Shown here piece after piece: positions 1-64,000 of a DNA stretch of 64,000 bases (position 1 is the stretch's first letter; every line of letters starts with the position of its first letter). The position numbers and the translations under genes are program-made. Location of the stretch: positions 89,083 through 153,082 of the forward strand of contig JAKLGJ010000003.1 of assembly GCA_022710715.1 (NCBI GenBank), read 5' to 3'. The notes below the pieces were generated by a model. That model was given only the letters and a program-made list of their open reading frames with translations. It did no database searches and was not told the origin of the DNA. The stretch is from Candidatus Omnitrophota bacterium. Lineage in GTDB: Bacteria; Omnitrophota; Gorgyraeia; Gygaellales; Profunditerraquicolaceae.

Positions 1-48
1 GTATTTCTGTGCATAATTTTCAAATAATGCTTCGTACCATTGTTTCAT
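1..48 (-). CDS. N-terminal 16 codons of a gene running off the left edge (MKQWYEALFENYAQKY...). The motif is reminiscent of SAM-dependent methyltransferase N-termini. Product uncertain.
   Basis: ATG on the minus strand at 48-46. An RBS-like AGGAAAGGA sits about 8 nt upstream at plus 55-63. The reading frame stays open to the window edge. Confidence 0.3.
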   Translation of the reverse strand, partial: MKQWYEALFENYAQKY

Positions 49-124
49 CTGCTATCCTTTCCTCTGACTATTTTCCCGGGACGTTTTGCCCGTTCTTCAC
101 CCACCCATTATTCGCAAAAACCCC

Positions 125-466
125 TTAACCCTCCCCTTTGTGCCGGTATTTGATCACCCGGACCTTCTCGAGAGTGATCAACCCCTCTTCGACCACCTCG
201 TCCAGGAACGGCAGCAGGGCAGTGAGTTTCTCTTCCGTATCCACGATTTCAATGACTACCGGCAGGTCTTCGGACAAACGCAACAGTTTTGCCGTATGCA
301 TCCGGCTGTCCGCGCCGAAACCCATGATCCCCCGAACGACCGTCGCGCCGGCCAGATTCAGTTCCCTGGCTTTAAGCACGATCTGCTCGTAGAGCGCTTT
401 GCCTTTATAGTGATCCGTCTCGCCGACAAAAATTCTCAACAACATGCCATCCTGCGGCAGGTTCAT
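125..466 (-). CDS. DUF190-family small protein (PII-like fold), the usual partner of CrcB fluoride channels
   Basis: 113 aa with typical DUF190 size and composition (RIFVGETDHYKGKALYEQIV..GATVVRGIMGFG). It lies immediately downstream of crcB in the same operon. Confidence 0.75.
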   Translation of the reverse strand: MNLPQDGMLLRIFVGETDHYKGKALYEQIVLKARELNLAGATVVRGIMGFGADSRMHTAKLLRLSEDLPVVIEIVDTEEKLTALLPFLDEVVEEGLITLEKVRVIKYRHKGEG

Positions 467-474
467 GAATCCTC

Positions 475-864
475 CTATTTATACAAACCGATCGCCAGCC
501 GTGCCAGTCCATACCCGACGAACACCAATCCGATACCCAGGACATTCGACAGAACGATATTCAAAAGCGCGATGCCGCGCTCGCTGTCCCTGATCAGATT
601 GAAATTCTCCAGAGCGAAAGTGGAGAATGTGGTAAACCCGCCCAGTATCCCGATAAAGATACCCATCTTGATATTCGAAGACACAGCCGCCCCTTCGAAC
701 AATCCCCAGAGAAACCCGATCGCCAGCGAACCGGAGAGATTCACCACCAGCGTACCGACCGGAAATACTCCGCCGGAAAACTTATAGTCGAGACCGGAGA
801 CGAAGTATCTGACCATCGATCCGAGCGCCCCGCCCAGGCCTATATAAAGAAGTTTTATCGTCAT
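475..864 (-). CDS. crcB: CrcB/Fluc fluoride ion channel
   Basis: 129 aa, four predicted TM helices. It has the CrcB-type motifs (GGALGSMVRY, GTLVVNLSGSLAIGF, GILGGFTTFSTF). It overlaps the upstream antiporter gene by 4 nt. Confidence 0.85.
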   Translation of the reverse strand: MTIKLLYIGLGGALGSMVRYFVSGLDYKFSGGVFPVGTLVVNLSGSLAIGFLWGLFEGAAVSSNIKMGIFIGILGGFTTFSTFALENFNLIRDSERGIALLNIVLSNVLGIGLVFVGYGLARLAIGLYK

Positions 865-2342
865 TTCTGCTCCGCATCGCTGCGCAGTACCGCCAGATTT
901 TTCTGCAATTCTTTGATATCGGGCTCATCGGCAAGCACCAGAAAAACATCGCCGCCTTCGATAACCGTCGAACCGTTAGGAACGATGAATTTTTCCCCGC
1001 GGGAAATGAGCACTACCAGCGCTTTCTGCGGAATCTTCAAATCGGCGATCTTCTTGCCTGCCGCATCCGAATCGAACGGGACGATCAGATCGGTCAGGGA
1101 AGCATCTATCCCTTTCATCTGCTCGAATTCGAGCGGATAACGCCTGCGCGCTCCCAGAGGCGCATTGACGCCGAGCAGCCTGGACACCATCGGAATGGAG
1201 GTGCCCTGAATGAGTACGGACGCCACGACCACGAAAAATACCACATTGAAAATCAAATGCGCCTGGGGTATGCCCGCCAGAAGCGGGAACGTCGCCAGGA
1301 TGACCGGCACCGCGCCGCGCAATCCCACCCAGGCGATCATCACCTTTTCCGGAAAACGGAAGTTGAACGGCAACAGGCAGACAAATATGCTCAACGGCCG
1401 GGCCAGAAATATCAGTATAACGGCGATAAGCAACCCGCTACCAACCACCGGAACGATCTGCGATGGAAAGACCAGCAAACCGAGAGTCAGAAACATGGTG
1501 ATCTGCATCAGCCAGGCCATGCCTTCGTGGAAACGGATGAGCGACCGTTTCTGCACGAACTCTTCCCTGCTCATCATCAAACCCAGAACATACACCGCCA
1601 GAAAACCGTTGCCCCGGGTCAGGGTGGTCAGGGAATAGGTCAACAGGACCAGGGCGATGGTCAAAACCGGGTATAATCCTTCGTATTCCAGCTTGATCCG
1701 GTTGACCAACTCGACGCACAACCGGGACATCGCATACCCTAAGAGCAGCCCGATGCCCATATCGAGGACGAATAGCGGCAGCAACTGCAGGAACGACGAT
1801 CCGCTGCGGGTAATGATCCCCAGAAAACCAAGGGTCAGAAAAACCGCCATAGGATCATTGCTTCCCGATTCCAGCTCCAGAAGCGGCTTCAGATGCCCCT
1901 TCAGGGATATCTTTCTTAACCGCAGCACGCTGAACACCGCCGCGACATCGGTGGAAGAAACGATAGCGCCCAGCAACAATCCTTCGGCCAGGGAGAATTT
2001 GAATATACCCATGGCGCATACGCCAACGATCAAAGCCGTCATTACCACTCCGGCAGTAGATAAGATCAACCCGGGGAGCAAAAGCGGCTTGACCGTTTTC
2101 CAGGTCGTGTCCAGGCCTCCGGAGAAAATAATGAAAATGAGCGCTACGACGCCGATGGATTTGGCGATACGGTAATTATCGAAATAGATCCCGCCCAGGC
2201 CTTCGGAGCCGGCCAGCATGCCGATGGTTAAAAACAGCAGGAACGCGGGAACGGCAAAGCGGTCGGAGAGCTTGCTCGAAACTATGCTCAACAACGCCAG
2301 CACTGCGATCCAGAGTAAAATCACTTCGATGGTAATAGGCAT
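861..2342 (-). CDS. CPA1-family monovalent cation/H+ antiporter (NhaP2/CvrA-like) with a C-terminal TrkA-C (RCK_C) domain
   Basis: 493 aa. A polytopic membrane N-terminal region is followed by a soluble C-terminal segment (ALVVLISRGEKFIVPNGSTVIEGGDVFLVLADEPD) typical of TrkA-C. Such antiporters commonly accompany crcB in fluoride-resistance operons. Confidence 0.8.
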   Translation of the reverse strand: MPITIEVILLWIAVLALLSIVSSKLSDRFAVPAFLLFLTIGMLAGSEGLGGIYFDNYRIAKSIGVVALIFIIFSGGLDTTWKTVKPLLLPGLILSTAGVVMTALIVGVCAMGIFKFSLAEGLLLGAIVSSTDVAAVFSVLRLRKISLKGHLKPLLELESGSNDPMAVFLTLGFLGIITRSGSSFLQLLPLFVLDMGIGLLLGYAMSRLCVELVNRIKLEYEGLYPVLTIALVLLTYSLTTLTRGNGFLAVYVLGLMMSREEFVQKRSLIRFHEGMAWLMQITMFLTLGLLVFPSQIVPVVGSGLLIAVILIFLARPLSIFVCLLPFNFRFPEKVMIAWVGLRGAVPVILATFPLLAGIPQAHLIFNVVFFVVVASVLIQGTSIPMVSRLLGVNAPLGARRRYPLEFEQMKGIDASLTDLIVPFDSDAAGKKIADLKIPQKALVVLISRGEKFIVPNGSTVIEGGDVFLVLADEPDIKELQKNLAVLRSDAEQK

Positions 2343-2344
2343 TA

Positions 2345-3118
2345 TTAGAGTAGTATCAGGCTTACGGCCATGATCGCCATACCGGCGAATACGCCGGCAA
2401 TAGCGATGTGATTGCCTTCCCCGCTGGATAAAGGCAACAGTTCGTCAAAACTGATGAAAACCATGATCCCCGCGACAAATGCCAGTGAAAAAGACAGAAA
2501 CACGACGGTCAGAAACGGCATCAGCAACAAAATGGCCAGAACCGCGCCTGCCGGTTCGGCAAAACCCGCAAGAAAAGAATACCAGAAGGCTTTTTTGCGG
2601 CTTTTGGTGGCATAATAAATGGGCATGGCTACGGAAATGCCTTCCGGGATGTTATGTAACGCTATGGCGATGGCCAGAGCGATGCCCAGCTTCAAATCAA
2701 CCATAGCGCTCATGAATACCGCCACGCCTTCGGGAAAATTATGAATGCCGATGCCGATGGCGGTGAAAATACCGGCGGCCATGAGTTTTTTGTCATGCGT
2801 GTCCTTATGTATCCTCTCTTCGATATACTCATGCGGAACCAGGAAATCGATGAGCATCATCAGGAGAATACCGGCGAAAAAAGCGACCTGCCCTTTCAGA
2901 AAACCTATGGTGCGAATGGAAGCGGGCAAGAGCTCAACCAGAGAAACATACACCATGACCCCGCAGGATACCCCCAGAAAAAACCGCAGGTAACTTTTCT
3001 TGAAATCGCTGATAAAGAAAGTCAGCAAGCTGCCGATCACCGTAAAAATACCCGCGAGAAAACTAAGCAGCAACGGCATCACAACCTTGCACGTAATCAT
3101 AATGGACCCCTTGGTCAA
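2345..3118 (-). CDS. zupT: ZIP-family zinc transporter ZupT
   Basis: 257 aa membrane protein. It has the ZIP signature histidines (HNFPEGVAVF, ALHNIPEGISVAM). Its stop is 3 nt from the start of the antiporter gene. Confidence 0.8.
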   Translation of the reverse strand: MTKGSIMITCKVVMPLLLSFLAGIFTVIGSLLTFFISDFKKSYLRFFLGVSCGVMVYVSLVELLPASIRTIGFLKGQVAFFAGILLMMLIDFLVPHEYIEERIHKDTHDKKLMAAGIFTAIGIGIHNFPEGVAVFMSAMVDLKLGIALAIAIALHNIPEGISVAMPIYYATKSRKKAFWYSFLAGFAEPAGAVLAILLLMPFLTVVFLSFSLAFVAGIMVFISFDELLPLSSGEGNHIAIAGVFAGMAIMAVSLILL

Positions 3119-3125
3119 TTCACGG

Positions 3126-3455
3126 TTACTTACTCTCCACTGCCTGACCGACAGGAAGTATCGCCACTATTTCCGATAACTGGATATACCCTTTGTCCGG
3201 CTTAAAATCCGTGGTGTATACCACCAGAAACGGCAAACCCTGTATCGAGGTGATCTCCAGGACTTTCACATTCTTGACCAGGCGCAGCCGCTCCTCGCCG
3301 CCGTAAAAATACACGTCATAGCGGGTATCGGCGTTAAAAGGAACCGACTCTTTGTCCGAAGCCGCTCTGCCGGTAGAGATCAAACCCAGAACTACCGTCG
3401 CGGCAAAAACCATGCTGATCAGCAAACTTATTTTTGTGCTCATGGCCTTTTGCAT
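3126..3455 (-). CDS. Small secreted hypothetical protein (109 aa) with an N-terminal signal peptide
   Basis: An N-terminal hydrophobic segment (KISLLISMVFAATVVLGLISTGRAAS) is followed by a soluble beta-rich region. I recognise no family. Confidence 0.45.
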   Translation of the reverse strand: MQKAMSTKISLLISMVFAATVVLGLISTGRAASDKESVPFNADTRYDVYFYGGEERLRLVKNVKVLEITSIQGLPFLVVYTTDFKPDKGYIQLSEIVAILPVGQAVESK

Positions 3456-3486
3456 CTTCCCCCCTTTTTCCTGACAGAAGGCGTTT

Positions 3487-4266
3487 CTACCGCAATTCTT
3501 CTTTCAAAATATAATAGAACGCTTCCCGCGCCTGGCGCTCGATCCAGGGCTTGTGTCCGCACGACTCAAGCTGGATAAACCGGAAATCCTGCACAACCGC
3601 AGTTAAGGGTTTATTCACCCCTTCAGCCGGATGCGGATCATGCTCTCCGTGTATAGCCACGACCGGACACTTGATCCGGCCGGCCAAACGCAGCAGCTCT
3701 CCGCTGGAACGCAACCGGTCCGCCTGCGGCCAGACGCTTTGAAAAATATCTTCCCGGAAATCCACGCTCGTTCCTTCTTCCGGTAAAGGATCGAAGGCAT
3801 CGGTCCGGGAGAACAGGGCGCCGAAACGCGCGAATGCCGAATTTCTGTCCTCGGCCCTTCCCTTATTCAGGATCACCATCAGTTCATCCGCTTCCGCCCG
3901 CTGGCGTTGATCCAGGCGCTTGAGCCGCGTATCCATGATCCGGACGGCATACCGTTCCTCGAACGGTCCGCTGCTCACCAGAATAAGTTTCCTGACGCAT
4001 TGGGGATTCCGCTCGGCGAGCAAACAACTCAACCACGCTCCCCAGGAAAAACCCACCAGGATGGCCGGCAGACTCGCCTGCGCCTGCAGGGTATCGCGTA
4101 ACTCTTCGATCTGCGCTTCTACCGAACACGCGGTCTGCAGCGGCTCTAACACACCCCGCTCCCCGGAAAGTTCCCGCGCGACCGCGGACATCTCGCCCGC
4201 CGCTCCCGGCCCTCCGTGAATGACTGCTACAGAATAAGGAGCATCACCGTATGTTCGCGCCGGCAT
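3487..4266 (-). CDS. Alpha/beta-hydrolase fold protein, serine hydrolase
   Basis: 259 aa. It has an HGGPG oxyanion region, a GFSWGAW nucleophile elbow (GxSxG) and a C-terminal His (CGHKPW). Confidence 0.7.
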   Translation of the reverse strand: MPARTYGDAPYSVAVIHGGPGAAGEMSAVARELSGERGVLEPLQTACSVEAQIEELRDTLQAQASLPAILVGFSWGAWLSCLLAERNPQCVRKLILVSSGPFEERYAVRIMDTRLKRLDQRQRAEADELMVILNKGRAEDRNSAFARFGALFSRTDAFDPLPEEGTSVDFREDIFQSVWPQADRLRSSGELLRLAGRIKCPVVAIHGEHDPHPAEGVNKPLTAVVQDFRFIQLESCGHKPWIERQAREAFYYILKEELR

Positions 4267-4270
4267 GGCT

Positions 4271-4939
4271 TCACGCTCCTGCTTTCCGCTTGCGTTTTTT
4301 TATGAATTCAACGATCAAATCAGCGCTTCCCAGAAGGAAAGCAATGATCAGCCAGACCACAATCTTCGCATCGATCTTTTCCCGTTCCACTAAAAGCTCA
4401 TCTTTCATGTGGAAGGCGATAGCCAGAAAGACCATCCAGATGATCAGTTTATATTCCTGGCTTTTATACCAGCGTTTGAAACTGAATCGCCATTTATCTC
4501 CCTTGCGATAAGGAAAGATAGCGGGAAGAAAAGCCGGGACTTTCTTCTTGTAATCCAGATAGGAATGCTGGAACTTGTCTTCGAGCATCCGCTCTTCTTT
4601 TTTCATCGTGCGGGTATAGGCGATGACAAACATGACGAAAAACACCGGGCCTATCCAGTACAATTTAAGCATCAGGATAAAACCGGCCAAGAGAAGCATT
4701 GTGCCCAGGTACAACGGATGCCGCACAAAAGCGTACGGGCCCGAAGTGGTCAATTTCTCCAGTTTGATGGCGTAGCCGTTAGCCCAGCTGCGCACAAGCA
4801 GCCCTGCGATAATGAAAACTATCCCGACGTTCATCGACCGTTCGCTGGATTCGGCAAAGATCACCGCCAGAACGCCGAACGGATAGAGAATGGCAAAACG
4901 CAACTTGAAGAACCGCTTCAACCGATTTGAAACATTCAT
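4271..4939 (-). CDS. Isoprenylcysteine carboxyl methyltransferase (ICMT/PEMT) family membrane methyltransferase
   Basis: 222 aa polytopic protein with the family signature VRHPLYLG and a downstream EE..L motif. Confidence 0.65.
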   Translation of the reverse strand: MNVSNRLKRFFKLRFAILYPFGVLAVIFAESSERSMNVGIVFIIAGLLVRSWANGYAIKLEKLTTSGPYAFVRHPLYLGTMLLLAGFILMLKLYWIGPVFFVMFVIAYTRTMKKEERMLEDKFQHSYLDYKKKVPAFLPAIFPYRKGDKWRFSFKRWYKSQEYKLIIWMVFLAIAFHMKDELLVEREKIDAKIVVWLIIAFLLGSADLIVEFIKKRKRKAGA

Positions 4940-5580
4940 AGGTTCTCCTCTTTGGCCGGGAACGAAAAAACGAAATAGATGGCGATGAGAAAATACAACG
5001 CCAGGGAAATATACGTGTGCACCCAGGCCATAGCCGCGGCGATGGTGTAGCTGACCGGACCGAACAGGAACGCGAAAAGTATCCCTTTGCGATACCGCTT
5101 AAGCGAAATGTTCTCTTTGAGCAAAGACCGGTGCTTAAGACCATAGAGCCTGGCCGCGACGAACGCCGTTCCCGTAACCGCCATCACCAGACCATAGAAA
5201 GCGACGGCCAGCGGATTATGCGGATAATCCCCCAACAGCGCGGTGGGAAACGGCACAAAACAAACCCACAAGAGCATATTCACATTCATCCAGAAAAGCC
5301 CGATATTGATCCCTTTGAACATCTCGAAAAGCCGGTGATGATTCATCCATACGATGCACAACGTCAGAAAACTGATCACCCAGCTGACGAATTTCGGCAT
5401 CAGCAGCATGATCGAACGCAAAAGCTGCCCGGCGGAATCCGCATGTTCGATATGGGGGACCTTGATCTCCAGGATCAACAGCGTCACGATGATCGCAAAA
5501 ACTCCGTCGCTAAAAGCCTCCACGCGGCTCTTGGTGAACACGCCGTATTTGAATAGTTTTCCCATATGTTCCTCGGTCAC
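4936..5580 (-). CDS. TMEM175/DUF1211-family membrane protein, a putative K+ channel
   Basis: 214 aa. The N-terminal motif RVEAFSDGVFAIIVTLLILEI matches the RxxxFSDGVFAIxxTLL signature of TMEM175 channels. Six predicted TM segments. Confidence 0.7.
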   Translation of the reverse strand: MTEEHMGKLFKYGVFTKSRVEAFSDGVFAIIVTLLILEIKVPHIEHADSAGQLLRSIMLLMPKFVSWVISFLTLCIVWMNHHRLFEMFKGINIGLFWMNVNMLLWVCFVPFPTALLGDYPHNPLAVAFYGLVMAVTGTAFVAARLYGLKHRSLLKENISLKRYRKGILFAFLFGPVSYTIAAAMAWVHTYISLALYFLIAIYFVFSFPAKEENL

Positions 5581-5900
5581 AGTTGCTCTCCTTCCTGAAA
5601 AGTCCGCACCAATTTTTCCTTGCGCCGGCGCGTCAACCGTTTAATCGCTCGTTCCGCAAGGATCGCCGGCTTGAAATAAGCGAACCTTTTCGCGTAAACC
5701 AGCTCTACCGGCCCTTTGCCTTTCAAATACCTGGCGCCGCGGCCGCTATTATGCAGCTTGATGCGTTGTTCCAGGTCTTTGGTGCTTCCGGTATAATACG
5801 CGCCGCTTGCGCAACGCACGATATAAACGTAAAAACCGCCGGTTTTCTTAAAAGGCTTGCGAACCCTTGTTTGTTTTCGGCCGGGTGCGGTCATACTCAA
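5577..5900 (-). CDS. GIY-YIG nuclease-superfamily small protein
   Basis: GIY-YIG-like motifs GFYVYIVRC...YYTGSTKDLEQRIKLHN. The true start may be an internal Met. Confidence 0.65.
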   Translation of the reverse strand: MSMTAPGRKQTRVRKPFKKTGGFYVYIVRCASGAYYTGSTKDLEQRIKLHNSGRGARYLKGKGPVELVYAKRFAYFKPAILAERAIKRLTRRRKEKLVRTFQEGEQL

Positions 5901-5918
5901 CCTGCGGGTTTGAAGTGG

Positions 5919-6329
5919 TTATTTCACCAGGGACTTTTCCAGCTTGAGAGCGAACGCGCGCGCTGCCTGCTGACCGCGGGCATCCGGTCGTCCGGCGCAG
6001 GTAAATTCGCCGATTATCCGGGCGCTTTTACGCGCCAGACGCCTGCGCAGCGCGGCATGCTTCAGCCAGCCGAAACCCCAGCCTCCGGTGGAAAAAATAA
6101 AAACTTTTTTCCCGGACAGCGCCAGCCGTTCGCTGCACTCAAGGATCGCCCGGTGATGGCGCCAGAAATGAATACCCGCGCCTAACCCGATAACGTCGGC
6201 TCGAGCGCAATCCGCCGGCAGAACTTCTGCTACAGCGCGCAATTGCGCATGCAACGATTCTGCAAGGGCGATTGCGATTTTTTCGGTATTTTTGAGGGGA
6301 CCGGAATGATAGACGATTAAGCTGTTCAT
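5919..6329 (-). CDS. Flavodoxin-like fold protein
   Basis: 136 aa. The N-terminal LIVYHSGPLKNTEKIA and the central IFSTGGWG are typical of flavodoxin-like proteins. Confidence 0.5.
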   Translation of the reverse strand: MNSLIVYHSGPLKNTEKIAIALAESLHAQLRAVAEVLPADCARADVIGLGAGIHFWRHHRAILECSERLALSGKKVFIFSTGGWGFGWLKHAALRRRLARKSARIIGEFTCAGRPDARGQQAARAFALKLEKSLVK

Positions 6330-6676
6330 AAATGTTGATAAAATTCCATCATCCGGGCAATGAGATCTCGGTGAGCGTCGTCAATCGCCAAGAATTCTAT
6401 CCGGGTATCGTAGGTGACTCCGTCGGCGCCAGGAGCAGACTCGACTACCCTGCCGATCAAACGCAACGGCTGCAACCGGGAAGGCCAGGGAACTTCCAGA
6501 ACCAGGCTTACTCCCCGCTGCAGTTTCCTTTCGGTGGTCAACAAAAATCCCCCGATGCTGGAATTCTTCGTCTGACCGGGCTTGAGATTCTCGATCACTC
6601 CCAGCACATGGTAATTAACCGGTATGCCGATTTCTTTGCGCGGGAACTGCCTGCGTTCCCGGTTTGAATAAGACAT
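6326..6676 (-). CDS. PilZ-domain (c-di-GMP-binding) protein
   Basis: It has RERRQFPR (RxxxR) and NSSIGG (D/NxSxGG) motifs. I prefer the start at the internal Met, which has an AGGGAG RBS 6 nt upstream. The longer ORF to 6730 would overlap the upstream gene by 44 nt. Confidence 0.6.
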   Translation of the reverse strand: MSYSNRERRQFPRKEIGIPVNYHVLGVIENLKPGQTKNSSIGGFLLTTERKLQRGVSLVLEVPWPSRLQPLRLIGRVVESAPGADGVTYDTRIEFLAIDDAHRDLIARMMEFYQHL

Positions 6677-6686
6677 CGTCCGCTCC

Positions 6687-7277
6687 CTAGGGAAGGTCGC
6701 CCCGCTTCTTGCGCAGATTATATTCCACAAATCCCGCCAGCACTTCCTGAATCCGGCTCGGCGGCGGCACTACGAAAAAATGCGACATGATCGCATGCGC
6801 CATCTCATGGCCAAGCACGGAAATGGAAATATCCGGATACGAAACGTAAATAGTGCTTTTTTCATGGTAATAAATCGCCCGCTCATTGAAATCCGTATTG
6901 AAAATCTGCTTGAACATCGCGCTTAAACTGGCCTGATCCGGCATGAGCCGGATAGTCCCGTGGAAACTGTACACATGGATATCCAGGACGTCGGAAATCT
7001 CCGTATAGAGACCGTCGATACTGTCCGCCAGGATAGTCTTTAAATCGTCGCCGGGCGTTCCCGCAGCCGGCTGTCCGAAAAGCAGGTATTCGAAATTAAG
7101 TTTGGTCAGTAACGCATAGGCGTCCATATCCCTTTCGCCGTAAACCGAAAAGTATTTGGATTCCACGATCAACTGCCCCCGGGCTTCCTGCGCGCACGCG
7201 TTCGCGGCGACGCACACCGCCCAGGCCAAACCGACTAAAAGTGTTGCGATTTTTCTCATCGGTCCTTTTGAGATCAA
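6687..7277 (-). CDS. Secreted protein with an HEXXH motif, a putative zinc-metallopeptidase-like protein
   Basis: An N-terminal signal peptide (KIATLLVGLAWAVCVAANACAQE). HEMAHAIMSH lies near the C-terminus. Confidence 0.45.
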   Translation of the reverse strand: MISKGPMRKIATLLVGLAWAVCVAANACAQEARGQLIVESKYFSVYGERDMDAYALLTKLNFEYLLFGQPAAGTPGDDLKTILADSIDGLYTEISDVLDIHVYSFHGTIRLMPDQASLSAMFKQIFNTDFNERAIYYHEKSTIYVSYPDISISVLGHEMAHAIMSHFFVVPPPSRIQEVLAGFVEYNLRKKRGDLP

Positions 7278-7846
7278 ATCTTGAAATAATTGAGCACTGC
7301 CTGGACATCCTCCAGGCGCCGGGAGAATTCAGGGCTGTCCTGGGGACCAACACAATAATTCTTATCCTTCAGGAAACCTTTCAGATCGTCGCAGCGTTCT
7401 TTCAATTCCGAATGCTTCTGACGCATGGTCAAACACATCATGCTCAAGGACTTGGCCAGATCTTTCAACTGATCCTTATCGCGGACGGTAAACGAGACAT
7501 TGAGATTTCCGCCGGTGAGCAAGTCGATCTCTTTTTTGATCCGGTAAAGCGGTCCGGCGATCTTATGCGACGTCAGCAGGGTCAGGAGGAATAAAACCAC
7601 GGACGAGACCAGCGTCACTCCCAGCAACGTCAGCATCACTACCGGCAGGATAAAATCCGAGGTGCGCTTGACCACCACGCGGGTGTTTTCGATAGCGACA
7701 GTGGTCGAATTCATCGAGAAGAACAGGATCAGCCCGCCGATCGCCAGCGAAGATAGAATGACTATCGTGCAGAACCGCAGGATGAACCGCGCCTGAAAAG
7801 CCCGGTCAATAAAGTACTTCCTACGTTTATTTGCGCTATTTGCCAT
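7274..7846 (-). CDS. Membrane protein with two TM helices and a HAMP-like domain
   Basis: TM1 is ILRFCTIVILSSLAIGGLILFF and TM2 is ILPVVMLTLLGVTLVSSVVLFLL. They are followed by a HAMP-like amphipathic segment (HKIAGPLYRIKKEIDLLTGGNLNV...). Confidence 0.45.
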   Translation of the reverse strand: MANSANKRRKYFIDRAFQARFILRFCTIVILSSLAIGGLILFFSMNSTTVAIENTRVVVKRTSDFILPVVMLTLLGVTLVSSVVLFLLTLLTSHKIAGPLYRIKKEIDLLTGGNLNVSFTVRDKDQLKDLAKSLSMMCLTMRQKHSELKERCDDLKGFLKDKNYCVGPQDSPEFSRRLEDVQAVLNYFKI

Positions 7847-7861
7847 GATGCTCCCTCCTGG

Positions 7862-8410
7862 TTACTGCTGCTCGGGCAGGTTCAACAGTTTATAATCGAT
7901 CTCAACAGCGGTCCTTTTCTTCAATTCATCTGTCCAGCGCTGCATAGCAAGCCGCTGTTTAACCTTAAAAAGCAGGATCTTGATCTGATCGTATACCTGG
8001 GCCAGCTCTTTATCGGGAAAATCTTTTTCCTTGTGCCGCAGATAATACTCCTCGATCTCCTTATCATCCACACGCACCCGCACAGAAACCTCGTTGACTT
8101 TACGGGCAAGCATCAGCTTCAAGAGAGATTGTTCCCAGAATAACTGCAGGTCCTGTAAAAATTGCGGGGCTTTATCCAGACCGAGCTGTTCAGCCTCGAT
8201 CAGGATGAGCTTGCGGGTGACATACGTGTCCAGGAACTCCTTGCGATCTGCACTCTGCCCCCGGGCTTTGCGGAAAGCCGAAAACGACTCATTGAATTCG
8301 GCGGCGGAAATCCCGATATCACCGATCTTTATCGCGGGTTTAGCCTTTTGCTCGCAGCCACAACAGGCTGCTACGACAATAGTTAACAAAACAACCGGCA
8401 ACCTTCTCAT
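7862..8410 (-). CDS. SurA N-terminal-domain-like periplasmic chaperone lipoprotein
   Basis: A lipoprotein signal (LLTIVVAACCGC) is followed by a helical chaperone-like region. It is the first gene of the minus-strand block. A TATAAT on the minus strand at 8449-8444 upstream is a plausible -10. Confidence 0.55.
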   Translation of the reverse strand: MRRLPVVLLTIVVAACCGCEQKAKPAIKIGDIGISAAEFNESFSAFRKARGQSADRKEFLDTYVTRKLILIEAEQLGLDKAPQFLQDLQLFWEQSLLKLMLARKVNEVSVRVRVDDKEIEEYYLRHKEKDFPDKELAQVYDQIKILLFKVKQRLAMQRWTDELKKRTAVEIDYKLLNLPEQQ

Positions 8411-8462
8411 AGGCCCTCCAGGTTAATATTTCTCTTTAGCAGTATTATACTCTTTAATCAAT

Positions 8463-8500
8463 AGAAAGCAAAAGAAAAAAAGGGGACGTTCCCCGGGGTA
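8463..8500 (-). repeat. Short GC-rich hairpin motif GGGGAACGTCCCC + GGGGTGGTACC. On the minus strand it is followed by a T7 tract. A second copy is at 16972-17003.
   Basis: I read a near-identical 31-nt string at 8478-8510 and 16972-17003 in the same orientation. It is a REP-like or terminator-like element. Confidence 0.5.
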
Positions 8501-8530
8501 CCACCCCTGCGATCCGCGAGCGTCCCTGGA

Positions 8531-8583
8531 TAAAAAAACATCCGGCAGTCTTGTTCTGCTGAACGAACAAAACTGCCGGACGC
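8531..8583 (-). terminator. Rho-independent terminator of tpsA
   Basis: On the minus strand the stem is CCGGCAGTTTTGTTC...GAACAAGACTGCCGG, followed by TGTTTTTTTA. It lies 45 nt after the tpsA stop. Confidence 0.7.
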
Positions 8584-8628
8584 GCTTATCTATCGTATGA
8601 ATGTCTGCGGCAAGCAGACACCTGCTCC

Positions 8629-11600
8629 CTATTTCTTTTTCTTCTGATCCTCTTCGGTCACAAAGTACGGAGACAACGGCCGGTTCATCCGGATATTATT
8701 CGAGATAAACTCGTACGCTCCGGCATCCAGACCGAGATCGTCAAAAGCGCCTGTGTCCGTGGGAGTCAACGGCCGATACCCGAAGAACGTAGTCGGGGTT
8801 GCCGGTTCGAAGGACGCCAAACGGTACACATTCAGTATCTCATAATACGCCAGCACTTCTTTCATTAACGGGTTGGACAGCTGGTTTAAAGGTATCACCG
8901 GCGGTTCGGGTTCCGGCTCGGGCCCGCCCTTCTCGCTGAAGTTCAAGGTCAACCCGGCTTGCGGAGTAAAATCTTCGCGCACATCGGCCGCGGACTTCGA
9001 ACCTTCCAGCACCTGGATACAGACCTTCAGGGGATTATCCGTCACCAGCGCTTCTGCCCCCAGCAGCGGAGTTTCCGGCCAGACCTGAAGCGGACCTTCG
9101 TTCAACGCGGGTTCATATCCTTCGAGCGGACCGAAATAATCGGTATCCATATCATTGTACAAGACATTCTTGGAAGGCAAACCAAGCGGGTCGAACGCGA
9201 TCGAAGGAACCACTCCGGTTACGGACGTTACGCCCGGACGGACGATGCCTTCAATACCGCCGGACATATCCGGATCCTTAGCTCCGGGATCGGCGAAATT
9301 ACCCACACCGATCGTCCCTTCAGGAGCGGAGAAATACGAAAAACCGCCTGCGATCACATTCGGACCGGCGGAAATACCCATTTCGAACATCGGGATACCG
9401 AATACCACGGGTGTCAGGTAATCCAACCCCTCTTCGCCCACATCGGAAATATCCATCAGATAACTCGCCAGCACCTCGCCGAACAATTCCGGATCGCCGG
9501 TATCGTGGAATATCATTTCGTAGAGATCGGCGAGCACTTCGCCGGCATTACCGACCGTCTCGCCGCTGATCCCCGGCCACCATCCGGTGCCGGCATAGAT
9601 CGAACCTGTCCGCGATTCCAGGAATACTCCGCCGCGCGGCGCGATCACCGAATTGACCAGCATATCGCCTTCGCTGGACACGTGCACGATACCGTCGCGA
9701 GCCGCCAGAGACGCCCCGACCTCGATCAACGGCAGAAATGCGGGGATCTCCTCTCCTCCCTCGTCTTCGTCTTCATCTCCGTCGCCGAAAAAATCTCCGT
9801 ACACAGGCGCATAGAGGCCGATCTCCAGCGCATTCGCTTCATCGATAAAGATATCGCCTGCGCAGTAGGAATAACCGGTAACGATATTCACGTCGGTTTT
9901 GATCGGCGCATCGGCGGTGCCCATATCGTATCGGGATACCATCCCCAGCCAGTTGGCGGTGACCACGCCGTTGCTCAAAATCGAACCCAGGATATCGCCT
10001 TCATATTCGAACCAGCGGAAGGATCCCGAATACTGATCGAGAATGAGCCCCAGTTGCAGGAACGGGTCGTTAAACACCATGGTCTCCAGACCGAGCGTCG
10101 CCGCCAGCACGGCATCCGCGGTGATATCGCCCATGGTGATATCGCCGAACAATGAACGCAGCAGAACCGCTCCGCCATAGGTATACTGCGCGCCGATATC
10201 GAAGGCCGAGCAGAAATAATCGGATAACCAGCTTTCCGCCAGACCGATCAGATCCGCGCCGCCCGCTGCCACAACGTTCGCCGCGATCAAGTCGGTACCC
10301 GACTGCATCAGTATCCCGGCAACAGAGGTTAAACTGGCTGCCGAAACCAAACCCTGGGTGTTGATCAAACCGCCGGCGAGCAATGCCACTCCGACAGGAC
10401 CGTTCTCGCTGGAAGCGCTGATCGTCGAACCAGCCGCGGTATTGATATCGCCTTTAGCCAGCAAAGCGATTCCCGACTCGCCGTTGACTTCCTGCGCGGC
10501 GATCATGCCCGCGTCAAGATTGATATTGCCGAACGTATTCATCACCACCACTGCGGTCGCCGGAGTGACCAGGCTCCCCGCTTCGGCCAGGATCAGACTC
10601 TTGTCTCCGGAGATGTTGATATCGCCGGCAAAAGGATAGTTGATTTCATAGGTGCCGAACGGGGAATTGAACTCGTCCGACTCTTCGTAATTCTGGAAGA
10701 ACACGCCCGCGAACCCGTCGCCTCCGACATGCGCGACCACTTCGCTGTCGACGATATTCACGTTGCCCTCGCGGGGATAGATGTACACCTCGGCGTCGCC
10801 GTCGTAATCCACCAGCGCATGCACGTGGCTTTCATTCTCGATAGTGATATCGCCCATCCAGGACTGCAGATCGATCTCGGAAGCGTCATCGCCCCAGCCG
10901 GCCTGGGCTATGACATCCGTGCCCTGCGTGCCGCCGACGATGATCGGGCCGTTGCGCGCAAGGATCTCGATGTTCGCCTGTCCGTTCATTCCCACCGTCG
11001 CCAGGACATCGGTATTGAACAGGGAGATCCCGTTGGTCTCGGTTTCATATTTGGAATACAGACCCGCATCCATGTACACGCGCGAACCGCCGTCTTCGCC
11101 GATACCCTCGCCGTACACGTAGGCTTCAACGATCGGGATCGCGCCGGTTTCATCTCCCACGACGATGCCGCCGTTATTGGCAAACAGATACGTGCCGGCT
11201 ACCCCGTTCCCCAGCACCACGGAACGCAAAGTGCTCTCTCCGGTAACTGCCAGCCCGGCATACGTATCCACGGAAAGATACGCTTCCCCGCTCATATCCC
11301 ACGGACTGTATCCGCCCGAAGACAGACTGCCCACGGACGCTTCGATATTGCTGTCATTCATGTTCGCTTCATACGCAGAAACGGAAACCAGCGCTCTTTG
11401 CAGTTCATCCGGCATTTCGGAATCCCAGCCGTTTTCGATATGCGAGACGATATCGGCGCCCTCCAGAGTCACGCCGGAGCCTTCGAGCCATACTTCGGAA
11501 GTGCCGTACCCTGAAACCTGCGCCTGTATCGCGCTATCGGTCAGGTTAAGACCGCCATCCGCGTAGAGAGAAACATAGGCGCCGCCGTCAACTTCGGCTT

Positions 11601-13416
11601 CCACGCCGTTAAGCACGTACGCGTCTATATCGCTTTCCAGAATGTCGATGCTACCCGCATTAAGATGTATCGAGGCATTGCCCTGGTTCCATACTTCGGA
11701 ATAGAGAAATGCTCCCTCGACGCTCAATTCGTCATACGCATTGAGAGATACCGTGGCGTCCGCCAGGCTGGTGGTATACGCCTGGATCATGCTGCCGCTC
11801 AACACCCGCAACGAACCTTCCGCCGCAGTCAAGTTGACGCTGGCAGGCGCTGAACCATAACACTGCGCCAGAATAGTTCCGTCCACGGTCAGGTTGCCGC
11901 TGTTCACCAGCAGGTTGATCGATTTGTCCCCGGGAGCCGGGCCGGTGGAAGACATATCATGCACCAGGGTATCCCCGTTGGTAACGATATCGATGACACT
12001 GCCCGTAGCCTCGATATTCTCCAGAGTCACCCCGTTTTCTTCCTCGATATATATATCGCCGTCAGACACTGAAGCGGTTAACGTATCCACATTGGTCGCG
12101 ACCCTGGCGTCCGACAAACCGATCCCATTGACCGCTTTCAAGTCCGCGCCGGGCGCGGTGATCAACCCGCCGCTGATAGAACCGCGGGCATCCGCGCTGA
12201 ACTTTCCCATCGCGGTAATATCCCCCAGCAACAAGTCGTTGCCGGTAATGGTGATATCGCCGCTGTTGGCGCTGGTGGTCTGGATCAAACCGGAATTATG
12301 ATAAAAATTGCCCAGTTCGCCCGCCGGCAAAGGACCGACTCCGGCATTGATGGTCAAACTGCACAGATGCGAAGAATCTTCATAAGCCGTGATGTCGGCG
12401 TTGACGTAAATATCGCCCTGATCCCAGATCACGACATCCGAACCCAGCAACATACCGCTGTTAATATACATAGCGCCGGTGGTCCCGTTAATCCGGAGCC
12501 TCCGGGAATTGATATCTGCGCCCAGCTGCGCGCCTTTAGACTCTATCGACACTTCGCCGCCCTCGGCATCAATCGCGCCGTCGACCGCGATTTCCTGATT
12601 CGCCTGCAGAACCACCAGGCCGGTGGAATCGTCGATGGCCGTCGCTTCGATAATCCCGTCCGTATTGATGGCCTTGTCGAAAATCCCGTCCAGGGTTTGG
12701 GCGGTCAAAACCACCTTGCCGCCGTTGGCGCTCAAGGTGCCGGAATTCCTTACCGCGTCAGCCGCGCCGGAAGGATTAACCAGCGTTTCTTCATCCACAA
12801 CCACATTGATGAATCCACTGGGGTCAAGGTTCAAAGTAACCGCGTTGCCGCTGGCCAGCGCGATGCTGCCCAGGCTGGCTTCGATCACGCCGGTATTCAC
12901 CACGCTCGAACCCAGCAACGCCACGTACCCGCCGGGAGCGGAAATATATCCCTGATTGACCACTTCTCCGCCCGAGCCGATGAACGAATATCTGCCCGCC
13001 AGAAAATCCGCGTCGGCGATATTCAAAGTAGAAGCGACCAGACCCGCGGTATCAACCCGGGCTCCGGCGCCGAAAAGCACTCCGTTGGGATTGACCAGGA
13101 ATATCCGGCCATTGGCAGTCAACGTGCCCAGAAGTACGGACGGATCAATCCCGACCACACGGTTCAAAGCAATACTGCCGGAATTAGGCTGGTTAAAATG
13201 CACAGCCTCGGGTTGAGCGATGGAGAAAGAATTGTAATTGGCTATCAAACGGTCCGTAGACTGATTGACCGTCAGAGTATCGGTTTGAGAGCGATCGAAG
13301 GTCGCGCTGCCCGCCACCACCTGCTCGCCTTCAGGCAAGCAATAGCCGTGTATCGGCCAGCACATAAAGGAAAATAAAACCAGCAAAGAAACCGGTTTTT
13401 TGATCAATGTGAACAT
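8629..13416 (-). CDS. Two-partner-secretion exoprotein TpsA (filamentous haemagglutinin/FhaB family), 1595 aa
   Basis: It has an N-terminal signal peptide and a canonical TPS/haemagglutination-activity domain (NQSTDRLIANYNSFSIAQPEAVHFNQP...FLVNPNGVLFGAGA). Long Gly/Asn/Thr/Ser-rich beta-helical repeats follow. There is an acidic stretch (GDGDEDEDEGGEE) and a PEPEPEP linker before a C-terminal domain of about 150 aa with no recognisable family. Confidence 0.85.
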   Translation of the reverse strand: MFTLIKKPVSLLVLFSFMCWPIHGYCLPEGEQVVAGSATFDRSQTDTLTVNQSTDRLIANYNSFSIAQPEAVHFNQPNSGSIALNRVVGIDPSVLLGTLTANGRIFLVNPNGVLFGAGARVDTAGLVASTLNIADADFLAGRYSFIGSGGEVVNQGYISAPGGYVALLGSSVVNTGVIEASLGSIALASGNAVTLNLDPSGFINVVVDEETLVNPSGAADAVRNSGTLSANGGKVVLTAQTLDGIFDKAINTDGIIEATAIDDSTGLVVLQANQEIAVDGAIDAEGGEVSIESKGAQLGADINSRRLRINGTTGAMYINSGMLLGSDVVIWDQGDIYVNADITAYEDSSHLCSLTINAGVGPLPAGELGNFYHNSGLIQTTSANSGDITITGNDLLLGDITAMGKFSADARGSISGGLITAPGADLKAVNGIGLSDARVATNVDTLTASVSDGDIYIEEENGVTLENIEATGSVIDIVTNGDTLVHDMSSTGPAPGDKSINLLVNSGNLTVDGTILAQCYGSAPASVNLTAAEGSLRVLSGSMIQAYTTSLADATVSLNAYDELSVEGAFLYSEVWNQGNASIHLNAGSIDILESDIDAYVLNGVEAEVDGGAYVSLYADGGLNLTDSAIQAQVSGYGTSEVWLEGSGVTLEGADIVSHIENGWDSEMPDELQRALVSVSAYEANMNDSNIEASVGSLSSGGYSPWDMSGEAYLSVDTYAGLAVTGESTLRSVVLGNGVAGTYLFANNGGIVVGDETGAIPIVEAYVYGEGIGEDGGSRVYMDAGLYSKYETETNGISLFNTDVLATVGMNGQANIEILARNGPIIVGGTQGTDVIAQAGWGDDASEIDLQSWMGDITIENESHVHALVDYDGDAEVYIYPREGNVNIVDSEVVAHVGGDGFAGVFFQNYEESDEFNSPFGTYEINYPFAGDINISGDKSLILAEAGSLVTPATAVVVMNTFGNINLDAGMIAAQEVNGESGIALLAKGDINTAAGSTISASSENGPVGVALLAGGLINTQGLVSAASLTSVAGILMQSGTDLIAANVVAAGGADLIGLAESWLSDYFCSAFDIGAQYTYGGAVLLRSLFGDITMGDITADAVLAATLGLETMVFNDPFLQLGLILDQYSGSFRWFEYEGDILGSILSNGVVTANWLGMVSRYDMGTADAPIKTDVNIVTGYSYCAGDIFIDEANALEIGLYAPVYGDFFGDGDEDEDEGGEEIPAFLPLIEVGASLAARDGIVHVSSEGDMLVNSVIAPRGGVFLESRTGSIYAGTGWWPGISGETVGNAGEVLADLYEMIFHDTGDPELFGEVLASYLMDISDVGEEGLDYLTPVVFGIPMFEMGISAGPNVIAGGFSYFSAPEGTIGVGNFADPGAKDPDMSGGIEGIVRPGVTSVTGVVPSIAFDPLGLPSKNVLYNDMDTDYFGPLEGYEPALNEGPLQVWPETPLLGAEALVTDNPLKVCIQVLEGSKSAADVREDFTPQAGLTLNFSEKGGPEPEPEPPVIPLNQLSNPLMKEVLAYYEILNVYRLASFEPATPTTFFGYRPLTPTDTGAFDDLGLDAGAYEFISNNIRMNRPLSPYFVTEEDQKKKK

Positions 13417-13442
13417 GTGTGCCTCCCTCTTTAAGGATAGTT

Positions 13443-15173
13443 TTAGAATTTGGTGCGCACCTCGATCCAGGGATGAGCGTGATCGCCATCCGACGGAGTC
13501 TTGTGCCCTATGGGATACCCGATTTCGATACGGGCGGAAATATTATCTTTTAGATTAAAACGCCAGCCAAATCCCCAGCCGCGCAGCGTTTCGTGTTTCT
13601 TATCGCCGGCTTGCGGACTGCGGATATGCGTGGTGCCCCAGTCGAAAAAGACGACAGTGCGCAAAACGGTATACAATTTTTCATCCGTGGTAAAAGGCAC
13701 TGCCCAGTCCTTGGGCAGGAAATAGATCGGGAAGGAGATTTCCGGCGATGAATACAACCCTTTATCCCCGGCTTTCTCGGCGGGAGGATACCCTCTGACG
13801 CTGGTAGCGCCGCCGATCTGGAATTCTTCGGAAGCGACCAGTGTGTGATTGGAATACTGGGCGTTGTTCTTCCAGAGCAGCGTCATCTCCAGGGGCAGCC
13901 GCTGCAGGCGGTAATAGTTCAGTATGCCTTTGGTGAAAGTTCCGCCGGAACCGACGCGGGAAGCATTAGGATCTTTATCTTCCATGCCCCCGAGTATATC
14001 GGAGAAACCCTGATTGATTTCCGGGCTGATGATATTCCTGCCCCAGAAGTCGGCAATATCCAGATCTGCGCCGACCTTGAGCATGCGCACCTGATCGCGG
14101 GAAGTTTGCGCGCCGGCGAGGAAGTTGCGGATGCGCTTATAGTCGAATCCCAGATTCAAACGCAGGTCCATGGTCTGGCCGTGGATCAGGCTCTGGCTCA
14201 AGAATAAACCGTAGATCTCGGCTTTACCCTGCGCGTTGACGTCCTTGAATTCTTTCCCCAGCTTAAGCTGGCTGTTCACCAGGTACGCGCCGACGCTGGT
14301 ATCCCTGGAGATCGGCAAACCGTAGCGCGCCTGTTCCAGATGCATGCGGTTGGCCTCGGCCATCTGACCCTTCAGATATAATTTGTCATCAAACCCCAGC
14401 AGGTTATTATGCTCCAGCACCAATGCGTATCTTTTCTTGCCGATATACCGGGAACCGAAATTATCGAACTCGAATCCGGCGTGGATGGGCAGTTGATCGG
14501 TCACTTCCACCACCACATCGGTAGTACCGGGGGCAGTTCCGGGCATAAGCGTAGCCCGAGCTTTGCGGTCGGGATGTTCGTTGATATAGATAAGGGATTT
14601 TTGCAGCTCGGAATAATCGAAATATCCGGAAGGCTCGACTGAAAGACGCTGCTCGAGCAGCGATGATTTAAAAAAACGGTTGCCCTTGACTTCAATTTTC
14701 CCCAGCTTGCCTTCCACCACCCGAATGACCAGATTGCCGTCAGTAATGGTCTGCGGCGGAATATAAGCGCGGGAAGTGACATACCCCTTTTTACGGTACT
14801 CGTCCGTGATCAGATCCGCTATCTTCTGTATCGCCCTAAGTGTAAGAGCCTGCCCTTCATAGGCGGCAACGATGTTGCGCACCTCGTCCCGGCCAAGCAA
14901 AGTTGCGCCTTCGACCGTGATCGTTTTGACCATGGTTTTCGGACCGCTTTCATCGGTAACGATCTCCGCTTCAGCCGTGCCTGCCGGAGCGGCTTTTTTA
15001 GTCTCTATCTTTTGTTCGAGCTCTCGCGCTTTCTTGATATCTTGATCCTGGCGGGTTTGTCCACCTATGGTCTGCGATGCCGGAGGCTGCTGGCTGTAAG
15101 AAATACCGGTAAGAACAAAAACAGAACAAATCAAAAGAGCCGCGCTCCCGATTAGCACCTTGGCAGTTCTCAT
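13443..15173 (-). CDS. TpsB outer-membrane transporter (ShlB/FhaC/HecB family) with POTRA domains
   Basis: The signal peptide is MRTAKVLIGSAALLICSVFVLTG. I prefer this start over the track's 15257 because it has an AAGGAAG RBS. It carries FhaC-type POTRA motifs and a C-terminal beta-barrel ending ...WIEVRTKF. It sits immediately upstream of tpsA. Confidence 0.85.
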   Translation of the reverse strand: MRTAKVLIGSAALLICSVFVLTGISYSQQPPASQTIGGQTRQDQDIKKARELEQKIETKKAAPAGTAEAEIVTDESGPKTMVKTITVEGATLLGRDEVRNIVAAYEGQALTLRAIQKIADLITDEYRKKGYVTSRAYIPPQTITDGNLVIRVVEGKLGKIEVKGNRFFKSSLLEQRLSVEPSGYFDYSELQKSLIYINEHPDRKARATLMPGTAPGTTDVVVEVTDQLPIHAGFEFDNFGSRYIGKKRYALVLEHNNLLGFDDKLYLKGQMAEANRMHLEQARYGLPISRDTSVGAYLVNSQLKLGKEFKDVNAQGKAEIYGLFLSQSLIHGQTMDLRLNLGFDYKRIRNFLAGAQTSRDQVRMLKVGADLDIADFWGRNIISPEINQGFSDILGGMEDKDPNASRVGSGGTFTKGILNYYRLQRLPLEMTLLWKNNAQYSNHTLVASEEFQIGGATSVRGYPPAEKAGDKGLYSSPEISFPIYFLPKDWAVPFTTDEKLYTVLRTVVFFDWGTTHIRSPQAGDKKHETLRGWGFGWRFNLKDNISARIEIGYPIGHKTPSDGDHAHPWIEVRTKF

Positions 15174-15444
15174 AGTCTCTTCCTTTCGTTTAATGTTGTT
15201 ATCCACCAGGGTTCTATAGTAGCTTAAAGACAAATAAAGTAAAGTGGCCGTTTCCACTTTTTATTGACTTTCTTCCACTTGAATTATTGGCGTATCCGAC
15301 TGCGGTTGAGTGGGATTTAAACCTGCTGAAAACGCTTTCAATATGACAATTGTAGCATAAAATCAGCCAAAAAACAAACTTATTTATAAACTTTTTACTA
15401 ACCACCGGCTTAGCCTGAATTATTCGAAATTCTAACCATCACCC

Positions 15445-15473
15445 TTGACAAGTTGGCTTTCAAAGGTTATACT
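15445..15473 (+). promoter_or_regulatory. Near-consensus sigma70 promoter TTGACA-N17-TATACT for the first PEP-CTERM gene
   Basis: TTGACA is at 15445-15450 and TATACT at 15468-15473. The track's ORF start at 15453 lies inside this promoter, which supports the downstream start at 15510. Confidence 0.5.
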
Positions 15474-15509
15474 TGCTTTATGAAAGCGTTTTCAAACCAA
15501 AGGACAAAA

Positions 15510-16028
15510 ATGATCAAACAATTACGTCTTGCCCTGCTCTCTTGCGCCGCGCTGGCGTGCCTGTCCGGTAACCTCAATGCATCAGAGCCTTTCTACAGGA
15601 TGTGGATGACCGATGCGGAAAACGTGGTCCCCACCGAGAACGTCGAGGTTTTCAACGGCACTACCCCCTGGGTCTACATCCGCTACATGGGCGACCGGAA
15701 TTCAGATGACGTCATCGGCCCCGGAACCATCAAAACGTTCTGGACCTGGGACGGCACACCCGTTGATATTACCTATAATATAACCACTTCCGGGAATAAG
15801 AATGACTTCTGGATCCCCTTCAATGAGACCTCATTCGGAACAATGGCCGCCGGTAACTGGACAGTAACGGCAACCTCGACCCTTTTTACCTCCGGTAAAG
15901 TCAAAACTTACTTTGATTCGAAAACCTTCAAGCTCAACCCGGTTCCCGAACCGATCAGTTCATTTCTCTTTCTCACCGGCGGTTTAACCATGGCCTTTGG
16001 TCTTAAACGCGGCAAAAGGAAAAAATAA
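15510..16028 (+). CDS. Secreted PEP-CTERM-sorted protein (exosortase substrate)
   Basis: Signal peptide MIKQLRLALLSCAALACLSGNLNA. The C-terminus is PVPEPISSFLFLTGGLTMAFGLKRGKRKK, which is a PEP motif plus a TM helix plus a basic tail. Confidence 0.75.
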   Translation: MIKQLRLALLSCAALACLSGNLNASEPFYRMWMTDAENVVPTENVEVFNGTTPWVYIRYMGDRNSDDVIGPGTIKTFWTWDGTPVDITYNITTSGNKNDFWIPFNETSFGTMAAGNWTVTATSTLFTSGKVKTYFDSKTFKLNPVPEPISSFLFLTGGLTMAFGLKRGKRKK

Positions 16029-16204
16029 TGATAAATAAACTCTTTACTCTTCTTTACGCTTTTGTTGGCCTCCTGTTTTTTCTTACCAGCCAGGCGCTGG
16101 CCATGGAACAGATCGCTCCGGAACCGGTGAGCACCACTCTTTTTCTGACAGGCAGCGGAGTTTTGTTCGTTGCCGCGAGGTTGCGCGGAAAAATAAAAAA
16201 ATAA
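16028..16204 (+). CDS. 58-aa mini PEP-CTERM protein, a signal peptide directly fused to a PEP-CTERM anchor
   Basis: It is not in the ORF track. I translated it by hand as MINKLFTLLYAFVGLLFFLTSQALAMEQIAPEPVSTTLFLTGSGVLFVAARLRGKIKK*. The start overlaps the upstream stop (TAATG). A strong terminator follows. Confidence 0.55.
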   Translation: MINKLFTLLYAFVGLLFFLTSQALAMEQIAPEPVSTTLFLTGSGVLFVAARLRGKIKK

Positions 16205-16218
16205 GATTTTTCCTTCCC

Positions 16219-16252
16219 GGGGGAGGCTCTGTCCTCCCCCTCTTTTTTTTCT
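16219..16252 (+). terminator. Rho-independent terminator
   Basis: GGGGGAGGCTCTGTCCTCCCCC followed by TCTTTTTTTT. Confidence 0.75.
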
Positions 16253-16404
16253 ACTCTGACCGCCTTCTGAAACAAGAAGAAAAAAGTCAATAAAAAGTGG
16301 AAAAAAACTATTGCTTAATTCGGCTTTTCTGCTATTATAGAAGCAATTAGCGGTCATCACTGATGGATGACAAGTTCTTTTTTCCTAAACAAAGGCAGGT
16401 CGAT

Positions 16405-16968
16405 ATGAAAAAACTGATCGTTTTCTTGTTCTGCGCCATCACGTTCGTTTTAGCTTTATCTTCTTCGGCTTCCGCTATAACCGCTGAAGTCAGCGATTAT
16501 TTCCAGATCATGATGACCAACACTCCCGGCGTTGTGCCGAGCGTCTCGCAGGAAAACTTCGACCTGGGCGAAAAACCCTGGCTCTATTTGAGCTTCTATG
16601 ATGGCGTGGGCTCGTTCGAGGATATTGGCTTCAGCGTGACCGGTTCATTCTGGACGTTCGAAGATTCGGATCCGGCAAAGACCTATCTCAAAACAAAATT
16701 CGGCGACACCAACGACCTGTGGATCAGCTTTTCGGACAGTTACTGGAATTCCATCGAGAAAGCCGGGAACTGGACCGTGGAGGCATTCTCGCTGGTTCAG
16801 GCAATACAGGACGATGTCAAATCCGCTTGCGGCAACTGCTGCAACTGGCAGTCCTTCAAAGGCGAAATCGGATTCAAAGTCAATCCCGTCCCGGAGCCGA
16901 TTTCCACCCTGCTCTTTCTCGTTGGCGGCGGCACACTGTTCGCCACCGGCAGGCTGCGCAAAAGCTAA
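16405..16968 (+). CDS. Secreted PEP-CTERM-sorted protein
   Basis: Start at MKKLIVFLFCAITFVLALSSSASA, with a TTGCTT-N16-TATTAT promoter-like site at about 16311-16345. The C-terminus is PVPEPISTLLFLVGGGTLFATGRLRKS. It is a paralogue of 15510-16028 (shared FWT.ED/NDLWISF motifs). Confidence 0.75.
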   Translation: MKKLIVFLFCAITFVLALSSSASAITAEVSDYFQIMMTNTPGVVPSVSQENFDLGEKPWLYLSFYDGVGSFEDIGFSVTGSFWTFEDSDPAKTYLKTKFGDTNDLWISFSDSYWNSIEKAGNWTVEAFSLVQAIQDDVKSACGNCCNWQSFKGEIGFKVNPVPEPISTLLFLVGGGTLFATGRLRKS

Positions 16969-17018
16969 TCGGGGACGTTCCCCAAGGTACCACCCCTGCA
17001 ACAATTAGCAGGATGTAC

Positions 17019-17050
17019 ATCAAAAAAAAGGAGGCGTCAGCCTCCTTTTT
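17019..17050 (+). terminator. Rho-independent terminator
   Basis: GGAGGCGTCAGCCTCC followed by TTTTTATTT. Confidence 0.75.
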
Positions 17051-17128
17051 ATTTATAGATCCATTCAGAGAAAATTGATAACCATTGGCCCCCTCAAAAG
17101 GGGGAGCAATCCAACCAGGAGGTAATTA

Positions 17129-17683
17129 ATGTGTAAACGTTTGTTTTTCGTACTCTGCATTTGCGCAACGATTTTGTCTCTTTCAACCCTGGCTTTCGCC
17201 AAGAACCCCAACAGCAACGGCGCAGATAACGGCGGCGGCAACGGAATCGTGGACATCTTCATGACTTCCGATTACGATGTCTTCACCCCGCAGCCGAGTT
17301 TCCACGAAGACGAAACTCCCTGGCTGTACTTGAAACTTCAGGATTCGGTTACCCAGGTCACCGGCAACTGGTGGTTCTGGAATAAAGGGAACCAGGATTG
17401 GGCGGCCTCCTTTGATACCGCCAACCTTGATCCGCTGGTATGGGAATCCCATTCGTCCGACAATAGCGACGGCACCAAGAACCTCTGGCTGACCAGGCTG
17501 GATATCGATGACGCCGTGGCGCATGATCAGTGGTGGCACATCAACAACGTGCACACTTCCTGTCCTAATGGCGGCGGATCGACCAAGTACCACGTTACTC
17601 CCGAGCCTATCAGCTCATTATTGTTTTTGATCGGCAGCGGCGCGATGTTCGCCGGCGCGCGCATGCGTAAAAACCGGGCGTAA
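17129..17683 (+). CDS. Secreted PEP-CTERM-sorted protein
   Basis: AGGAGG RBS. Signal peptide MCKRLFFVLCICATILSLSTLAFA. The C-terminus is VTPEPISSLLFLIGSGAMFAGARMRKNRA. Confidence 0.75.
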   Translation: MCKRLFFVLCICATILSLSTLAFAKNPNSNGADNGGGNGIVDIFMTSDYDVFTPQPSFHEDETPWLYLKLQDSVTQVTGNWWFWNKGNQDWAASFDTANLDPLVWESHSSDNSDGTKNLWLTRLDIDDAVAHDQWWHINNVHTSCPNGGGSTKYHVTPEPISSLLFLIGSGAMFAGARMRKNRA

Positions 17684-17720
17684 CCCTGACGGATCATCTG
17701 CCTGAAGCAGACAACTTAAC

Positions 17721-17753
17721 AAGAAGGACGCTTCCGTACGAAGCGCCCTTCTT
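17721..17753. terminator. 14-bp stem hairpin between convergent genes, a putative bidirectional terminator
   Basis: AAGAAGGACGCTTC-CGTA-CGAAGCGCCCTTCTT. The U-tracts are weak on both strands. Confidence 0.4.
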
Positions 17754-17776
17754 GTTTCCTGCAGCAACAGCAGCTC

Positions 17777-18445
17777 CTACCCTGCCTTCATTCTCCTCGC
17801 AACACCCAGCACGCCTGCGCCCAACCCGAACAACACCATACTCACCGGTTCAGGCGTAGTCGTCACTTTCAGGTACGGCCGTAATTCCCGGCCGGTATAT
17901 TCCGATGCATAGAACCGGGCGTTCAACTCGTTATTCATCGCGTCCAGATTATTTTCCAGGACAAAGCCGTAATTCGCGCTGCCCTGGGCCCAGGCGTTCA
18001 GAGTCGGTTCTATCCCCTTCCATTGCCGCCAGCCCTCCACCGGATCGCCGATCCCCAGAGAGCTTACGGCCACAGCTTCATAGGCCGGTCGGGTATTCCA
18101 GGTAATGCCTGATTCGCTCCACGCCTGCGTCACCGCGTGCAGGTTAAGCGCATCCCCGGGTGAATTCGTTCCGGAATACTCGTAGGCGAACAACGACGCG
18201 GACTTTATTGTCTGCCCCCGCAATACGCCCAGGTCAGCCTCGCTGAACTTAAGATACGCTTCAGCCAGGCCGGAACGGTCCCGGACCGTCATATACGTAT
18301 TGTTACCGTAATTAACCTCGGGGCTGGCGTCATTCACCCAGGCATCCTCTGACGGCCAGAAGACGTACTCCTGGTCTGCCTGCGCTTGTCCCGTCCAGAC
18401 CGCGCACCAACAGACCAGCCACACCCACAATCGCAGCTGCTGCAT
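17777..18445 (-). CDS. Secreted PEP-CTERM-sorted protein (222 aa)
   Basis: AAGGAGG RBS. Signal peptide LRLWVWLVCWCAVWTGQAQA. The C-terminus is TTPEPVSMVLFGLGAGVLGVARRMKAG. Confidence 0.75.
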   Translation of the reverse strand: MQQLRLWVWLVCWCAVWTGQAQADQEYVFWPSEDAWVNDASPEVNYGNNTYMTVRDRSGLAEAYLKFSEADLGVLRGQTIKSASLFAYEYSGTNSPGDALNLHAVTQAWSESGITWNTRPAYEAVAVSSLGIGDPVEGWRQWKGIEPTLNAWAQGSANYGFVLENNLDAMNNELNARFYASEYTGRELRPYLKVTTTPEPVSMVLFGLGAGVLGVARRMKAG

Positions 18446-18535
18446 CGTTACCTCCTTGCAAAGAGGTTAGCCGGACGCAGCGCTCTCCTGCGGCTCTGCG
18501 TCTCATACTAATAGACGCAGGCCGGCCCGAAATCT

Positions 18536-18628
18536 AACAACAAAAATTATCCACAGGCGACCGCAGGGAGTCCCGCCCGAAGAGTATCCCCAGTGACAGT
18601 GGGAGAGTCCCGGACGGCCTGTGGATAA
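18536..18628 (-). terminator. Long hairpin of about 80 nt plus a T-tract, terminating giant gene A1. Its arms contain DnaA-box-like TTATCCACA motifs in inverted orientation.
   Basis: The arms are TTATCCACAGGCG...CGGCCTGTGGATAA, at 18547-18559 and 18614-18628. On the minus strand the structure is followed by TTTTTGTTGTT. It begins 4 nt after the A1 stop codon. Confidence 0.5.
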
Positions 18629-18631
18629 CTT

Positions 18632-21600
18632 CTACGGGTTTGCCTGGTAATCGCGGTAATTGGAATAAATTTCGGCGAGAATCCGGTGAGCCTGTTCTTC
18701 CAGAAGGATCGGACGCGCGTCGTGGAATAAACTCTGATAATCCGAGTCGCGGATAAGCTGATATGCCCCGAACACAAAATACACATTCTTCATCTGCTCG
18801 GGATGATCCAGGAACCACTGCATTTCATGAGAAGTCACCGATCCCTGCTCCACCTTGCTGTCCCCGAGAACAGCCTCGGGAACAAAGAACACGATCGGCC
18901 TGCCTTCAGAGGTGATCTCATTCAAATAACGGGTGGTATGATCTTCCCGATCTCCGTAGCGCCGGTCATATTCGGACATCCATTCTTTTAGATCTCCGGC
19001 TAAAGCCAGGGCTGAATAATCGTCCTGGGAATGGTACGTAGTGATCCCCAGCGCTTCCCCGTCCCGGTTGCGGAAGCTCGCCAGATTCTCGAGATAATCA
19101 TATATGGATATGACCCCTGCGGATTTTGCGCGCATAGCTGCAATCTGCGCCGCAGACAAACCGCTCAACTGCACTTCCCGCTCAAAATCCACCGGCTGCA
19201 GGATCGCATGATCGGCCTGCGCCAGCCGCTGCTGCACATAATCCGGCCGGTTTTCCACTTCGATCCGGAATAACGCGCGCCCGGCTTCGCTCTGGGCAAG
19301 CCTGATGAGTTGATCCTGCGACAAAAGCGACTTCAGCTCTTGAGAGCTCTTACCCGAAACCTGCAACTGCGCCCGTATAACATCCGGGGCCTTTCCGGTC
19401 AGCTCTATAATCGTATTGATCGCCAGATTCCTGTCTTCTCCGGTGGACGTGAACGCCTGCTCGACAGCCACTTTGGCTAACGGCGTTATGCCGGGTATCT
19501 GCGGCACGACGGTTGATTGTTTAACTTCCGCGCGCCCCTGATTTACCGTTTCTTCAAGCCTGGCGATCTGCGCGCTGATCTCCGCGTCGATCTTCACCGC
19601 TTCTCTCTGACCGGCTTCGGAGCGGATACTCGCGGCATTGCTCACCGCTCTTCGCTGCTGCAACTGCTTCAACCGCGCCAGTTCCCCTTCCGCCTGTTTC
19701 ACCTGCGCTTCAGTTGGCCCGCCGAGGCAGGCGGCAGCAATACTTCCGGCCCTTTCCACAGTCACCTCAACACCCTGATCTCTCAAAGCTTTCTGCATCT
19801 GACTGGCGAGATCTTTACCGCTCAAAGAAGCTCCGGACATTTGCTGGGCTATGGTATCGATCGCTTCATCGCTAAGACCGCGCAATGGATTGTCAGGATT
19901 GCTGCTGGCGCGCACGAACCGGATACCCCGGTCAAAAATATCTCTGCGGTTTTCTAATTGCGGACGATACGCTGAAGAATAATAATCAAGCACATTCTTA
20001 TGTGTACCGGCAAGAATAGCTTGTCTGATCGCATCCGCGTTCTGCGTAAGATGCGCATAGAAATCGTCCGTAACCACTCCGGACAAAGAAACATAATTTT
20101 GTGAAAGTGCGGGATTTTTCTCAATCATATCTTTCATAGCTTTACTACTTGCAATCAAATTACTGGTCATGCGACGGGAAATATCCATGGAGTCGACCGT
20201 GGAAAGATAATCCGACATCTCCCTTTCGACAAAGGTATCCAGCTGCGCCCTGTCTACATTTTCGCGGAGTTCCTCCGCTATCCCGGAATAAACAAAATCC
20301 GCCCAACCCCGGGCATCGTACTTCTGCGTTAATGGATTGGCACGCATATCTTCCGGGAAAGCATTGTCGAAATCGGATAAAGCGATATGTTTTCCGCTTT
20401 CCCTGCTGGTGACCGTTATTTCAGCGAGTTTTTCCAGATCAGCCAAAGGGCTCAAAACATTATACAGAGACCTCTTGGTCCCGATTTGCTTCAGGACATT
20501 ATTGATCTGATGAGGATCCTGCGCGTGCAGATACATCTTAAGCATATCGCTCACCGGAAAAGCCTTCGCTCGGATCAGCGTTTCCTGATCACCCATAATT
20601 GTTCCACCAATCAGCCAGTTTATCTTAATGAAAGAACCTCTTCCTGTTTTCATTTGTCCGGAATCTACAAATGCGGAAATTTCGTTAAGCGCATCTTGAG
20701 TATCCTTGTTCTCGAGCGATTGAGGACGCTCGCCTATCTGCCGCACAAAACGCAATACCGCGCGATAATCAAAATCTCCGCTCTTGGTCAAGCGTAAATT
20801 ATTGTTAAGAACGTCCTGCTTATAGCTTCCTCCGGTCTCATCGGTAATTTTCCAGCCTCCTTCATTATCACGATAAATACTCAACCGGTCCAGGGTAGCC
20901 GCTTTATTTCTTATCCCGCTATACTGGGACTCCACCACATATCCTTCCAGATTGACGATATCGGCATGCACTCCAAAGGTTTTCTCGATCTCCTGTTTAA
21001 AATCCCGTAACGCGCCCATCTCATCTTCCGTCAACACCACGTTGGCTGTTGCGGAAGGTCGCACGATAAGGTCGATATCGGAATAACCGTTGTCCTGTTT
21101 GCCGCCAAGCACCATTCTGCGCGCCGTCCCTCCGCCAAAAGCGATCTCCAATCCTTCGAATTCCGCCCTGGAGGCAATTTCTGCGATCATCGGGCTGATC
21201 TCAATTGAAACGCTGCTCTGATCCGGGAACCGCGCATCTGCTCTTACGTTACCGGCTTCAGGCTGTTGGAATGAAGGAACATTTGCGCCATTGAGCCCTG
21301 CGCGCCCGGCAATTGCCGTTGCCATATTCTGCAGGACCCGGTCCATCTGCTCCGCCGACACCTCGATATTCTGGCGCACCGCGCCGCTGGGCATCTTCTC
21401 ATTGATCCCGACATTGACCCCAAACACGGATACATCCGTACGATCTCCGCTATTGACCACCGAACCTTTGGAATAATACTTACTGAAAAAATCGCCATCC
21501 CTGGGCAAGCCCAGAGAATCTTTATAAAATTGTTCCAGCACTCCGATCATATCCTTAGTATAAACGTTGCCCTCGTATTCTTCTCCCAGAAAACTCTTGC

Positions 21601-24600
21601 CGTTCGCATTTGGTTTCTTGAGATTAATGAAGTTATCATGCAGAGTTTGCGCAAGTTCCTGCGCATCCCGCTGCCGGGTGACCGGATTGTTCAACCGCTC
21701 GCACGCGGCTTGCGCGTTTTTCTGCGCGAAGGCCGAAAGACGCTCGATTTCCGGCCCGTCGAAATGCCTGCCCATATTCTCGTTCATCCGGTCGAACGGG
21801 ATATCCTTATCGCTCAACCAGTGTATCGCGCCGTCCGATCCTTGAGTGCCGACCCTGACATCAAAAAGGTACATGCTGCCGTCCCGCTCAACCCGATACA
21901 CGCCGTCAAGGTCCGGCAGTTTGACACCGATAAATGTGACGAACACCTCGTTGATTTTCTCCGTGATTCCGGCTGCATCCTTTGCGCCCCGGATATACAT
22001 TGTTGTGCTGGAGGCGTAATCCATGTGATTATGGAGCAAAGATTCCAGCGCGCCTCTCACATCATTTTCCAGAAGCGAACGTTGCTGCGCGGCATCCCTA
22101 TCCCCGGCAGGTGCTATCCCTGCGCGCTGCGTGATATATTCGCCCAGATTTCGCAGGATCCTATCCATAGCCTTACGGTCCAGGTTCGTGGTCCGCACCA
22201 CGCCGGCTGCGGTCATCTCAACCTCGCCGACTGTAACCCCCAGAATGCCGGTCGTCTGGCGATCTCCAACATTTACCACCTGCCCCTCATGATTAAACTG
22301 ACTATTCAAAAGAAATCCATTTCCAGCTGGAGGTAATCCCAATTCTGTTTTATAGACCTCTTCTAAGCGCACAAGAACATCGGTAGGATGGACGTTTCCA
22401 CGGAAGAACTCTGGCTTACCGGCATATTTTTTCTGGAAATCACTTTCTATCTGCGGCAAAAGAGTATCTACGATTCTATCTCTGAATTGCGGACTCTGCA
22501 GATTGACCACCGCTTGCTGCGCTGCCGCCACAACCTGCGTTTTCATCCGCTCAAGAGACGTGCCGCTGAAAGTTTCCGCGATATTCTTATTCATCGTTGC
22601 AAAATCGATCTGGGCATCCGGCAGCCAATTGATCCTGCCATCAGCCTGTCGTTGCCCGGACAGAACGTCAAATACATAAACATCTCCTGTTGCATCAACA
22701 CGCATTAACTTTTCATTGAAGCCGTTGATGACCCCTGAAGGTAAACGAACTGCGTTAAGCAATACTGACTCTATTCTCCCGACCGGGTCAACCGACGGTT
22801 CACGCAGGATACCGACTAACCATTGCCCGGTTTTATTGTTACTATCCTGCAGAGTAACCAGTCTGTGCTCCAGGTCTCTTTCTATCGGCAATGACGTTTC
22901 TTCCGGAACCGGCGCCGTCGCTCTGTTCAACAGCCGGGAGGCTATAGACTGAACTCTATCCATTATCGAAGTGCCTTCTGCAACGGAGTTTTTCTCGACT
23001 CCAGCGGCGCGCGGAACAATCGGCCCGCCCAAGCACAAGGTAATGATGCCGCCTGCTTCAGACTGGGATAGCGGCGTGCCGCGCTGCTCCATATACTCCA
23101 TCAGCACCCGCTCATGCGTGCCGTAATCCGCGCGGGTCAGCCTCGAAGCGAGATCGCCGATCTCTCCGGAACTCAGATCCTTCAAGCGCGAATTCGCCGT
23201 CCCCTGTTCGAACTCCAACCCTCTCCTGAACACATCGTTACCCGAATTTTTCTTCTCGCCCGGAGACAGGCGCATCCCGGCGCCGGAAGCCCTGTTGATC
23301 ACCTCTTCTATGGCGAAATATATCCCGCTGCTGGTCCCGATCATCTCGTAATAATTCTGTGCCGCCCGCCCCAGAGCCGGATCGAGCGCGTTCGCTCTTT
23401 CCGCCAGAGCCGCGTACTCTTCGTATTTGTGCGACCATTCCCGATCCAGGGAAATTCCCGGAGACAGATTCTCGCCGATGAGCACGTCGCGGGTATCGCG
23501 CACATACGGCTTCAGCGCTGCCACAAAATCCTCGATCTGCTGCGCGCCCGGCCGTTCGCTTAAATACACGGTAACCGGATCATACCGGTCATACCAGTGT
23601 CCGGCTGTTGCGGGAGTCTTGTACCGGTTGACCAGTTCCGGGTATTTAAGCATAAATCCGTCCAGGGACTCGATCAGCCCTTCCTGCGCCAGGGCATTGA
23701 CGGAAAAACGCCAATCAGTTCCCGAGATATCCGCAGTATCGCGATCAGCCGGAAGCCGGTAGATGAACCCTTCGCCGGCATAGGTAGAAACAACTTCCTC
23801 TCCATTGACCAGACGCGGTTTAGACGCTCTATCGGCTATCGCAGGATCCTCGGAAGGCCGCGGGTTGTAAGAAGTGTGGCGCGCAGAGGAATACAGATCG
23901 CGGATAAAACGGCTATACATGCTCTGCGCATTATGCGGAACCCCGTATGCCTGGGACATATAATCGTAGCTCCATTCCGGGTCGCTCCTCGATCTGTCGA
24001 TATAATCGCAATATTCCTGAATCGCTCTTACCCGGGCTGTCTGGTGCTGCGGATAATCCGCTTCTGCGGATAAACTGTTGCTCCATGCCTCTTCGGCTGT
24101 CTGCCTCTGCGTCTTAATCACGGCCGGTTTATCTTTAGCGGGGGCGGTCTGCGCTTGCTGTTTGCTGCCGGCCGCCTGTTCGCCGCCCGCTGCCTCTGAC
24201 GCGCCGGCAGGCGCCATTTCGAGATCGATCAACCTGTTTGTTGCCGGGATAACCTCGGGCATGCGCCTTTCATTGTCGACCTGCTTTTGCGGCTGCGGCT
24301 CGGCGCTTGCAGAAGACGTCCGACTGCCGGAGACAGGCCGGTTCGACAATGCCTCGTCGTACGCTACCCGCGCCGAAGTATCTTTGCCGATGCGCTCGTA
24401 CGCCCAGTTGATGTCGATCATTCTTTCGGAACCTGCGGGATTCACGTCCGGGTGATACTGCTTGGTCTGCGCGCGGTAAGCTTTGTTTATTTCGGCCGGA
24501 GTTGCATCCCGGTTCACCTTGAGAATATCGTACGCCGACTCGCCGTTGCGATACACCTCTGCGTCAGTCGGCCGCACTGCCGAATCCGCCGGCCGGTCAA

Positions 24601-27600
24601 GACTGACGCTGCCGCCGTAGCGAGGAATGGCGAAGAACGGCAGCCAGCCCAGCAATTGGGCGTCCTGTTCGGTCATACCCAGCGTAGATTGCGTGACATC
24701 GTTGAAGAGCAAAGCGTTGGTCCCGGCGGTAAAACCGCTGAAGAACACCGCGTCATCCACGCTGCGCAGGAATGCGCCGGGCGTGGTCGGGAACATGGTC
24801 AGCCAGCTCTTCTGCACCGCGCCTTCTCCGGCGCTGGTCAACTCGCGTCCCAGAAGCGTTCTGGCCGTGCCGCGAAAATATCCATACGTCCCGGTATTTT
24901 GCGCCCACCGGGCGATACGGCCGGTACCCGCGGGATCCCATGTGGATGTAGTCAATCCCGCGACCTCGGTCAACGGACCCAGCCATAAGCCGGTATCTTT
25001 AGGAGAACTCGCCGCGCTCAACAACAGGTCCTGATACCAGGGCAGGCCTTCTTCGCCGTGCGGCCCGATCATCTCATCCGCAGACCAGTCGCCGGTGGTC
25101 AAACCCTCCCAGACATTGCCCAATCCCCAACCCACGGTATGGAACACCGGACCGACGAACACGAACGAACCCGCGCCGCGCAAAGAATCCGCTGCCAGCG
25201 TTTCCGGAGCCAGCGCATACGCGCCCAGCCGGCTGTCCACTCCCAGCAAATACCTGCCGGCCATCTGGCCGGTGCCGGATTCCGTACCCAATAAATAATT
25301 ACCCGCTCTGCCGGCAACGCCGGTCAATCCCAGTCCCTGCAATCCGGCGCTGAAGATAAATCCCTGGCCGTAGCCGTGACGCGCCGACTGCACCGTATCT
25401 TCCAGACTCGAAAGTCCCTGACCGCTGATCAAAGAATAGGCGTTATCCGAAGCTGCGGACACGCCTGCCCAGACCGCTCCGGAACGGGCAGCGCCCTGGA
25501 TCAATTTTCCTGCCTGCATACCCCGGCTGCCTGCGGCGAAAATCTCCTCACCTGCGCTCGACAACGCTATGCCGGTTTCCGCGGTGCCTCCCAGAATATC
25601 CGCTACCTGCATGCTCCGGGAGCCGATAGCCAGCGCCTCGTCGCCGATCAACGGGCTGACCAGCGTCAAAACCAGCGCCGCATCCGATGCCAGGTCCATC
25701 CAGGTATACGTCTGGGGTGTGAAAGTATAACTGGCCGTCGCCAGCGGATTTTTATTCACGCCGGCAGACACTACGGAAGACTGCCCGGAAGCATTCGCTG
25801 TTTCAGTATACGCATTCCATTCGGAAGAATCGATAAAAACCGAGGGGATCGCTCTCAAAGTAGTGATGCTCAACGGAGCGGGAATGCTGTTGATCAGCCC
25901 CGCGTTATACGCTTGATCGCCGGAATTAAGCAACGCCGGATCGACCGGGTTTTCATCGAGATACTGCTGCACATTATCCATTACGGATTGATCCACCACT
26001 GCGTTCATCTGGCCGCTGATCGTCGCTGATGCGCCCGCCCAGCCCGAAGCCAGACTTACCCAGAAATCGCCTTCAGCCTGGCCGAGCAGATACTGCGCGA
26101 CTACCGCTTTATGCTGCCGCTGCGCGCCGGTCTCTTCGGGCAGATCATTCCAATAGGTATACGCGCCCATCACGTCCGCCGCCTGGCTGTCTGACGGGCG
26201 ATAGCTGGCCACGAATTCTCCCTCGGCATTGAGCTCGTACCCCAGGCTCTGCGTCACCACGCTGATCTCATTGGGCAAAGTCACCAGAGAGCTCGGCTTG
26301 AGCATATCCGGGCTGACCCAGCCGGTGCGCTGTTTTCCGCTGCCGTCGGTATAGGTAACCATCACGTTGCCGTAGATGAAATTGAACATCCCCGGGTCAT
26401 CCTGGATCGCCTGCTGGCTCACCGGATACATTTTGCTGCCGTCGCTGCCGGCAACCGTCACGTTCACCGTGCCCTGGTACGTTCCGGGAATAGTGGTCGA
26501 GAATGAAACCCCGTCAATGCTGATCACGTCGGGATTCAACGCGTTATTGGCCGCCTGCGCCCCTTCCTGCATGCCATTGGCCCAGCCGCCGGTGATACCG
26601 CCGATAACCGCAGCCAATCCGATGTTCAGCTGCTCAACCAGCCCGGGAGCGCTCTGATGCCCGACCATAGAGGCCACGTTGCCCTGCGCGTCGAGAGTAA
26701 TAGTCACCTGCTTACCGGGATCCTGGCTATCGGTCAAAATGATAGTCGTATCGCCAATAACTTCTATCTCGGTCTGGCTGCTTAGAGCCATGGATTGTCC
26801 GTTGATGTTCAAGTACTGCACCGGGGCGTCCGCTTCAGTGGACCGGCTCACCGACACATGCTCGGACATAGCGGCGACCGAATAGTCCGTCCCATTACTG
26901 CTCACTACCGCTCCCTGCGCGTCTGTGGAATAAACGATAGCCCCGGAAGGATCCAGGACCACGGCATGGCGATTTTCATCATACTGGCCGGCAAGCTTAC
27001 CCTGTTCATAAACCTGTATCAGCGTCCTGCCGTTGGCGTCCGTGGTGACAAACTCGTAATTCTGCGCGTCCAGGTAATTCCGGTATTTTCCGGAAGCGCC
27101 GGTGGAATCCTGAACCGTCCACGGCGTGCCGTCATCCTTATACAGCGTGGTCACCGTGCGAGTACTGCCGTCGGGATTAGCCAGATACGTATACTGTTTG
27201 AACGGCACGAACTGTTGCTGGCCGTTGGCGTTGGTGATGGTATACCCCTCGGTAACGCTCTGGGTGTGCTCTGCGCCGACAGCATCGTAACTTTTCACGG
27301 TAATACGATCAGAGGTGCGAATAGTCGTGGTCCGGCTGGCCGGATCGAAAATCCCGGCAGTCAGCATATCGTTTATATTCCTCGCGCTTTGATTGATCTG
27401 ATTATTGATCTGCTGCATGGTCCCTGCGCCGGTTCCGGGAATTGCCGCCGCGGCCTGCAGTATGCCGATAGTGCGCACCTCGGCATTAACGTCATCGGCG
27501 CTGTAATATCCCGCTGGCGTGGCCATGCCCTGGGTCTGGCCGTTGACGGTCAATATTCCATCCGTAACCACATAGGCCGTTCCGTCCTGGCCTTGCAGGG

Positions 27601-30600
27601 TCAGGGTATTTCCGTCGGATGTCGAGCCGGCAACCATGATCTTACCCAGGCTGCCGTCGGCAGTGCGCTGATAATATGCGCCGGTGTTCTTATCCTTATA
27701 GAGCTGGCCGCGGTCGTCGACCGCGATCATGGTCGTGCCGGAACTTGAAGCCAGCGTATCGAGTACGGACTGGGGCAGGGACTGTCCGGTCTGACCTTCG
27801 TAGGTGCTCTGGAACAATAATCGGATCTCTCGATCGGAAAGCGGCTGGCCGATGCTTTCCTGAAAAGCTATGGTCTGCGCGACAGCCGCAGCCACGCCGT
27901 TATCCGCAGGCTGGTTGAGGATCGGCTTGAATGCCTCGATCTGCGTGCCGTCCGGATTCCTGCCGCCGGTGGCTGAAAGTATCGCCAGCAGATCCATAGT
28001 CGCTCCGGTATCTCCGGCATTTGATCCCGCGATCAATCCCGGCAAAACATAATTATCCCGGTAATAGGGATCATCCAGAGCGTTCTGCAAAGGCTTGAGG
28101 CTTTCGATGGTCGTGCCGTCGGGATTCTTGCCGCCGGTCACCGCGTAAACATAATTAAGCTGCTGCTGCGCGCCGACGTCGCCTCCGGCAGCTTTTTCCT
28201 GCAGATCAGGCACCAGGTAATAATCCCGGTAATACGGGTTGTTGGCGTCTGCGGCAAGCTGGCGTTCCTCCAGCGTCGGTTCGGACCGGGCAGGAGAACG
28301 GGCTTGCTGATCCACTGCTCCCCAGGACATAAAACCGAATGAGTTTCCGTTGTAAGACCATCTTCCCTTACCGAGCAGCCCGGCGCTATCTTTGCGGATG
28401 GTCAGGGCGGAGCAGGATGCGCCGATCTCCGGGGTCTGTCCGGGAACCAGGATCGCCTGCAGCGGAACGTAAAAAGTCTGATCATCGGCGCTGAAGGTCA
28501 CATTCGCATAGCGCACGAAATCCGGGATGATCACCTGCCCGTGTTCGTCCGTCGCCGGATCGGCGCTTAATCCCATCAAACCGGTTATTTCTTCCATACC
28601 GATATCTGCCGCAGCCAGATCGCTGGACTTGACCACTTTCCAGGTCCCTTCCTCTCCTTCGAATGGAGACGGCACGTAGACCGCGGAATAAACCAGGCCG
28701 GTGACATCATATTGCTTGCCGTTGATGGTAGCCGTACAGGTTTGTATCTGATCCGCGCCTTCATAATTATTGGCCTGCCAATTTGAGACGTTCGATTCGG
28801 ACAGAGCTACGGCGCACGCAAGAATATCCTGGCTGGGCGGCAGCTGATGATACGTATAGGTATACAGCCATAAAGCGGCGTGCTCCAGCTGCGGAGTCCA
28901 TACCAGAGGATTGTCTAGAGAAATGGTAACACCGGCCGGCGCCTGTTTGGATTCGTCTATTCTTACTTTAGCCACGACTCCGTTGTCGATACTCACCCAG
29001 GACTGGCTGTTGCGGTCGAGAAAATTCACGTTCTTCGGTACTGTTCCGTCCGCGCCGAGGCTGAAATCCGCGTTCGCGGTAAGCACCGTACCGTCGGCAA
29101 GGCCGAAGGCATCGCCTTTTTTATAGCCGGTCTGCAGGAATTGGCCGTCGGCTTGAGCAACCCATTGCCGGCCGTTGGAGGTGAATGCGGTGCCGGCAGG
29201 GATCACCCCGTTGGCTGCGTTAAAATCTTTAGCTGCGGTAAGGACGGTTTTGTCGTTCAGGGTGATGGTGTCGCCGGCTTTATACGACGTCTGCACGAAT
29301 CCCACTGCGTCGTGAATGGTATAGTCCTGCATGTCGCGCGGACCATTAAGACATGTCCAGGTCCTGCCCTGCTCGTCGGTTAACACCGTTCCCGAAGGCA
29401 TGGCGATACTGCCGGCGCGCGAAACCGCCATCGTACATGACTGGGTGGCGGTCAAAGTAACTCCTTCGGCTATTTCGAAGGTATCTCCCGGTTTGACGGT
29501 CAGATTGACCATTCCGCCTTCGGTGGACGCCCATTGATTGCCTGCGGCATCCACGTAATTGGAAGTTTTATTATTCCCGGGTTGCGAGCGTAGCACGGTG
29601 CCGTCGACAAGTGTAATAACCGCAGTCCTGGAATTCCCGGTTTCCGTGGAGGCTACGGCAACCGGCGCGCGCAAAGGCATATCGGCCCAGGCGATGTTGC
29701 CGGATCCCGGAACGATATTCCCCACGCCTGCCACGCGCAGGGTTCCTTCGATATTCAACCCGGTTGTTTTAGAAAGAAGCGCATCGGGAATGCGGGAATC
29801 GGCGGTCAACACAGGATAATCGCGGAATGCGGTTGCGGGAGAAACGGTATTTGCCGGATCGGCTGCGTCCGGGTTTACTGCCGTGGCTTTGCCGAGCATC
29901 CGGGTGACGGTTTCCGGCTGCATCTGCCTGATGATCGCGTTTGCCTGCTTCAACCCGAGATTCTCATGCTTGAGCAGGCTGGCGCCGATAGCGGTCTCCA
30001 CATGATCCATGGCCGGACCGGCCTTTTCCGCCTGCATCGCCTTAAGGATGGACGCCGCTCTGGGCAAACCTTGATTTGCCGCCGCGACGCTATTTAATAC
30101 TTTACCTGCGGTTTCCGGCTGAAGAGAGTTCATCATCTCTCCGGCCCGGGACAGATCAAGCGTGGGATCGGCGATAATCTTTGCGATCACATTCGCAGGC
30201 ATCCCCTGAAGGATGGACGCGAGATGCTGTTTATCGTTTAGCAGCTCCATCACCGACACCGCTTTGGGCGTTTCGACCGAAGCGATGAGCATTCCGGCTA
30301 TTTGAGTATCCATCTGCCCGAAAACTTCCGCCAGCGCCGGCGGTTCGAATGATTTGCTGTTGATAATGTCTACCGCGTTCTGCGTGCGCATATTCTCCAG
30401 AATAGTCGCGGCCTGTCCCGGATCGGTCATCTGCGCAAGGATCGCGGCGGAATTGCCGGGTGTGCCGGCGGCAAGGATATCCGCGGCTTTGTTCGCCCTG
30501 ATCTCTCCCATGATCCGCGCGGCCTGGTTGTTCTGGACCTGCCCCAGGATAGCAGTGGCGGTATCAGTGGTAATCGCATCGTTATTGAGGATCGACGCGG

Positions 30601-31546
30601 CTTTCTCTGCGGACAACTGGGTCAGGATCTGGCCGGCCAGTGCGGCGTTGCCGGATTGCGTCATGCTGCTGATCACCGCGGCGCCGATCGCCGGCGAAAC
30701 GGAACTGATCATCGTGACCTGCTGGGCCATGGACGCCTGTCTCATCGTGGCCAGGGAATTCAGCAGATTGACGTCGGCTTGATTTACTACGGAATCCGCA
30801 TTGAGATCCATGCTCGCGGAAACCACACCCGAATTGACAGAACTGGTAAATGTGGAGACATCCGCGCTGTTGAACACCGCGTTGCCGTCGAAATCGAGCT
30901 GGCTGGTGAGGGTGGAATTCGGCTGCCAATTGCCGGTGCTGACCAGATTATACGATGATGTGTTCATCACCGAAGAAAATGCTGTATTAGAAAGTGTGGC
31001 ACTGGAAACCGTGCCGGTCTGGACATTGGACAGAATATCGCGGTTAAACGATCCTTCGATGGTTGACCCCGCGCGCGTAGCAAAATCGAATCTATCGCTC
31101 ATGATGCCTGCGTCCGCTGCCGTGGGCATAATGGGAGTAAACCCGCCCAACGCTTCCGAAGGAATTACCGGTTTAAATGTATCGGTTATGCTTACGCCGG
31201 CGAATCCCGCATCGGATAATCTTACATTAGCGAAACTCGAGATCGATTCAGAAGGAATACTTGGCTTGATAATATTATCCGCCTTATAAGAGTCGAGTAT
31301 CGGGCTTGAGTAAGAAATCGGGCTGTCCGTGAATTTGGAGGCCAGGGAACTGGGGCTGACGAAACCCGAACCGGAGTAAGATGGAATAACGCCGCCGGTA
31401 TCCCCGCTTCCGGAGGTCTGATCGGAAGAACTGCTAAGCTGAATCCCCAGGGGGCCTTCAAGCGCGGAACTGGAATACTGGATAAAAGGATTAAAGGTGA
31501 GCAGCAACGATAAAAACAGGCTGCAGATTTGGCGTAATGCTCTCAT
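18632..31546 (-). CDS. Giant secreted multidomain protein A1, about 4300 aa (4335 aa from the track's start at 31639). It contains a dockerin-like motif, MgtE-N-like repeats, the family A core, a J domain, tandemly duplicated modules of about 200 aa and an NTase motif.
   Basis: I prefer the start at the ATG at 31546, which has an AGGAGA RBS and begins directly with the signal peptide MRALRQICSLFLSLLLTF. The track's 31639 start has no RBS and lies inside hairpins. Domains read from the translation: dockerin-like DxNxDxxVN repeats at about 30760-30905; MgtE_N-like A..IL..M repeats at about 30200-30760; the core shared with A2 at about 24560-25920 (EEGLPWYQDLLLSAASSPKDTGLWLG); a J domain with HPD at 24349-24560; tandem modules at about 21300-22710; and an NTase motif GGGTARRMVLGGKQDNGYSDIDLIV at 21041-21140. 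Confidence 0.8.
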   Translation of the reverse strand: MRALRQICSLFLSLLLTFNPFIQYSSSALEGPLGIQLSSSSDQTSGSGDTGGVIPSYSGSGFVSPSSLASKFTDSPISYSSPILDSYKADNIIKPSIPSESISSFANVRLSDAGFAGVSITDTFKPVIPSEALGGFTPIMPTAADAGIMSDRFDFATRAGSTIEGSFNRDILSNVQTGTVSSATLSNTAFSSVMNTSSYNLVSTGNWQPNSTLTSQLDFDGNAVFNSADVSTFTSSVNSGVVSASMDLNADSVVNQADVNLLNSLATMRQASMAQQVTMISSVSPAIGAAVISSMTQSGNAALAGQILTQLSAEKAASILNNDAITTDTATAILGQVQNNQAARIMGEIRANKAADILAAGTPGNSAAILAQMTDPGQAATILENMRTQNAVDIINSKSFEPPALAEVFGQMDTQIAGMLIASVETPKAVSVMELLNDKQHLASILQGMPANVIAKIIADPTLDLSRAGEMMNSLQPETAGKVLNSVAAANQGLPRAASILKAMQAEKAGPAMDHVETAIGASLLKHENLGLKQANAIIRQMQPETVTRMLGKATAVNPDAADPANTVSPATAFRDYPVLTADSRIPDALLSKTTGLNIEGTLRVAGVGNIVPGSGNIAWADMPLRAPVAVASTETGNSRTAVITLVDGTVLRSQPGNNKTSNYVDAAGNQWASTEGGMVNLTVKPGDTFEIAEGVTLTATQSCTMAVSRAGSIAMPSGTVLTDEQGRTWTCLNGPRDMQDYTIHDAVGFVQTSYKAGDTITLNDKTVLTAAKDFNAANGVIPAGTAFTSNGRQWVAQADGQFLQTGYKKGDAFGLADGTVLTANADFSLGADGTVPKNVNFLDRNSQSWVSIDNGVVAKVRIDESKQAPAGVTISLDNPLVWTPQLEHAALWLYTYTYHQLPPSQDILACAVALSESNVSNWQANNYEGADQIQTCTATINGKQYDVTGLVYSAVYVPSPFEGEEGTWKVVKSSDLAAADIGMEEITGLMGLSADPATDEHGQVIIPDFVRYANVTFSADDQTFYVPLQAILVPGQTPEIGASCSALTIRKDSAGLLGKGRWSYNGNSFGFMSWGAVDQQARSPARSEPTLEERQLAADANNPYYRDYYLVPDLQEKAAGGDVGAQQQLNYVYAVTGGKNPDGTTIESLKPLQNALDDPYYRDNYVLPGLIAGSNAGDTGATMDLLAILSATGGRNPDGTQIEAFKPILNQPADNGVAAAVAQTIAFQESIGQPLSDREIRLLFQSTYEGQTGQSLPQSVLDTLASSSGTTMIAVDDRGQLYKDKNTGAYYQRTADGSLGKIMVAGSTSDGNTLTLQGQDGTAYVVTDGILTVNGQTQGMATPAGYYSADDVNAEVRTIGILQAAAAIPGTGAGTMQQINNQINQSARNINDMLTAGIFDPASRTTTIRTSDRITVKSYDAVGAEHTQSVTEGYTITNANGQQQFVPFKQYTYLANPDGSTRTVTTLYKDDGTPWTVQDSTGASGKYRNYLDAQNYEFVTTDANGRTLIQVYEQGKLAGQYDENRHAVVLDPSGAIVYSTDAQGAVVSSNGTDYSVAAMSEHVSVSRSTEADAPVQYLNINGQSMALSSQTEIEVIGDTTIILTDSQDPGKQVTITLDAQGNVASMVGHQSAPGLVEQLNIGLAAVIGGITGGWANGMQEGAQAANNALNPDVISIDGVSFSTTIPGTYQGTVNVTVAGSDGSKMYPVSQQAIQDDPGMFNFIYGNVMVTYTDGSGKQRTGWVSPDMLKPSSLVTLPNEISVVTQSLGYELNAEGEFVASYRPSDSQAADVMGAYTYWNDLPEETGAQRQHKAVVAQYLLGQAEGDFWVSLASGWAGASATISGQMNAVVDQSVMDNVQQYLDENPVDPALLNSGDQAYNAGLINSIPAPLSITTLRAIPSVFIDSSEWNAYTETANASGQSSVVSAGVNKNPLATASYTFTPQTYTWMDLASDAALVLTLVSPLIGDEALAIGSRSMQVADILGGTAETGIALSSAGEEIFAAGSRGMQAGKLIQGAARSGAVWAGVSAASDNAYSLISGQGLSSLEDTVQSARHGYGQGFIFSAGLQGLGLTGVAGRAGNYLLGTESGTGQMAGRYLLGVDSRLGAYALAPETLAADSLRGAGSFVFVGPVFHTVGWGLGNVWEGLTTGDWSADEMIGPHGEEGLPWYQDLLLSAASSPKDTGLWLGPLTEVAGLTTSTWDPAGTGRIARWAQNTGTYGYFRGTARTLLGRELTSAGEGAVQKSWLTMFPTTPGAFLRSVDDAVFFSGFTAGTNALLFNDVTQSTLGMTEQDAQLLGWLPFFAIPRYGGSVSLDRPADSAVRPTDAEVYRNGESAYDILKVNRDATPAEINKAYRAQTKQYHPDVNPAGSERMIDINWAYERIGKDTSARVAYDEALSNRPVSGSRTSSASAEPQPQKQVDNERRMPEVIPATNRLIDLEMAPAGASEAAGGEQAAGSKQQAQTAPAKDKPAVIKTQRQTAEEAWSNSLSAEADYPQHQTARVRAIQEYCDYIDRSRSDPEWSYDYMSQAYGVPHNAQSMYSRFIRDLYSSARHTSYNPRPSEDPAIADRASKPRLVNGEEVVSTYAGEGFIYRLPADRDTADISGTDWRFSVNALAQEGLIESLDGFMLKYPELVNRYKTPATAGHWYDRYDPVTVYLSERPGAQQIEDFVAALKPYVRDTRDVLIGENLSPGISLDREWSHKYEEYAALAERANALDPALGRAAQNYYEMIGTSSGIYFAIEEVINRASGAGMRLSPGEKKNSGNDVFRRGLEFEQGTANSRLKDLSSGEIGDLASRLTRADYGTHERVLMEYMEQRGTPLSQSEAGGIITLCLGGPIVPRAAGVEKNSVAEGTSIMDRVQSIASRLLNRATAPVPEETSLPIERDLEHRLVTLQDSNNKTGQWLVGILREPSVDPVGRIESVLLNAVRLPSGVINGFNEKLMRVDATGDVYVFDVLSGQRQADGRINWLPDAQIDFATMNKNIAETFSGTSLERMKTQVVAAAQQAVVNLQSPQFRDRIVDTLLPQIESDFQKKYAGKPEFFRGNVHPTDVLVRLEEVYKTELGLPPAGNGFLLNSQFNHEGQVVNVGDRQTTGILGVTVGEVEMTAAGVVRTTNLDRKAMDRILRNLGEYITQRAGIAPAGDRDAAQQRSLLENDVRGALESLLHNHMDYASSTTMYIRGAKDAAGITEKINEVFVTFIGVKLPDLDGVYRVERDGSMYLFDVRVGTQGSDGAIHWLSDKDIPFDRMNENMGRHFDGPEIERLSAFAQKNAQAACERLNNPVTRQRDAQELAQTLHDNFINLKKPNANGKSFLGEEYEGNVYTKDMIGVLEQFYKDSLGLPRDGDFFSKYYSKGSVVNSGDRTDVSVFGVNVGINEKMPSGAVRQNIEVSAEQMDRVLQNMATAIAGRAGLNGANVPSFQQPEAGNVRADARFPDQSSVSIEISPMIAEIASRAEFEGLEIAFGGGTARRMVLGGKQDNGYSDIDLIVRPSATANVVLTEDEMGALRDFKQEIEKTFGVHADIVNLEGYVVESQYSGIRNKAATLDRLSIYRDNEGGWKITDETGGSYKQDVLNNNLRLTKSGDFDYRAVLRFVRQIGERPQSLENKDTQDALNEISAFVDSGQMKTGRGSFIKINWLIGGTIMGDQETLIRAKAFPVSDMLKMYLHAQDPHQINNVLKQIGTKRSLYNVLSPLADLEKLAEITVTSRESGKHIALSDFDNAFPEDMRANPLTQKYDARGWADFVYSGIAEELRENVDRAQLDTFVEREMSDYLSTVDSMDISRRMTSNLIASSKAMKDMIEKNPALSQNYVSLSGVVTDDFYAHLTQNADAIRQAILAGTHKNVLDYYSSAYRPQLENRRDIFDRGIRFVRASSNPDNPLRGLSDEAIDTIAQQMSGASLSGKDLASQMQKALRDQGVEVTVERAGSIAAACLGGPTEAQVKQAEGELARLKQLQQRRAVSNAASIRSEAGQREAVKIDAEISAQIARLEETVNQGRAEVKQSTVVPQIPGITPLAKVAVEQAFTSTGEDRNLAINTIIELTGKAPDVIRAQLQVSGKSSQELKSLLSQDQLIRLAQSEAGRALFRIEVENRPDYVQQRLAQADHAILQPVDFEREVQLSGLSAAQIAAMRAKSAGVISIYDYLENLASFRNRDGEALGITTYHSQDDYSALALAGDLKEWMSEYDRRYGDREDHTTRYLNEITSEGRPIVFFVPEAVLGDSKVEQGSVTSHEMQWFLDHPEQMKNVYFVFGAYQLIRDSDYQSLFHDARPILLEEQAHRILAEIYSNYRDYQANP
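24349..24560 (-). other. DnaJ-type J domain embedded in giant protein A1
   Basis: YDILKVNRDATPAEINKAYRAQTKQYHPDVNP...INWAYERIGKD. This has the canonical helix II-HPD-helix III pattern. I located the DNA by reverse-translating YHPDVNP at 24426-24446. Confidence 0.6.
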
Positions 31547-31564
31547 GCTTTCTCCTGATCGCTG

Positions 31565-31597
31565 AAAATAAAAAACCCAAGGCAGCGATACCTTGGG
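31565..31597 (-). terminator. Strong intrinsic terminator 8 nt upstream of the RBS of giant gene A1, a putative transcription attenuator
   Basis: Minus-strand CCCAAGG-TATCGCTG-CCTTGGG followed by TTTTTTATTTT. A second GC hairpin CCCGCTGCCAAATGCAGCGGG lies at 31631-31651, further upstream. Confidence 0.6.
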
Positions 31598-31796
31598 TGA
31601 AAAAAACGTTCCCTTTGGTAACGCAGCCTCCCGCTGCATTTGGCAGCGGGACTGTCGCTTTGCGCCCCCCGATTACTCGAGGTTTGCCTTTATCAGTAGA
31701 ACTCTTCTTCTACTTACCTATTATTACTATTATATTTCCAACATATTAAGTATAGCACATTTTTGCTAAATTTCAACCTTACCAATTGCACAATTA

Positions 31797-31923
31797 GCAG
31801 ACGTTTTCCCCATCCGCATGTGGCACATTGACTTACAAAGATATTGTTCCGCACCGCCAAATTGACGCATAAATAATATTTTTGTAACCAATTGCCGCAC
31901 ATGCGGATGGGGAAAGCGTCTGC
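31797..31923. repeat. 127-nt intergenic inverted-repeat element, copy A. The arms are about 29 nt (GCAGACG(C)TTTCCCCATCCGCATGTGGCA) around an AT-rich core.
   Basis: It starts 2 nt after the stop codon of giant gene A2. The other copies, also exactly 127 nt, are at 42787-42913 and 62687-62813. The cores of A and B are identical (ATTGACGCATAAATAATATTTTTG). Confidence 0.75.
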
Positions 31924-31925
31924 GG

Positions 31926-34900
31926 TTAAAGGTTCAGGTCTCCGTAGCCGGGCATGGAATCTAGAGACTGATAAAGCTCTCGGCATGCGCTAAGCAATTT
32001 TTCCCGTTCCGCCGCATTCAATCCCGATTTCTCAGCCTTGGCCGTCAACTCGCTGACGGTTCTAAAAGCAAGCTCGGTTTGCGGCGCGCAAGCGCCCTCC
32101 GCCTGCAACTCTTTGTCTAAAGCCGCGTACCGCTGGCGATAAACCCCAAGGCTCGCAGCCAAAGGATGCGCCTGCCATTGCTCCGGAGTTAAAACGATCC
32201 TGTTCCGCTCACTGTTTTCCTTATCCAGCTTAAAGCTGGTTTGCTTGAAGCTGGCGGACATTTCGTTGCCATAGTGCCCGATCACTTCCGGTCCGTTGCC
32301 ATAGAAAAACCAACTATTCGCGAATTTCGTCAACGCCCGCACATACCTTAACATTTCATTCCGTTGTTCCGGAGAATACATCCCGGGATTCTCGGCGAGG
32401 AACTTCATCACCGGCCCGACAACGGTCTTTCGTATATCCCGATAAGCAGCGAACGGGTCATTTCCGTTCCCCAGCTGCAAAGATCTGGGAGTTCCATGCC
32501 CGCCGATCACCAGCAGATCGATAGATCCCGGTTCATTGGAATTTTTGATCCACTCCACGGCCTGGGTCAACGAATTGACTTCTTTGGTCCTTACTTCATA
32601 GCCGGAACTTTTCAGCTGTTCTTCAAGATCCCTTTCTTTGAATGCTCCATTATGATCGGAGGACGGCGTAAGGATCACCGCGATCTTTGTTTTTGCATCT
32701 TTTTCGATTGTTTCCCTCGCCGCTGTTCCACCCGCGACAAAACATTCCCCATCCCTTTTCACCGGCGCGCCCTCCATACGAACTTCCATTACCCCGTCAT
32801 AATGCACCGCATAATTCACCTTGTCGATCGCGCCTTTGTCACTGAAGTCTATCCGCATACTGCTGGAGGAATGCTGGGCGCCGAATGTCCGGCGGTCACC
32901 CAGGGCCTTGGACACTTCTGTCGCCAGATTGACATTATCGCCAGGCGTTACGGCTCCCGTAGAACAGCTGTTCAATATAATATCTGCATTCTCTTTCAAA
33001 TACGGACCGATCTCCTGCAATTGCGCCACGTTCTCCAGGCTCAATTTCGCGTCTTTCATCGACTCGCGCATCTGCTCGACGATATCCGGGATATGCCGGG
33101 AGATGTTCTCCAACTCCGCCTTACTCTGCGCAGACATCCCCAGCTCTTCCGGATAATGCTCTTCGAAAGTCCTTTCCCTGGCGGCTTCGGAGCCCGGCTT
33201 CTTTTCCGGCGCCGGCAGCAGATCATCAATAGCTGGCGCTTTAGCGTGAGTTTCCCGGTCAAAGGCAATCGCGTCCTCGGGACAATACCTGATCCACTCC
33301 CTCATCTGTTCCGCTACGGATTCTGACGCAAAACTGTATTCCTGCCGTAATTCCTTCGCTTTCTCCTGCCAGGCATTGATCTCATACAACTCATGTTCCA
33401 GCACCCGTTGATTAGCGGCATGCTCGGCATCCACATAAATAACCGCCTCACCGTACACCCTGCCCAGGCCGATATGCGCCAGCTGACCGGTTTTTTCGAG
33501 CAATCCTTCGATCGGAATAACCCGCGCAGCCGCACCGCAGCCTTCGGCTAAAGGATAGTTCTTAATATTGGTTTTGTCCGCAAGCAGATCGGCTGGCAGA
33601 TTGGCCTTAACATGCTCGTTTACCGCGGTATGCGTAGCTTTTTCCGCGCCGCCGGCAGCGAGATTGATATCCACTTCGTTTTGCGCGTCATCAGCCGCTT
33701 GCAGTTCCCTCCGACCGCTGTTTTCGGGGATCAGGTCTTTCTGCAGACGGATGTAATCGCGAATATCCAGCAGCTGATTATACGTTTCTTTGGCTTGCTC
33801 CAGCGCCTTCTGCCCCTTCTCTTTATTCTCGGCTTTACGCACAACTTGCAAAGGAGAAGCAGCCACCCGGTCCAGCTCTTTAATCGAGCTCCCGATCAAA
33901 TCAATCTGACGGTCGAGCTCTTCGAGCATGGATTCGCATTCCTGGCGGTTGATCGAACGCAGGTCAATGCGGGATTTCAGTATCCCTTCCGTAAACGGCC
34001 TGTGGATCTTTCCGATTTCCCACAGAATCTGGTTAGCCCGGTACGCGCTGGAGGTTCTGTCTTTCACCCAGTTTTCCGCCTTTGCCCCCAGCCATTCCTG
34101 CGCGTTGAGGAAACGATCCAGGGCGCTGTCGCCGATATGCTCCCACGGCCGGTCATGCATCAGATTCGGACTTGCAGACAACCCCAGGCCGTACGACATT
34201 GCCCCGGACGAATACAGATTAAAATGCTTAACCAGCCCTTCCGCCTTCCTGAACGCCTCTTCCACCGGAGTGAACACGAACTCATTCTCCGAGATCATCG
34301 GCAGCCAACCCCAGTTCTTATCCTGCACGCGCACGCCCATCGGGCCGAAATCATAATCCTGGCTGACCTTGATCTTCGCGGGATCTTTCTGCTGAACAAT
34401 CAGAGGAAGCAATTTCGGTATCGCTTCAGGCGAAGACACCTGCACATCGATCTCCCTGCCTTCGAGAAGATTATCCGGGATCTCGCCGAACAAGTTCTTC
34501 ACATCGAAAATATCCTGCAGATGCTCCAGGGAAATCTCATACTCTTCGGTAACACTGGAATAATCTTTAGCGGGATCGTACGGCCTGGATCCCGGGTCAA
34601 CCGTCTTGATCAGGAAATAGGGATCGCGTCCGGCAACAAACTGGATATCCACCACGCTGCCTTCCATGCCGCGCTTGCCACGAGAGAACGCATACGCGTA
34701 CAGCTTCATCGCCAGCTGGGCTTTCTGATTATTATTCAATCCGTCGAAGTTGTTCACCACGAAATCGAATATCTTCTTCTCGTTCTCGTTGCGCCAGGTC
34801 CTCCAGTCGTCATTGACTTTCTCTTCATACTGCACCCTGACCGACGCGCTCGGCAACTGCCCGCCGGACTCTTTGCCGATCTCGGTCAAACTGGTGGAAT

Positions 34901-37900
34901 CAGCTGTCATTTCGGCGTTCTTTTCACCACTCTTGCCGGAATGTTCCACCTCGTTGCGCGGAAAATGAATGATCCCTTCCACATCGAATCCCTGGTCCTT
35001 CAGATCGATGTAACCCGAGCGCTCCCCGGGTTCGGTAGAGGCGATCACGGAGTTGGAAATGCGGGTGATCCCGCTGAATCCGCTGCGGGCGCTGAATGCA
35101 TCCCACCCCTTCTGTCCTTCGCTGATCCCTGCGACAATGCGATGCTCGATCCCGTGGTCCTGGAGGCTCTGCGGGATCTGCGCGGGATCGTTGATATGCG
35201 CGTAGCCGGTGATCGCAACTGCTTTCGCGCCGGGATTCTTCTCCAGGAAATCGGAGATGTATTCTCCCATATATTTACCGCGATTCACCGCTTCCTCCTC
35301 GGCTGTCCATTCTTTCTTGCGCATGTCTTCGGGCATATCCATGAAGACCACATCCAGCCCCGCGTCTTGAGCGGCTTTGATCTGCTGCTTAAAGCGGTGC
35401 GATAAGCGGGTTCTCATGGCGATGACATCTGCGTCCTCGACTTTCAAATCCGACTGGATCTCGAAAATCGCATGCGTGGCGCCCGCATCCTTAAGCGCCT
35501 GCATCTGCCGCGCAAAACCCCGCTGCAGCCCGTTATTTCCGTGATTGGTATCTCCGATCACCAGCGCCCTGACGCCCTGCATCAACTCTGCGTAAGGCAC
35601 CTGCGCGCGCCAGCCCTTCTCTACCAGCGCGCCCCAGGGCGTATCCGTATGCATCCAATCGTAGAGGCTTTTTGGATTATTCATCAAAATACTGGTAAAC
35701 GCGTTTTGCCTGTTCGGCTCTTGTTGCGCGCGGCCGATCAATCCGCCGACCGCATCCTTGATCCTGGTCAGAACGGAGCCTTGCGCTTGAGCCTCTTTGT
35801 CCGGCACTGTCGGAAGGTTTGCCGCTGGGCCGTCGCTGGAGATGATGAAATCCGCGTCCCCGGGCGCGGCCTCGCAGTCCGCGCTTCTTTTTTCCGCTAC
35901 ATAGCCATTGCCGATCGTTCCCGAATCTCTGGAAATATCTCTCTCATACACATTACCCAGTATGAACGGCAGCATTCTTTTCAGCTCTTCACTCGGCCTG
36001 AAATGTACGCTTTCCTGTACCGGTTCCTCATGATACGTATATTCGATATCTTCTACCGCACCTTTGTCATCGAATTTCAACCTGAATGAAGCGGAATCGT
36101 GATGCGGAGCCAGGACTTTCCTGCTCACTGCAGCGCTGATTTTGTCCGCGAGATTCTCGCCCTCTCCTGCGGTGCTGCCGGTACTGCAGCTTTTCAGAAC
36201 CACCAAAGCATCGTCAGCCAGGCGATCGCTGATCTGGCTCAACCGCTCGGCGTTATTGAAATCCAGGGACATCTGCGCTGTTTTGTAAAGATACTCTTTC
36301 ATCCCTTCGGCCAGAACCGGATAGTCGGTTTTCATCTGCCGCAAAGCGCTAAGAGCCTGAATGATGGATTGCTGGCGGGCATAGATCGCCTGATAGCTTT
36401 CAGAAGCGGCAAAATAATCCGCCTCCAGCGGCTTTAAAGCCGCGTACCCGTCCAAGACCCGCTGCCATTTGGCATCGATTTCCGCCTGGGATTTGCCCTC
36501 GGATAACGCAGCATCATGCTCCCTATGGGCGTCTTCTATTACGCGCCTCTGGGCAAGCAGTTTATCCATTGCGGATTCCTGCGTTATTCTCGCCTGCGCG
36601 GCAGGAGCTTCGATCTCTTTCAATCTTTGCTCCCAGCTCTGCGTTTCTATGCCGGCCAGGGTCTTTTCGACGGCAGAGATAAATTCCTGCACCCCTCCTT
36701 CAAGATACCATTTTGCTCCGGCTACGCTGTTCAACTCACCCACGAGAGCTTCGATCTCTTTCTCCTGGTCGGCAGAAACAAGGTCCGGATTTTCCCGGAC
36801 CAACCGCTGCAAAGACTGCTCCAGGGACTGCACTGCCGCATAGGTCTTTTTGAATATCTGACTGACCTTATCCCTGCCGGCATCCATCCAGTCGGTAAAT
36901 TCCATTCCCTGCTTGCCGCCATGGCCGCCCAGAAGCAATAGATCGGCTTTCTGAACGAGAGTGGACTGTTTGATAAAATCGATCGCTTCATCCATATCTT
37001 TGACCACTTTGTGCGCCACGTCGTAACCGCGATCCAGCAGGGCCTGGACATGGTCATAACTCCCGGCAAAAGCGCCGTTCCAGTCGCTTTGCGGCAATAC
37101 CACCACCGCTTTTTTCTTCGCAGGCTCTTTGCCTTCCGCGCGCAAACCCTCGTTGTGAAATTCCTGCGCTTTCTGCGCGATTTCCCGCTGGCGCTCGGCG
37201 CCGGCTTCTTTGTCGTTCATCCACTCGCGCAGCTTATCGCCCAGTTTACCGTCGGCGATATCCCGATCGGTAACTATGCCTTTTTCTTTGGCGAATTGCT
37301 TCCAGGCGTTCAGTTCCGCGAGCTCATGCCGCGCCTTGGCCTCGTCGCGCGCGTAAACCGCGTTCTCCCCGCGGCCGGCGTGGTCAGCCTCGAAACGGCC
37401 GTCGATGATCACCAGCGTCCCGTCGGCTTCGATGCGCAGTTCGCCGTGTTCAGTCTGTATGCGGCCGCCGGCCTTCTCGACGCGCGCTCGCAGATCGAAA
37501 CGGCCGTCAGATCTTTTGCCCGCGCCGATCTCATTACCCAGCGTATCGATGGTCTGCGCGATCTTTCCCGCCTCATGATACGCCTCGTGCTGCGCGCGGG
37601 TCGAACCGCCGTTATTCCCGCTGGAAATGGCCGGATCAAGAAGCGTATCCGCGAGCCCGTTGACCATGCCTTCTAAATCATCTAACCCGGGCAGCCGTTC
37701 CACTTTTACAAATTCTTTTCCGATATTCCTGCTCAGATCATCCACATTATTCCGGTCGATCGCAGCTTTAAAAACAGTAATAATGCTCTGGCCGTTTTTG
37801 GCCGGATTGAAATTGGCGCCGACGCTCACCAGTACTTGTTTACCGTCGCCGAAATCGGTCATGAACTTGACTTTATCCTGGCCGGGAACCATCCAGCAGT

Positions 37901-40900
37901 CGCCGCGCTCTATGGCTTCCACCGTTTTAGCCAGCATATCCTGGGCAGACATCTCATTGCGCGCCAGCACATGTTTATCCACGGCATGGCTCATCCCGTA
38001 CGGCTTAACCCTGTTTTTCTTGCTCGATCCCTTGCCATTGAGCTCGGTAAGTTCGGCTGCCTGTCCATCGGAAATCCCCGGTTTGATCGCCACTTCGAAT
38101 ACGTCCCCGAACTCATGGCCGAACTTCTCTTCGATCATTTCCCTGGTCAATTCCGGGACTCCGATCGTGGTCACGGCGGTCTCCGCCATATCCAGTATAT
38201 CCTCATAGATTTTCTTATACTCCCGGCTATCCTCCCCGAAAGCATCTCTGGCCTTTCTCAACTCGGCTATTTTGGCGTCGATATCATTCTTTGCCTTGTT
38301 TAATCCGGATGCCAGATCATTGATGCCGATTTGGGATCCGACAACCGCGTCTTTCAGGCTGAAGGAGAACTTCGCCCACAAACTATTGGTATAAAATTCG
38401 TCTTCCAGCTTGGCGGCCGTTTGCTGTCGTATTTCCCGGGCCTCCTGCGAAAGGGTTTTGTCATTAAGCCAATCCTGCATCTTACCGCCCAGAACGCCCT
38501 GTTCGATATCCTGCTCTGTGGCGATCCCCTCTTTAACGCTGAATTCCTTCCAGGCGCCTGATTCCGCAAGCTGCTGTCGGGCTCCCTTGATATCCGCGGC
38601 ATACACCGCATTCTCATTCCGGCCGAAATGATCCGCGCCGAAACGTTTGTCGATCATGACCATCGTGCCGTCGTCTTCTATGTGCAGAGAACCCGTAGCA
38701 GTTTTGATCGTTCCGCCTGCAGCGTCGATCAAAGCCCTGAAGTCGTACTTATTGTCGCTGCGCAGCTGCGCTTTAAGCTCCGCGCCGATCGAGTTGACCA
38801 CTTCGCCGATCTTGTTCTGCTGGTGGAAAAGATCATGCTCGATCCGGGAAGAGGTATACAGCGGATTATAAGAAGGATTTTGCTTAACGGTTCCCGTGTA
38901 CCGCGGCACCATCATGAAGGGGATCCAGCTCAAGATGCCGGCGTCCTGGGCAGTGATCCCCAGATTGTCCCGCGTCCAGTCGTTGTTGAGCGCGGCGTCG
39001 GTCCCGGAGGTCAGTAACGAGAAAAACACCGCGTTATCAACGTGGTTATAGAGGCCGTCCAGGGTTCTGGGCGTATCCAGCAGCCAGTTCGGACGAGCAG
39101 CCAGTTCCGCAGCAGTTAATTCCGCGTCGGTTTTGATTGCGGCTTCTGATGTCGCAAGCCGGACATCCGTGCCTAGCGCGGTTTTCAGCGAACCGCGCAG
39201 ATACCCGTACTTGCCGGTGTTCGCCGCCCAGCGCGAAACCAAACCCTCGCCGCCCGGATCGAGCACACCGCTGGTAGCGCCGAATATTTCCGTAGCCGTG
39301 CCCAGCCACAAACCGGTATCTTTGGGAGAGCTTGCCGCGCTTAAAGCCATATCCTGGTACCAGGGCAGGTTTTCTTCGCCGCGCGGGCCTTTCATCTGCG
39401 CCAGGTGCGGATCCCAGTGCAGATTCAATTCGCCATTCTCATCGAACAGGAACGACTCGCCGAGTGATTCCAGGCCGGTGCCCACCGCGTGGAATAACGG
39501 ACCCACGCCGATAAACGTAGTTGCGCCGGTCAAAGAATCGGACGCAATCTTGCCGGGGACCTCGGCATAATTCTCCACAATCTTGAGCGTATTAGCTCCC
39601 CAGCGGGTCAATGTGCCGTAATTCTTAGGCGCTGCCTGCACCGTATTGGCTAACTCGCCCAGGCGCGTAGCTTTAGAAAAAATGCCTGCCCCCTGAATTA
39701 CGCCGGAGAACAGAAATCCGCTGCCGAACCCCTGTTTGGCCGATCTGGCCACCTGATCCCACTTGATCTCTTCGCCGCTGATCGCCGAATAAGCGATATC
39801 CGAAGCTGCGGACACCCCCGCCCAGACTGCGCCGCTCTTTGCCGCGCCCTGCACGAACCTGGCTGCGTTGAATCCTTTCTGCGTATCTGCGATACATCCG
39901 CTTAACGTCCCCGCCTTACTCAAAAGACTTTCCGAACGCACGGCAACGGTTAACGCCTCTTCGGCTGCGCCAAGTTTGGCAACCTGCCCCAGTTTCGCCG
40001 CTTTTGATCCGATCTGCGCTATCTTGCTGCCCACGGCAGCTTCTTCATCCCCGGGCCAGGGAGTCAACGCGGTCACGATCATCGCTCCCGTAGATACCGC
40101 ATCCAGCAGAGCGTACGTCTGCTCCGTACGGGTTAACGAACTCATCGCGTCTTGCGTGGCGGGCAATTTCTCGCGCATCTCATCCGTGGTAAAATAAATC
40201 TTTTCATCCTGCCCCGCCGATGCTGACGTAACCTGCTGCGCCTGCGGCCCCTGCCCCAGATACGCGTCCCATTTGTCGGTCGCAACAAACGCCGACGGTA
40301 TCGCGCGCAGATCGTTGATCCCCAGCGGAGCGGGCAGGCCGTTGATCCATCCGGAAGCTATATTCTGTCCGGCAACATTCCTGTATTCCTGCGTCTGGTA
40401 CGCTTCGGGATGAGCTTTAAGATAATCCTGCACTTGCTGCAACTGCGCCTGTTGTTCCCGGGTATCCGCTGCGCCAGGCATGATCTTGCCGATGATCAAA
40501 GCAGCGGGAATAAAAGCGCCCAATGCGCCATTGACGCCTGTCCGGACCGCAGACTGTGAATCAGCTTGAGCCAGTATCTCTTCTCCTTTAAGCGTTTTTT
40601 CCACCGAACCATCTTCCAGTTTGTTCCATTCATTGCACTGCTCCTGGAGCGAAGCTTCTTCGATCTTTGGGCTCTCATACCAGTAGGTCATCGAGCCGTT
40701 CTGGTCGATACCGCAGCCGATGCGGATAGTAGACGTACTTGACTGCGTGGGCATATCCACGATGCTCTCGGAAACCGGCCGCAACTCCTTGCCATGGACA
40801 TACCCCGTCTTGACCTGGTCGTTTTCGGTATAGGTGACTTTTTCTTCTTCGCCGTATAGCCAGCTGCTCACCGAATCCAGCAAAGGCACGTCATGCAGGT

Positions 40901-42644
40901 CAAAGAAGCCTTCGCCCTTGCTATTGAGTATCTGCGACTGGGAAACAGTGTACGTCCGGTTATCCGCTCCGGTAACTTTCACCGCGCCCGGCGTTTCGCC
41001 GGGAGCCGTCTGATAAAATACCTGGCCGTCTATTTCGATGCTTTCCGGGTTGTGGAATGCGTGCTCGGCCTGCAGCGTCGGCAATGGATCCCCCGTCACC
41101 AGAGAAGTGAACCTGGCCACGCCGTGCTGAATGACTGCCAGCGGCGAGGTCTTTCCGGACACGACATCATCCCAGGTGTAATCCGCGGTATTGACCGGCG
41201 TGCCGGAAGTCAATTTTCCCTGATCGTCGACGGTATACATCATTTTCTTGTCGTCATTGGCGCCGTCGATTACCATGATCGTATTCCCGTAAACCTCGAC
41301 TCCGGCATTGGCGGGCAGAAGCATGGAATTATTCCCGACCGTAATTGTTTGCGTCGCTGCCCGGCTATCGGATTCTGTTGAAGGATCCGGCGCGCTATCA
41401 CGTGCAGTAAGCGCTAAAAGACCTGACACTATCGATGTGGAACCGGCATGAGCGCCCGGGAGGCTTTTATCAGCGCTGCCGGCAAGCCCGGCGCATAAAG
41501 AAAGACCGGCTGCGCCTAACCCTGTAACCGGGGCTGCAGTCAACGCTGCAGTCAAAAGGCTGCCGCCCTGCGATAAAGCATTCTCCACCGCGCTTGTTGA
41601 TCCGGATGCGGAATCCCGGGACGCTGCCCCCGCGTTCAGACCGGTCCAGGAATTAACCGACTGCGTCAGCGCGCCGGACAACGAGCTTACTGTGGAACTC
41701 GCGGAAGTGGCGACAGCGTTCAAGCCGGCGGTAACGGCATTAGCTGCGCCGCCAAGGAAGTTTCCCGCTGCCTGCGCTGCGCCGTTTACCGCACCCCCGA
41801 TCGCGCCCAGGATATCCAGGCCGGCGCCGGAGATCTCCTGCATCTGCTCGACAGAAAGCTGCACGCCAACCGGCTGATCGCAAGTCAATGCGAACCCGGT
41901 CCATTCTTTTTCGAATATTTCGCGGGACAGGCGGGTAACGTGGTTATTATCAGTGTAGGTCACGAACGAGTCATTTGCGCCGATCAGAGTCACATAATGA
42001 CCCTGTCCGTTACCCAGGTCGAGATGCACAATGGCCGGATTATTCAGCGCGGTCAGCTGATCATAGGTCATCTGGGTCCCGTACATGTCCAGGCCGTATT
42101 GCCGGGCGACGTTCTGAATACCGAACATGCTGGTCTGGCCGTTCTGGGTATACGGTTCAAGATTCCGCGCAAGGATAGAAGAATCTACGCCGGGCAGGAA
42201 CAGGGTCAACGATTGCACCGCGCAATTATACTGCACGGGACTAAACGAAGCGACTGCCGCGGAATTGGAAAAACCCGGTGTGGAAAAGGCCGGCTGCAGG
42301 GAAGAAACCTGCGGAGCGACAAAACTCCGCAGAGATGGCGGGCTGAAACTGCTTAACGCGCTGGCTGCCGGTTGGGTGAAGCTCGGGCTGGAGAACGAAT
42401 TCGCCGGCTGGGAAAGAGTAAGGCTGGCAGGCTTGGAGAAACTGATCCCCGTTGATTGCAACTTGAGCCCGGAAGATGAAGTTGAGGTTGATGACGAAGT
42501 TAAAGTCGATGATGTGCCGCAAGACGGAGCGCTGAAATCGAAAGCCTGGGCGGGAATGGTTTGATTGGAGATGAAGCAAACGAGAATAAAAATACTAACA
42601 CAACGAAAACCGACTCGCTGTATTCCGTGGCTTTGAGGGAGCAT
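31926..42644 (-). CDS. Giant secreted multidomain protein A2 (3572 aa), a paralogue of A1. It has an N-terminal C39-like papain-fold peptidase domain, the family A core, and duplicated modules.
   Basis: Signal peptide RVGFRCVSIFILVCFISNQTIPAQA. A Ser-rich low-complexity linker follows. The C39-like region (NCAVQSLTLFL...PAIVHLDLGNGQGHYVTL) is at about 41890-42255. The core shared with A1 is at about 38900-40375 (ENLPWYQDMALSAASSPKDTGLWLG). Tandem modules of about 120-180 aa (DGTMVMIDKRFGADHFGRNENAVYAAD and DGTLVIIDGRFEADHAGRGENAVYARD) are at about 37150-38750. Two modules carrying conserved GGHG and LxSCSTG motifs are at about 36170-37115 and 32480-32990. Confidence 0.8.
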   Translation of the reverse strand: MLPQSHGIQRVGFRCVSIFILVCFISNQTIPAQAFDFSAPSCGTSSTLTSSSTSTSSSGLKLQSTGISFSKPASLTLSQPANSFSSPSFTQPAASALSSFSPPSLRSFVAPQVSSLQPAFSTPGFSNSAAVASFSPVQYNCAVQSLTLFLPGVDSSILARNLEPYTQNGQTSMFGIQNVARQYGLDMYGTQMTYDQLTALNNPAIVHLDLGNGQGHYVTLIGANDSFVTYTDNNHVTRLSREIFEKEWTGFALTCDQPVGVQLSVEQMQEISGAGLDILGAIGGAVNGAAQAAGNFLGGAANAVTAGLNAVATSASSTVSSLSGALTQSVNSWTGLNAGAASRDSASGSTSAVENALSQGGSLLTAALTAAPVTGLGAAGLSLCAGLAGSADKSLPGAHAGSTSIVSGLLALTARDSAPDPSTESDSRAATQTITVGNNSMLLPANAGVEVYGNTIMVIDGANDDKKMMYTVDDQGKLTSGTPVNTADYTWDDVVSGKTSPLAVIQHGVARFTSLVTGDPLPTLQAEHAFHNPESIEIDGQVFYQTAPGETPGAVKVTGADNRTYTVSQSQILNSKGEGFFDLHDVPLLDSVSSWLYGEEEKVTYTENDQVKTGYVHGKELRPVSESIVDMPTQSSTSTIRIGCGIDQNGSMTYWYESPKIEEASLQEQCNEWNKLEDGSVEKTLKGEEILAQADSQSAVRTGVNGALGAFIPAALIIGKIMPGAADTREQQAQLQQVQDYLKAHPEAYQTQEYRNVAGQNIASGWINGLPAPLGINDLRAIPSAFVATDKWDAYLGQGPQAQQVTSASAGQDEKIYFTTDEMREKLPATQDAMSSLTRTEQTYALLDAVSTGAMIVTALTPWPGDEEAAVGSKIAQIGSKAAKLGQVAKLGAAEEALTVAVRSESLLSKAGTLSGCIADTQKGFNAARFVQGAAKSGAVWAGVSAASDIAYSAISGEEIKWDQVARSAKQGFGSGFLFSGVIQGAGIFSKATRLGELANTVQAAPKNYGTLTRWGANTLKIVENYAEVPGKIASDSLTGATTFIGVGPLFHAVGTGLESLGESFLFDENGELNLHWDPHLAQMKGPRGEENLPWYQDMALSAASSPKDTGLWLGTATEIFGATSGVLDPGGEGLVSRWAANTGKYGYLRGSLKTALGTDVRLATSEAAIKTDAELTAAELAARPNWLLDTPRTLDGLYNHVDNAVFFSLLTSGTDAALNNDWTRDNLGITAQDAGILSWIPFMMVPRYTGTVKQNPSYNPLYTSSRIEHDLFHQQNKIGEVVNSIGAELKAQLRSDNKYDFRALIDAAGGTIKTATGSLHIEDDGTMVMIDKRFGADHFGRNENAVYAADIKGARQQLAESGAWKEFSVKEGIATEQDIEQGVLGGKMQDWLNDKTLSQEAREIRQQTAAKLEDEFYTNSLWAKFSFSLKDAVVGSQIGINDLASGLNKAKNDIDAKIAELRKARDAFGEDSREYKKIYEDILDMAETAVTTIGVPELTREMIEEKFGHEFGDVFEVAIKPGISDGQAAELTELNGKGSSKKNRVKPYGMSHAVDKHVLARNEMSAQDMLAKTVEAIERGDCWMVPGQDKVKFMTDFGDGKQVLVSVGANFNPAKNGQSIITVFKAAIDRNNVDDLSRNIGKEFVKVERLPGLDDLEGMVNGLADTLLDPAISSGNNGGSTRAQHEAYHEAGKIAQTIDTLGNEIGAGKRSDGRFDLRARVEKAGGRIQTEHGELRIEADGTLVIIDGRFEADHAGRGENAVYARDEAKARHELAELNAWKQFAKEKGIVTDRDIADGKLGDKLREWMNDKEAGAERQREIAQKAQEFHNEGLRAEGKEPAKKKAVVVLPQSDWNGAFAGSYDHVQALLDRGYDVAHKVVKDMDEAIDFIKQSTLVQKADLLLLGGHGGKQGMEFTDWMDAGRDKVSQIFKKTYAAVQSLEQSLQRLVRENPDLVSADQEKEIEALVGELNSVAGAKWYLEGGVQEFISAVEKTLAGIETQSWEQRLKEIEAPAAQARITQESAMDKLLAQRRVIEDAHREHDAALSEGKSQAEIDAKWQRVLDGYAALKPLEADYFAASESYQAIYARQQSIIQALSALRQMKTDYPVLAEGMKEYLYKTAQMSLDFNNAERLSQISDRLADDALVVLKSCSTGSTAGEGENLADKISAAVSRKVLAPHHDSASFRLKFDDKGAVEDIEYTYHEEPVQESVHFRPSEELKRMLPFILGNVYERDISRDSGTIGNGYVAEKRSADCEAAPGDADFIISSDGPAANLPTVPDKEAQAQGSVLTRIKDAVGGLIGRAQQEPNRQNAFTSILMNNPKSLYDWMHTDTPWGALVEKGWRAQVPYAELMQGVRALVIGDTNHGNNGLQRGFARQMQALKDAGATHAIFEIQSDLKVEDADVIAMRTRLSHRFKQQIKAAQDAGLDVVFMDMPEDMRKKEWTAEEEAVNRGKYMGEYISDFLEKNPGAKAVAITGYAHINDPAQIPQSLQDHGIEHRIVAGISEGQKGWDAFSARSGFSGITRISNSVIASTEPGERSGYIDLKDQGFDVEGIIHFPRNEVEHSGKSGEKNAEMTADSTSLTEIGKESGGQLPSASVRVQYEEKVNDDWRTWRNENEKKIFDFVVNNFDGLNNNQKAQLAMKLYAYAFSRGKRGMEGSVVDIQFVAGRDPYFLIKTVDPGSRPYDPAKDYSSVTEEYEISLEHLQDIFDVKNLFGEIPDNLLEGREIDVQVSSPEAIPKLLPLIVQQKDPAKIKVSQDYDFGPMGVRVQDKNWGWLPMISENEFVFTPVEEAFRKAEGLVKHFNLYSSGAMSYGLGLSASPNLMHDRPWEHIGDSALDRFLNAQEWLGAKAENWVKDRTSSAYRANQILWEIGKIHRPFTEGILKSRIDLRSINRQECESMLEELDRQIDLIGSSIKELDRVAASPLQVVRKAENKEKGQKALEQAKETYNQLLDIRDYIRLQKDLIPENSGRRELQAADDAQNEVDINLAAGGAEKATHTAVNEHVKANLPADLLADKTNIKNYPLAEGCGAAARVIPIEGLLEKTGQLAHIGLGRVYGEAVIYVDAEHAANQRVLEHELYEINAWQEKAKELRQEYSFASESVAEQMREWIRYCPEDAIAFDRETHAKAPAIDDLLPAPEKKPGSEAARERTFEEHYPEELGMSAQSKAELENISRHIPDIVEQMRESMKDAKLSLENVAQLQEIGPYLKENADIILNSCSTGAVTPGDNVNLATEVSKALGDRRTFGAQHSSSSMRIDFSDKGAIDKVNYAVHYDGVMEVRMEGAPVKRDGECFVAGGTAARETIEKDAKTKIAVILTPSSDHNGAFKERDLEEQLKSSGYEVRTKEVNSLTQAVEWIKNSNEPGSIDLLVIGGHGTPRSLQLGNGNDPFAAYRDIRKTVVGPVMKFLAENPGMYSPEQRNEMLRYVRALTKFANSWFFYGNGPEVIGHYGNEMSASFKQTSFKLDKENSERNRIVLTPEQWQAHPLAASLGVYRQRYAALDKELQAEGACAPQTELAFRTVSELTAKAEKSGLNAAEREKLLSACRELYQSLDSMPGYGDLNL

Positions 42645-42786
42645 GAGTATTCCTCATATACTATGCTCCTCCTTATTTGTGAGACCCCTTCCCATGAGAG
42701 ATTCTCCCATAGGTACTACAAGTGTACCCCAAAAACCCCTCATTTCAATACTTCTACGACCTACTTTCGCAACCGCTTTCAAACCC

Positions 42787-42913
42787 GCAGACGCTTTCCC
42801 CATCCGCATGTAGCACAAAGATTTACAAAAATATTATTTGGCACCGCTAAATTGACGCATAAATAATATTTTTGCAACCGACTGCGGCACATGCGGATGG
42901 GGAAAGCGTCTGC
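42787..42913. repeat. 127-nt intergenic inverted-repeat element, copy B
   Basis: It ends 2 nt before the stop codon of giant gene B1 and lies upstream of the A2 start. Its arms and core match copy A. Confidence 0.75.
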
Positions 42914-42915
42914 GA

Positions 42916-45900
42916 TTACAATAAGGCTATGAGTTCTTTCAGGTCTGATGGAGTTGAGATAGCGCGCTCTTCTTCCATCTCCAGGATCGCGCTCACGCAA
43001 TCCACCACCTGCTTTTTCTGCTTCAAGGCATCCTGCCGGCCTGCACACGCCACCAGCAATTCTTTCATTTCCCGGCAGGGCATCTCGCCTTTAGCCATGG
43101 TTTTGCGGATATCCGCCCAGCGTTGATCCAATTCCGCCAGGCTCAATCCGGCCAGTGCTCCGGCAGCGGCTGCGTCAATCGGCGCGACAGCCGGCAGCGA
43201 CTGCACGGGCAGCGCCCGCATATCGATACCGCCGAGATCCGCAGGCGCCTGGGCATTCTCAACCGGCAATCCGCCATTCAGCAGGGCTTTCTCAACAGCC
43301 AACCGGACATACTCGTCCAGGATCTCTTCTCTGGACTTGCCGCTGTCGATCAGCGCCACCAGCATGGGGAAGAACGGCTGATTCCAACTAAGTCCGGCAA
43401 GTTCGCGCATCACGAACTCACTACGCCGCCCATAATAAGCCAGCGGAGCGATCATCTTATAAATACTATACTCTTCAATGCCCGCAGCTTTTCCCTGAAG
43501 CATCAGTTCGTTCGCAGCCTGCAGGCCGCCTTCCACCTTGATCAACTTACCGAGATGATTTTCTTCACGTTTATTCAACGCCTGTTCGAATGCGGCGATA
43601 GCGAAGAAACGTTCTTTTCCGCTATCCCCGACCAGTTGTTGATTGACCACATCGGCATTGAAATCGTTGCAAAGCGCCTCATACACCACCGTAGACATTG
43701 CTTCGGAAGCCAGGTTAACCTCGGGATGATTCTTAGCTGCGCTGAACACCGCCACCATCATCCTGGCCGTTTCCGCGCGACGGCGCGTACCGCTCAAACG
43801 GAAGATATTGGCGTCAATATTCAATGACAGCGGATACGCCATCCCGGGCTTGAATCCCGCTTCTGTCATCAACGGGATCAATTGTACCAATTCAGCGCTG
43901 AATGCTTCGGCCTCCCGGACGGAAAAACTCCGTTCCAGCGTGCCCCTGAAAATGCTCTCCAGAATGTTATTAGTCATCACTGCATTGATGCCATTTCTCC
44001 GCATGACCGGCAGCAATTTGATGACCGCCTCTCGCATTTGCGCGCCTTCTTCAGGATGCATAGCCTCAACAGCGACGACGATTTCATTGATATCATTCGG
44101 CCCCAACCCCGCTCCGGCCAGTTGCAGAATCAGCCGGCCGTTTTTCTTCAATACCCCGGCGCTCTGTTTCAAACCCTTAAGCCCCTCAAAAACAGACTTG
44201 AATACGGCGTACGAACTCTCCTTCTTGCCGCCGTCAGTACTTTCCGTTGTTGCAACCTGCCGCTTCCAATCTACAGCTGCAAGAACTTTGCATAGATCCA
44301 GCTCGTAGCCGGCCATCGAAACCACATCATCGACCAATCCACTGGTCTTAGCTTCCTGCACTTCAGCCTCATCGGGACCGGCTGCCACCATGAATTTCAG
44401 CGGCCGCCGCTCTCTGCCATTGGCCCGATCAAGCTTGTCGAGCTGGCGGACAAACCAGCTTCCGTTTTCCTTGATCAACTTCGGCATCAACTCATCGAAC
44501 TTTTCCCAAAATTCGTCTTCGCGCATCGCCCGGGTGAACTCCGCTTCGTTGCGATCGAGCCCGAACCGTTCGAACTGCTTCCACGTCCCGCCCATCGGGA
44601 AATCGTTATCCGAGATGACGATATCGATGCCGCCGCGCTCCTGCGTCACCGCCTGATACAGGCCGAATGCGGTATAAGCGTCGCCGGCGACAAAGATATT
44701 TTCCGGTTTCACTCCGATCCCCGCCAGTAATTGCTCGATACCTATCTGCCAGTCGATTTCGTCTATCACCACCAGAACTTTCTTATCCCGGATCTGCTCG
44801 CCGATCTTCTCCGCCACCAACGGCACCAGCACAGTTTCGACCAGAGGCCGGTACATATAGGAAGTAGTCTTTCTCGATTGCTCGACAGCAGCGATCGCTT
44901 TATCGAGAGTAACCGGCACGGTTGCCCCGCTATGAGATAAGCGTCTTGCCTCTCCGGTCAACCTGTCTGCTCCGGCGGCAAAAGCTGTTTTGATCCCGCT
45001 AACGATCTTCTCGCCTGTCGACATTTCCTCCTCGAAAACAAACCCGGCAGCTTCAGCCAGGTCCCGGACTACCATGGGAATGGTAATCTCCATTCTCGGT
45101 TTGCTGACTATCGCCGCGATCATTCCCCTGGACTTGGCCGCCTCGGCACCCGACTCTTCCGGATCGGCGCCGGACGTCCAGATGATCGGGATATCGATCC
45201 CCTGCCCTTTGTTCACCTGCTGAATCTGATCAGCCAGCCACAAGCCATCTTTCTCCAGATGCTCGGCGCTGAACGGCATGCTGTGGTCGGTGCTGACCAG
45301 ATCGAATGCGCGGCCCTGCGCGATCGCTTCCCGGTACTTCTCCAGTGCTTCCACCGGATTGCCCGCTGTTTCTATATCGGAAAAACCCAGCGAACGGTAC
45401 ATAATGGAAACGAGTTCACGCATTGCTTTTTCATCATCCACCACCAGGATACGCTTATCGCGCGCGTATTCCCGGACATCCTTTTTGACCAGTTCAATCA
45501 AACTAAAACTCAATCTATCGTATTCACGCTGATTGCGCGTTTGCATGGCGAGCGTATACGCATCTTTTATCTCCTTCGCGCGCGCGCCGCCGTCGCCGGG
45601 AATTTCCGCCACCGCTAATCCGTCCAGTGCCGACTGTCCTGCCGCGAATTCTTCCAAAACGTTCTGACGCTGGAACAGCTTATGTTCCAGGCTCTTGATC
45701 TTCGCTTTGCTTAATTTCATCCTTCTAGCCAATCCTGCGTCGCGGACTCCGCCCCTCATCCGCTGCACTTCCATATCCGCCAGACGCTCTTTTTCTTTAA
45801 GAAGGATCTGCTGCCATCTGGCATAGTTCTTCCCGCCGTCCAAAGAACCGACCAGGAACACGTCGTCGGCAGCCGGAATAACCCGCTCATTGCCCTTGTA

Positions 45901-48900
45901 CTGGCCGTTGGGATCAAGGCCGTCTTTTCCGACAATAACCAGCCACAACCCGATATCCTTGCCGTCCCTGTCGACGATTGCAGCGGTATCATAGACTTCG
46001 CCGCCGTTAACCTCGGCCTGCATCCAGCTATACCCGTTCATGGTCAGGACACCGAGATTTTCCAGTTCGTGAAGCAAAGCGAAGCGGATTTCCTGCCTCG
46101 TATCTCTATTAACCGCTTCATCCGTATATACGTTAATAAAGATATTGTCGCCTTTTTTAAGCTTCGACCAATCGATGGTCTGATCTTTACCGGCGTACTC
46201 TTTAGCTTTTTTTACCGAGATGACCGGATCCTTGATGCCGTTTTTGGCCAGAATACTCTCCAACTCGTCTATAACGTTCACTTTGTTGGTATAGAGCAGC
46301 GGCGACATAAACTCTACCGGTAACAGGAACGACGCGCGATTAAGGATTGCGCCGGGCTGTTCAAGAGTCAACCGGTCCTCCTTCTCCTCTTCATCAGCCT
46401 GAAAGGACCCAATAGAATAGTCTCTTTTGAGCATGCTCATGATATCAGGCAGTTTTTGATTTATTTTGTGGTTAACATAGCGGCCTGCAAGAAACACCCC
46501 GACGATCCCGGCGAAGACGCCAAAATACACCGCAGTAGCAACACCCAGGAATTGCATGATTATTAAAGCCGGAATAGCAACGAAGCCGAACCCATAAATG
46601 CTGGTTGCCGGAAAAATCCTCTTGCCCATGATATATTCCAGCAACTCGACGTCCGGAAGATTGTCCATTTGGTTCCTGAACAGAACCTCGTTGACAGTAA
46701 CAATGTCCAAGTCCTTTTCGGGGATGCTTCTCAACTCCTTGATCACCTCGTTGACCGGCCGCGAATTCCTGTCCAGGGTTTGATCAAGGAACAGGTTCGT
46801 CCCTATTTCGCGAACGAAAGCGTCCAACGCCAGATATCTTTTGGCACCGGTGAATAAAGAATACGCACCTACCAGCACCAATGGCACCCCTGTTATCAGA
46901 CTGCCGATGGTTGTGGCAGTCAGCAGCAGAAAAGCGCCGGCACCGGCAATCGTCGTATACATCCCGAGAGCAAGCATAGATTTCTTCCGGGCTTCGGCGA
47001 ACAATGCTCTTAAGGCAGTGAGGCTGCGCGCGCTGTTAAGCCCTTTCCTCTGCATGTCGAATACGGTTTTGTATACTTCATGCGCGGGATATTTGTCCGC
47101 TTTAGCGTCGATCCCGGTGAACTGCTCTTCTATCAGCTTGTTCTCCTGTATCTTCTTGAGCGTCTCTTCTTTCCCGCCGTCCTGAACCTCGCCTTCCACT
47201 TCAGCCCTGGTCTTTTTGAACTGATCGTTTACTCGTTCAACCGTCAGATATCCGCCCAGATAGACAATCCCTGCAACGCACAATCCCAGCACCACCCCCA
47301 ATACGCCCATTATCGGCGAGATCATGCCTACCAGGACAGCCCCTATCAATCCGCCGGAGGCAATCACAGGCGCTGCGGCAAAACCGCTCCAGAGCATCTC
47401 ACGCGTCCTTAAGAAGCCGGCATATCTTTCGATCGCCCCGGGTTCCTGCTTCAGTTTATTCACCAGGAACCTGAATTCCCGCTCCATCTTTTCCCTATCC
47501 CTGCGCAGGATATCGGCATAATAGGCTTCACGTGACGGCTCTTTCAGCTTGTGCCTGTCATAATACCCTTCGTCGAAATTATATACGCTCATAATCGCTT
47601 TCATCTGCGCGTACACCCGCCGGTTGCCGCCGTCGCTAGTTCTTTCGTCTGCCTCGTCAACGATCCGGCCGTCTTTTTCCCGCGCAAACTTCTCCGCCAG
47701 CTCGACAATATCCTTAACGCCGGCCTCGTCCATCGCGCGCTTGATCCCCTTGACTGCGGATATGACCATGGCTTGCGAGAAAGCGTCGTTGGAGTAATCT
47801 CTCCAGGCAGGATCAGGATTTATTCCGCCTTTATTGAGGATGAGCGTTCCGATGCTTCGTGCATGTCCTAAAACCTCTTTTTGCCAGCGCACGTAGGCAG
47901 CCAGGCCGAAAGCCGTCACCGCCCCGACAGCCGCGACCAGGCCCAGGGGATGCGCGATGAACATCACGAACCCTGCGGATCCCAGCACGCCTAAACCGAT
48001 CAATCCCGGGATGCTGTATTTCGCCCGATCCTGTCTTTTTTGCGCGAAGGCAACGTACTCCGACAGCTCCTGGTCGGTATACTTCTTCGCGGTCAGATAG
48101 TTCCTCGCTCCTTGTGCGGCTTGATCGATCTGCCCGACGACGTCGGACTCTCGAGACGCATTGCTCTGCAGCAGAATAAACAATCGTTCGAGCTCGTCAG
48201 TAAGCGCGTTCCAGCGCTTGCGGGTTTCGGACGTGATTGTGATTGAAGACGCCTTCAACGTGCCGCCGTCGACGGCTTGCGGATCAACCGCATCGGTCAT
48301 CGACGCGGGGATCTCTATCCTGGTCACCCCGGTAACGACATCCTTGGTCCTGTTCACTTTCCCCGCCCAATAAAAACTCCTGGCATACGACCGGTAGCTT
48401 TCTCCGGTCAATCTGCCCCGGATATACCCATCCGATATATACCGCGACCCGCTCGAGTACTCGTCATTGGCCAGGATAACTTCCATGCGCTGTCCGTTAT
48501 TCAACACTACCGTAACCGGGACCCCGTACAGAGCGACGGATTTAAAATCCAGCGAAATCTTATCCCAATCCGACTTTTTCAGGAGCGCTCGTTTAGTGTA
48601 CGTTCTGGGGCTCATCAGCTTGATTACCGCCGTAAGGCTGGAGCGCTGGCGCTTTTCCAGTTCGGGATTTTCAGCCATCGTTTCATAGATCTTGACCGCT
48701 GCCGGCCGGAACATGGCCAGCTCAACCAGCCTGTGAATGAGCGTTCTGAAAGTTTCCGCATCATACGAATCGGTTCTATCGATGAAATCCCACTTATCCC
48801 CGAAATGCAGGTGATCGTATCTCTCGCGCACATCCCTTTCCGCCGCTTCAAACGCGCTGTCTATACGGTCCTGAAGCGAGCCGCCGTCGTTAACTTCGGC

Positions 48901-51900
48901 GGACTGCTCGTCAGACTTCTCCTCCGGCGGGGCCAGGAACTTAACCGTCACCCGGTACTTGCTGGTCGGCGAGCTTATCTTGAACGTTCCTGCCGGCGAT
49001 ATCAGGATCAGGTTATCAGAGCCTTCTTCCAGATAAATCTTCCAATCGCCGGTATAGCTGATCTGAAAAGGAACGACATATTCTCTCTGGACCTTGTCGG
49101 TTTCGGTAATCTTCGTTTGCTTGACTTTATTCAGAGAAGAAATGATCAGCGTCTTTTTACCGTTATCCCTGTACCAGACAATAGTCCCATGCTTACGGAA
49201 AGGCACAACCAGCAGATCAGCGCGCACCGCCTTGTATAACTCATCCAGCGCTTTGCCTTCCGCGCTATTGCCCTCCGAGCTATTTTCGAATTTTTTCGCC
49301 CGGATAGCCAGACCGCGCAGAACGTCGGCTGCGCGTATTGCATCTTCGCGACTATCCACCTCCGCCAGCTTGATCTCCTGCGCCTGCGTCGCATCATCCC
49401 CGCCGTCGTTACCGGCAGCATCATCGGCAGACGCGTCTTCTGCAGTCTTCAACATCAGGGCAATACCGCGCGCGCCTATCATCGGGTCGGATTCACCGGT
49501 CAAAGTACCCATTGTAAGCATGGACCTATATTCATCGGACTTGACAGGTTCCCGATACTGCGCATGATCAACGTGAACCATAAGAAACGGCGCCAGGGCG
49601 TTCGCTTTCCGGTCTATCCCCGTGATCGCTTTAAACACGTTGTCGTAAATCGATTTGCTGTCGAGGAACGCATACAGAATAGAATACAGCTTCATTTGTT
49701 CCCGCGGAGACCAGTTTTCGTTCACCACTTCATTCCACGTCTTCCCATAGGTGATAGCTTCCGCTGCAAAAAATATCTTGATCCGCTGGCGGATAGTCAA
49801 CCCGTCTTTTACCATTAATCCGCCATCCATACCCCTGAACGAACCGGGACCGTCTCCCCGCGCCGGCGGCTCCACTTCGCCCATGGTCCGCAGCACCTCG
49901 ATGGCGTCGCGCAGTTCCATAGCATAGATCTCTGAGCTACGCTGCGCAACATCCTGCGGTTCCACCTCAACGGCCAGAATATCCCTTCCACGATGGATCA
50001 CCGGCAACCCGTCTTCGTCAGTCTGGCTACCGCTGATATACAATCGCTCCGGCATCAATTCGAGGTATGGCGTGATCGCGGTGCGCTTGAATGCCGGCTG
50101 CATCTTGATCTGCGCAGCGACCTGCTGCAGCTGGAGATACTCCCGCGCGCCCGACTGCTCGCCACCGCGCACTTTGGCCAGGCCCCAGTCCCACAAAGCC
50201 ATCGCCCAGCGGTCATACAGCGAGACCTCGCTTGCCAGTTGTCCGCCGTCGTTGTCCGTTTCGCGCGCCGGGATCTCCATGCCCACAATCCCGCCGACTG
50301 CGCCGGTAGACTTGCGCTCATGACCGGCCAGATAAAAAATATGGCTGCGCGGCTGCTCTTCTCCGGCATATTTCCCGAAGAAGCCGTTGTTGGTATAGCT
50401 GGTCCTGTTAGAAAGAATTACTTCTTTTCTCTGGCCGTTCTTGAACACCACGGTAACCGGAATGCCGTACCTGCTCACCAGGCCGATGTCTTCAGCGACC
50501 AGATCTTTTTCCGCAAACGTATCGACCTTATTCAGAAGGTCCTGAACGGAATAACTCCTCGGCCGCAGCAATTCGACCGCCTGCTGCAGGACAAACTGCT
50601 GGCGCTGGCTCATGCCGCCTTTTTTGAGCATCCGCTCATATTCTTCTACCGCCGCAGGTTTATACAATGCCAGGTCGATCAGCCGGTGGATCACGGTCAA
50701 TTCCTTGCCCTCGCTGTAATGCTTGCGCATGGATTTATACATTTCCCGGTCGCTGAAATGCAAAGTGCCGAATTCCCTGTCCAGTTCTTCTTCCGCCGCA
50801 TCGAATATTATATCGATACGGTCTTTGATCGTTCCCCCGTCGTTATCGGCGTCGCGCGCCGGGATCTCCATGCCTACGACCCCGCCGATCGCGTCGGTTT
50901 CCCCTTTGAAAGGCTTGCCTCTCCAGTACAACAGCATCATCCTGTCGTGCTCATCTCCGGCGTACTTCACATAGAACTTACCGTTGCTCAACCATTCCGG
51001 CCCGTGATCATAATGGCTGTTGTACAGAAACACTTCCTGCCTCTTGCCGTTCTTGAAAATGACCGTAACCGGAATACCGTAATCGCGCACCATACCCAGG
51101 TGATCGGCCATTTCCCGCGATATTTCTTTCTTGCTGAAATCCACTTTCCCGTACACCCGCGGAGTCAAAAGATCAACTACTTTGGTTAATGCCGCCCGGT
51201 CGCGCTTATTCGTCCCGGGATCAGCCAGCAACTCTTTGTAGAGGTCCAGCGCTTCCGGGATAATGATACCCATGGTCACCAGCTCACCGATAAGCAAGCG
51301 TTCGATCTTATCCCGGTACTCGTCAGACAAACTCATATAGAAATATTTTTCCCGGTTATGCAAATTATTGTACTCCTGCGCAAATTCCTTATCCGCGGCT
51401 TCGAATACGCGCCGCACCCGGTCGCGCATCCGCTGCCGAATCGTCCCCCCGTCGCTGGCCTCCGAATTGAGGACTTGCTCGGCCGTCGCGTTAGTTTTCG
51501 CCATCTGATAGGTAAAAATAGCCGGCAGCCAGGCAAAAAATGCGGTGGCGGCGAGGCCAATTTCCAGGCTGTGAGTGAACAAACCGCCAAAAATTCCGCC
51601 TATAGCGATGAACAATCCACCTATGATCATGCCTATGGCCATCATCCAGTTTTTGGCCCAGTAGAAATTACTCTTACCGCGGGATCTGGAGTAAGAATCA
51701 CCGGCGGTATCGGTATAAGCGTTCAACCCACCCACCAGGTCAGGCGCATGTAAAATTGACGATATCAAATAGAACATTCCAGGATACAAGCCGAGAATGC
51801 TGGCTGTGATAAAATCCGTAAATATTTTAGTCGTGGCCAATGACGGCACAGCCAGCATACTTACCACCAGTGCAACCGGCAGAACAAAATAAATCAGCGG

Positions 51901-53172
51901 ATACAGGTAATACAGCCTGGAGAGCGTTTTAGCTTGCGCCTTCAGGTCGTCCATTGTCGGCTTTTCTTTGCCGCCGTCCGGAGTCTCCTCTTCGCCGGTA
52001 ACTTCCTTGAGCACAGAGCCGTCGCGGCTGACTTCCATCAGATTATCTTTCAGTATTTCGACCTCTCCGGCCGATGCGCTCGCAGGATTCGCCTGCCCTA
52101 TGCCGGGCAATGCGTTCTGCCCTGCCCGCAGGCTCACGCCGCCGCTGAAGTACTGCCGCACAACCATTCCCCTGCCGGTGCTGACGGTTTCGCTTAAATT
52201 GTATTCGCCCTGCTCAAACGATTTCTTGTAATCGCGGTAATACTGCTCTTTCGACCAGGCCTTATGAGAAATCACGCCTTCGAGATTCCGGCTGTCGATA
52301 CGCGAGATATACCCTTGCGCGCCTTCCAGCTGCGTCTGCGCACCACCCGGTCGCGCCCCGTAACGCTGCTTGAACCATTGCGCCAGGATCAAAGCATAAT
52401 ACACCTGGCGTAACCCCGCGTACTTGCGTGAAGAATTGACTTCGCGGGTCAATTTCGGCAGGATCTCCTCGCGGATGATCGCCGAGGAATATTCGTTAAG
52501 CTGCTTCAAACGCGGATCATCGAATTGATACTGCGTGCCGGCGATCCAATCCTGCTCGAGCATGACTTTCAGCGATGCTTTAAAAATATACGCGCTGGTC
52601 TGATTCTCGCGCACCAGTATCTCGCCCGGAACGATCCAGGGCCGGGTAATGGTGGGAATGCTGACTTGCTGAGCGCCGAACAGCTCTTCGGCTTTTCCAT
52701 ACAGCTTATTCCAGTAATTCCTTCCCTCGCTGGTCTTAGGCGAAGTGAATCTGGCCATATCCTTCTTCAACTGCAGGTCGGCTGCCAGAAGGATGCGCCC
52801 GGCGTCAGTCTGCGCCAGATACGGATCGATAACCTGATCCGCGTTATCCGGCCGCAAATTCACCCAGAAGGACGTATTCGGCAGAGCCAGACCGATAGTG
52901 AAGAATTTCATCAGCTCATCGGTTGCCAGCTTGACCTCTTTAGGCTTGAGCTTGCGCGCGTCACCTTTGTCCAGCACGAGATTGAAATCGTGTTTGACCT
53001 CATCGAAGCGCAGGCTGCGCAACTGCACCGGCCGGAATCTATCCGGCGCGACGTACCCGTTGATATACGCGGGCACAGGCATCTGCGGCGCGACCTGGGC
53101 AAAACCGGATTGCTCCAGGACCAAAGCCAGTACCAGGGTGATGGCGATTGTGCGATTGATCATCTTGAACAT
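42916..53172 (-). CDS. Giant modular membrane/surface protein B1 (3418 aa). It has a conserved family B N-terminal domain, internal TM clusters, three DGG-bounded repeats of about 200 aa, two CheY-like receiver domains and a conserved family B C-terminal domain.
   Basis: AAAAGGAG RBS. Signal peptide MFKMINRTIAITLVLALVLEQSGFA. The N-terminal domain at about 52120-53172 is roughly 75-80% identical to that of B2. A four-helix TM cluster spans aa 417-556, about 51505-51924. Tandem repeats are at 50245-51453, with a third copy at 48265-48888. A second TM cluster and the block shared with B2 are at about 45840-47400. REC domains are at about 44330-45470. The C-terminal domain at 42916-43233 is shared with B2 and B3. 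Confidence 0.8.
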   Translation of the reverse strand: MFKMINRTIAITLVLALVLEQSGFAQVAPQMPVPAYINGYVAPDRFRPVQLRSLRFDEVKHDFNLVLDKGDARKLKPKEVKLATDELMKFFTIGLALPNTSFWVNLRPDNADQVIDPYLAQTDAGRILLAADLQLKKDMARFTSPKTSEGRNYWNKLYGKAEELFGAQQVSIPTITRPWIVPGEILVRENQTSAYIFKASLKVMLEQDWIAGTQYQFDDPRLKQLNEYSSAIIREEILPKLTREVNSSRKYAGLRQVYYALILAQWFKQRYGARPGGAQTQLEGAQGYISRIDSRNLEGVISHKAWSKEQYYRDYKKSFEQGEYNLSETVSTGRGMVVRQYFSGGVSLRAGQNALPGIGQANPASASAGEVEILKDNLMEVSRDGSVLKEVTGEEETPDGGKEKPTMDDLKAQAKTLSRLYYLYPLIYFVLPVALVVSMLAVPSLATTKIFTDFITASILGLYPGMFYLISSILHAPDLVGGLNAYTDTAGDSYSRSRGKSNFYWAKNWMMAIGMIIGGLFIAIGGIFGGLFTHSLEIGLAATAFFAWLPAIFTYQMAKTNATAEQVLNSEASDGGTIRQRMRDRVRRVFEAADKEFAQEYNNLHNREKYFYMSLSDEYRDKIERLLIGELVTMGIIIPEALDLYKELLADPGTNKRDRAALTKVVDLLTPRVYGKVDFSKKEISREMADHLGMVRDYGIPVTVIFKNGKRQEVFLYNSHYDHGPEWLSNGKFYVKYAGDEHDRMMLLYWRGKPFKGETDAIGGVVGMEIPARDADNDGGTIKDRIDIIFDAAEEELDREFGTLHFSDREMYKSMRKHYSEGKELTVIHRLIDLALYKPAAVEEYERMLKKGGMSQRQQFVLQQAVELLRPRSYSVQDLLNKVDTFAEKDLVAEDIGLVSRYGIPVTVVFKNGQRKEVILSNRTSYTNNGFFGKYAGEEQPRSHIFYLAGHERKSTGAVGGIVGMEIPARETDNDGGQLASEVSLYDRWAMALWDWGLAKVRGGEQSGAREYLQLQQVAAQIKMQPAFKRTAITPYLELMPERLYISGSQTDEDGLPVIHRGRDILAVEVEPQDVAQRSSEIYAMELRDAIEVLRTMGEVEPPARGDGPGSFRGMDGGLMVKDGLTIRQRIKIFFAAEAITYGKTWNEVVNENWSPREQMKLYSILYAFLDSKSIYDNVFKAITGIDRKANALAPFLMVHVDHAQYREPVKSDEYRSMLTMGTLTGESDPMIGARGIALMLKTAEDASADDAAGNDGGDDATQAQEIKLAEVDSREDAIRAADVLRGLAIRAKKFENSSEGNSAEGKALDELYKAVRADLLVVPFRKHGTIVWYRDNGKKTLIISSLNKVKQTKITETDKVQREYVVPFQISYTGDWKIYLEEGSDNLILISPAGTFKISSPTSKYRVTVKFLAPPEEKSDEQSAEVNDGGSLQDRIDSAFEAAERDVRERYDHLHFGDKWDFIDRTDSYDAETFRTLIHRLVELAMFRPAAVKIYETMAENPELEKRQRSSLTAVIKLMSPRTYTKRALLKKSDWDKISLDFKSVALYGVPVTVVLNNGQRMEVILANDEYSSGSRYISDGYIRGRLTGESYRSYARSFYWAGKVNRTKDVVTGVTRIEIPASMTDAVDPQAVDGGTLKASSITITSETRKRWNALTDELERLFILLQSNASRESDVVGQIDQAAQGARNYLTAKKYTDQELSEYVAFAQKRQDRAKYSIPGLIGLGVLGSAGFVMFIAHPLGLVAAVGAVTAFGLAAYVRWQKEVLGHARSIGTLILNKGGINPDPAWRDYSNDAFSQAMVISAVKGIKRAMDEAGVKDIVELAEKFAREKDGRIVDEADERTSDGGNRRVYAQMKAIMSVYNFDEGYYDRHKLKEPSREAYYADILRRDREKMEREFRFLVNKLKQEPGAIERYAGFLRTREMLWSGFAAAPVIASGGLIGAVLVGMISPIMGVLGVVLGLCVAGIVYLGGYLTVERVNDQFKKTRAEVEGEVQDGGKEETLKKIQENKLIEEQFTGIDAKADKYPAHEVYKTVFDMQRKGLNSARSLTALRALFAEARKKSMLALGMYTTIAGAGAFLLLTATTIGSLITGVPLVLVGAYSLFTGAKRYLALDAFVREIGTNLFLDQTLDRNSRPVNEVIKELRSIPEKDLDIVTVNEVLFRNQMDNLPDVELLEYIMGKRIFPATSIYGFGFVAIPALIIMQFLGVATAVYFGVFAGIVGVFLAGRYVNHKINQKLPDIMSMLKRDYSIGSFQADEEEKEDRLTLEQPGAILNRASFLLPVEFMSPLLYTNKVNVIDELESILAKNGIKDPVISVKKAKEYAGKDQTIDWSKLKKGDNIFINVYTDEAVNRDTRQEIRFALLHELENLGVLTMNGYSWMQAEVNGGEVYDTAAIVDRDGKDIGLWLVIVGKDGLDPNGQYKGNERVIPAADDVFLVGSLDGGKNYARWQQILLKEKERLADMEVQRMRGGVRDAGLARRMKLSKAKIKSLEHKLFQRQNVLEEFAAGQSALDGLAVAEIPGDGGARAKEIKDAYTLAMQTRNQREYDRLSFSLIELVKKDVREYARDKRILVVDDEKAMRELVSIMYRSLGFSDIETAGNPVEALEKYREAIAQGRAFDLVSTDHSMPFSAEHLEKDGLWLADQIQQVNKGQGIDIPIIWTSGADPEESGAEAAKSRGMIAAIVSKPRMEITIPMVVRDLAEAAGFVFEEEMSTGEKIVSGIKTAFAAGADRLTGEARRLSHSGATVPVTLDKAIAAVEQSRKTTSYMYRPLVETVLVPLVAEKIGEQIRDKKVLVVIDEIDWQIGIEQLLAGIGVKPENIFVAGDAYTAFGLYQAVTQERGGIDIVISDNDFPMGGTWKQFERFGLDRNEAEFTRAMREDEFWEKFDELMPKLIKENGSWFVRQLDKLDRANGRERRPLKFMVAAGPDEAEVQEAKTSGLVDDVVSMAGYELDLCKVLAAVDWKRQVATTESTDGGKKESSYAVFKSVFEGLKGLKQSAGVLKKNGRLILQLAGAGLGPNDINEIVVAVEAMHPEEGAQMREAVIKLLPVMRRNGINAVMTNNILESIFRGTLERSFSVREAEAFSAELVQLIPLMTEAGFKPGMAYPLSLNIDANIFRLSGTRRRAETARMMVAVFSAAKNHPEVNLASEAMSTVVYEALCNDFNADVVNQQLVGDSGKERFFAIAAFEQALNKREENHLGKLIKVEGGLQAANELMLQGKAAGIEEYSIYKMIAPLAYYGRRSEFVMRELAGLSWNQPFFPMLVALIDSGKSREEILDEYVRLAVEKALLNGGLPVENAQAPADLGGIDMRALPVQSLPAVAPIDAAAAGALAGLSLAELDQRWADIRKTMAKGEMPCREMKELLVACAGRQDALKQKKQVVDCVSAILEMEEERAISTPSDLKELIALL
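44330..45470 (-). other. Two CheY-like receiver (REC) domains embedded in giant protein B1
   Basis: REC1 is KRILVVDDEKAMREL...FDLVSTDHSMP...IIWTSG...AAIVSKP, which carries the acidic pair, the phospho-acceptor Asp, Thr/Ser and Lys signatures. REC2 is KKVLVVIDEIDWQ...IDIVISDNDFP...FMVAAGP. I located the DNA by reverse-translating LVVDDE at about 45440 and LVVIDEIDW at about 44745. Confidence 0.55.
50245..51453 (-). repeat. Tandem duplication of an in-frame coding module of about 200 aa (about 600 nt) inside B1. A third diverged copy is at 48265-48888.
   Basis: Each copy starts with DGG(T/S)hxxRID. It contains hLHFxD, RLhxLAhaKPAAV, YG(I/V)PVTV(I/V)FKNG(Q/K)RxEV(I/F)L and GMEIPAR, and ends at the next DGG. 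I counted residues 574-777 and 778-976 of the translation, and 1429-1636 for the third copy. Confidence 0.65.
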
Positions 53173-53228
53173 CTTTTACTCCTTTTTAAAGTTTCAATTA
53201 AGTGAAAATAAAAAACGCCGCGATCTTT

Positions 53229-53251
53229 TTAGAACCGTGGCGTAATTCTAA
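53229..53251. promoter_or_regulatory. Palindromic site TTAGAA-CCGTGGCGTAA-TTCTAA, about 60 nt upstream of the B1 start codon
   Basis: Its counterpart upstream of B2 at 62565-62589 reads TTAAGAA-CCGTGGCGTAA-TTCTTAA. The spacer is identical and the arms carry compensatory changes. Confidence 0.5.
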
Positions 53252-53324
53252 CAGAAAATTTGTTCCTGTGTTTGAAAACGCTTTCAGCTTTTTATATAAA
53301 TAAGTATACCCTATAAAAAGCTAA

Positions 53325-53377
53325 TTTTCAAGTGGTGGGCGCTCCCTTATCCCCTTGTCGCACAAGGCTTAAGGGAA
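53325..53377 (-). terminator. GC-rich hairpin just downstream of the B2 stop, a putative terminator or 3' stabiliser
   Basis: GGTGGGCG...CCTTGTCGCACAAGG...CGCCCACC, an imperfect dyad. On the minus strand it is followed by a moderately T-rich run (TTGAAAATTAGCTTTTTATAGG). Confidence 0.4.
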
Positions 53378-53396
53378 ACGCCCACCTGTCTCCCAT

Positions 53397-56300
53397 TTAT
53401 GATATTGCCAGTTGGATAATTTCCTTCATTTCACCGGCAGTAGGAAGCGCACGCTCCTCTTCCATTTCCAGTATCTGCTTGATGAACAATACCGCTGTAT
53501 GCATCTGCTGCGTTGCATCTGCGCGGGCATTACATACCGCGACGAATTCTTTCAGCTCCCGGTACGGCATGGAGCCGGATTTCACTTTCTCCTGAATGTT
53601 CAACCATTTGGCGTCTAGTTCGGCCAGCGGCATCTTCATCGCCTGCGGCATTGACTGCAGGATCTGCGCCGGATTGACCGCGCCGATCACCGCCTGCGAC
53701 TGGATCGGCAGAGCCCGGAAATCCACGCCGCCGGTGTTATCAGGCGTCTTCTTGGCAGCGGCAGCGTCCGCTACTGCCTGCGCCGGGCCGGATTTCAGCA
53801 GCGATTTAAGCTTTTCAATGATCGCCGTAAATCTGCCGCCGTCATTTTCTCCCAACTCATTGAACAAAACCTTTTTAGCAGGTTCATTCAACTTGTCGAT
53901 ATTTTCTTCGATCAGCGCATACACAAAAGGCTGGTCTCCGGCCGCTTCCAATCCTCTTTCGGCGATTATCTTCTCTTCCGCCTTTGCGATATGCACTAAA
54001 GCTTCGGCCGTCTCGTCAAGATCATACCGGCCGTCTTCGAGTATACGCCAGAGAGCTCTGGCTTTGAGAATATCCTTCCCGTTATCGTTATAGTCCCAAA
54101 GAAGTTCCGCAATTTCCTGAACATTATTTTTCGTTTTTATCCCGGCCTGATCCATCACCAGCAGCAAAGCGACTTGAGCTTTGATGCTGAACGGGGCAAT
54201 TTTACCCAACGCTGTTATCGCTTCAGAAACTCTCTTTACTTCGCCCGATTCAGGAATATAATCCTGCTCTCTGCTGAAACGGGTCAAAAGCATCGGCACG
54301 TACAAAGTGAGACCAAGCTTCTCCTGGACGATTTTACGGCTGACGTCCTGACTGTCTGTTCTGATTATCCTGCTATTGATCAAACCTAAGGTCACTCTGG
54401 CGGGTTCGCTTGAGGCAAACTCGTCAAGTCCGGTCACGGCGTCGATACGCTGTTTCAATGCCCCGTCGGCCTCGATGTCAATGAACAGACGGAGCATCCC
54501 GATGGTGAAAATGATCTTATTCTTCACATATTCTCTGGCAAAAGGATCTTTATTTTCGATCCCTTCCATCAGATTTGCCAGATACTGCGCATACTGTTTG
54601 TTTTCCAGCATATAATTCATATCTTCAATTTCGGCAATGAGAGGCTCGCCGACTAACGTGCGAAGCTTGATCGAGATATTTTCGTTAACCAGCGGATCTT
54701 TTCCGCCGTCGAGGTCGTCCAGGTCCAATCTGGCAATAGCATTACGGTACACAGCTTGCACTGCTTCGTAATTACTGCTGCTATTTTCTATGACGTCGAT
54801 TTCCTCTCTGATGTTTCGCATCTGGCCCGCAGTCCTGTTCGCGAGCGACATACTGCCATACATCGGCATGTTTCGCAAAGACCGATAATTCGCCCGCAGT
54901 TTTTCAGTTTTCTTATTTGCATCATCAAGGGCGCCGTCTATATTCTTAATCATCTGTGTGAAGAAAATCTTCAATCCCGCGCTGTCCCTGCTTTCTACAA
55001 ATTGTCTTACTTCCCTCAAATCGACCGTGCCGTTTGACCCCTCTTTCATTTCCTCAACGATTTCGGCCTTGAATCGATCGATCTTCAGGTCATGCGCCAG
55101 CGCATCCGCGAAGGCCTTGAGCGCTGCATTGGTCTCAAGAGGATTGTTGGATTCGGCAAAGAATGCATCGTCTTCCACTATGCCCGCGTTGATCAATCTT
55201 ACCAGTTCTTCAGCAACCGCCTCGCGGATTCTCTGCGCATCCCGCGCCTCATCCGGATCATTGATCAACTGGTAGAACGTTGACAACGCCGGACCATTGA
55301 TCGACTTTTCACTTCTGAATATCGTTCCCAAAGCCCGCACTATGGTTTCCCTTAAAGAAACGTGGGCGGCCGATTTTGAACCCAACAACAAAGCTGTGAT
55401 CATTTCAGCTTTCCGTTGGTCGTTAGCTTTCACCAAAGTAACCATATCATTAACCGTCTCGGTCAAATCGGATATCGTACTATTCTTGCTGGCGAATCTA
55501 GTCAGCGCTATGCTTGAATTCAATGCTAAAGAATCGATAACAGCCGGATTCACGGCTTTCAACGTTTCGCGCAAACCTGTCAGAAAAGCAATGTTATTCA
55601 TTAACCCTTCATAAACAACTGCCTTTTCAAGAATGGAATAATCATTGTTTGCTACGGCGATCATCGTTAGCGCTTCCGCAGCAATAGCTGTTTCCCCCTG
55701 CGAGCTGCGATCAAAGTTCGCGATGATGAAATCAGCTGCCGGGAGATAACCCAATTTACCGAGTTGCTGAATAATTTCAATCTTTTCTTCGAAATCCATC
55801 TTTCCATAAGCATTGAACTGCTTGGTGAGCTCCTGGAACCTTGCCATTTGGACCCGCCGCTCTTTGGTCAACCCGCCGTCAGAGACCTCGCCATTGATCT
55901 CGTCAAGTTCAGCCAGGGCCAGTTCGGCCTGCTTGCGCACTGCCATGGACTCCTGGTCATTTTCGTTGTAATTATTATTCAGAACATCATGCAGAACATC
56001 TCTGGCGTACTGCGTGTTGATCCGTTTTAACGCCCAGATCGCTTCCCGCTTGACTTCGAGAGACGCGATAGCGCCTTTACTCAAGATCGCCGCCAGGCTC
56101 TGAACAGCCGCCACAGGCTCGAACCGGAACAGATCAGCCACAGCCCGGATCGCGGTAATGCGCGTTCTTTCCGCTCTGGGATCCGCCCTGTAGGTCTCTC
56201 CCTGTCTCACCTGCATCGCCGCAATCACCGCCCGCAGAACATCAACATTGCCGACTTCAGTCAGCTTCTGGATCGCTGCCCTGCGCAACCCCGTAGACTT

Positions 56301-59300
56301 GTTCTGCAGAACATCCAGCATCGCGTACATAACTATTTCAATATCACCGCTGTAGTCCTTTAAGATGTTAACGATATTAAGCTTATCGTGAAATTCTCCT
56401 AATGTTGCATTGCGCTGATTAAGCTCCTGATTATAGAATCTGATCTCGACATCCTGGACCTTCGTTCCTCCGTCAAAAACGTCCGCGTCCTGTTCAATCG
56501 CCGAAGCTAAAATCGTGAATAAAGCAGCAACTGCAGCTTCTTTGGCTGCTTCATTTTCGTTATTACTGCCTATTATCCTGACCATCGACATGGCTTCATC
56601 TAGATTACTATCCACTGCGGTCTTTTCACAGGCTCGCGTGACCAGGGAAAAAGCGCCCCAGGTGTAATCTGTCCTCCAATGGCTCCAGGCAATCAAACCT
56701 ATACCCATAAAAGCAAACTCTGGTTCAACCGGCCCCATCCGGGTATACAGATCGGCAAACTCCGAGAGGCCCATTTTAAGTTCGGGAGTCACTTCCACCT
56801 TGGACTTCCCCGAGGCAACATCCCGGAGAAATACTGCAAACTCCCTGGCTTCTTTCTGCACATCGCCTATCGTGCCTTCATCAGCCGCTCTAATATCGTC
56901 AATGCTTAAATATCTAAAATAAGTCTTCGAATTCTGCTTTTTTAAATTCTCGATTATCGTTTTATTGGTAGTGCGCAACGCATAGTCCGCATTATCAGAC
57001 AGTCGTCTGATTGCCAGATCAAGAACTCTGTCGTCTGCGATATCTCCCACAAAAGCATCGTAATTATTCTCGATCAGCTTGATATCATCGCGGAACATCC
57101 TGGTGATGCCTGCGTAGTGTGACGACGCTTGTCCATCTCCTTGAGCGATGAACTGAATAATCCGCAGGCCTCTTTCCATCTGGGGTATCAATTCCCTCAC
57201 GACCTTAGCGCTGCCGCCGTCGGCTACGGCTTCAGGCTGCACGGGTAAGCGAACGGTCTCCAGATCCCTGGCGAAACGATTGAGGTTTTTAATATTTTCA
57301 TTGAGCGTAGCTATACGCGGTTCAAACGTTCTCACCTGCTCCAACTGATCGTTTCGCTGATGAATATAGGGCGCCCACTCTTTAACCTGTTTATCAGACG
57401 GTCTTTCGCCACGCCAAGCAGCTTCAATACTATCGGCAATACGCTTATTCTCCTGGGCCGACAATAACAGTTGCTGTTTGTGCTGAATCGTGAGATCCAA
57501 TTCATCCTGCAAAGTCTGAATAAGCTCGTCTACGAAATTGATAAGCGCCTTCTGGTTCTTGATTCCTTTCAATTCGGCACGCTGATCGGCGGTAAATTCG
57601 ACGGCCTCTTCGATCCGGCCGGCGAATTTCTGCACCTCGCTCTTAGCGTCGAAGATCAACCCGAATTCAGCTGCTTTAAGGATGTCCAACGTTAAATCCT
57701 GCAACGCCAGATCCCCGTGTTTAACCGCAATGCTCTTTATAATTTCTTCTTTATCAGACGGGAAATATACATTCAAACCGTTGGTCCAGGCCAGATAACG
57801 GATATGCTGCTCAATATCCGCATCTTTATCCTTCACCCGTATCGTCTGGAGATTAGGCTTAACCGCCCTTCCTTCCCACAACGAGAGCTCCCAGGCATAC
57901 TTACCGGTCAACAAATCCGGCAACTCGCGAAAATAATACGGAGATTCCCAATCATGCTTGCCGCCGTCATTGAGCTCCGAAACATGCACGACTTCGCCTG
58001 TGTTTCCCACACTTCCGTAGTATACCTGCCCTTCGAGATTATTCTTGGGTAAACCCAGCTGGTTGGCGCGATCCATATATATTGCCGCCAGCATACTTGC
58101 TTCTTGATTAACACTCGAACTGAAAAGCGCGTCCTTAACGCCCATTCCAAAGACTTCTTCGAACGTTCCTTGAATTGTTATCTGCACATCCTGGGCTACT
58201 TCGTGAAAATAGTTGGTTTCTTTGACCGTAAACGTTTTGCCTTTCAGATTCGCCGGCTTGCTCGCATTCTCTCTGCCTTTACCGAATTTGGCAAATTCAA
58301 CCGCGCTGTCCTCCTTAGCCCAGGACAGCGGTTTGCTGATATCATCTTCCGAGACCATATCCGGCTTACCGAACACCTTGAACTCCACCGGCTCGGTGCT
58401 TTTCGCTGCATCTAAAGTCAGTTGGGGAATCGAAGTCCACGCATCTTCAATAGTATCGCCCATCAGCCGTATTGACTGAATAGTATCTTTATAGATCGGC
58501 GCGAACTCGTCGCTGTCAAGATCCTTGACATACAGCCAGAACGGAAAATAATCGTTGTTCAAATATTCGAATTTACAATCCCACTCGACGCCGTCCTTGA
58601 AAACGACAGTGATCTTTTGCCCCTTGAAAGGCTCAACCAGTTTAGCCTGGACGGCCAATCCGAAATTCTCCATTGACAGCCCTGTCCGCAATCCCGATTG
58701 CAACTCCTGGACGGAAGGCAAGCCGGCTTTTTTGACCAGGCGGTCAAGGAAAAACCGGTACATTTTATTGCTTAGTACGATCGCGATCACACCCGCGCCC
58801 ATTGCCGCTGCGAAAGCCAAAGCGAATCCAAACGGCATAAGCGCCGCGCCAAGCACTATAATCGTCGCCGTAGAAACGGCCGCCGAATACTTGATCGCTT
58901 TATCTTTCAGATCTGCGAGTTGAGAATCCGAAAGCTTATCCTTCAAATTCCCGCCGTCTCCGGTTTCCATTCCGTCATTCCTCAGCGAGGTTTCCGGCGC
59001 ATAATTATCTATTATTTTGTCTGTTACCCCCAACAATCCGGTAAATACAACCCCACCCAGGACAATTCCCATCGCATATTGAGCCAAGCTAATATTCGGG
59101 TTAGCGATCATCATATTACCGGCCAAGAATGAGCCAAGGATCATCCGTCCCGGGAAAGTCAACACCAAATAGTCGGTAATCTGACGCACTATTTCCTTAC
59201 TTACTATTTTAGTCGCCATCCATATCAATGCGTCATATGCGAGGCCGCCCACGATACTGCCCATCGCATAGTGCGCGAGAGTATTTGTCGGATCAGTGAT

Positions 59301-62300
59301 CATCGATAGGCTCATAAGGGTCGAACCAACCAGAAAACGTCCGGAGTGAGTAACGGTTAGAAAATCAAAAAGACTCCGGTATACTTCTTTGCTTTTGCGA
59401 TTGCCGCCGTCCGGCGAGCCGACCAGGAACACGTCGTCGGCAGCAGGAATCACCCGCTCATTGCCCTTGTGCTGGCCGTTGGGGTCAAGGCCGTCTTTTC
59501 CCACAATGATCAGCCACAGCCCGATGTCGTTTTTGTCGCGATCGACTATCACTGCAGTGTCGTAAACTTCTCCACCGTTGAGCTCCGCCTGCATCCACCT
59601 GTACCCGCTCATGGTCAGGACGCCCAGATTTTTCAGTGCCTTAAGCAATTCAAAACGGATTTCCTGCCGCGTGTCGGCGTTCACATCCTCATCCGTATAC
59701 ACGTTGATATATATATTGTCGTTTTTCTTAAGCTTCGACCAATCGATCGTTTGATCCTGGCCGGCGTACTCCTGGGCTCTTTTCACCGAGATAACCGGGT
59801 TCTTGATCCCTTTTGCGGTCAGCACCCTCTCCAGTTCGTCGATCACGTTGACTTTGTTCGATTCAAGCAGCGGAGACATAAACTGTTTAGGCAGTGTGAA
59901 CGACTCGCGGTTAAGAATGGCGCTTGTCTCTTGCAGCGTCAACTGTGCTGACCCTTCTAAATCAAGCGGATCAAGTTTAAAATATTTAGGATCTGCATAA
60001 GCGATAAATCCAAGATATCGTCCCACCAGAGTATAAATATTTCTGTCATTAGCGAGGGACGCCATGATTTCCATTCCCGCAAGAATAGCCTTGGCTTTCT
60101 TTGCACTGGCTTGCGTTTCAAAAAGTCCTTCCTCACGCAGCATCTTCTCTGCCGAAGCGACCTTGTTTGATGAATCCCTAACCCGATGAGCGCAAGTACT
60201 CACAATTTGAGCAGCACTATTAAATTCATCTTCATTTAGTTCATGCTCAGTCAAAACTTTAACGATTGCCTGTATCTGTTTTTCGATCTGCTTTCCATAA
60301 GAGCTTAGACTATCCCTATGCACGTCCAAGTGCGATACGCTAGCCAAGTAGTCAGACACAAACTTAGCTCTCTGCGCCGAAACAACAGTCAGCCGGGCTT
60401 CCTTCTCCTCCTCTTCAGCAGCCTGATTGGGAGCAAAATAATACTCCTCTTTGAGCATGCTCATGATATCAGGCAATTTTTGATTTATTTTGTGGTGAAC
60501 ATACCTGGCTGCAAGAAAGACTGCAGCGATCCCGACAGAGACACCCACCATCACCGCCGCAGAGACGCCCAATAATCCCATAGTCATTAAAGCCGGAAAG
60601 GCAACAAAGCTGAACCCAAAAATGCTGGTTATCGGGGAAGTCCTCGTGCCCATGATATACATCAACAAATCGATATCCGTCCGATTCAACATCTTGTTCC
60701 TGGACAAGACTTCTCTGACCGTACCGCGGTTCAATTCCTTTCCGGGAATACTTCTCAACTCCTTGATCACCTCGCCGAACGGCCGCGAATTCTTGGCCAG
60801 GATTGGATCAATGGTCAATTGCGTCCCTATTTCGCGGACAAAGGTATTCAATACCAGATACCTTTTAGCCGATAAAAATAATAAAAAACCGCCTATCAGA
60901 AACATGGGTACCCCTGCTATCAGAGTACCGCTTATAGAAAGGAAAGCGCCCACCCCAAGAATCATCGTAGCCTGACCCATTCCAAGCGCCGATTGTTTCC
61001 GAGCTTCGTCGAACAATGTTTTTAAGGCAGTGAGGCTGCGCGCGCTGTTCAATCCTCTCTCCTGCAATTCAAATACGGTTTTGTATACTTGATTCGCTGA
61101 ATATGACTGCGCTTCAGGCTTGATCTCGTTGAACTTCTCGAAAATCTGCTGATTCTCCGCATCTGCTTTCCCGCCGTCCGGCCCCTTCTCATCCTGTGGG
61201 GGAGCCTTAAATTCTTCGGCGACCCGGTCTCTGGGCAAAGCTGCGCCGCCGGCTTTCAGAGGCATCTTCGACACGGCAAGTGCGAGTTCAGCTTCGAGCC
61301 CATCATCAATAATCCTGCCGTCCGGCTTCACTTTGATCAAACCTTCTTCGAAGCGGGTGCCGGCAGGAATTTCTACGGTCGGACGGGAGATCGCTTCGTA
61401 ATTCTGCGCGCCGCCGGCCTTCAATGTGAAAGCTGACGGATCTATATCGGCAAACCTGATGCCGCCGCTGAAGTACTGGCGGATAATCATGCCCGTGGGA
61501 GTTGAAACAGTCTCGCTGATATTGTATTCGCCCTTCTCGAATGATCTCTTGTAATCATTGAAATACGTGTCCCTGGACCAGGCTTTGGCGCTGGTCAAGC
61601 CGGTCAGGTCGCGCTGGTCGATCTTTGATGCGGCGCTGCCTTCCTGGCCGCGGTATTTCTCCTTGAACCACTGCGCCAGAACCAGAGAATAATACACCTG
61701 GCGCAATGCGGCATACTTTTTCGACGAGTTGACTTCGCGGGTAAGTTTCGGAAGGATCTCTTTACGGATGATCGCGGAAGAATATTCGTTGAGCTGCTTG
61801 ATCTTGGGATCGTTGGACTGGAACAACGCGTTGTTGGGAAGCCAATCCTGCTCCAGCATGACTTTCAAAGTGGCTTTAAAAATGTAAGCGCTGGCAGGAG
61901 TTTCGCGCACCAGGATCTCGCCCGGAACAATCCAGGGGCGGGTGATGGTGGGAATGGTAATGTCCTGACGGCCGAAGATCTCTTCGGCTTTGGAATAAAG
62001 TTTGTTCCAGTAATTCTTCCCCTCTTTGGTCTTGGGGGAAGTAAAAGCAGCCATGTCTTTCTTCAGCTGCAGATCGGCAGCAAGCAGAATACGGCCGACT
62101 TCGGTTCTCTCCAGCCAGGGGTCGATAACCTGATCTTTGGCATCCGGGCGCAAATTAACCCAGAAAGTGGAATTCGGCAGAGCGATCCCTATATTGAAAT
62201 AGGAAACCAGTTCTTTAGTGGTTAGTTGGACCTGCTGCGGCTTGATCTTGCGCGCATCGCCTTTGTCCAGAAGCAGGTTGAAATCCTGGCTTTTCTGGTC

Positions 62301-62468
62301 AAAGCTGATGCTGCGCAACTGCACCGGGCGGAATTTGTCCGGGGCGACATAGCCGTTGATGTATGTCGGAATGTTGAATTGCGGAGCGACTTGAGCGAAA
62401 CCTGATTGTTCAAGAACCAGACAGAAAACTACTGCGAATGCGACAATGCGTTTTACTAATTTGAACAT
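53397..62468 (-). CDS. Giant modular membrane/surface protein B2, about 3020 aa (3036 aa from the track's start at 62507). It is a paralogue of B1.
   Basis: I prefer the ATG at 62468, which has an AAGGAG RBS 7 nt upstream and gives MFKLVKRIVAFAVVFCLVLEQSGFA, aligning with the B1 N-terminus. The family B N-terminal domain is at about 61420-62468. The central shared block is at about 59400-61180 (TM cluster plus LTLQETSAILN...FLVGSPDGG), with near-identical DNA stretches to B1, for example 46441-46470 versus 60458-60487. It has multiple internal TM clusters. HEAT/ARM-like alpha-helical repeats occupy the C-terminal third. The family B C-terminal domain is at 53397-53715. Confidence 0.8.
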   Translation of the reverse strand: MFKLVKRIVAFAVVFCLVLEQSGFAQVAPQFNIPTYINGYVAPDKFRPVQLRSISFDQKSQDFNLLLDKGDARKIKPQQVQLTTKELVSYFNIGIALPNSTFWVNLRPDAKDQVIDPWLERTEVGRILLAADLQLKKDMAAFTSPKTKEGKNYWNKLYSKAEEIFGRQDITIPTITRPWIVPGEILVRETPASAYIFKATLKVMLEQDWLPNNALFQSNDPKIKQLNEYSSAIIRKEILPKLTREVNSSKKYAALRQVYYSLVLAQWFKEKYRGQEGSAASKIDQRDLTGLTSAKAWSRDTYFNDYKRSFEKGEYNISETVSTPTGMIIRQYFSGGIRFADIDPSAFTLKAGGAQNYEAISRPTVEIPAGTRFEEGLIKVKPDGRIIDDGLEAELALAVSKMPLKAGGAALPRDRVAEEFKAPPQDEKGPDGGKADAENQQIFEKFNEIKPEAQSYSANQVYKTVFELQERGLNSARSLTALKTLFDEARKQSALGMGQATMILGVGAFLSISGTLIAGVPMFLIGGFLLFLSAKRYLVLNTFVREIGTQLTIDPILAKNSRPFGEVIKELRSIPGKELNRGTVREVLSRNKMLNRTDIDLLMYIMGTRTSPITSIFGFSFVAFPALMTMGLLGVSAAVMVGVSVGIAAVFLAARYVHHKINQKLPDIMSMLKEEYYFAPNQAAEEEEKEARLTVVSAQRAKFVSDYLASVSHLDVHRDSLSSYGKQIEKQIQAIVKVLTEHELNEDEFNSAAQIVSTCAHRVRDSSNKVASAEKMLREEGLFETQASAKKAKAILAGMEIMASLANDRNIYTLVGRYLGFIAYADPKYFKLDPLDLEGSAQLTLQETSAILNRESFTLPKQFMSPLLESNKVNVIDELERVLTAKGIKNPVISVKRAQEYAGQDQTIDWSKLKKNDNIYINVYTDEDVNADTRQEIRFELLKALKNLGVLTMSGYRWMQAELNGGEVYDTAVIVDRDKNDIGLWLIIVGKDGLDPNGQHKGNERVIPAADDVFLVGSPDGGNRKSKEVYRSLFDFLTVTHSGRFLVGSTLMSLSMITDPTNTLAHYAMGSIVGGLAYDALIWMATKIVSKEIVRQITDYLVLTFPGRMILGSFLAGNMMIANPNISLAQYAMGIVLGGVVFTGLLGVTDKIIDNYAPETSLRNDGMETGDGGNLKDKLSDSQLADLKDKAIKYSAAVSTATIIVLGAALMPFGFALAFAAAMGAGVIAIVLSNKMYRFFLDRLVKKAGLPSVQELQSGLRTGLSMENFGLAVQAKLVEPFKGQKITVVFKDGVEWDCKFEYLNNDYFPFWLYVKDLDSDEFAPIYKDTIQSIRLMGDTIEDAWTSIPQLTLDAAKSTEPVEFKVFGKPDMVSEDDISKPLSWAKEDSAVEFAKFGKGRENASKPANLKGKTFTVKETNYFHEVAQDVQITIQGTFEEVFGMGVKDALFSSSVNQEASMLAAIYMDRANQLGLPKNNLEGQVYYGSVGNTGEVVHVSELNDGGKHDWESPYYFRELPDLLTGKYAWELSLWEGRAVKPNLQTIRVKDKDADIEQHIRYLAWTNGLNVYFPSDKEEIIKSIAVKHGDLALQDLTLDILKAAEFGLIFDAKSEVQKFAGRIEEAVEFTADQRAELKGIKNQKALINFVDELIQTLQDELDLTIQHKQQLLLSAQENKRIADSIEAAWRGERPSDKQVKEWAPYIHQRNDQLEQVRTFEPRIATLNENIKNLNRFARDLETVRLPVQPEAVADGGSAKVVRELIPQMERGLRIIQFIAQGDGQASSHYAGITRMFRDDIKLIENNYDAFVGDIADDRVLDLAIRRLSDNADYALRTTNKTIIENLKKQNSKTYFRYLSIDDIRAADEGTIGDVQKEAREFAVFLRDVASGKSKVEVTPELKMGLSEFADLYTRMGPVEPEFAFMGIGLIAWSHWRTDYTWGAFSLVTRACEKTAVDSNLDEAMSMVRIIGSNNENEAAKEAAVAALFTILASAIEQDADVFDGGTKVQDVEIRFYNQELNQRNATLGEFHDKLNIVNILKDYSGDIEIVMYAMLDVLQNKSTGLRRAAIQKLTEVGNVDVLRAVIAAMQVRQGETYRADPRAERTRITAIRAVADLFRFEPVAAVQSLAAILSKGAIASLEVKREAIWALKRINTQYARDVLHDVLNNNYNENDQESMAVRKQAELALAELDEINGEVSDGGLTKERRVQMARFQELTKQFNAYGKMDFEEKIEIIQQLGKLGYLPAADFIIANFDRSSQGETAIAAEALTMIAVANNDYSILEKAVVYEGLMNNIAFLTGLRETLKAVNPAVIDSLALNSSIALTRFASKNSTISDLTETVNDMVTLVKANDQRKAEMITALLLGSKSAAHVSLRETIVRALGTIFRSEKSINGPALSTFYQLINDPDEARDAQRIREAVAEELVRLINAGIVEDDAFFAESNNPLETNAALKAFADALAHDLKIDRFKAEIVEEMKEGSNGTVDLREVRQFVESRDSAGLKIFFTQMIKNIDGALDDANKKTEKLRANYRSLRNMPMYGSMSLANRTAGQMRNIREEIDVIENSSSNYEAVQAVYRNAIARLDLDDLDGGKDPLVNENISIKLRTLVGEPLIAEIEDMNYMLENKQYAQYLANLMEGIENKDPFAREYVKNKIIFTIGMLRLFIDIEADGALKQRIDAVTGLDEFASSEPARVTLGLINSRIIRTDSQDVSRKIVQEKLGLTLYVPMLLTRFSREQDYIPESGEVKRVSEAITALGKIAPFSIKAQVALLLVMDQAGIKTKNNVQEIAELLWDYNDNGKDILKARALWRILEDGRYDLDETAEALVHIAKAEEKIIAERGLEAAGDQPFVYALIEENIDKLNEPAKKVLFNELGENDGGRFTAIIEKLKSLLKSGPAQAVADAAAAKKTPDNTGGVDFRALPIQSQAVIGAVNPAQILQSMPQAMKMPLAELDAKWLNIQEKVKSGSMPYRELKEFVAVCNARADATQQMHTAVLFIKQILEMEEERALPTAGEMKEIIQLAIS

Positions 62469-62564
62469 GGGAGACTCCTTCTCTTTGTCTCCCCTCCCCC
62501 ACAACATTGTGTTTTAAAAAAAACCCGGTTTTTAAAAGACTCTTTGCTTGCGCAATAGAGATCG

Positions 62565-62589
62565 ATTAAGAACCGTGGCGTAATTCTTA
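62565..62589. promoter_or_regulatory. Palindromic site TTAAGAA-CCGTGGCGTAA-TTCTTAA upstream of B2
   Basis: See 53229-53251. It has the same position relative to the start codon. Confidence 0.5.
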
Positions 62590-62686
62590 ATTGACTAACT
62601 AACTCCTGATTGTACTAACAAGTATACGGATTACTGGACTGATTACAAGACGAAATATCAATATTATTGAAACCGCTTTCAAAACA

Positions 62687-62813
62687 GCAGACGCTTTCCT
62701 CATCCCAATGCGGCACAATGCATTACAATAATATTCTATATACGCCAATTCTTAAGCCGGTAATAATATCATTGCAACCTATTGCCGCATTTAAAGATGG
62801 GGAAAGCGTCTGC
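62687..62813. repeat. 127-nt intergenic inverted-repeat element, copy C (more diverged core)
   Basis: The outer arms GCAGACGCTTTCC / GGGGAAAGCGTCTGC are conserved. It overlaps the stop codon of the deaminase gene by 1 nt and lies upstream of B2. Confidence 0.65.
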
Positions 62814-63295
62814 TAATAGAGTTGTTTGTGGGGGAGGCGGTGCCAGTCGGAGAAAAGCTGACGGCATTCTTTGAGGAGGGAACTGCGCTTGAGGCAGATC
62901 GAGCTTTTGCCCAGCGACTTCAACCTGGCGCTGGAGACTTTGAATTCGTTGAAGCCAATCTTACTGGCATCGGCGATATTCGTGCCGTACACGATCTTGC
63001 CGATCCTGGCCCAATGAATCGCGGCAAAGCACATCGGGCAGGGTTCGGTGGTGGTGTACATCACGCAATTTGATAAATCGAACGAACCGGCCAGCTTTGA
63101 AGCTTTGCGGATAGCGTTGATCTCGGCATGGCAGGTTGCGTCGTTCTTGAGCACGGTGTTGCGCGCCACAGCCAGCACCCGGCCGCGTTTCACAATGCAG
63201 GCGCCGAACGGCCCACCTTCCATGGTCTTCAGATTCTTGCGCGCTTCTTTGATCGCCAGAAGCATGAAGTGCTCATCGTTTTTCTTCATGCTCAT
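62813..63295 (-). CDS. CMP/dCMP-type zinc-dependent nucleoside deaminase (TadA/guanine-deaminase-like), 160 aa
   Basis: CHAEINAI (His-Ala-Glu) and PCPMCFAAI (Cys-x-x-Cys) zinc-binding motifs. The size is typical of the TadA/GuaD family. Confidence 0.7.
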   Translation of the reverse strand: MSMKKNDEHFMLLAIKEARKNLKTMEGGPFGACIVKRGRVLAVARNTVLKNDATCHAEINAIRKASKLAGSFDLSNCVMYTTTEPCPMCFAAIHWARIGKIVYGTNIADASKIGFNEFKVSSARLKSLGKSSICLKRSSLLKECRQLFSDWHRLPHKQLY

Positions 63296-63337
63296 ATTCT
63301 CGCATATTCCCGCTTCAAATCAAGCTAAATCCCGGAC

Positions 63338-64000
63338 TTATAAAATAGCCAGAATTTCCTTCATTGCCGGCGCAGTGACCACAGCAGCGTCCTCTTCCAT
63401 CTTCAATACTTCCATGATCCAGCTTGAAGCGCGTTTAAGACTCTCACAGGCGTCTTTGTTTCCGCCGCAAGCCTTAATATAGGAACGCATTTCTGCGTAC
63501 GGCATCTCGCCGGACTGCGCTCTGGCCTGGATCGCCTGCCACTGCTGATCCAGTTCCCGCACGTTTACCTGCGCCACAGCCCCGGCAACCGCTTCAGCCG
63601 CTACTCCAGAGCCTGCAACCGCAGCCGGCTGCCCGGCCACCACAGGGATCATCCGGAAATCCACGCCGCCGAGATCTTCCGGCGCCGCAGGTTGAACATC
63701 ATCCACCGCTGCGTCCTTCAGCCCGCCATCCAACGCATCGCCTTGAGCCAGCGGTTTCTCGATCTGCCCCAGAGCCTGCAACACGGCTACTGCGTCGCGC
63801 AATTCCATACTCGCGATTTCTCTGCTGTAATCCTTATACTCTTCCAGCGTAAGCTCTTCCTTAGGAGACAAATCCCTCCCCAGCACAACTACCGGGTCGC
63901 CGTTGTCATTCTTCAAGGTCGAGCTGATATACATTCTCTCCGGAAGCAATTCCTGTAGAGGCGTTTTAACGGTTTCTAAGAATTCGCGGCTGCCCGTAAT
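63338..64000 (-). CDS. C-terminal 203 aa of a third family B giant protein (B3), which continues beyond the window
   Basis: It ends with the family B C-terminal domain (GGVDFRMIPV...ELDQQWQAIQARAQSGEMPYAEMRSYIKACGG...IMEVLKMEEDAAV...KEILAIL). It also carries an MPERMYISS...YSREIASMELRDAVAVLQALGQIE module that is internal in B1, followed by a DGG. Confidence 0.7.
   Translation of the reverse strand: MTGSREFLETVKTPLQELLPERMYISSTLKNDNGDPVVVLGRDLSPKEELTLEEYKDYSREIASMELRDAVAVLQALGQIEKPLAQGDALDGGLKDAAVDDVQPAAPEDLGGVDFRMIPVVAGQPAAVAGSGVAAEAVAGAVAQVNVRELDQQWQAIQARAQSGEMPYAEMRSYIKACGGNKDACESLKRASSWIMEVLKMEEDAAVVTAPAMKEILAIL

Follow-up and report, generated by a model that had tools for sequence, protein, structure and literature searches.

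An intact and a degenerate receiver domain in the membrane-free tail of a modular giant protein from Candidatus Omnitrophota

The B1 locus and the bookend family

The window analyzed here, a 64,000-nt stretch of DNA from an uncultured bacterium of Candidatus Omnitrophota, encodes on its minus strand a giant membrane protein, B1 (Table 1). Three plus-strand frames (44390..44656, 45259..45618, and 45278..45532) were not taken as genes, being short and antisense within the 10-kb ORF. JGI metagenome 3300009776 holds a partial gene call of the same protein (P0002, aa 966-3418), and the corresponding MAG is the bin there that includes Ga0116154_10000874. The downstream gene encodes G3572, a 3572-aa protein in which a signal peptide precedes a peptidase C39 domain. 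A two-partner secretion pair (a TPS protein and ShlB) is present in the same cluster and is syntenic in L001. There is also a c-di-GMP-I-GGC riboswitch upstream of the neighboring gene G4335.

Table 1. Positions of B1, its domains and motifs, and the peptidase domain of the downstream gene. Positions are those of the window; residues are those of B1 unless another protein is named.
Feature	Residues	Position	Strand	Basis or remark
B1 ORF	3418 aa	42916..53172	-	Uninterrupted; Candidatus Omnitrophota, bookend family
Sec-like signal peptide and N-domain	1-26 and 27-395	51988..53172	-	
Last predicted TM hairpin	2192-2229	46486..46599	-	
DGG site upstream of the cassette	2527-2529	45586..45594	-	
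REC cassette (module s12)	2530-2982	44227..45585	-	453 aa; net charge -19
REC1, canonical receiver domain	2573-2700	45073..45456	-	Pfam PF00072, PDB, NCBIfam
LVVDDE	2576-2581	45430-45447	-	
DLVSTDHSMP	2624-2633	45274-45303	-	
WTSG	2665-2668	45169-45180	-	
SKP	2690-2692	45097-45105	-	
REC1-REC2 linker	2701-2796	44785..45072	-	No recognizable domain
REC2, diverged receiver-fold domain	2797-2967	44272..44784	-	Homology to REC1
LVVIDEID	2800-2807	44752-44775	-	
DIVISDNDFP	2850-2859	44596-44625	-	
Helical insertion in REC2	2860-2905 (~45 aa)	44458..44595	-	Alignments
AAGP	2930-2933	44374-44385	-	
DGG site at the downstream edge of the cassette	2980-2982	44227..44235	-	
C-terminal bookend domain	3299-3418	42919..43278	-	Conserved; starts GGID(M/F/L)R.LP
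Peptidase C39 domain of G3572	125-257 of G3572	41874..42272	-	

B1 belongs to a large family, previously undescribed in Omnitrophota, in which conserved termini surround highly variable cargo. We defined this bookend family by a signal peptide with the motif LEQSGFAQ, which is invariant and lies within aa 1-26 of B1, an N-domain of ~370 aa, and a C-terminal GGIDxR.LP domain. These features were found in B1, its paralogue G3036, and relatives, and a Sec-type signal peptide is conserved in B1 and every family member. The N-domain was found in at least 352 database proteins and in at least 486 metagenome stretches. When genomes were scanned for it, a single-sequence query returned none and an alignment query found relatives, in Omnitrophota. 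The N-domain of B1 was predicted to have an alpha/beta fold (AF2 pLDDT 83.5, pTM 0.79), with no match among solved structures in a Foldseek search of the PDB (best E 0.5). The cargo of the family is of a cytoplasmic type (phosphoglycerate kinase, GAPDH, HD, HEAT, and PGM/PMM), and most members have no transmembrane (TM) segment between the exported-looking N-domain and this cargo. The neighborhoods of P0062 and P0102 run into contig ends. Weak Pfam matches in B1 to TadF, Peptidase_M28, and MatB were under threshold and were disregarded.

The receiver cassette in the C-terminal tail

Judged by its matches and alignments, REC1 is a genuine CheY-type receiver domain and is apparently phosphorylatable. 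Against Pfam Response_reg (PF00072, cut-off 30.2 bits) it reached 34.4 bits when all of B1 was searched and 40.2 bits when the domain was excised. In the PDB, 54 receiver chains matched at E<=1e-3, the best solved relatives being the receivers of CKI1, SLN1, and CheY, and every NCBIfam match was a response-regulator or hybrid-kinase model, CheY among them. Residues D2579, D2580, D2629, T2666, and K2691 aligned with CheY D12, D13, D57, T87, and K109, respectively, D2579 and D2580 forming the acidic pair and D2629 being the phospho-acceptor. The beta3-alpha3 loop carries a 6-aa insertion.

REC2 is homologous to REC1 along the whole domain and, by these alignments, is a decayed copy. REC2 had no Pfam match even at E<=10, with or without its insertion, and matched no receiver in a sequence search of the PDB. 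Compared directly with REC1 by BLASTP, it scored 36.2 bits (E 4e-8), and the best of 1000 shuffles scored 23.1 bits. A profile comparison with REC (hhalign) gave 92% probability and an E of 6.5e-7 over 126 columns, and a REC HMM built without REC1 scored REC2 at 9.8 bits, exceeding all 2000 shuffles. The large insertion of REC2 is in the beta3-alpha3 loop, the same loop that holds the short insertion of REC1. Because homologue searches with REC2 gave no homologue other than its own protein, no alignment could be built for it. REC2 retains D2804 and the acceptor D2855; the first acidic residue is replaced by I2803, the Thr/Ser by M2928 or A2930, and the Lys by M2953. REC2 is most likely a pseudo-receiver because these three of the five active-site residues are lost.

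The initial annotation had described two CheY-like receivers from seven motif strings, and all seven were found in the minus-strand translation of the B1 ORF (Table 1). The phospho-acceptor Asp, whose loss would have counted against that description, is present in both domains (D2629 and D2855). The description holds in full for REC1, which is canonical and has the complete quintet. It holds in part for REC2, which is degenerate and most likely not a second phospho-site, and the AAGP string assigned to it as a hallmark is not one.

The cassette has an N-terminal helix, followed by REC1, a 96-aa linker, and REC2. A single-sequence AF2 model had a pLDDT of 41.5, too low to use, and the (beta-alpha)5 fold of REC1 was taken from sequence homology only. 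The sole Pfam match of the linker was to MatB, below threshold (E 0.026). No orthologue of the cassette was found, the search giving only generic receivers with 35-45% identity, and when the linker plus REC2 was compared with 1.84e9 representative proteins, the only matches were B1 (as P0002) and P0003, a repeat protein that is a spurious match. A profile search detected no REC domain in any of 97 family ORFs; the same profile did detect stand-alone receivers in the flanks of the family loci. The function of the cassette is not backed by conservation, since it has no orthologue and no REC domain is present in these family ORFs.

The REC domains could be evolutionary relics that carry out no phosphotransfer and are used for structure or protein interaction only. 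The plain degeneracy of REC2 is consistent with this, as are the lack of orthologues, the lack of a nearby kinase (see below), and the high divergence of domains in giant Omnitrophota proteins that is reported in the literature. We nonetheless find this explanation doubtful, as REC1 is above the Pfam cut-off with five of five active-site residues, and because all five are kept, it is unlike a domain that has been freed from selection for phosphorylation.

Both receivers are in the C-terminal tail of B1, at least 346 residues past the last predicted membrane helix. This tail comprises 1189 aa, and there is no TM-grade segment from aa 2229 to aa 3418. The domains had been placed between TM clusters in the initial annotation, which is wrong: the last hairpin ends at aa 2229. 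The outer flanks of each B1 hairpin have 3-4 Lys/Arg, and the connecting loop is 2-4 aa and uncharged. The long soluble modules and the tail would be cytoplasmic because of the positive-inside rule applied to these flanks. A cytoplasmic tail is thus favored by this rule, and the cytoplasmic-type cargo of relatives points the same way, yet such a tail conflicts with the conserved Sec-like signal peptide and with the lack of TM segments between N-domain and cargo in most family members. In addition, of the helices in the first TM cluster two are strong and two marginal, which leaves the TM parity, and thus the side of the tail, ambiguous, and topology counts neither for nor against the initial reading. 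B1 also sharpens the topology paradox of giant Omnitrophota proteins, in which cytoplasm-dependent domains are located behind a signal peptide.

There was no HisKA, HATPase_c, or Hpt match in the 23 window ORFs scanned with Pfam, and no recognizable output domain was seen in the ORFs scanned. B1 has no GGDEF, EAL, HD-GYP, or PilZ domain (Pfam, NCBIfam), and GGDEF, EAL, and PilZ are absent from the window as well. The proposal that B1 is a phosphorelay or c-di-GMP-type scaffold finds no support in these scans. B1 also showed no adhesin-type domain, which makes the contrast drawn with a passive adhesin baseless.

We believe, with about even confidence, that the cassette joins a phosphorylatable REC1 to a decayed REC2 and is a regulatory input on a modular giant protein. 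D2629 of REC1 would receive a phosphoryl group from an HPt protein or a histidine kinase whose gene lies elsewhere, and the phosphorylated REC1 together with REC2 might then be a conformational or dimerization switch, like the D1-D2 pair of PleD. The cassette would be an input that has been bolted on, and not evidence that B1 is a phosphorelay or c-di-GMP scaffold.

DGG punctuation and the neighboring C39 peptidase

The context of the cassette outweighs the receivers. The receivers themselves add little: CheY-like receivers have already been catalogued in giant proteins of this phylum (West-Roberts et al. 2023 preprint; 2026 complete-genome preprint), and the cassette has no orthologue. As to context, in one clade the exact tripeptide DGG is over-represented about ten-fold and separates cargo modules, and the gene adjoining B1 encodes a double-glycine peptidase that is catalytically intact by residue alignment.

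There are 13 DGG sites in B1 (1.3 expected) and nine in its paralogue G3036 (0.7 expected), and none in G3572 or G4335. The sites divide B1 into 14 modules of 82-589 aa each, of which the REC cassette is one. Repeats s02, s03, and s07 of B1 are homologous from DGG to DGG, s10 of B1 and s01 of G3036 match end to end, and the DGG sites of the two paralogues align. The punctuation recurs in relatives, with 17 sites in L014, 15 in L038, 12 in L033, and 11 in L022 (expectation <1.5 each), and Lys/Arg precedes DGG at 94 of 152 sites. L022 and L033 are themselves relatives that have no TM segments.

We considered and rejected the idea that the DGG sites reflect a signal in the DNA. The window contains 20 copies of the 8-mer GACGGCGG, against an expectation of 4, and 18 of the copies encode DGG in frame. 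However, this is explained by a general codon-pair preference: across all window ORFs, GAC is used before Gly in 58 of 69 cases, and GGC before Gly in about 80%. Because the preference is shared by all window ORFs, the DGG motif is one of the protein and not of the DNA.

The C39 domain of G3572 scored 48.5 bits against Pfam (cut-off 22), and in alignments with the ComA peptidase domain (PDB 5xe8, 3k8u, 8hf6) its Cys141, His216, and Asp232 take the places of the catalytic triad. No C39 domain was found by the metagenome scan, and a phmmer search of the family loci and their flanks recovered none besides that of G3572. Solely because the motif is enriched and the genes are adjacent, we regard the DGG sites as candidate cleavage points for this peptidase. 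In one DGG linker, EIPARDADNDGG is followed by TIKDRID, and the candidate cut point is between the two.

It is possible, though rather unlikely, that B1 is a polyprotein that the C39 domain of G3572 cuts after the Gly-Gly of DGG into ~14 products. The freed 453-aa soluble tandem-REC protein would then act as an orphan response regulator. The excess of DGG in B1 and G3036 and its absence from G3572 and G4335, the homology of modules from one DGG to the next, the recurrence of the punctuation and its preceding Lys/Arg in relatives, and the retained catalytic residues of C39 are all consistent with processing. Furthermore, West-Roberts et al. suggested that C39/S8 peptidases cut giant proteins, at points that were unknown; no cleavage site is named in the cleavage passages of the 2023 and 2026 preprints. 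Whether giant bacterial proteins function as one chain or as cut pieces is described in this literature as an explicitly open question. However, cleavage is putative. DGG is preceded by acidic or polar residues, and these do not show the -4/-7/-12 hydrophobic pattern that marks classical double-glycine leaders. A C39 domain behind a signal peptide would be exported, whereas the B1 modules would be cytoplasmic by the positive-inside rule, and part of the bookend family is entirely without DGG, the clade without it being enriched in SSP.

The peptidase and the DGG sites would occupy one compartment if the whole of B1 were exported and its cytoplasmic-type modules worked inside another cell, with the REC cassette as an effector on host or prey two-component signaling, for example as a phosphate sink. 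Export would fit with the signal peptide that is conserved in all family members, with the many members that have no TM segment between the N-domain and PGK, GAPDH, or PGM cargo, and with the TPS protein/ShlB pair of the cluster and its synteny in L001. It would also fit with the predatory or episymbiotic lifestyle ascribed to Omnitrophota in the literature, and with the same topology paradox reported there. We think that this is improbable: every hairpin would violate the positive-inside rule, the REC cassette is unique to B1, translocation into a target cell is conjecture, B1 showed no domain known for translocation, and the fold of the N-domain is unmatched.

Processing and export could also be combined. 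B1 and its relatives would then be polyproteins whose signal peptide and N-domain take the cytoplasmic-type modules (REC-REC, PGK, GAPDH, PGM, HD, HEAT, and the TM hairpins) out of the cell; the exported C39 peptidase would cut them at DGG, and the pieces would act in or on a host or prey cell, the tandem-REC piece serving as a phosphorelay decoy. We think that this, too, is improbable.

Comparison with known systems

Taken as a regulatory input on B1, the cassette can be compared with several known systems. Like CheY-type PF00072 receivers, especially those of Arabidopsis CKI1 and yeast SLN1, REC1 is full-length and has the five active-site residues. Unlike the receivers of those hybrid kinases, it lies within a multi-hairpin membrane protein, near residue 2600 of 3418, and contains a 6-aa insertion, and B1 lacks a kinase core, an HPt, and an output domain.

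The tandem receiver stem of PleD has a phosphorylatable D1 followed by D2, a non-phosphorylatable adaptor. From general knowledge of that system, B1 is similar in having an intact receiver and then a degenerate receiver-fold domain. It differs from PleD in that no GGDEF or other recognized output domain follows REC2, and in the acceptor Asp that REC2 keeps, its 45-aa insertion, and the 96-aa linker.

The C39 domain of G3572 is like the double-glycine peptidases ComA and PCAT1 (PF03412) in its aligned Cys, His, and Asp, and the candidate sites likewise end in Gly-Gly. Unlike those domains, it has no ABC transporter joined to it and follows a signal peptide within a protein of 3572 aa, and the putative B1 sites are internal and repeated and have no amphipathic leader pattern.

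MARTX toxins are autoprocessing, multi-effector proteins with RTX repeats. As a functional analogy only, and from general knowledge, B1 resembles them in being giant, with conserved termini, variable central modules, and an associated cysteine protease. There is no kinship in sequence or fold, B1 has no RTX repeats, and its protease is in a separate protein with another cleavage motif.

Finally, B1 is like the giant Omnitrophota proteins of the preprints cited above in its N-terminal signal peptide, many TM helices, and CheY-like receivers, and in the neighboring C39 peptidase next to a signal peptide. At 3.4 kaa, it is under the 10-30 kaa thresholds of those surveys. Judged by word searches, neither preprint describes the bookend family, the punctuation by DGG, or the REC/pseudo-REC tandem. 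If DGG is indeed a processing site, it would supply the cleavage map that has been missing for the giant proteins of Omnitrophota.

Receiver-like domains of B1

REC1, the first of two receiver-like modules in the giant membrane protein B1, had the features of a full receiver. The interval 44330-45470 lies inside one uninterrupted open reading frame of 3418 aa, and all seven motif strings that the initial annotation had quoted for two CheY-like receivers were found at the expected places in its translation. Plus-strand ORFs over this region are short and antisense and were not taken as genes. Pfam Response_reg (PF00072) covered aa 2575-2692 of REC1, scoring 34.4 bits with the entire protein as query and 40.2 bits (E 4e-10) with the domain excised (curated cut-off 30.2). 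A PDB sequence search returned 54 receiver chains at E<=1e-3, led by those of the hybrid kinases CKI1 (E 1e-9) and SLN1, then by many CheY entries. D2579, D2580, D2629, T2666, and K2691 corresponded to CheY D12, D13, D57, T87, and K109 in the PDB alignments, and an alignment with twelve database receivers gave the same five pairs. NCBIfam matches stayed below threshold and were confined to response regulators and hybrid kinases, and the sole peculiarity of REC1 was 6 residues inserted in the beta3-alpha3 loop. Based on the Pfam score, the PDB and CheY residue alignments, and the NCBIfam matches, we conclude that REC1 is, as judged from its sequence, a true receiver whose active site is complete.

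The second module, REC2 (aa ~2797-2967), is by sequence comparison homologous to REC1 across the whole domain. BLASTP of REC2 against REC1 gave 36.2 bits (E 4e-8) over 173 columns (maximum of 1000 shuffles, 23.1 bits), hhalign against a small REC profile gave 92% probability (E 6.5e-7, 126 columns), and an HMM derived from nine receivers of the database, REC1 excluded, scored REC2 at 9.8 bits (maximum of 2000 shuffles, 7.4). Pfam gave no match for REC2 up to E<=10, whether or not the insertion was included, and a PDB search gave no receiver match. A HMMER search of 1.84 billion representative proteins with the linker and REC2 returned only B1 itself (P0002, a truncated gene call of aa 966-3418 from JGI metagenome 3300009776) and one spurious repeat protein.

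We class REC2 as a pseudo-receiver, which probably arose as a copy of a REC1-like domain and then decayed. In the alignments, the beta3-alpha3 loop, where REC1 has its short insertion, takes up a helical insertion of ~45 aa in REC2 (aa 2860-2905). The second acidic residue (D2804) is kept, I2803 replaces the first, and M2953 replaces the Lys. The Thr/Ser position (M2928/A2930) is without a hydroxyl residue, so the 'AAGP' string, previously listed as a hallmark, is not one. The proposal of two receiver modules thus stood in full for REC1 (Pfam, PDB, and the five residues) and was reduced for REC2, in which the Thr/Ser and Lys positions are lost; the phospho-acceptor Asp was present in both alignments (D2629 and D2855). 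That the REC cassette (both modules and their linker) is a purely structural relic would fit the state of REC2 and not the active site of REC1, and we regard it as improbable.

Topology and signalling context

The receivers lie in a long tail of B1 and not, as initially annotated, between transmembrane (TM) clusters. Hydropathy was analyzed by Kyte-Doolittle and a Hessa-scale sum (see table). There was no TM-grade segment beyond aa 2229, so the receivers lie at least 346 residues into a TM-free tail of 1189 aa. Each of the hairpins is flanked on its outer sides by 3-4 Lys/Arg within 15 residues, and its connecting loop is 2-4 uncharged residues long. By the positive-inside rule the long soluble modules would be cytoplasmic; the Sec-like signal peptide at the N-terminus (n-region MFKMINR, 12-residue h-region, GFA|Q) speaks against this. 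Which side of the membrane all later parts occupy depends on the parity of the first TM cluster, and this topological difficulty also comes up in two preprints about giant proteins of Omnitrophota. A reading in which the entire array is exported and the REC cassette works as an effector in a different cell would agree with the signal peptide and conflict with the charged hairpin flanks, and we think it unlikely.

We give roughly even chances to a cytoplasmic, PleD-like phospho-switch that regulates adjacent B1 modules with input from elsewhere. REC1 is predicted to be a working phospho-acceptor and REC2 its non-phosphorylatable partner, the two would form a switch of the PleD D1-D2 type acting on the neighboring modules from the cytoplasmic side, and a kinase or HPt protein whose gene lies elsewhere would supply the input. 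No HisKA, HATPase_c, HPt, GGDEF, EAL, HD-GYP, or PilZ domain came up when Pfam was run on the four giant proteins and on 19 smaller ORFs of the window, the TPS and ShlB genes among them, so for the earlier idea of a phosphorelay or c-di-GMP scaffold these ORFs offer nothing beyond the receivers themselves.

Cyclic-dinucleotide control of the giant-gene cluster at the RNA level is plausible, because a c-di-GMP-I-GGC riboswitch aptamer (RF03167, 60.2 bits; gathering score 59), with a promoter-like site and an intrinsic terminator, is upstream of the giant gene G4335. This control is unrelated to the REC cassette. The listed start of G4335 overlaps the aptamer, and the true start is therefore probably Met32, at about 31546.

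Features of the window (nucleotide positions unless marked aa)
Feature	Position	Strand	Remark
G3036	53397..62507	minus	giant gene
B1	42916..53172	minus	third of four consecutive giant genes
B1 signal peptide + N-domain	51988-53172	minus	bookend part
B1 C-terminal domain	42919-43278	minus	bookend part
B1 signal-peptide-like segment	N-terminus		hydropathy
B1 first TM cluster	aa 423-558		two strong + two marginal helices; hydropathy
B1 four tight TM hairpins	aa 1721-1761, 1933-1972, 2066-2107, 2192-2229		hydropathy
Example in-frame DGG sites	51970-51978, 47173-47181, 45586-45594, 44227-44235, 61170-61178, 53835-53843	minus	
Palindromic elements	31797-31923, 42787-42913		~127 nt
Weaker hairpin	62685-62815		
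G3572	31926..42644	minus	giant gene directly downstream of B1, 3572 aa
Peptidase_C39 domain	41874-42272	minus	in G3572
Promoter-like site	31776-31749	minus	precedes aptamer
c-di-GMP-I-GGC aptamer	31697..31613	minus	upstream of G4335
Intrinsic terminator	31598-31575	minus	after aptamer, upstream of G4335
G4335	18632..31639	minus	giant gene, 4335 aa
PEP-CTERM-type small proteins + CBM96 region	16363-16968 (+), 17129-17683 (+), 17777-18445 (-)		
ShlB/FhaC-type transporter	13443..15257	minus	two-partner secretion pair
TPS-domain protein	8629..13416	minus	1595 aa; two-partner secretion pair

The bookend family, DGG modules, and a neighboring peptidase

B1 belongs to a large, undescribed Omnitrophota family with conserved ends (the bookend family). 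B1 and G3036 share 62% identity over the N-terminal ~390 aa. At least 352 proteins in the databases and 486 stretches of metagenome (confirmed) carry the N-domain, which also recovered eight GTDB-genome loci (seven Candidatus Omnitrophota/Omnitrophica MAGs and one binned as Planctomycetales). Members share a signal peptide with an invariant c-region, LEQSGFAQ, an N-domain of ~370 aa, and a C-terminal domain of ~110 aa that opens with GGID(F/L/M)R.LP. Complete members range from ~350 to >3600 aa around a variable middle with cargo that includes phosphoglycerate kinase (PGK), GAPDH, HD, HEAT, PGM/PMM, and TM hairpins; most have no TM between N-domain and cargo. The AF2 model of the N-domain (62-sequence alignment) was confident (pLDDT 83.5, pTM 0.79), and Foldseek found no significant match among solved structures (best E 0.5). 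Tandem copies are common (the window; L023, L026, L050). Downstream of the giant genes the window encodes a two-partner secretion pair, and L001 has a TPS homologue of 45% identity (6574-10203), likewise downstream of its family gene, which suggests a conserved linkage.

The REC cassette is a one-off acquisition: a profile search found no receiver in 97 family ORFs other than B1, and the same profile detected ordinary stand-alone receivers in the flanks of family loci. Stand-alone receiver ORFs a few kb from bookend genes in several other loci from Omnitrophota (L002 6635; L008 14555 and 18842; L024 776; L034 6429) may be there by chance, receivers being common.

The tripeptide DGG is a candidate processing or linker motif dividing giant proteins into modules, given its over-representation and its exact positions at module borders. 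It occurs 13 times in B1 (1.3 expected), 9 times in G3036 (0.7 expected), and not at all in G3572 or G4335; no other strongly over-represented tripeptide of B1 and G3036 comes near it in copy number. Cutting at DGG gave modules of 82-589 aa, with the motif exactly at the borders of repeated and paralogous ones: B1 modules s02, s03, and s07 are mutually homologous from DGG to DGG, G3036 module s01 matches B1 module s10 end to end, paralogous sites of the two proteins align with each other, and both receivers together make up exactly one module (aa 2530-2982). A clade of relatives has 17, 15, 12, 11, 10, 9, and so on sites (<1.5 expected); the preceding residue is Lys or Arg at 94 of 152 sites, mostly [KR]DGG in relatives. 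Other clades are without DGG and enriched in SSP instead, with 10-14 copies (12-16 times expected) in the linkers of L054, L055, and L077; SSP may be the alternative punctuation of another clade. A DNA signal at DGG sites (GACGGCGG nucleotide bias) was rejected, as general codon-pair usage of the window explains the bias.

The giant protein encoded next to B1, G3572, contains a Peptidase_C39 domain (Pfam, 48.5 bits; cut-off 22), preceded by a signal peptide and a Ser/Thr-rich linker. When the domain is aligned with the double-glycine peptidase ComA, C141, H216, and D232 fall on the positions of the catalytic triad. G3572 has no TM segment, a weak TraG-D_C match (aa 3180-3263), and 36% identity to G4335 across 855 aa. 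C39 enzymes cleave after Gly-Gly, and the DGG sites of B1 are tentative candidates for such cleavage, a lead and not a result. Cleavage there would free the REC cassette as a separate tandem-REC protein; with an aligned triad encoded next door this is conceivable, but we doubt it, as the sites have no hydrophobic leader pattern of classical double-glycine substrates, and the positive-inside rule puts the B1 modules inside the cell, away from an apparently exported protease. A literature search on polyproteins and peptidase C39 found nothing relevant. We continue to favor the cytoplasmic switch.

Other window features and known giant proteins

The two palindromic elements have 25-bp near-perfect arms (GCAGACGCTTTCCCCATCCGCATGT), lie 2-3 nt past the stop codons of G3572 and B1, and are probably long terminator or REP-like hairpins; their Rfam score as plant miRNA precursors was an artefact. 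G4335 has cytoplasmic-type content behind an export-like signal: a signal-peptide-like start, no TM, four MgtE_N repeats, a sub-threshold FliG_M match (near aa 360-520), and a DnaJ J-domain (aa 2369-2428). A CBM96 protein is encoded between the TPS genes and G4335, and PEP-CTERM motifs with borderline scores (19-21 bits; cut-off 20.7) are present in two small proteins.

West-Roberts et al. propose that C39 and S8 domains cleave giant Omnitrophota proteins, at points stated to be unknown, and the passages on cleavage in that work and in a 2026 survey of 916 long proteins name no cleavage site. Neither paper describes the bookend family, DGG-delimited modules, or a pair of intact and degenerate receivers; word searches on polyproteins and on double-glycine or GG motifs came up empty in both. 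West-Roberts et al. name CheY-like receivers among the domains of these proteins, and the survey counts PF00072 105 times. Receivers in giant Omnitrophota proteins are thus already known, and B1 adds another case.

Follow-up and report, generated by a model that had tools for sequence, protein, structure and literature searches.

Giant genes B1 and B2 and their upstream sites

The window analysed in this work, a 64-kb stretch of DNA from Candidatus Omnitrophota, contains a tandem array of giant genes coding for 3,000-4,300 amino acids, each preceded by its own sigma-70-like promoter. B1 and B2 are located on the minus strand. A third member of the family, B3, has its start beyond the window, with the true ATG at position 1346 of locus L001. 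The called start of B3 falls inside its leader RNA, an over-extension of the gene through the leader by ORF callers, and for B2 and the neighbouring giant gene A1 the first ATG in frame is likewise located inside leader RNA.

An initial annotation described a palindromic site upstream of B1 and B2, and its sequences were borne out: on the plus strand, TTAGAA-CCGTGGCGTAA-TTCTAA occupies positions 53229-53251 (B1) and TTAAGAA-CCGTGGCGTAA-TTCTTAA positions 62566-62589 (B2). The 11-nt spacer is indeed identical and forms part of a longer identical block of 19 nt (AGAATTACGCCACGGTTCT on the gene strand), which is also spanned by an ungapped 28-nt repeat with 89% identity (repeat family D15). As claimed, both arms differ together between the two sites with their complementarity kept. 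The sites had also been placed about 60 nt upstream of both genes at the same distance from the start codon; the actual distances to the ATG are 56 nt for B1 (53172) and 97 nt for B2 (62468). A shared 19-mer in two spacers of ~250 nt is far above chance, whereas the 11-mer on its own, allowing one mismatch, does not exceed chance (2 found versus 1.2 expected). Both sites recur in four assemblies obtained independently for this organism (ENA, JGI and Logan), which excludes an assembly artefact. The features assigned to the two leaders are as follows.

53303-53331, minus strand: B1 promoter TTGAAA-N17-TATACT (10/12 matches)
53274-53285, unstranded: palindromic box GAAANCGNTTTC of B1, atypically placed downstream of the -10 box
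53229-53251, minus strand: B1 leader hairpin, the first palindromic site (fold and sequence)
53205-53243, minus strand: predicted B1 leader intrinsic terminator (RNAfold MFE and centroid)
62669-62680, unstranded: palindromic box GAAANCGNTTTC of B2, 20 nt upstream of the -35 element
62621-62648, minus strand: B2 promoter TTGTAA-N16-TATACT (sequence match)
62565-62591, minus strand: B2 leader hairpin, the second palindromic site lengthened by 1-2 nt (fold and sequence)
62516-62579, minus strand: predicted B2 leader intrinsic terminator (RNAfold MFE identical to centroid, z = -2.6)

Both palindromes are located downstream of a -10 box and are thus predicted to be transcribed, with the hairpin at about +45 of the B1 transcript (inferred start ~53296) and about +25 of the B2 transcript (inferred start ~62614). 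The layout TTGAAA-N16-17-TAtAcT also precedes homologous genes of other genomes. The GAAANCGNTTTC box is present in 59/129 homologous leaders and was found 19-20 nt upstream of the -35 element in 51 of the 57 cases measured; its location downstream of the assigned B1 promoter leaves some doubt on the B1 transcription start. Placing the B1 promoter instead 20-22 nt beyond the box, so that the palindrome would fall within the promoter spacer, was rejected because the hexamers there are poor (TGTTAG / TAAAAA).

A predicted small hairpin and a predicted intrinsic terminator in the same RNA

On the minus strand, the B1 hairpin comprises the 5' arm TTAGAATT (53251-53244), the loop ACGCCAC (53243-53237) and the 3' arm GGTTCTAA (53236-53229), giving a helix of 8 bp with two U.G pairs among them and a free energy of -3.4 to -4.1 kcal/mol for the hairpin alone. 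Its B2 counterpart has the 5' arm ATTAAGAATT (62591-62582), the same ACGCCAC loop (62581-62575) and the 3' arm GGTTCTTAAT (62574-62565), which form 10 bp including two flanking U.G pairs (-5.3 to -6.0 kcal/mol). Hairpins of this kind have little stability (-3 to -9 kcal/mol) and are rich in A and U. The arm complementarity of B2 had a shuffle p of 0.0045 (0-0.03 over the five leaders tested). A link to TadA, considered in view of a tadA-like deaminase gene directly upstream of B2 and of UACG in the loops of B1 and B2, was dropped since UACG is not conserved in the other seven hairpins.

The same RNA is predicted to fold into an intrinsic terminator, whose U-tract-tailed hairpin is located 32-47 nt before the start codons of B1 and B2. 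In B1, the stem ACGCC.ACGG.UC....GAUCG.CGGCGU (53243-53215) is followed by the U-tract UUUUUUAUUUU to position 53205. The B2 counterpart is a long hairpin (62579-62523) that extends from GCCACGGUUCUUAA to UUAAaAACCGGGU and encloses an inner GCAA-loop hairpin; U8 (62523-62516) comes next. Compared with shuffled sequences, the fold of the B1 leader does not reach significance (z = -1.6). In the RNAfold predictions, GCCACGG opens the 5' arm of the terminator in the leaders of B1, B2 and B3 and of 13 further relatives, with a stable hairpin on a G+C-rich base and a U6-8 tail. A simple terminator scanner missed these hairpins, as their loops and bulges are larger than it allows.

The two structures compete for the same residues. 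ACGCCACGGUUC is common to the terminator and the small hairpin of B1, and constrained folds of B1, B2, L005, L011, L101, L103 and L109 use GGUUCU(U)AA in both helices; for L006 and L015, the overlap was read from the sequence. According to these models, an alternative helix overlaps the 5' arm of the terminator and the two are mutually exclusive, as in an attenuator. The terminator state was calculated at -14.5 kcal/mol versus -4.5 kcal/mol for the hairpin-enforced state in B1, and at -22.0 versus -15.4 kcal/mol in B2. Over the seven leaders with a valid comparison, which leaves out L006 as its sequence ends before the terminator, the terminator state is more stable by 6-12 kcal/mol.

Conservation across homologous leaders

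Homologous leaders were taken from the best 80 of 384 GTDB loci and the best 120 of 218 protein hits. GCCACGG is present in 29/126 of them versus 0.96 expected (P about 1e-32). The pattern CCACG...CGTGG followed by a T-run occurs in ~740 kb in 19 sense-strand cases, and 19/19 belong to leaders of the giant-gene family. Among the aligned leaders, 15/15 have the stem base GCCACG/CGUGG unchanged; the B1 and B2 terminator 3' arms depart from the CGUGG of the family. The upper terminator stems are unrelated in sequence, yet they still pair. Since these upper stems differ in length, the MAFFT/RNAalifold alignment of type I terminators covers the invariant stem base only, and terminator covariation was judged from single-sequence folds. 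A copy of GCCACGG in the first codons of A2 (42625-42631) was attributed to chance, because the minus strand of the 64 kb holds six copies versus ~4 expected.

Nine leaders, representing at least five genomes (B1, B2, L005, L006, L011, L015, L101, L103 and L109), carry an upstream arm complementary to GGUUCUUAA, and their flanks are otherwise unalignable. Because MAFFT misaligned the short hairpin, its pairs were tabulated by script from the loop outward. Helix positions 2-10 are paired in 8-9 of the nine sequences (89-100%), a small and partly paralogous sample. Both-sided changes were observed at four positions (U.G to A-U, A-U to U-A, U-A to C-G and A-U to U-A), together with several further G.U substitutions, whose pairing holds on the sense strand alone. 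Few covariation events can be counted as independent, since paralogues or near-identical sequences (L101 and L109) make up several of the nine leaders. The former spacer is the most conserved part of the element, above the half-sites.

The upstream arm is restricted to nine of ~25 type I leaders, and most relatives keep the terminator with the arm absent. B3, from the same genome, retains GCCACGG and lacks the palindrome arms; in L009, L012 and L013 the arm is also absent and the -10 box is located just 8 nt before GCCACGG. Thus, the arm is not essential to the family. The initial annotation had not remarked on the armless B3 leader, on the unequal ATG distances or on the identity of the loop and 3' arm with the 5' half of a terminator.

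Leaders of the GCCACGG type and leaders carrying GGCYGAURARCC number 43 and 45 of 129, respectively, with an overlap of one, and judged by these motifs the two are mutually exclusive. The distant type II relatives, such as the leader at L020 2878-2977, have a larger structured domain ahead of the terminator, with 11 predicted pairs showing compensatory changes and a hairpin with a UGGAGR loop. A resemblance of the type II terminator hairpin to domain 5 of group II introns was ascribed to chance (21 bits versus a cut-off of 65.5 bits, no intron context). A further homologue search yielded a single additional type I leader (L139) along with two duplicates.

Searches against Rfam 15 returned nothing relevant at the gathering score for the window and 20 related loci, and nothing relevant at E <= 10 for both intergenic regions, where neither site was overlapped by any match, and one type II leader, whose best weak match was the intron domain 5 model; the leaders of the 20 relatives gave rRNA and tRNA matches only. 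The B1/B2 element most likely belongs to a previously undescribed leader family, apparently built around an invariant GCCACGG.

A putative antiterminator/terminator switch

Our leading explanation, held with moderate confidence, is that the palindrome represents a small 5'-leader RNA hairpin competing with the downstream terminator in an antiterminator/terminator switch. It builds on the computed leader position, terminator fold, mutual exclusivity, conservation with covariation and exclusive link to one gene family; termination at the leader, the antiterminator role of the hairpin and the existence of an effector are its inferred parts. The palindrome would be transcribed within the 5' untranslated leaders of B1 and B2, where the RNA would form a weak hairpin of 8-10 bp whose loop displays (A)CGCCAC. 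Loop and 3' arm together (GCCACGGUUCUUAA) would double as the 5' half of the much stronger terminator, so that each structure would exclude the other. By default the terminator would win and transcription would halt ahead of a gene of 9-10 kb. If some factor, possibly an RNA-binding protein, a small ligand or a trans RNA, held the small hairpin or GCCACGG, the terminator would not form and RNA polymerase would read on.

By analogy with known systems, a terminator 6-12 kcal/mol more stable than the competing hairpin is the usual design of factor-dependent antitermination. RAT elements are leader hairpins bound by antiterminators of the BglG/SacY/LicT type. Like the B1 and B2 elements, they are short, imperfectly palindromic leader hairpins, whose 3' part overlaps the 5' arm of a terminator. 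In both cases the hairpin is much weaker than the terminator, and a bound factor would therefore be needed for readthrough. In contrast to RAT, the B1/B2 family shows no sequence similarity to these elements, its conserved feature is the GCCAC loop, and many GCCACGG members lack the hairpin and keep GCCACGG and the terminator only. No Rfam match to a RAT consensus hairpin and no CAT-PRD gene were detected in the 64-kb window. Pfam scans of the 18 neighbouring ORFs revealed transporters, a two-partner secretion pair, a PilZ protein and a deaminase, and no candidate effector or antiterminator gene was found in the window.

The neighbouring gene A1 carries a c-di-GMP-I riboswitch (RF03167) followed by a hairpin and U-tract (identified by eye) at the equivalent leader position, which provides a precedent for attenuation control within the same array. 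A1 shares with B1 and B2 the order of promoter, conserved RNA, hairpin with U-tract, ribosome-binding site and giant gene, and both riboswitches and GCCACGG leaders have a core that is invariant across species. However, the B1/B2 element measures merely 23-27 nt, which is small for an aptamer.

Alternative explanations

The arm complementarity could instead have no regulatory role, with the terminator being constitutive or leaky and the A-rich 5' arm serving to pair with the U-tract or representing a duplication relic of the terminator 3' arm. The 5' arm does pair with the U-tract in the MFE folds of B2, L005, L011, L101 and L109, most family members do without the arm, and A/U-rich arms make some complementarity cheap. 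However, the G of AAGAA pairs with the C of UUCUU in 9/9 sequences and a C in L006 pairs with G, neither of which fits a U-tract, and the helix of L005, extended to 12 bp, uses sequence unrelated to it. Together with the low shuffle p-values in the five tested leaders and the retention of the arms while the flanks diverged completely, this makes such a by-product unlikely.

GGUUCUUAA is boxA-like and, as with boxA/nut/rrn signals, precedes very long transcription units; it might be a NusB/S10 site that renders polymerase termination-resistant for 10-kb genes, with the leader terminator as a checkpoint. L103 carries GCUCUUAA, which presumably also matches the lambda nutL boxA. Genes of this length plausibly need processive antitermination. 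The sequence GGUUCUUAA(C)A resembles the gamma-proteobacterial consensus GYTCTTTAANA (PMC5725501). We regard the boxA reading as improbable. The element lacks one U of the consensus and lies within stems in either predicted state, B3 and many type I leaders do without it (GGACUGAUU, GGCACUUGA and others; L007, L014, L018, L024 and L118), and the invariant part, GCCACGG, is unlike boxA. The sequences thus do not appear to offer a single-stranded GYUCUUUAANA conserved where it would be needed.

The initial annotation had left the choice between the operator of a dimeric regulator and an RNA stem with a conserved loop, and the position of the promoter, the compensatory and G.U changes, the spacing and the conserved spacer argue for the RNA stem and against the operator. 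A dimeric transcription factor acting as a roadblock repressor on TTAAGAA-N-TTCTTAA downstream of the promoter would account for the perfect, promoter-proximal palindrome of 6-7 bp in B1 and B2, and dimeric-repressor operators are likewise inverted repeats near promoters. In contrast to operators, the B1/B2 site is located in the transcribed region and its half-sites are separated by 9-13 nt across nine homologous sites, which is ill-suited to a rigid dimer. The half-sites change (TCAAGAA, TTAGGAA, TTAAGAG) and the spacer core is invariant, the reverse of an operator pattern, and the G.U positions turn into A.C mismatches on the other strand. The proposed motif TTARGAA-N11-TTCYTAA occurs in 741 kb of related DNA just at the two sites of the window, and relaxed 7-bp versions occur in leaders only around GCCAC or ACCACG. 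B3 had been named as the place where absence of the motif would weigh against the proposal, and its lack of arms counts against a family-wide operator. A better operator candidate at the same promoters is the GAAANCGNTTTC box with its fixed distance of 19-20 nt from the -35 element. The conserved half-sites, fixed spacing and two-strand symmetry typical of operators are thus not apparent in these sequences, and we consider this reading very improbable.

Least probable of all is that the hairpin and U-tract, instead of acting as a regulated attenuator, are a 5' stabilising stem-loop of a very long mRNA or the body of a leader sRNA with a GCCAC seed loop. In L009, L012 and L013, the hairpin is indeed located at the very start of the predicted transcript, a hairpin with a U-tract resembles an sRNA 3' end, and a loop displays GCCAC. 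However, a stabiliser needs neither U-tract nor invariant 7-mer, no sequence complementary to GCCACGG was identified as an sRNA target, and the B1 and B2 hairpins are located 25-45 nt from the inferred 5' end.

Implications for giant genes of Omnitrophota

Omnitrophota, nanobacteria that have not been cultured and may be predatory, are known for their giant genes. Two full-text accounts of these genes make no mention of promoters, terminators, leaders, riboswitches or the GCCACGG element, and the control of the genes is not known to have been described. In practical terms, ORF callers stretch these giant genes through their leaders. More speculatively, and in our judgement rather doubtfully, GCCACGG may define a new phylum-wide cis-regulatory RNA family that serves a single family of giant secreted proteins, in which an effector recognising it would license polymerase past the leader terminator into giant secreted-protein genes of 9-13 kb, with the B1/B2 palindrome as the minimal form of the switch. 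Possible effectors would be a small molecule that binds to the type II domain or a dedicated RNA-binding antiterminator. If the proposed switch operates, the GCCACGG hairpin would provide a defined RNA bait for an effector search, and the decision to transcribe a 10-kb gene would be made within its first 100 nt.

Gene array and palindromic sites

The giant genes in the window form a head-to-tail array on the minus strand, with one smaller gene between B3 and B2.

Giant-gene array and intervening gene
18632-31639, minus strand, giant gene A1 (4335 aa)
31926-42644, minus strand, giant gene A2 (3572 aa)
42916-53172, minus strand, giant gene B1 (3418 aa)
53397-62468, minus strand, giant gene B2 (3023 aa)
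62813-63295, minus strand, tadA-like deaminase gene (160 aa; dCMP_cyt_deam_1 / MafB19-deam domains)
Beyond the deaminase gene, array member B3, with only its 3' end in the window

Giant genes are a known trait of the phylum Omnitrophota, and the conserved N-terminal domain shared by B1, B2 and B3 places the organism in this phylum, since nearly all of its 384 relatives in GTDB genomes are labelled Candidatus Omnitrophota. Each giant gene has its own predicted sigma-70-like promoter (TTGAAA/TTGTAA-N16-17-TATACT) and a large hairpin at its 3' side. The two palindromes reported upstream of B1 and B2 in the initial annotation are indeed present, with TTAGAA-CCGTGGCGTAA-TTCTAA at 53229-53251 and TTAAGAA-CCGTGGCGTAA-TTCTTAA at 62566-62589 (plus strand), and four assemblies of this organism, independent of one another, contain both. 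They share a 19-nt block (AGAATTACGCCACGGTTCT on the gene strand) inside an ungapped 28-nt repeat (family D15). Their distances to the start codon, previously described as equal, are 56 nt for B1 (ATG at 53172) and 97 nt for B2 (ATG at 62468).

Residues 2575-2692 of B1 form a response-regulator receiver domain (PF00072, E = 2.7e-8) deep inside the 3418-aa protein, an odd partner for an N-terminus that appears signal-peptide-like by eye. A two-partner secretion (TPS) pair at 8629-15257 (minus strand) joins a TPS-domain, TpsA-like protein of 1595 aa to a TpsB of the ShlB/FhaC type; downstream of the pair is a gene for a PilZ-domain protein (6326-6730). Three copies of a long imperfect inverted repeat of ~130 nt (31797-31928, 42787-42918 and 62687-62818; 68-89% identity) start exactly at the stop codons of A2, B1 and the deaminase gene and may be 3' structures or terminators. 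Their only Rfam matches, to miRNA-precursor models, were judged spurious.

A separate 12-bp palindromic box, GAAANCGNTTTC (commonest form GAAAGCGCTTTC), occurs in the window at 15328-15339, 15482-15493, 53274-53285 and 62669-62680, with a relaxed copy at 42769-42780. It is found in 59 of 129 related leaders against a background of 10 copies in 638 kb, and in 51 of the 57 cases measured 19-20 nt separate it from the -35 TTG downstream. The B1 copy is atypical in lying downstream of the -10 box, and the TpsB upstream region has two copies. The box has the look of an operator or activator site tied to promoters across the phylum.

Predicted leader terminators of B1, B2 and B3

Relative to the inferred start sites, the palindromes fall at about +45 (B1) and +25 (B2), past the -10 box, and should therefore be transcribed. 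In RNAfold predictions for the B1, B2 and B3 leaders, (A)CGCCACGG sits at the foot of a hairpin, on its 5' side, with U6-8 immediately after the hairpin.

Predicted leader terminator folds (RNAfold)
B1: ACGCC.ACGG.UC....GAUCG.CGGCGU, then UUUUUUAUUUU
B2: long hairpin from GCCACGGUUCUUAA to UUAAaAACCGGGU, then U8
B3 (locus L001): GCCACGG...CGUGG, then U7 (z = -4.4)

These predicted structures resemble intrinsic terminators and lie 19-47 nt ahead of the start codons. Since the loop and 3' arm of the palindrome constitute the 5' arm of the terminator, the terminator and the small hairpin formed by the palindrome arms are mutually exclusive. In constrained folding of seven arm-bearing leaders (L006 was left out, as its sequence ends before its terminator), enforcing the small hairpin cost 6-12 kcal/mol relative to the terminator fold (-4.5 versus -14.5 kcal/mol in B1, -15.4 versus -22.0 in B2 and -10.6 versus -20.0 in the homologous locus L101). 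Termination would therefore be the default, and readthrough would depend on something that retains the hairpin or occupies GCCACGG.

Gene calls in this family run too far 5', through the leader RNA. B3 is called from an ATG inside the terminator (L001:1277), the true start being at 1346, backed by a GGAGG Shine-Dalgarno sequence, and the longest B2 ORF starts at 62507, the Shine-Dalgarno-backed start being 62468. Many family members have a ACUUUAAAAAGGAG-like sequence directly ahead of their start codon (window 53181-53195; L008, L010, L034, L118, L024), possibly an A-rich ribosome-binding context that has been conserved.

Conservation of GCCACGG and other leader types

The comparison covered upstream regions of 126 homologous genes, the genome loci being the best 80 of 384. 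Within 200 nt of leader, 29 of the 126 genes carry GCCACGG, where the remaining sequence of these loci predicts 0.96 (P ~1e-32). All 19 sense-strand occurrences of CCACG...CGTGG plus a T-run in ~740 kb lie in leaders of the giant-gene family, one of them in front of a second tandem family gene in L034. The stem base GCCACG/CGUGG is unchanged in 15 of 15 aligned leaders, while upper stems are unrelated in sequence yet paired (e.g. CUGAUUGAUC/GAUCGAUCGG, CUCCGAUGGG/CCCAUCGGAU and UUAUUGACCC/GGGUCAGUAA). Thus, the hairpin and U-tract are conserved as structure and GCCACGG as sequence. In L046, L066 and L071 GCCACGG is placed in the terminator loop, and its retention in differing structural settings points to direct recognition of the 7-mer as sequence.

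Distant relatives have a longer, type II leader about 100 nt ahead of the start codon (L020, L042, L087, L091, L104, L129, L029, L052, L040), in which a UGGAGR-loop hairpin, its base paired to GCC of GCCACG, is followed by ACGG and a conserved terminator (GCCGGAUUGAC...GGUCAGUCCGGC plus U-tract). RNAalifold identified 11 pairs with compensatory changes in nine sequences. This orphan motif resembles a riboswitch, and no Rfam model matches it. Other genes of the family have a short 5' UTR with GGCYGAURARCC (GGCTGATAAACC or GGCCGATGAGCC; e.g. L021, L022, L043, L072, L084, L095-L098), found in 45 of 129 leaders versus 43 for GCCRCG; with an overlap of one, the two are mutually exclusive. No leader searched, of GCCACGG or GGCYGAURARCC type, matched an Rfam 15 model. 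The A1 leader contains a c-di-GMP-I-GGC riboswitch (31613-31697, minus strand; RF03167, 60.2 bits, E = 1e-11) followed, by eye, by a hairpin and U-tract. Because the aptamer contains the first in-frame ATG (31639), A1 probably starts ~31 codons downstream, near 31546. The full-text papers examined on Omnitrophota giant genes mention no riboswitches, terminators, promoters or leaders.

The palindrome as a probable RNA hairpin

Nine leaders from at least five genomes, with unalignable flanks, carry an arm upstream that is complementary to GGUUCUUAA (B1, B2, L005, L006, L011, L015, L101, L103, L109). Counting outward from the loop, 8-9 of these nine partly paralogous sequences form a pair at each of helix positions 2-10 (plain counts ignoring kinship). 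Both-sided changes occur at four positions in the same partly paralogous set: U.G to A-U (L015), A-U to U-A (B1), U-A to C-G (L006) and A-U to U-A (B1 and L015). Several one-sided changes yield G.U, and the conserved G of AAGAA is paired with C in all nine. The loop is 5-9 nt long, so that perfect half-sites stand 9-13 nt apart, and always contains (G/A)CCAC. Shuffling the upstream 24 nt gave p = 0-0.03 for arm complementarity in the five leaders tested. This pattern suits an RNA hairpin and speaks against a rigid dimeric operator. The B1 and B2 hairpin loops include UACG, the target motif of TadA, which is not kept in other leaders.

The proposed motif TTARGAA-N11-TTCYTAA has no occurrence in 741 kb besides the two window sites. 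The arm is missing from B3 and most relatives with type I leaders (GCCACGG at the terminator stem base), and is thus a subfamily feature. In L009, L012 and L013 the -10 box ends 8 nt ahead of GCCACGG, so an arm cannot be transcribed.

Proposed mechanism and alternatives

The position in the leader, the folds and their exclusivity, the conservation and the link to this gene family all come from computation. The likeliest mechanism, which we favor with some reserve, is a terminator/antiterminator switch; actual termination, its direction of regulation and its effector are inferred. The small hairpin would form first and display GCCAC; unless stabilized, it would be displaced by the 3' half of the terminator, and RNA polymerase would halt in the U-tract. 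An effector recognizing GCCACGG would block terminator formation.

It is unlikely that the palindrome is a terminator by-product or A-tract accessory, as the G:C and C:G pairs of the arm are fitted to the 3' arm rather than the U-tract. Considerably less probable is a Nus site of the boxA kind: GGUUCUUAA resembles the gamma-proteobacterial boxA consensus GYUCUUUAANA (PMC5725501), but is one U short, base-paired, and absent at B3 and many relatives. The initial annotation had left a dimeric operator and an RNA stem as alternatives. The RNA stem is favored; a DNA operator has very little probability, given the variable spacing and half-sites, the asymmetric strands (U.G and G.U pairs are possible on the gene strand alone) and the lack of a site at B3. 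Least probable of all is a 5' stabilizer or leader-derived sRNA.

The proposed switch would work like protein-dependent RAT-type antitermination or the expression platform of a small riboswitch. A search of 18 neighboring ORFs, within 64 kb of genome sequence or ~73 kb counting locus L001, yielded no antiterminator gene. The B1/B2 element matches neither boxA nor an operator and, pending experiments, is best described as a putative leader attenuator outside every known family tested.
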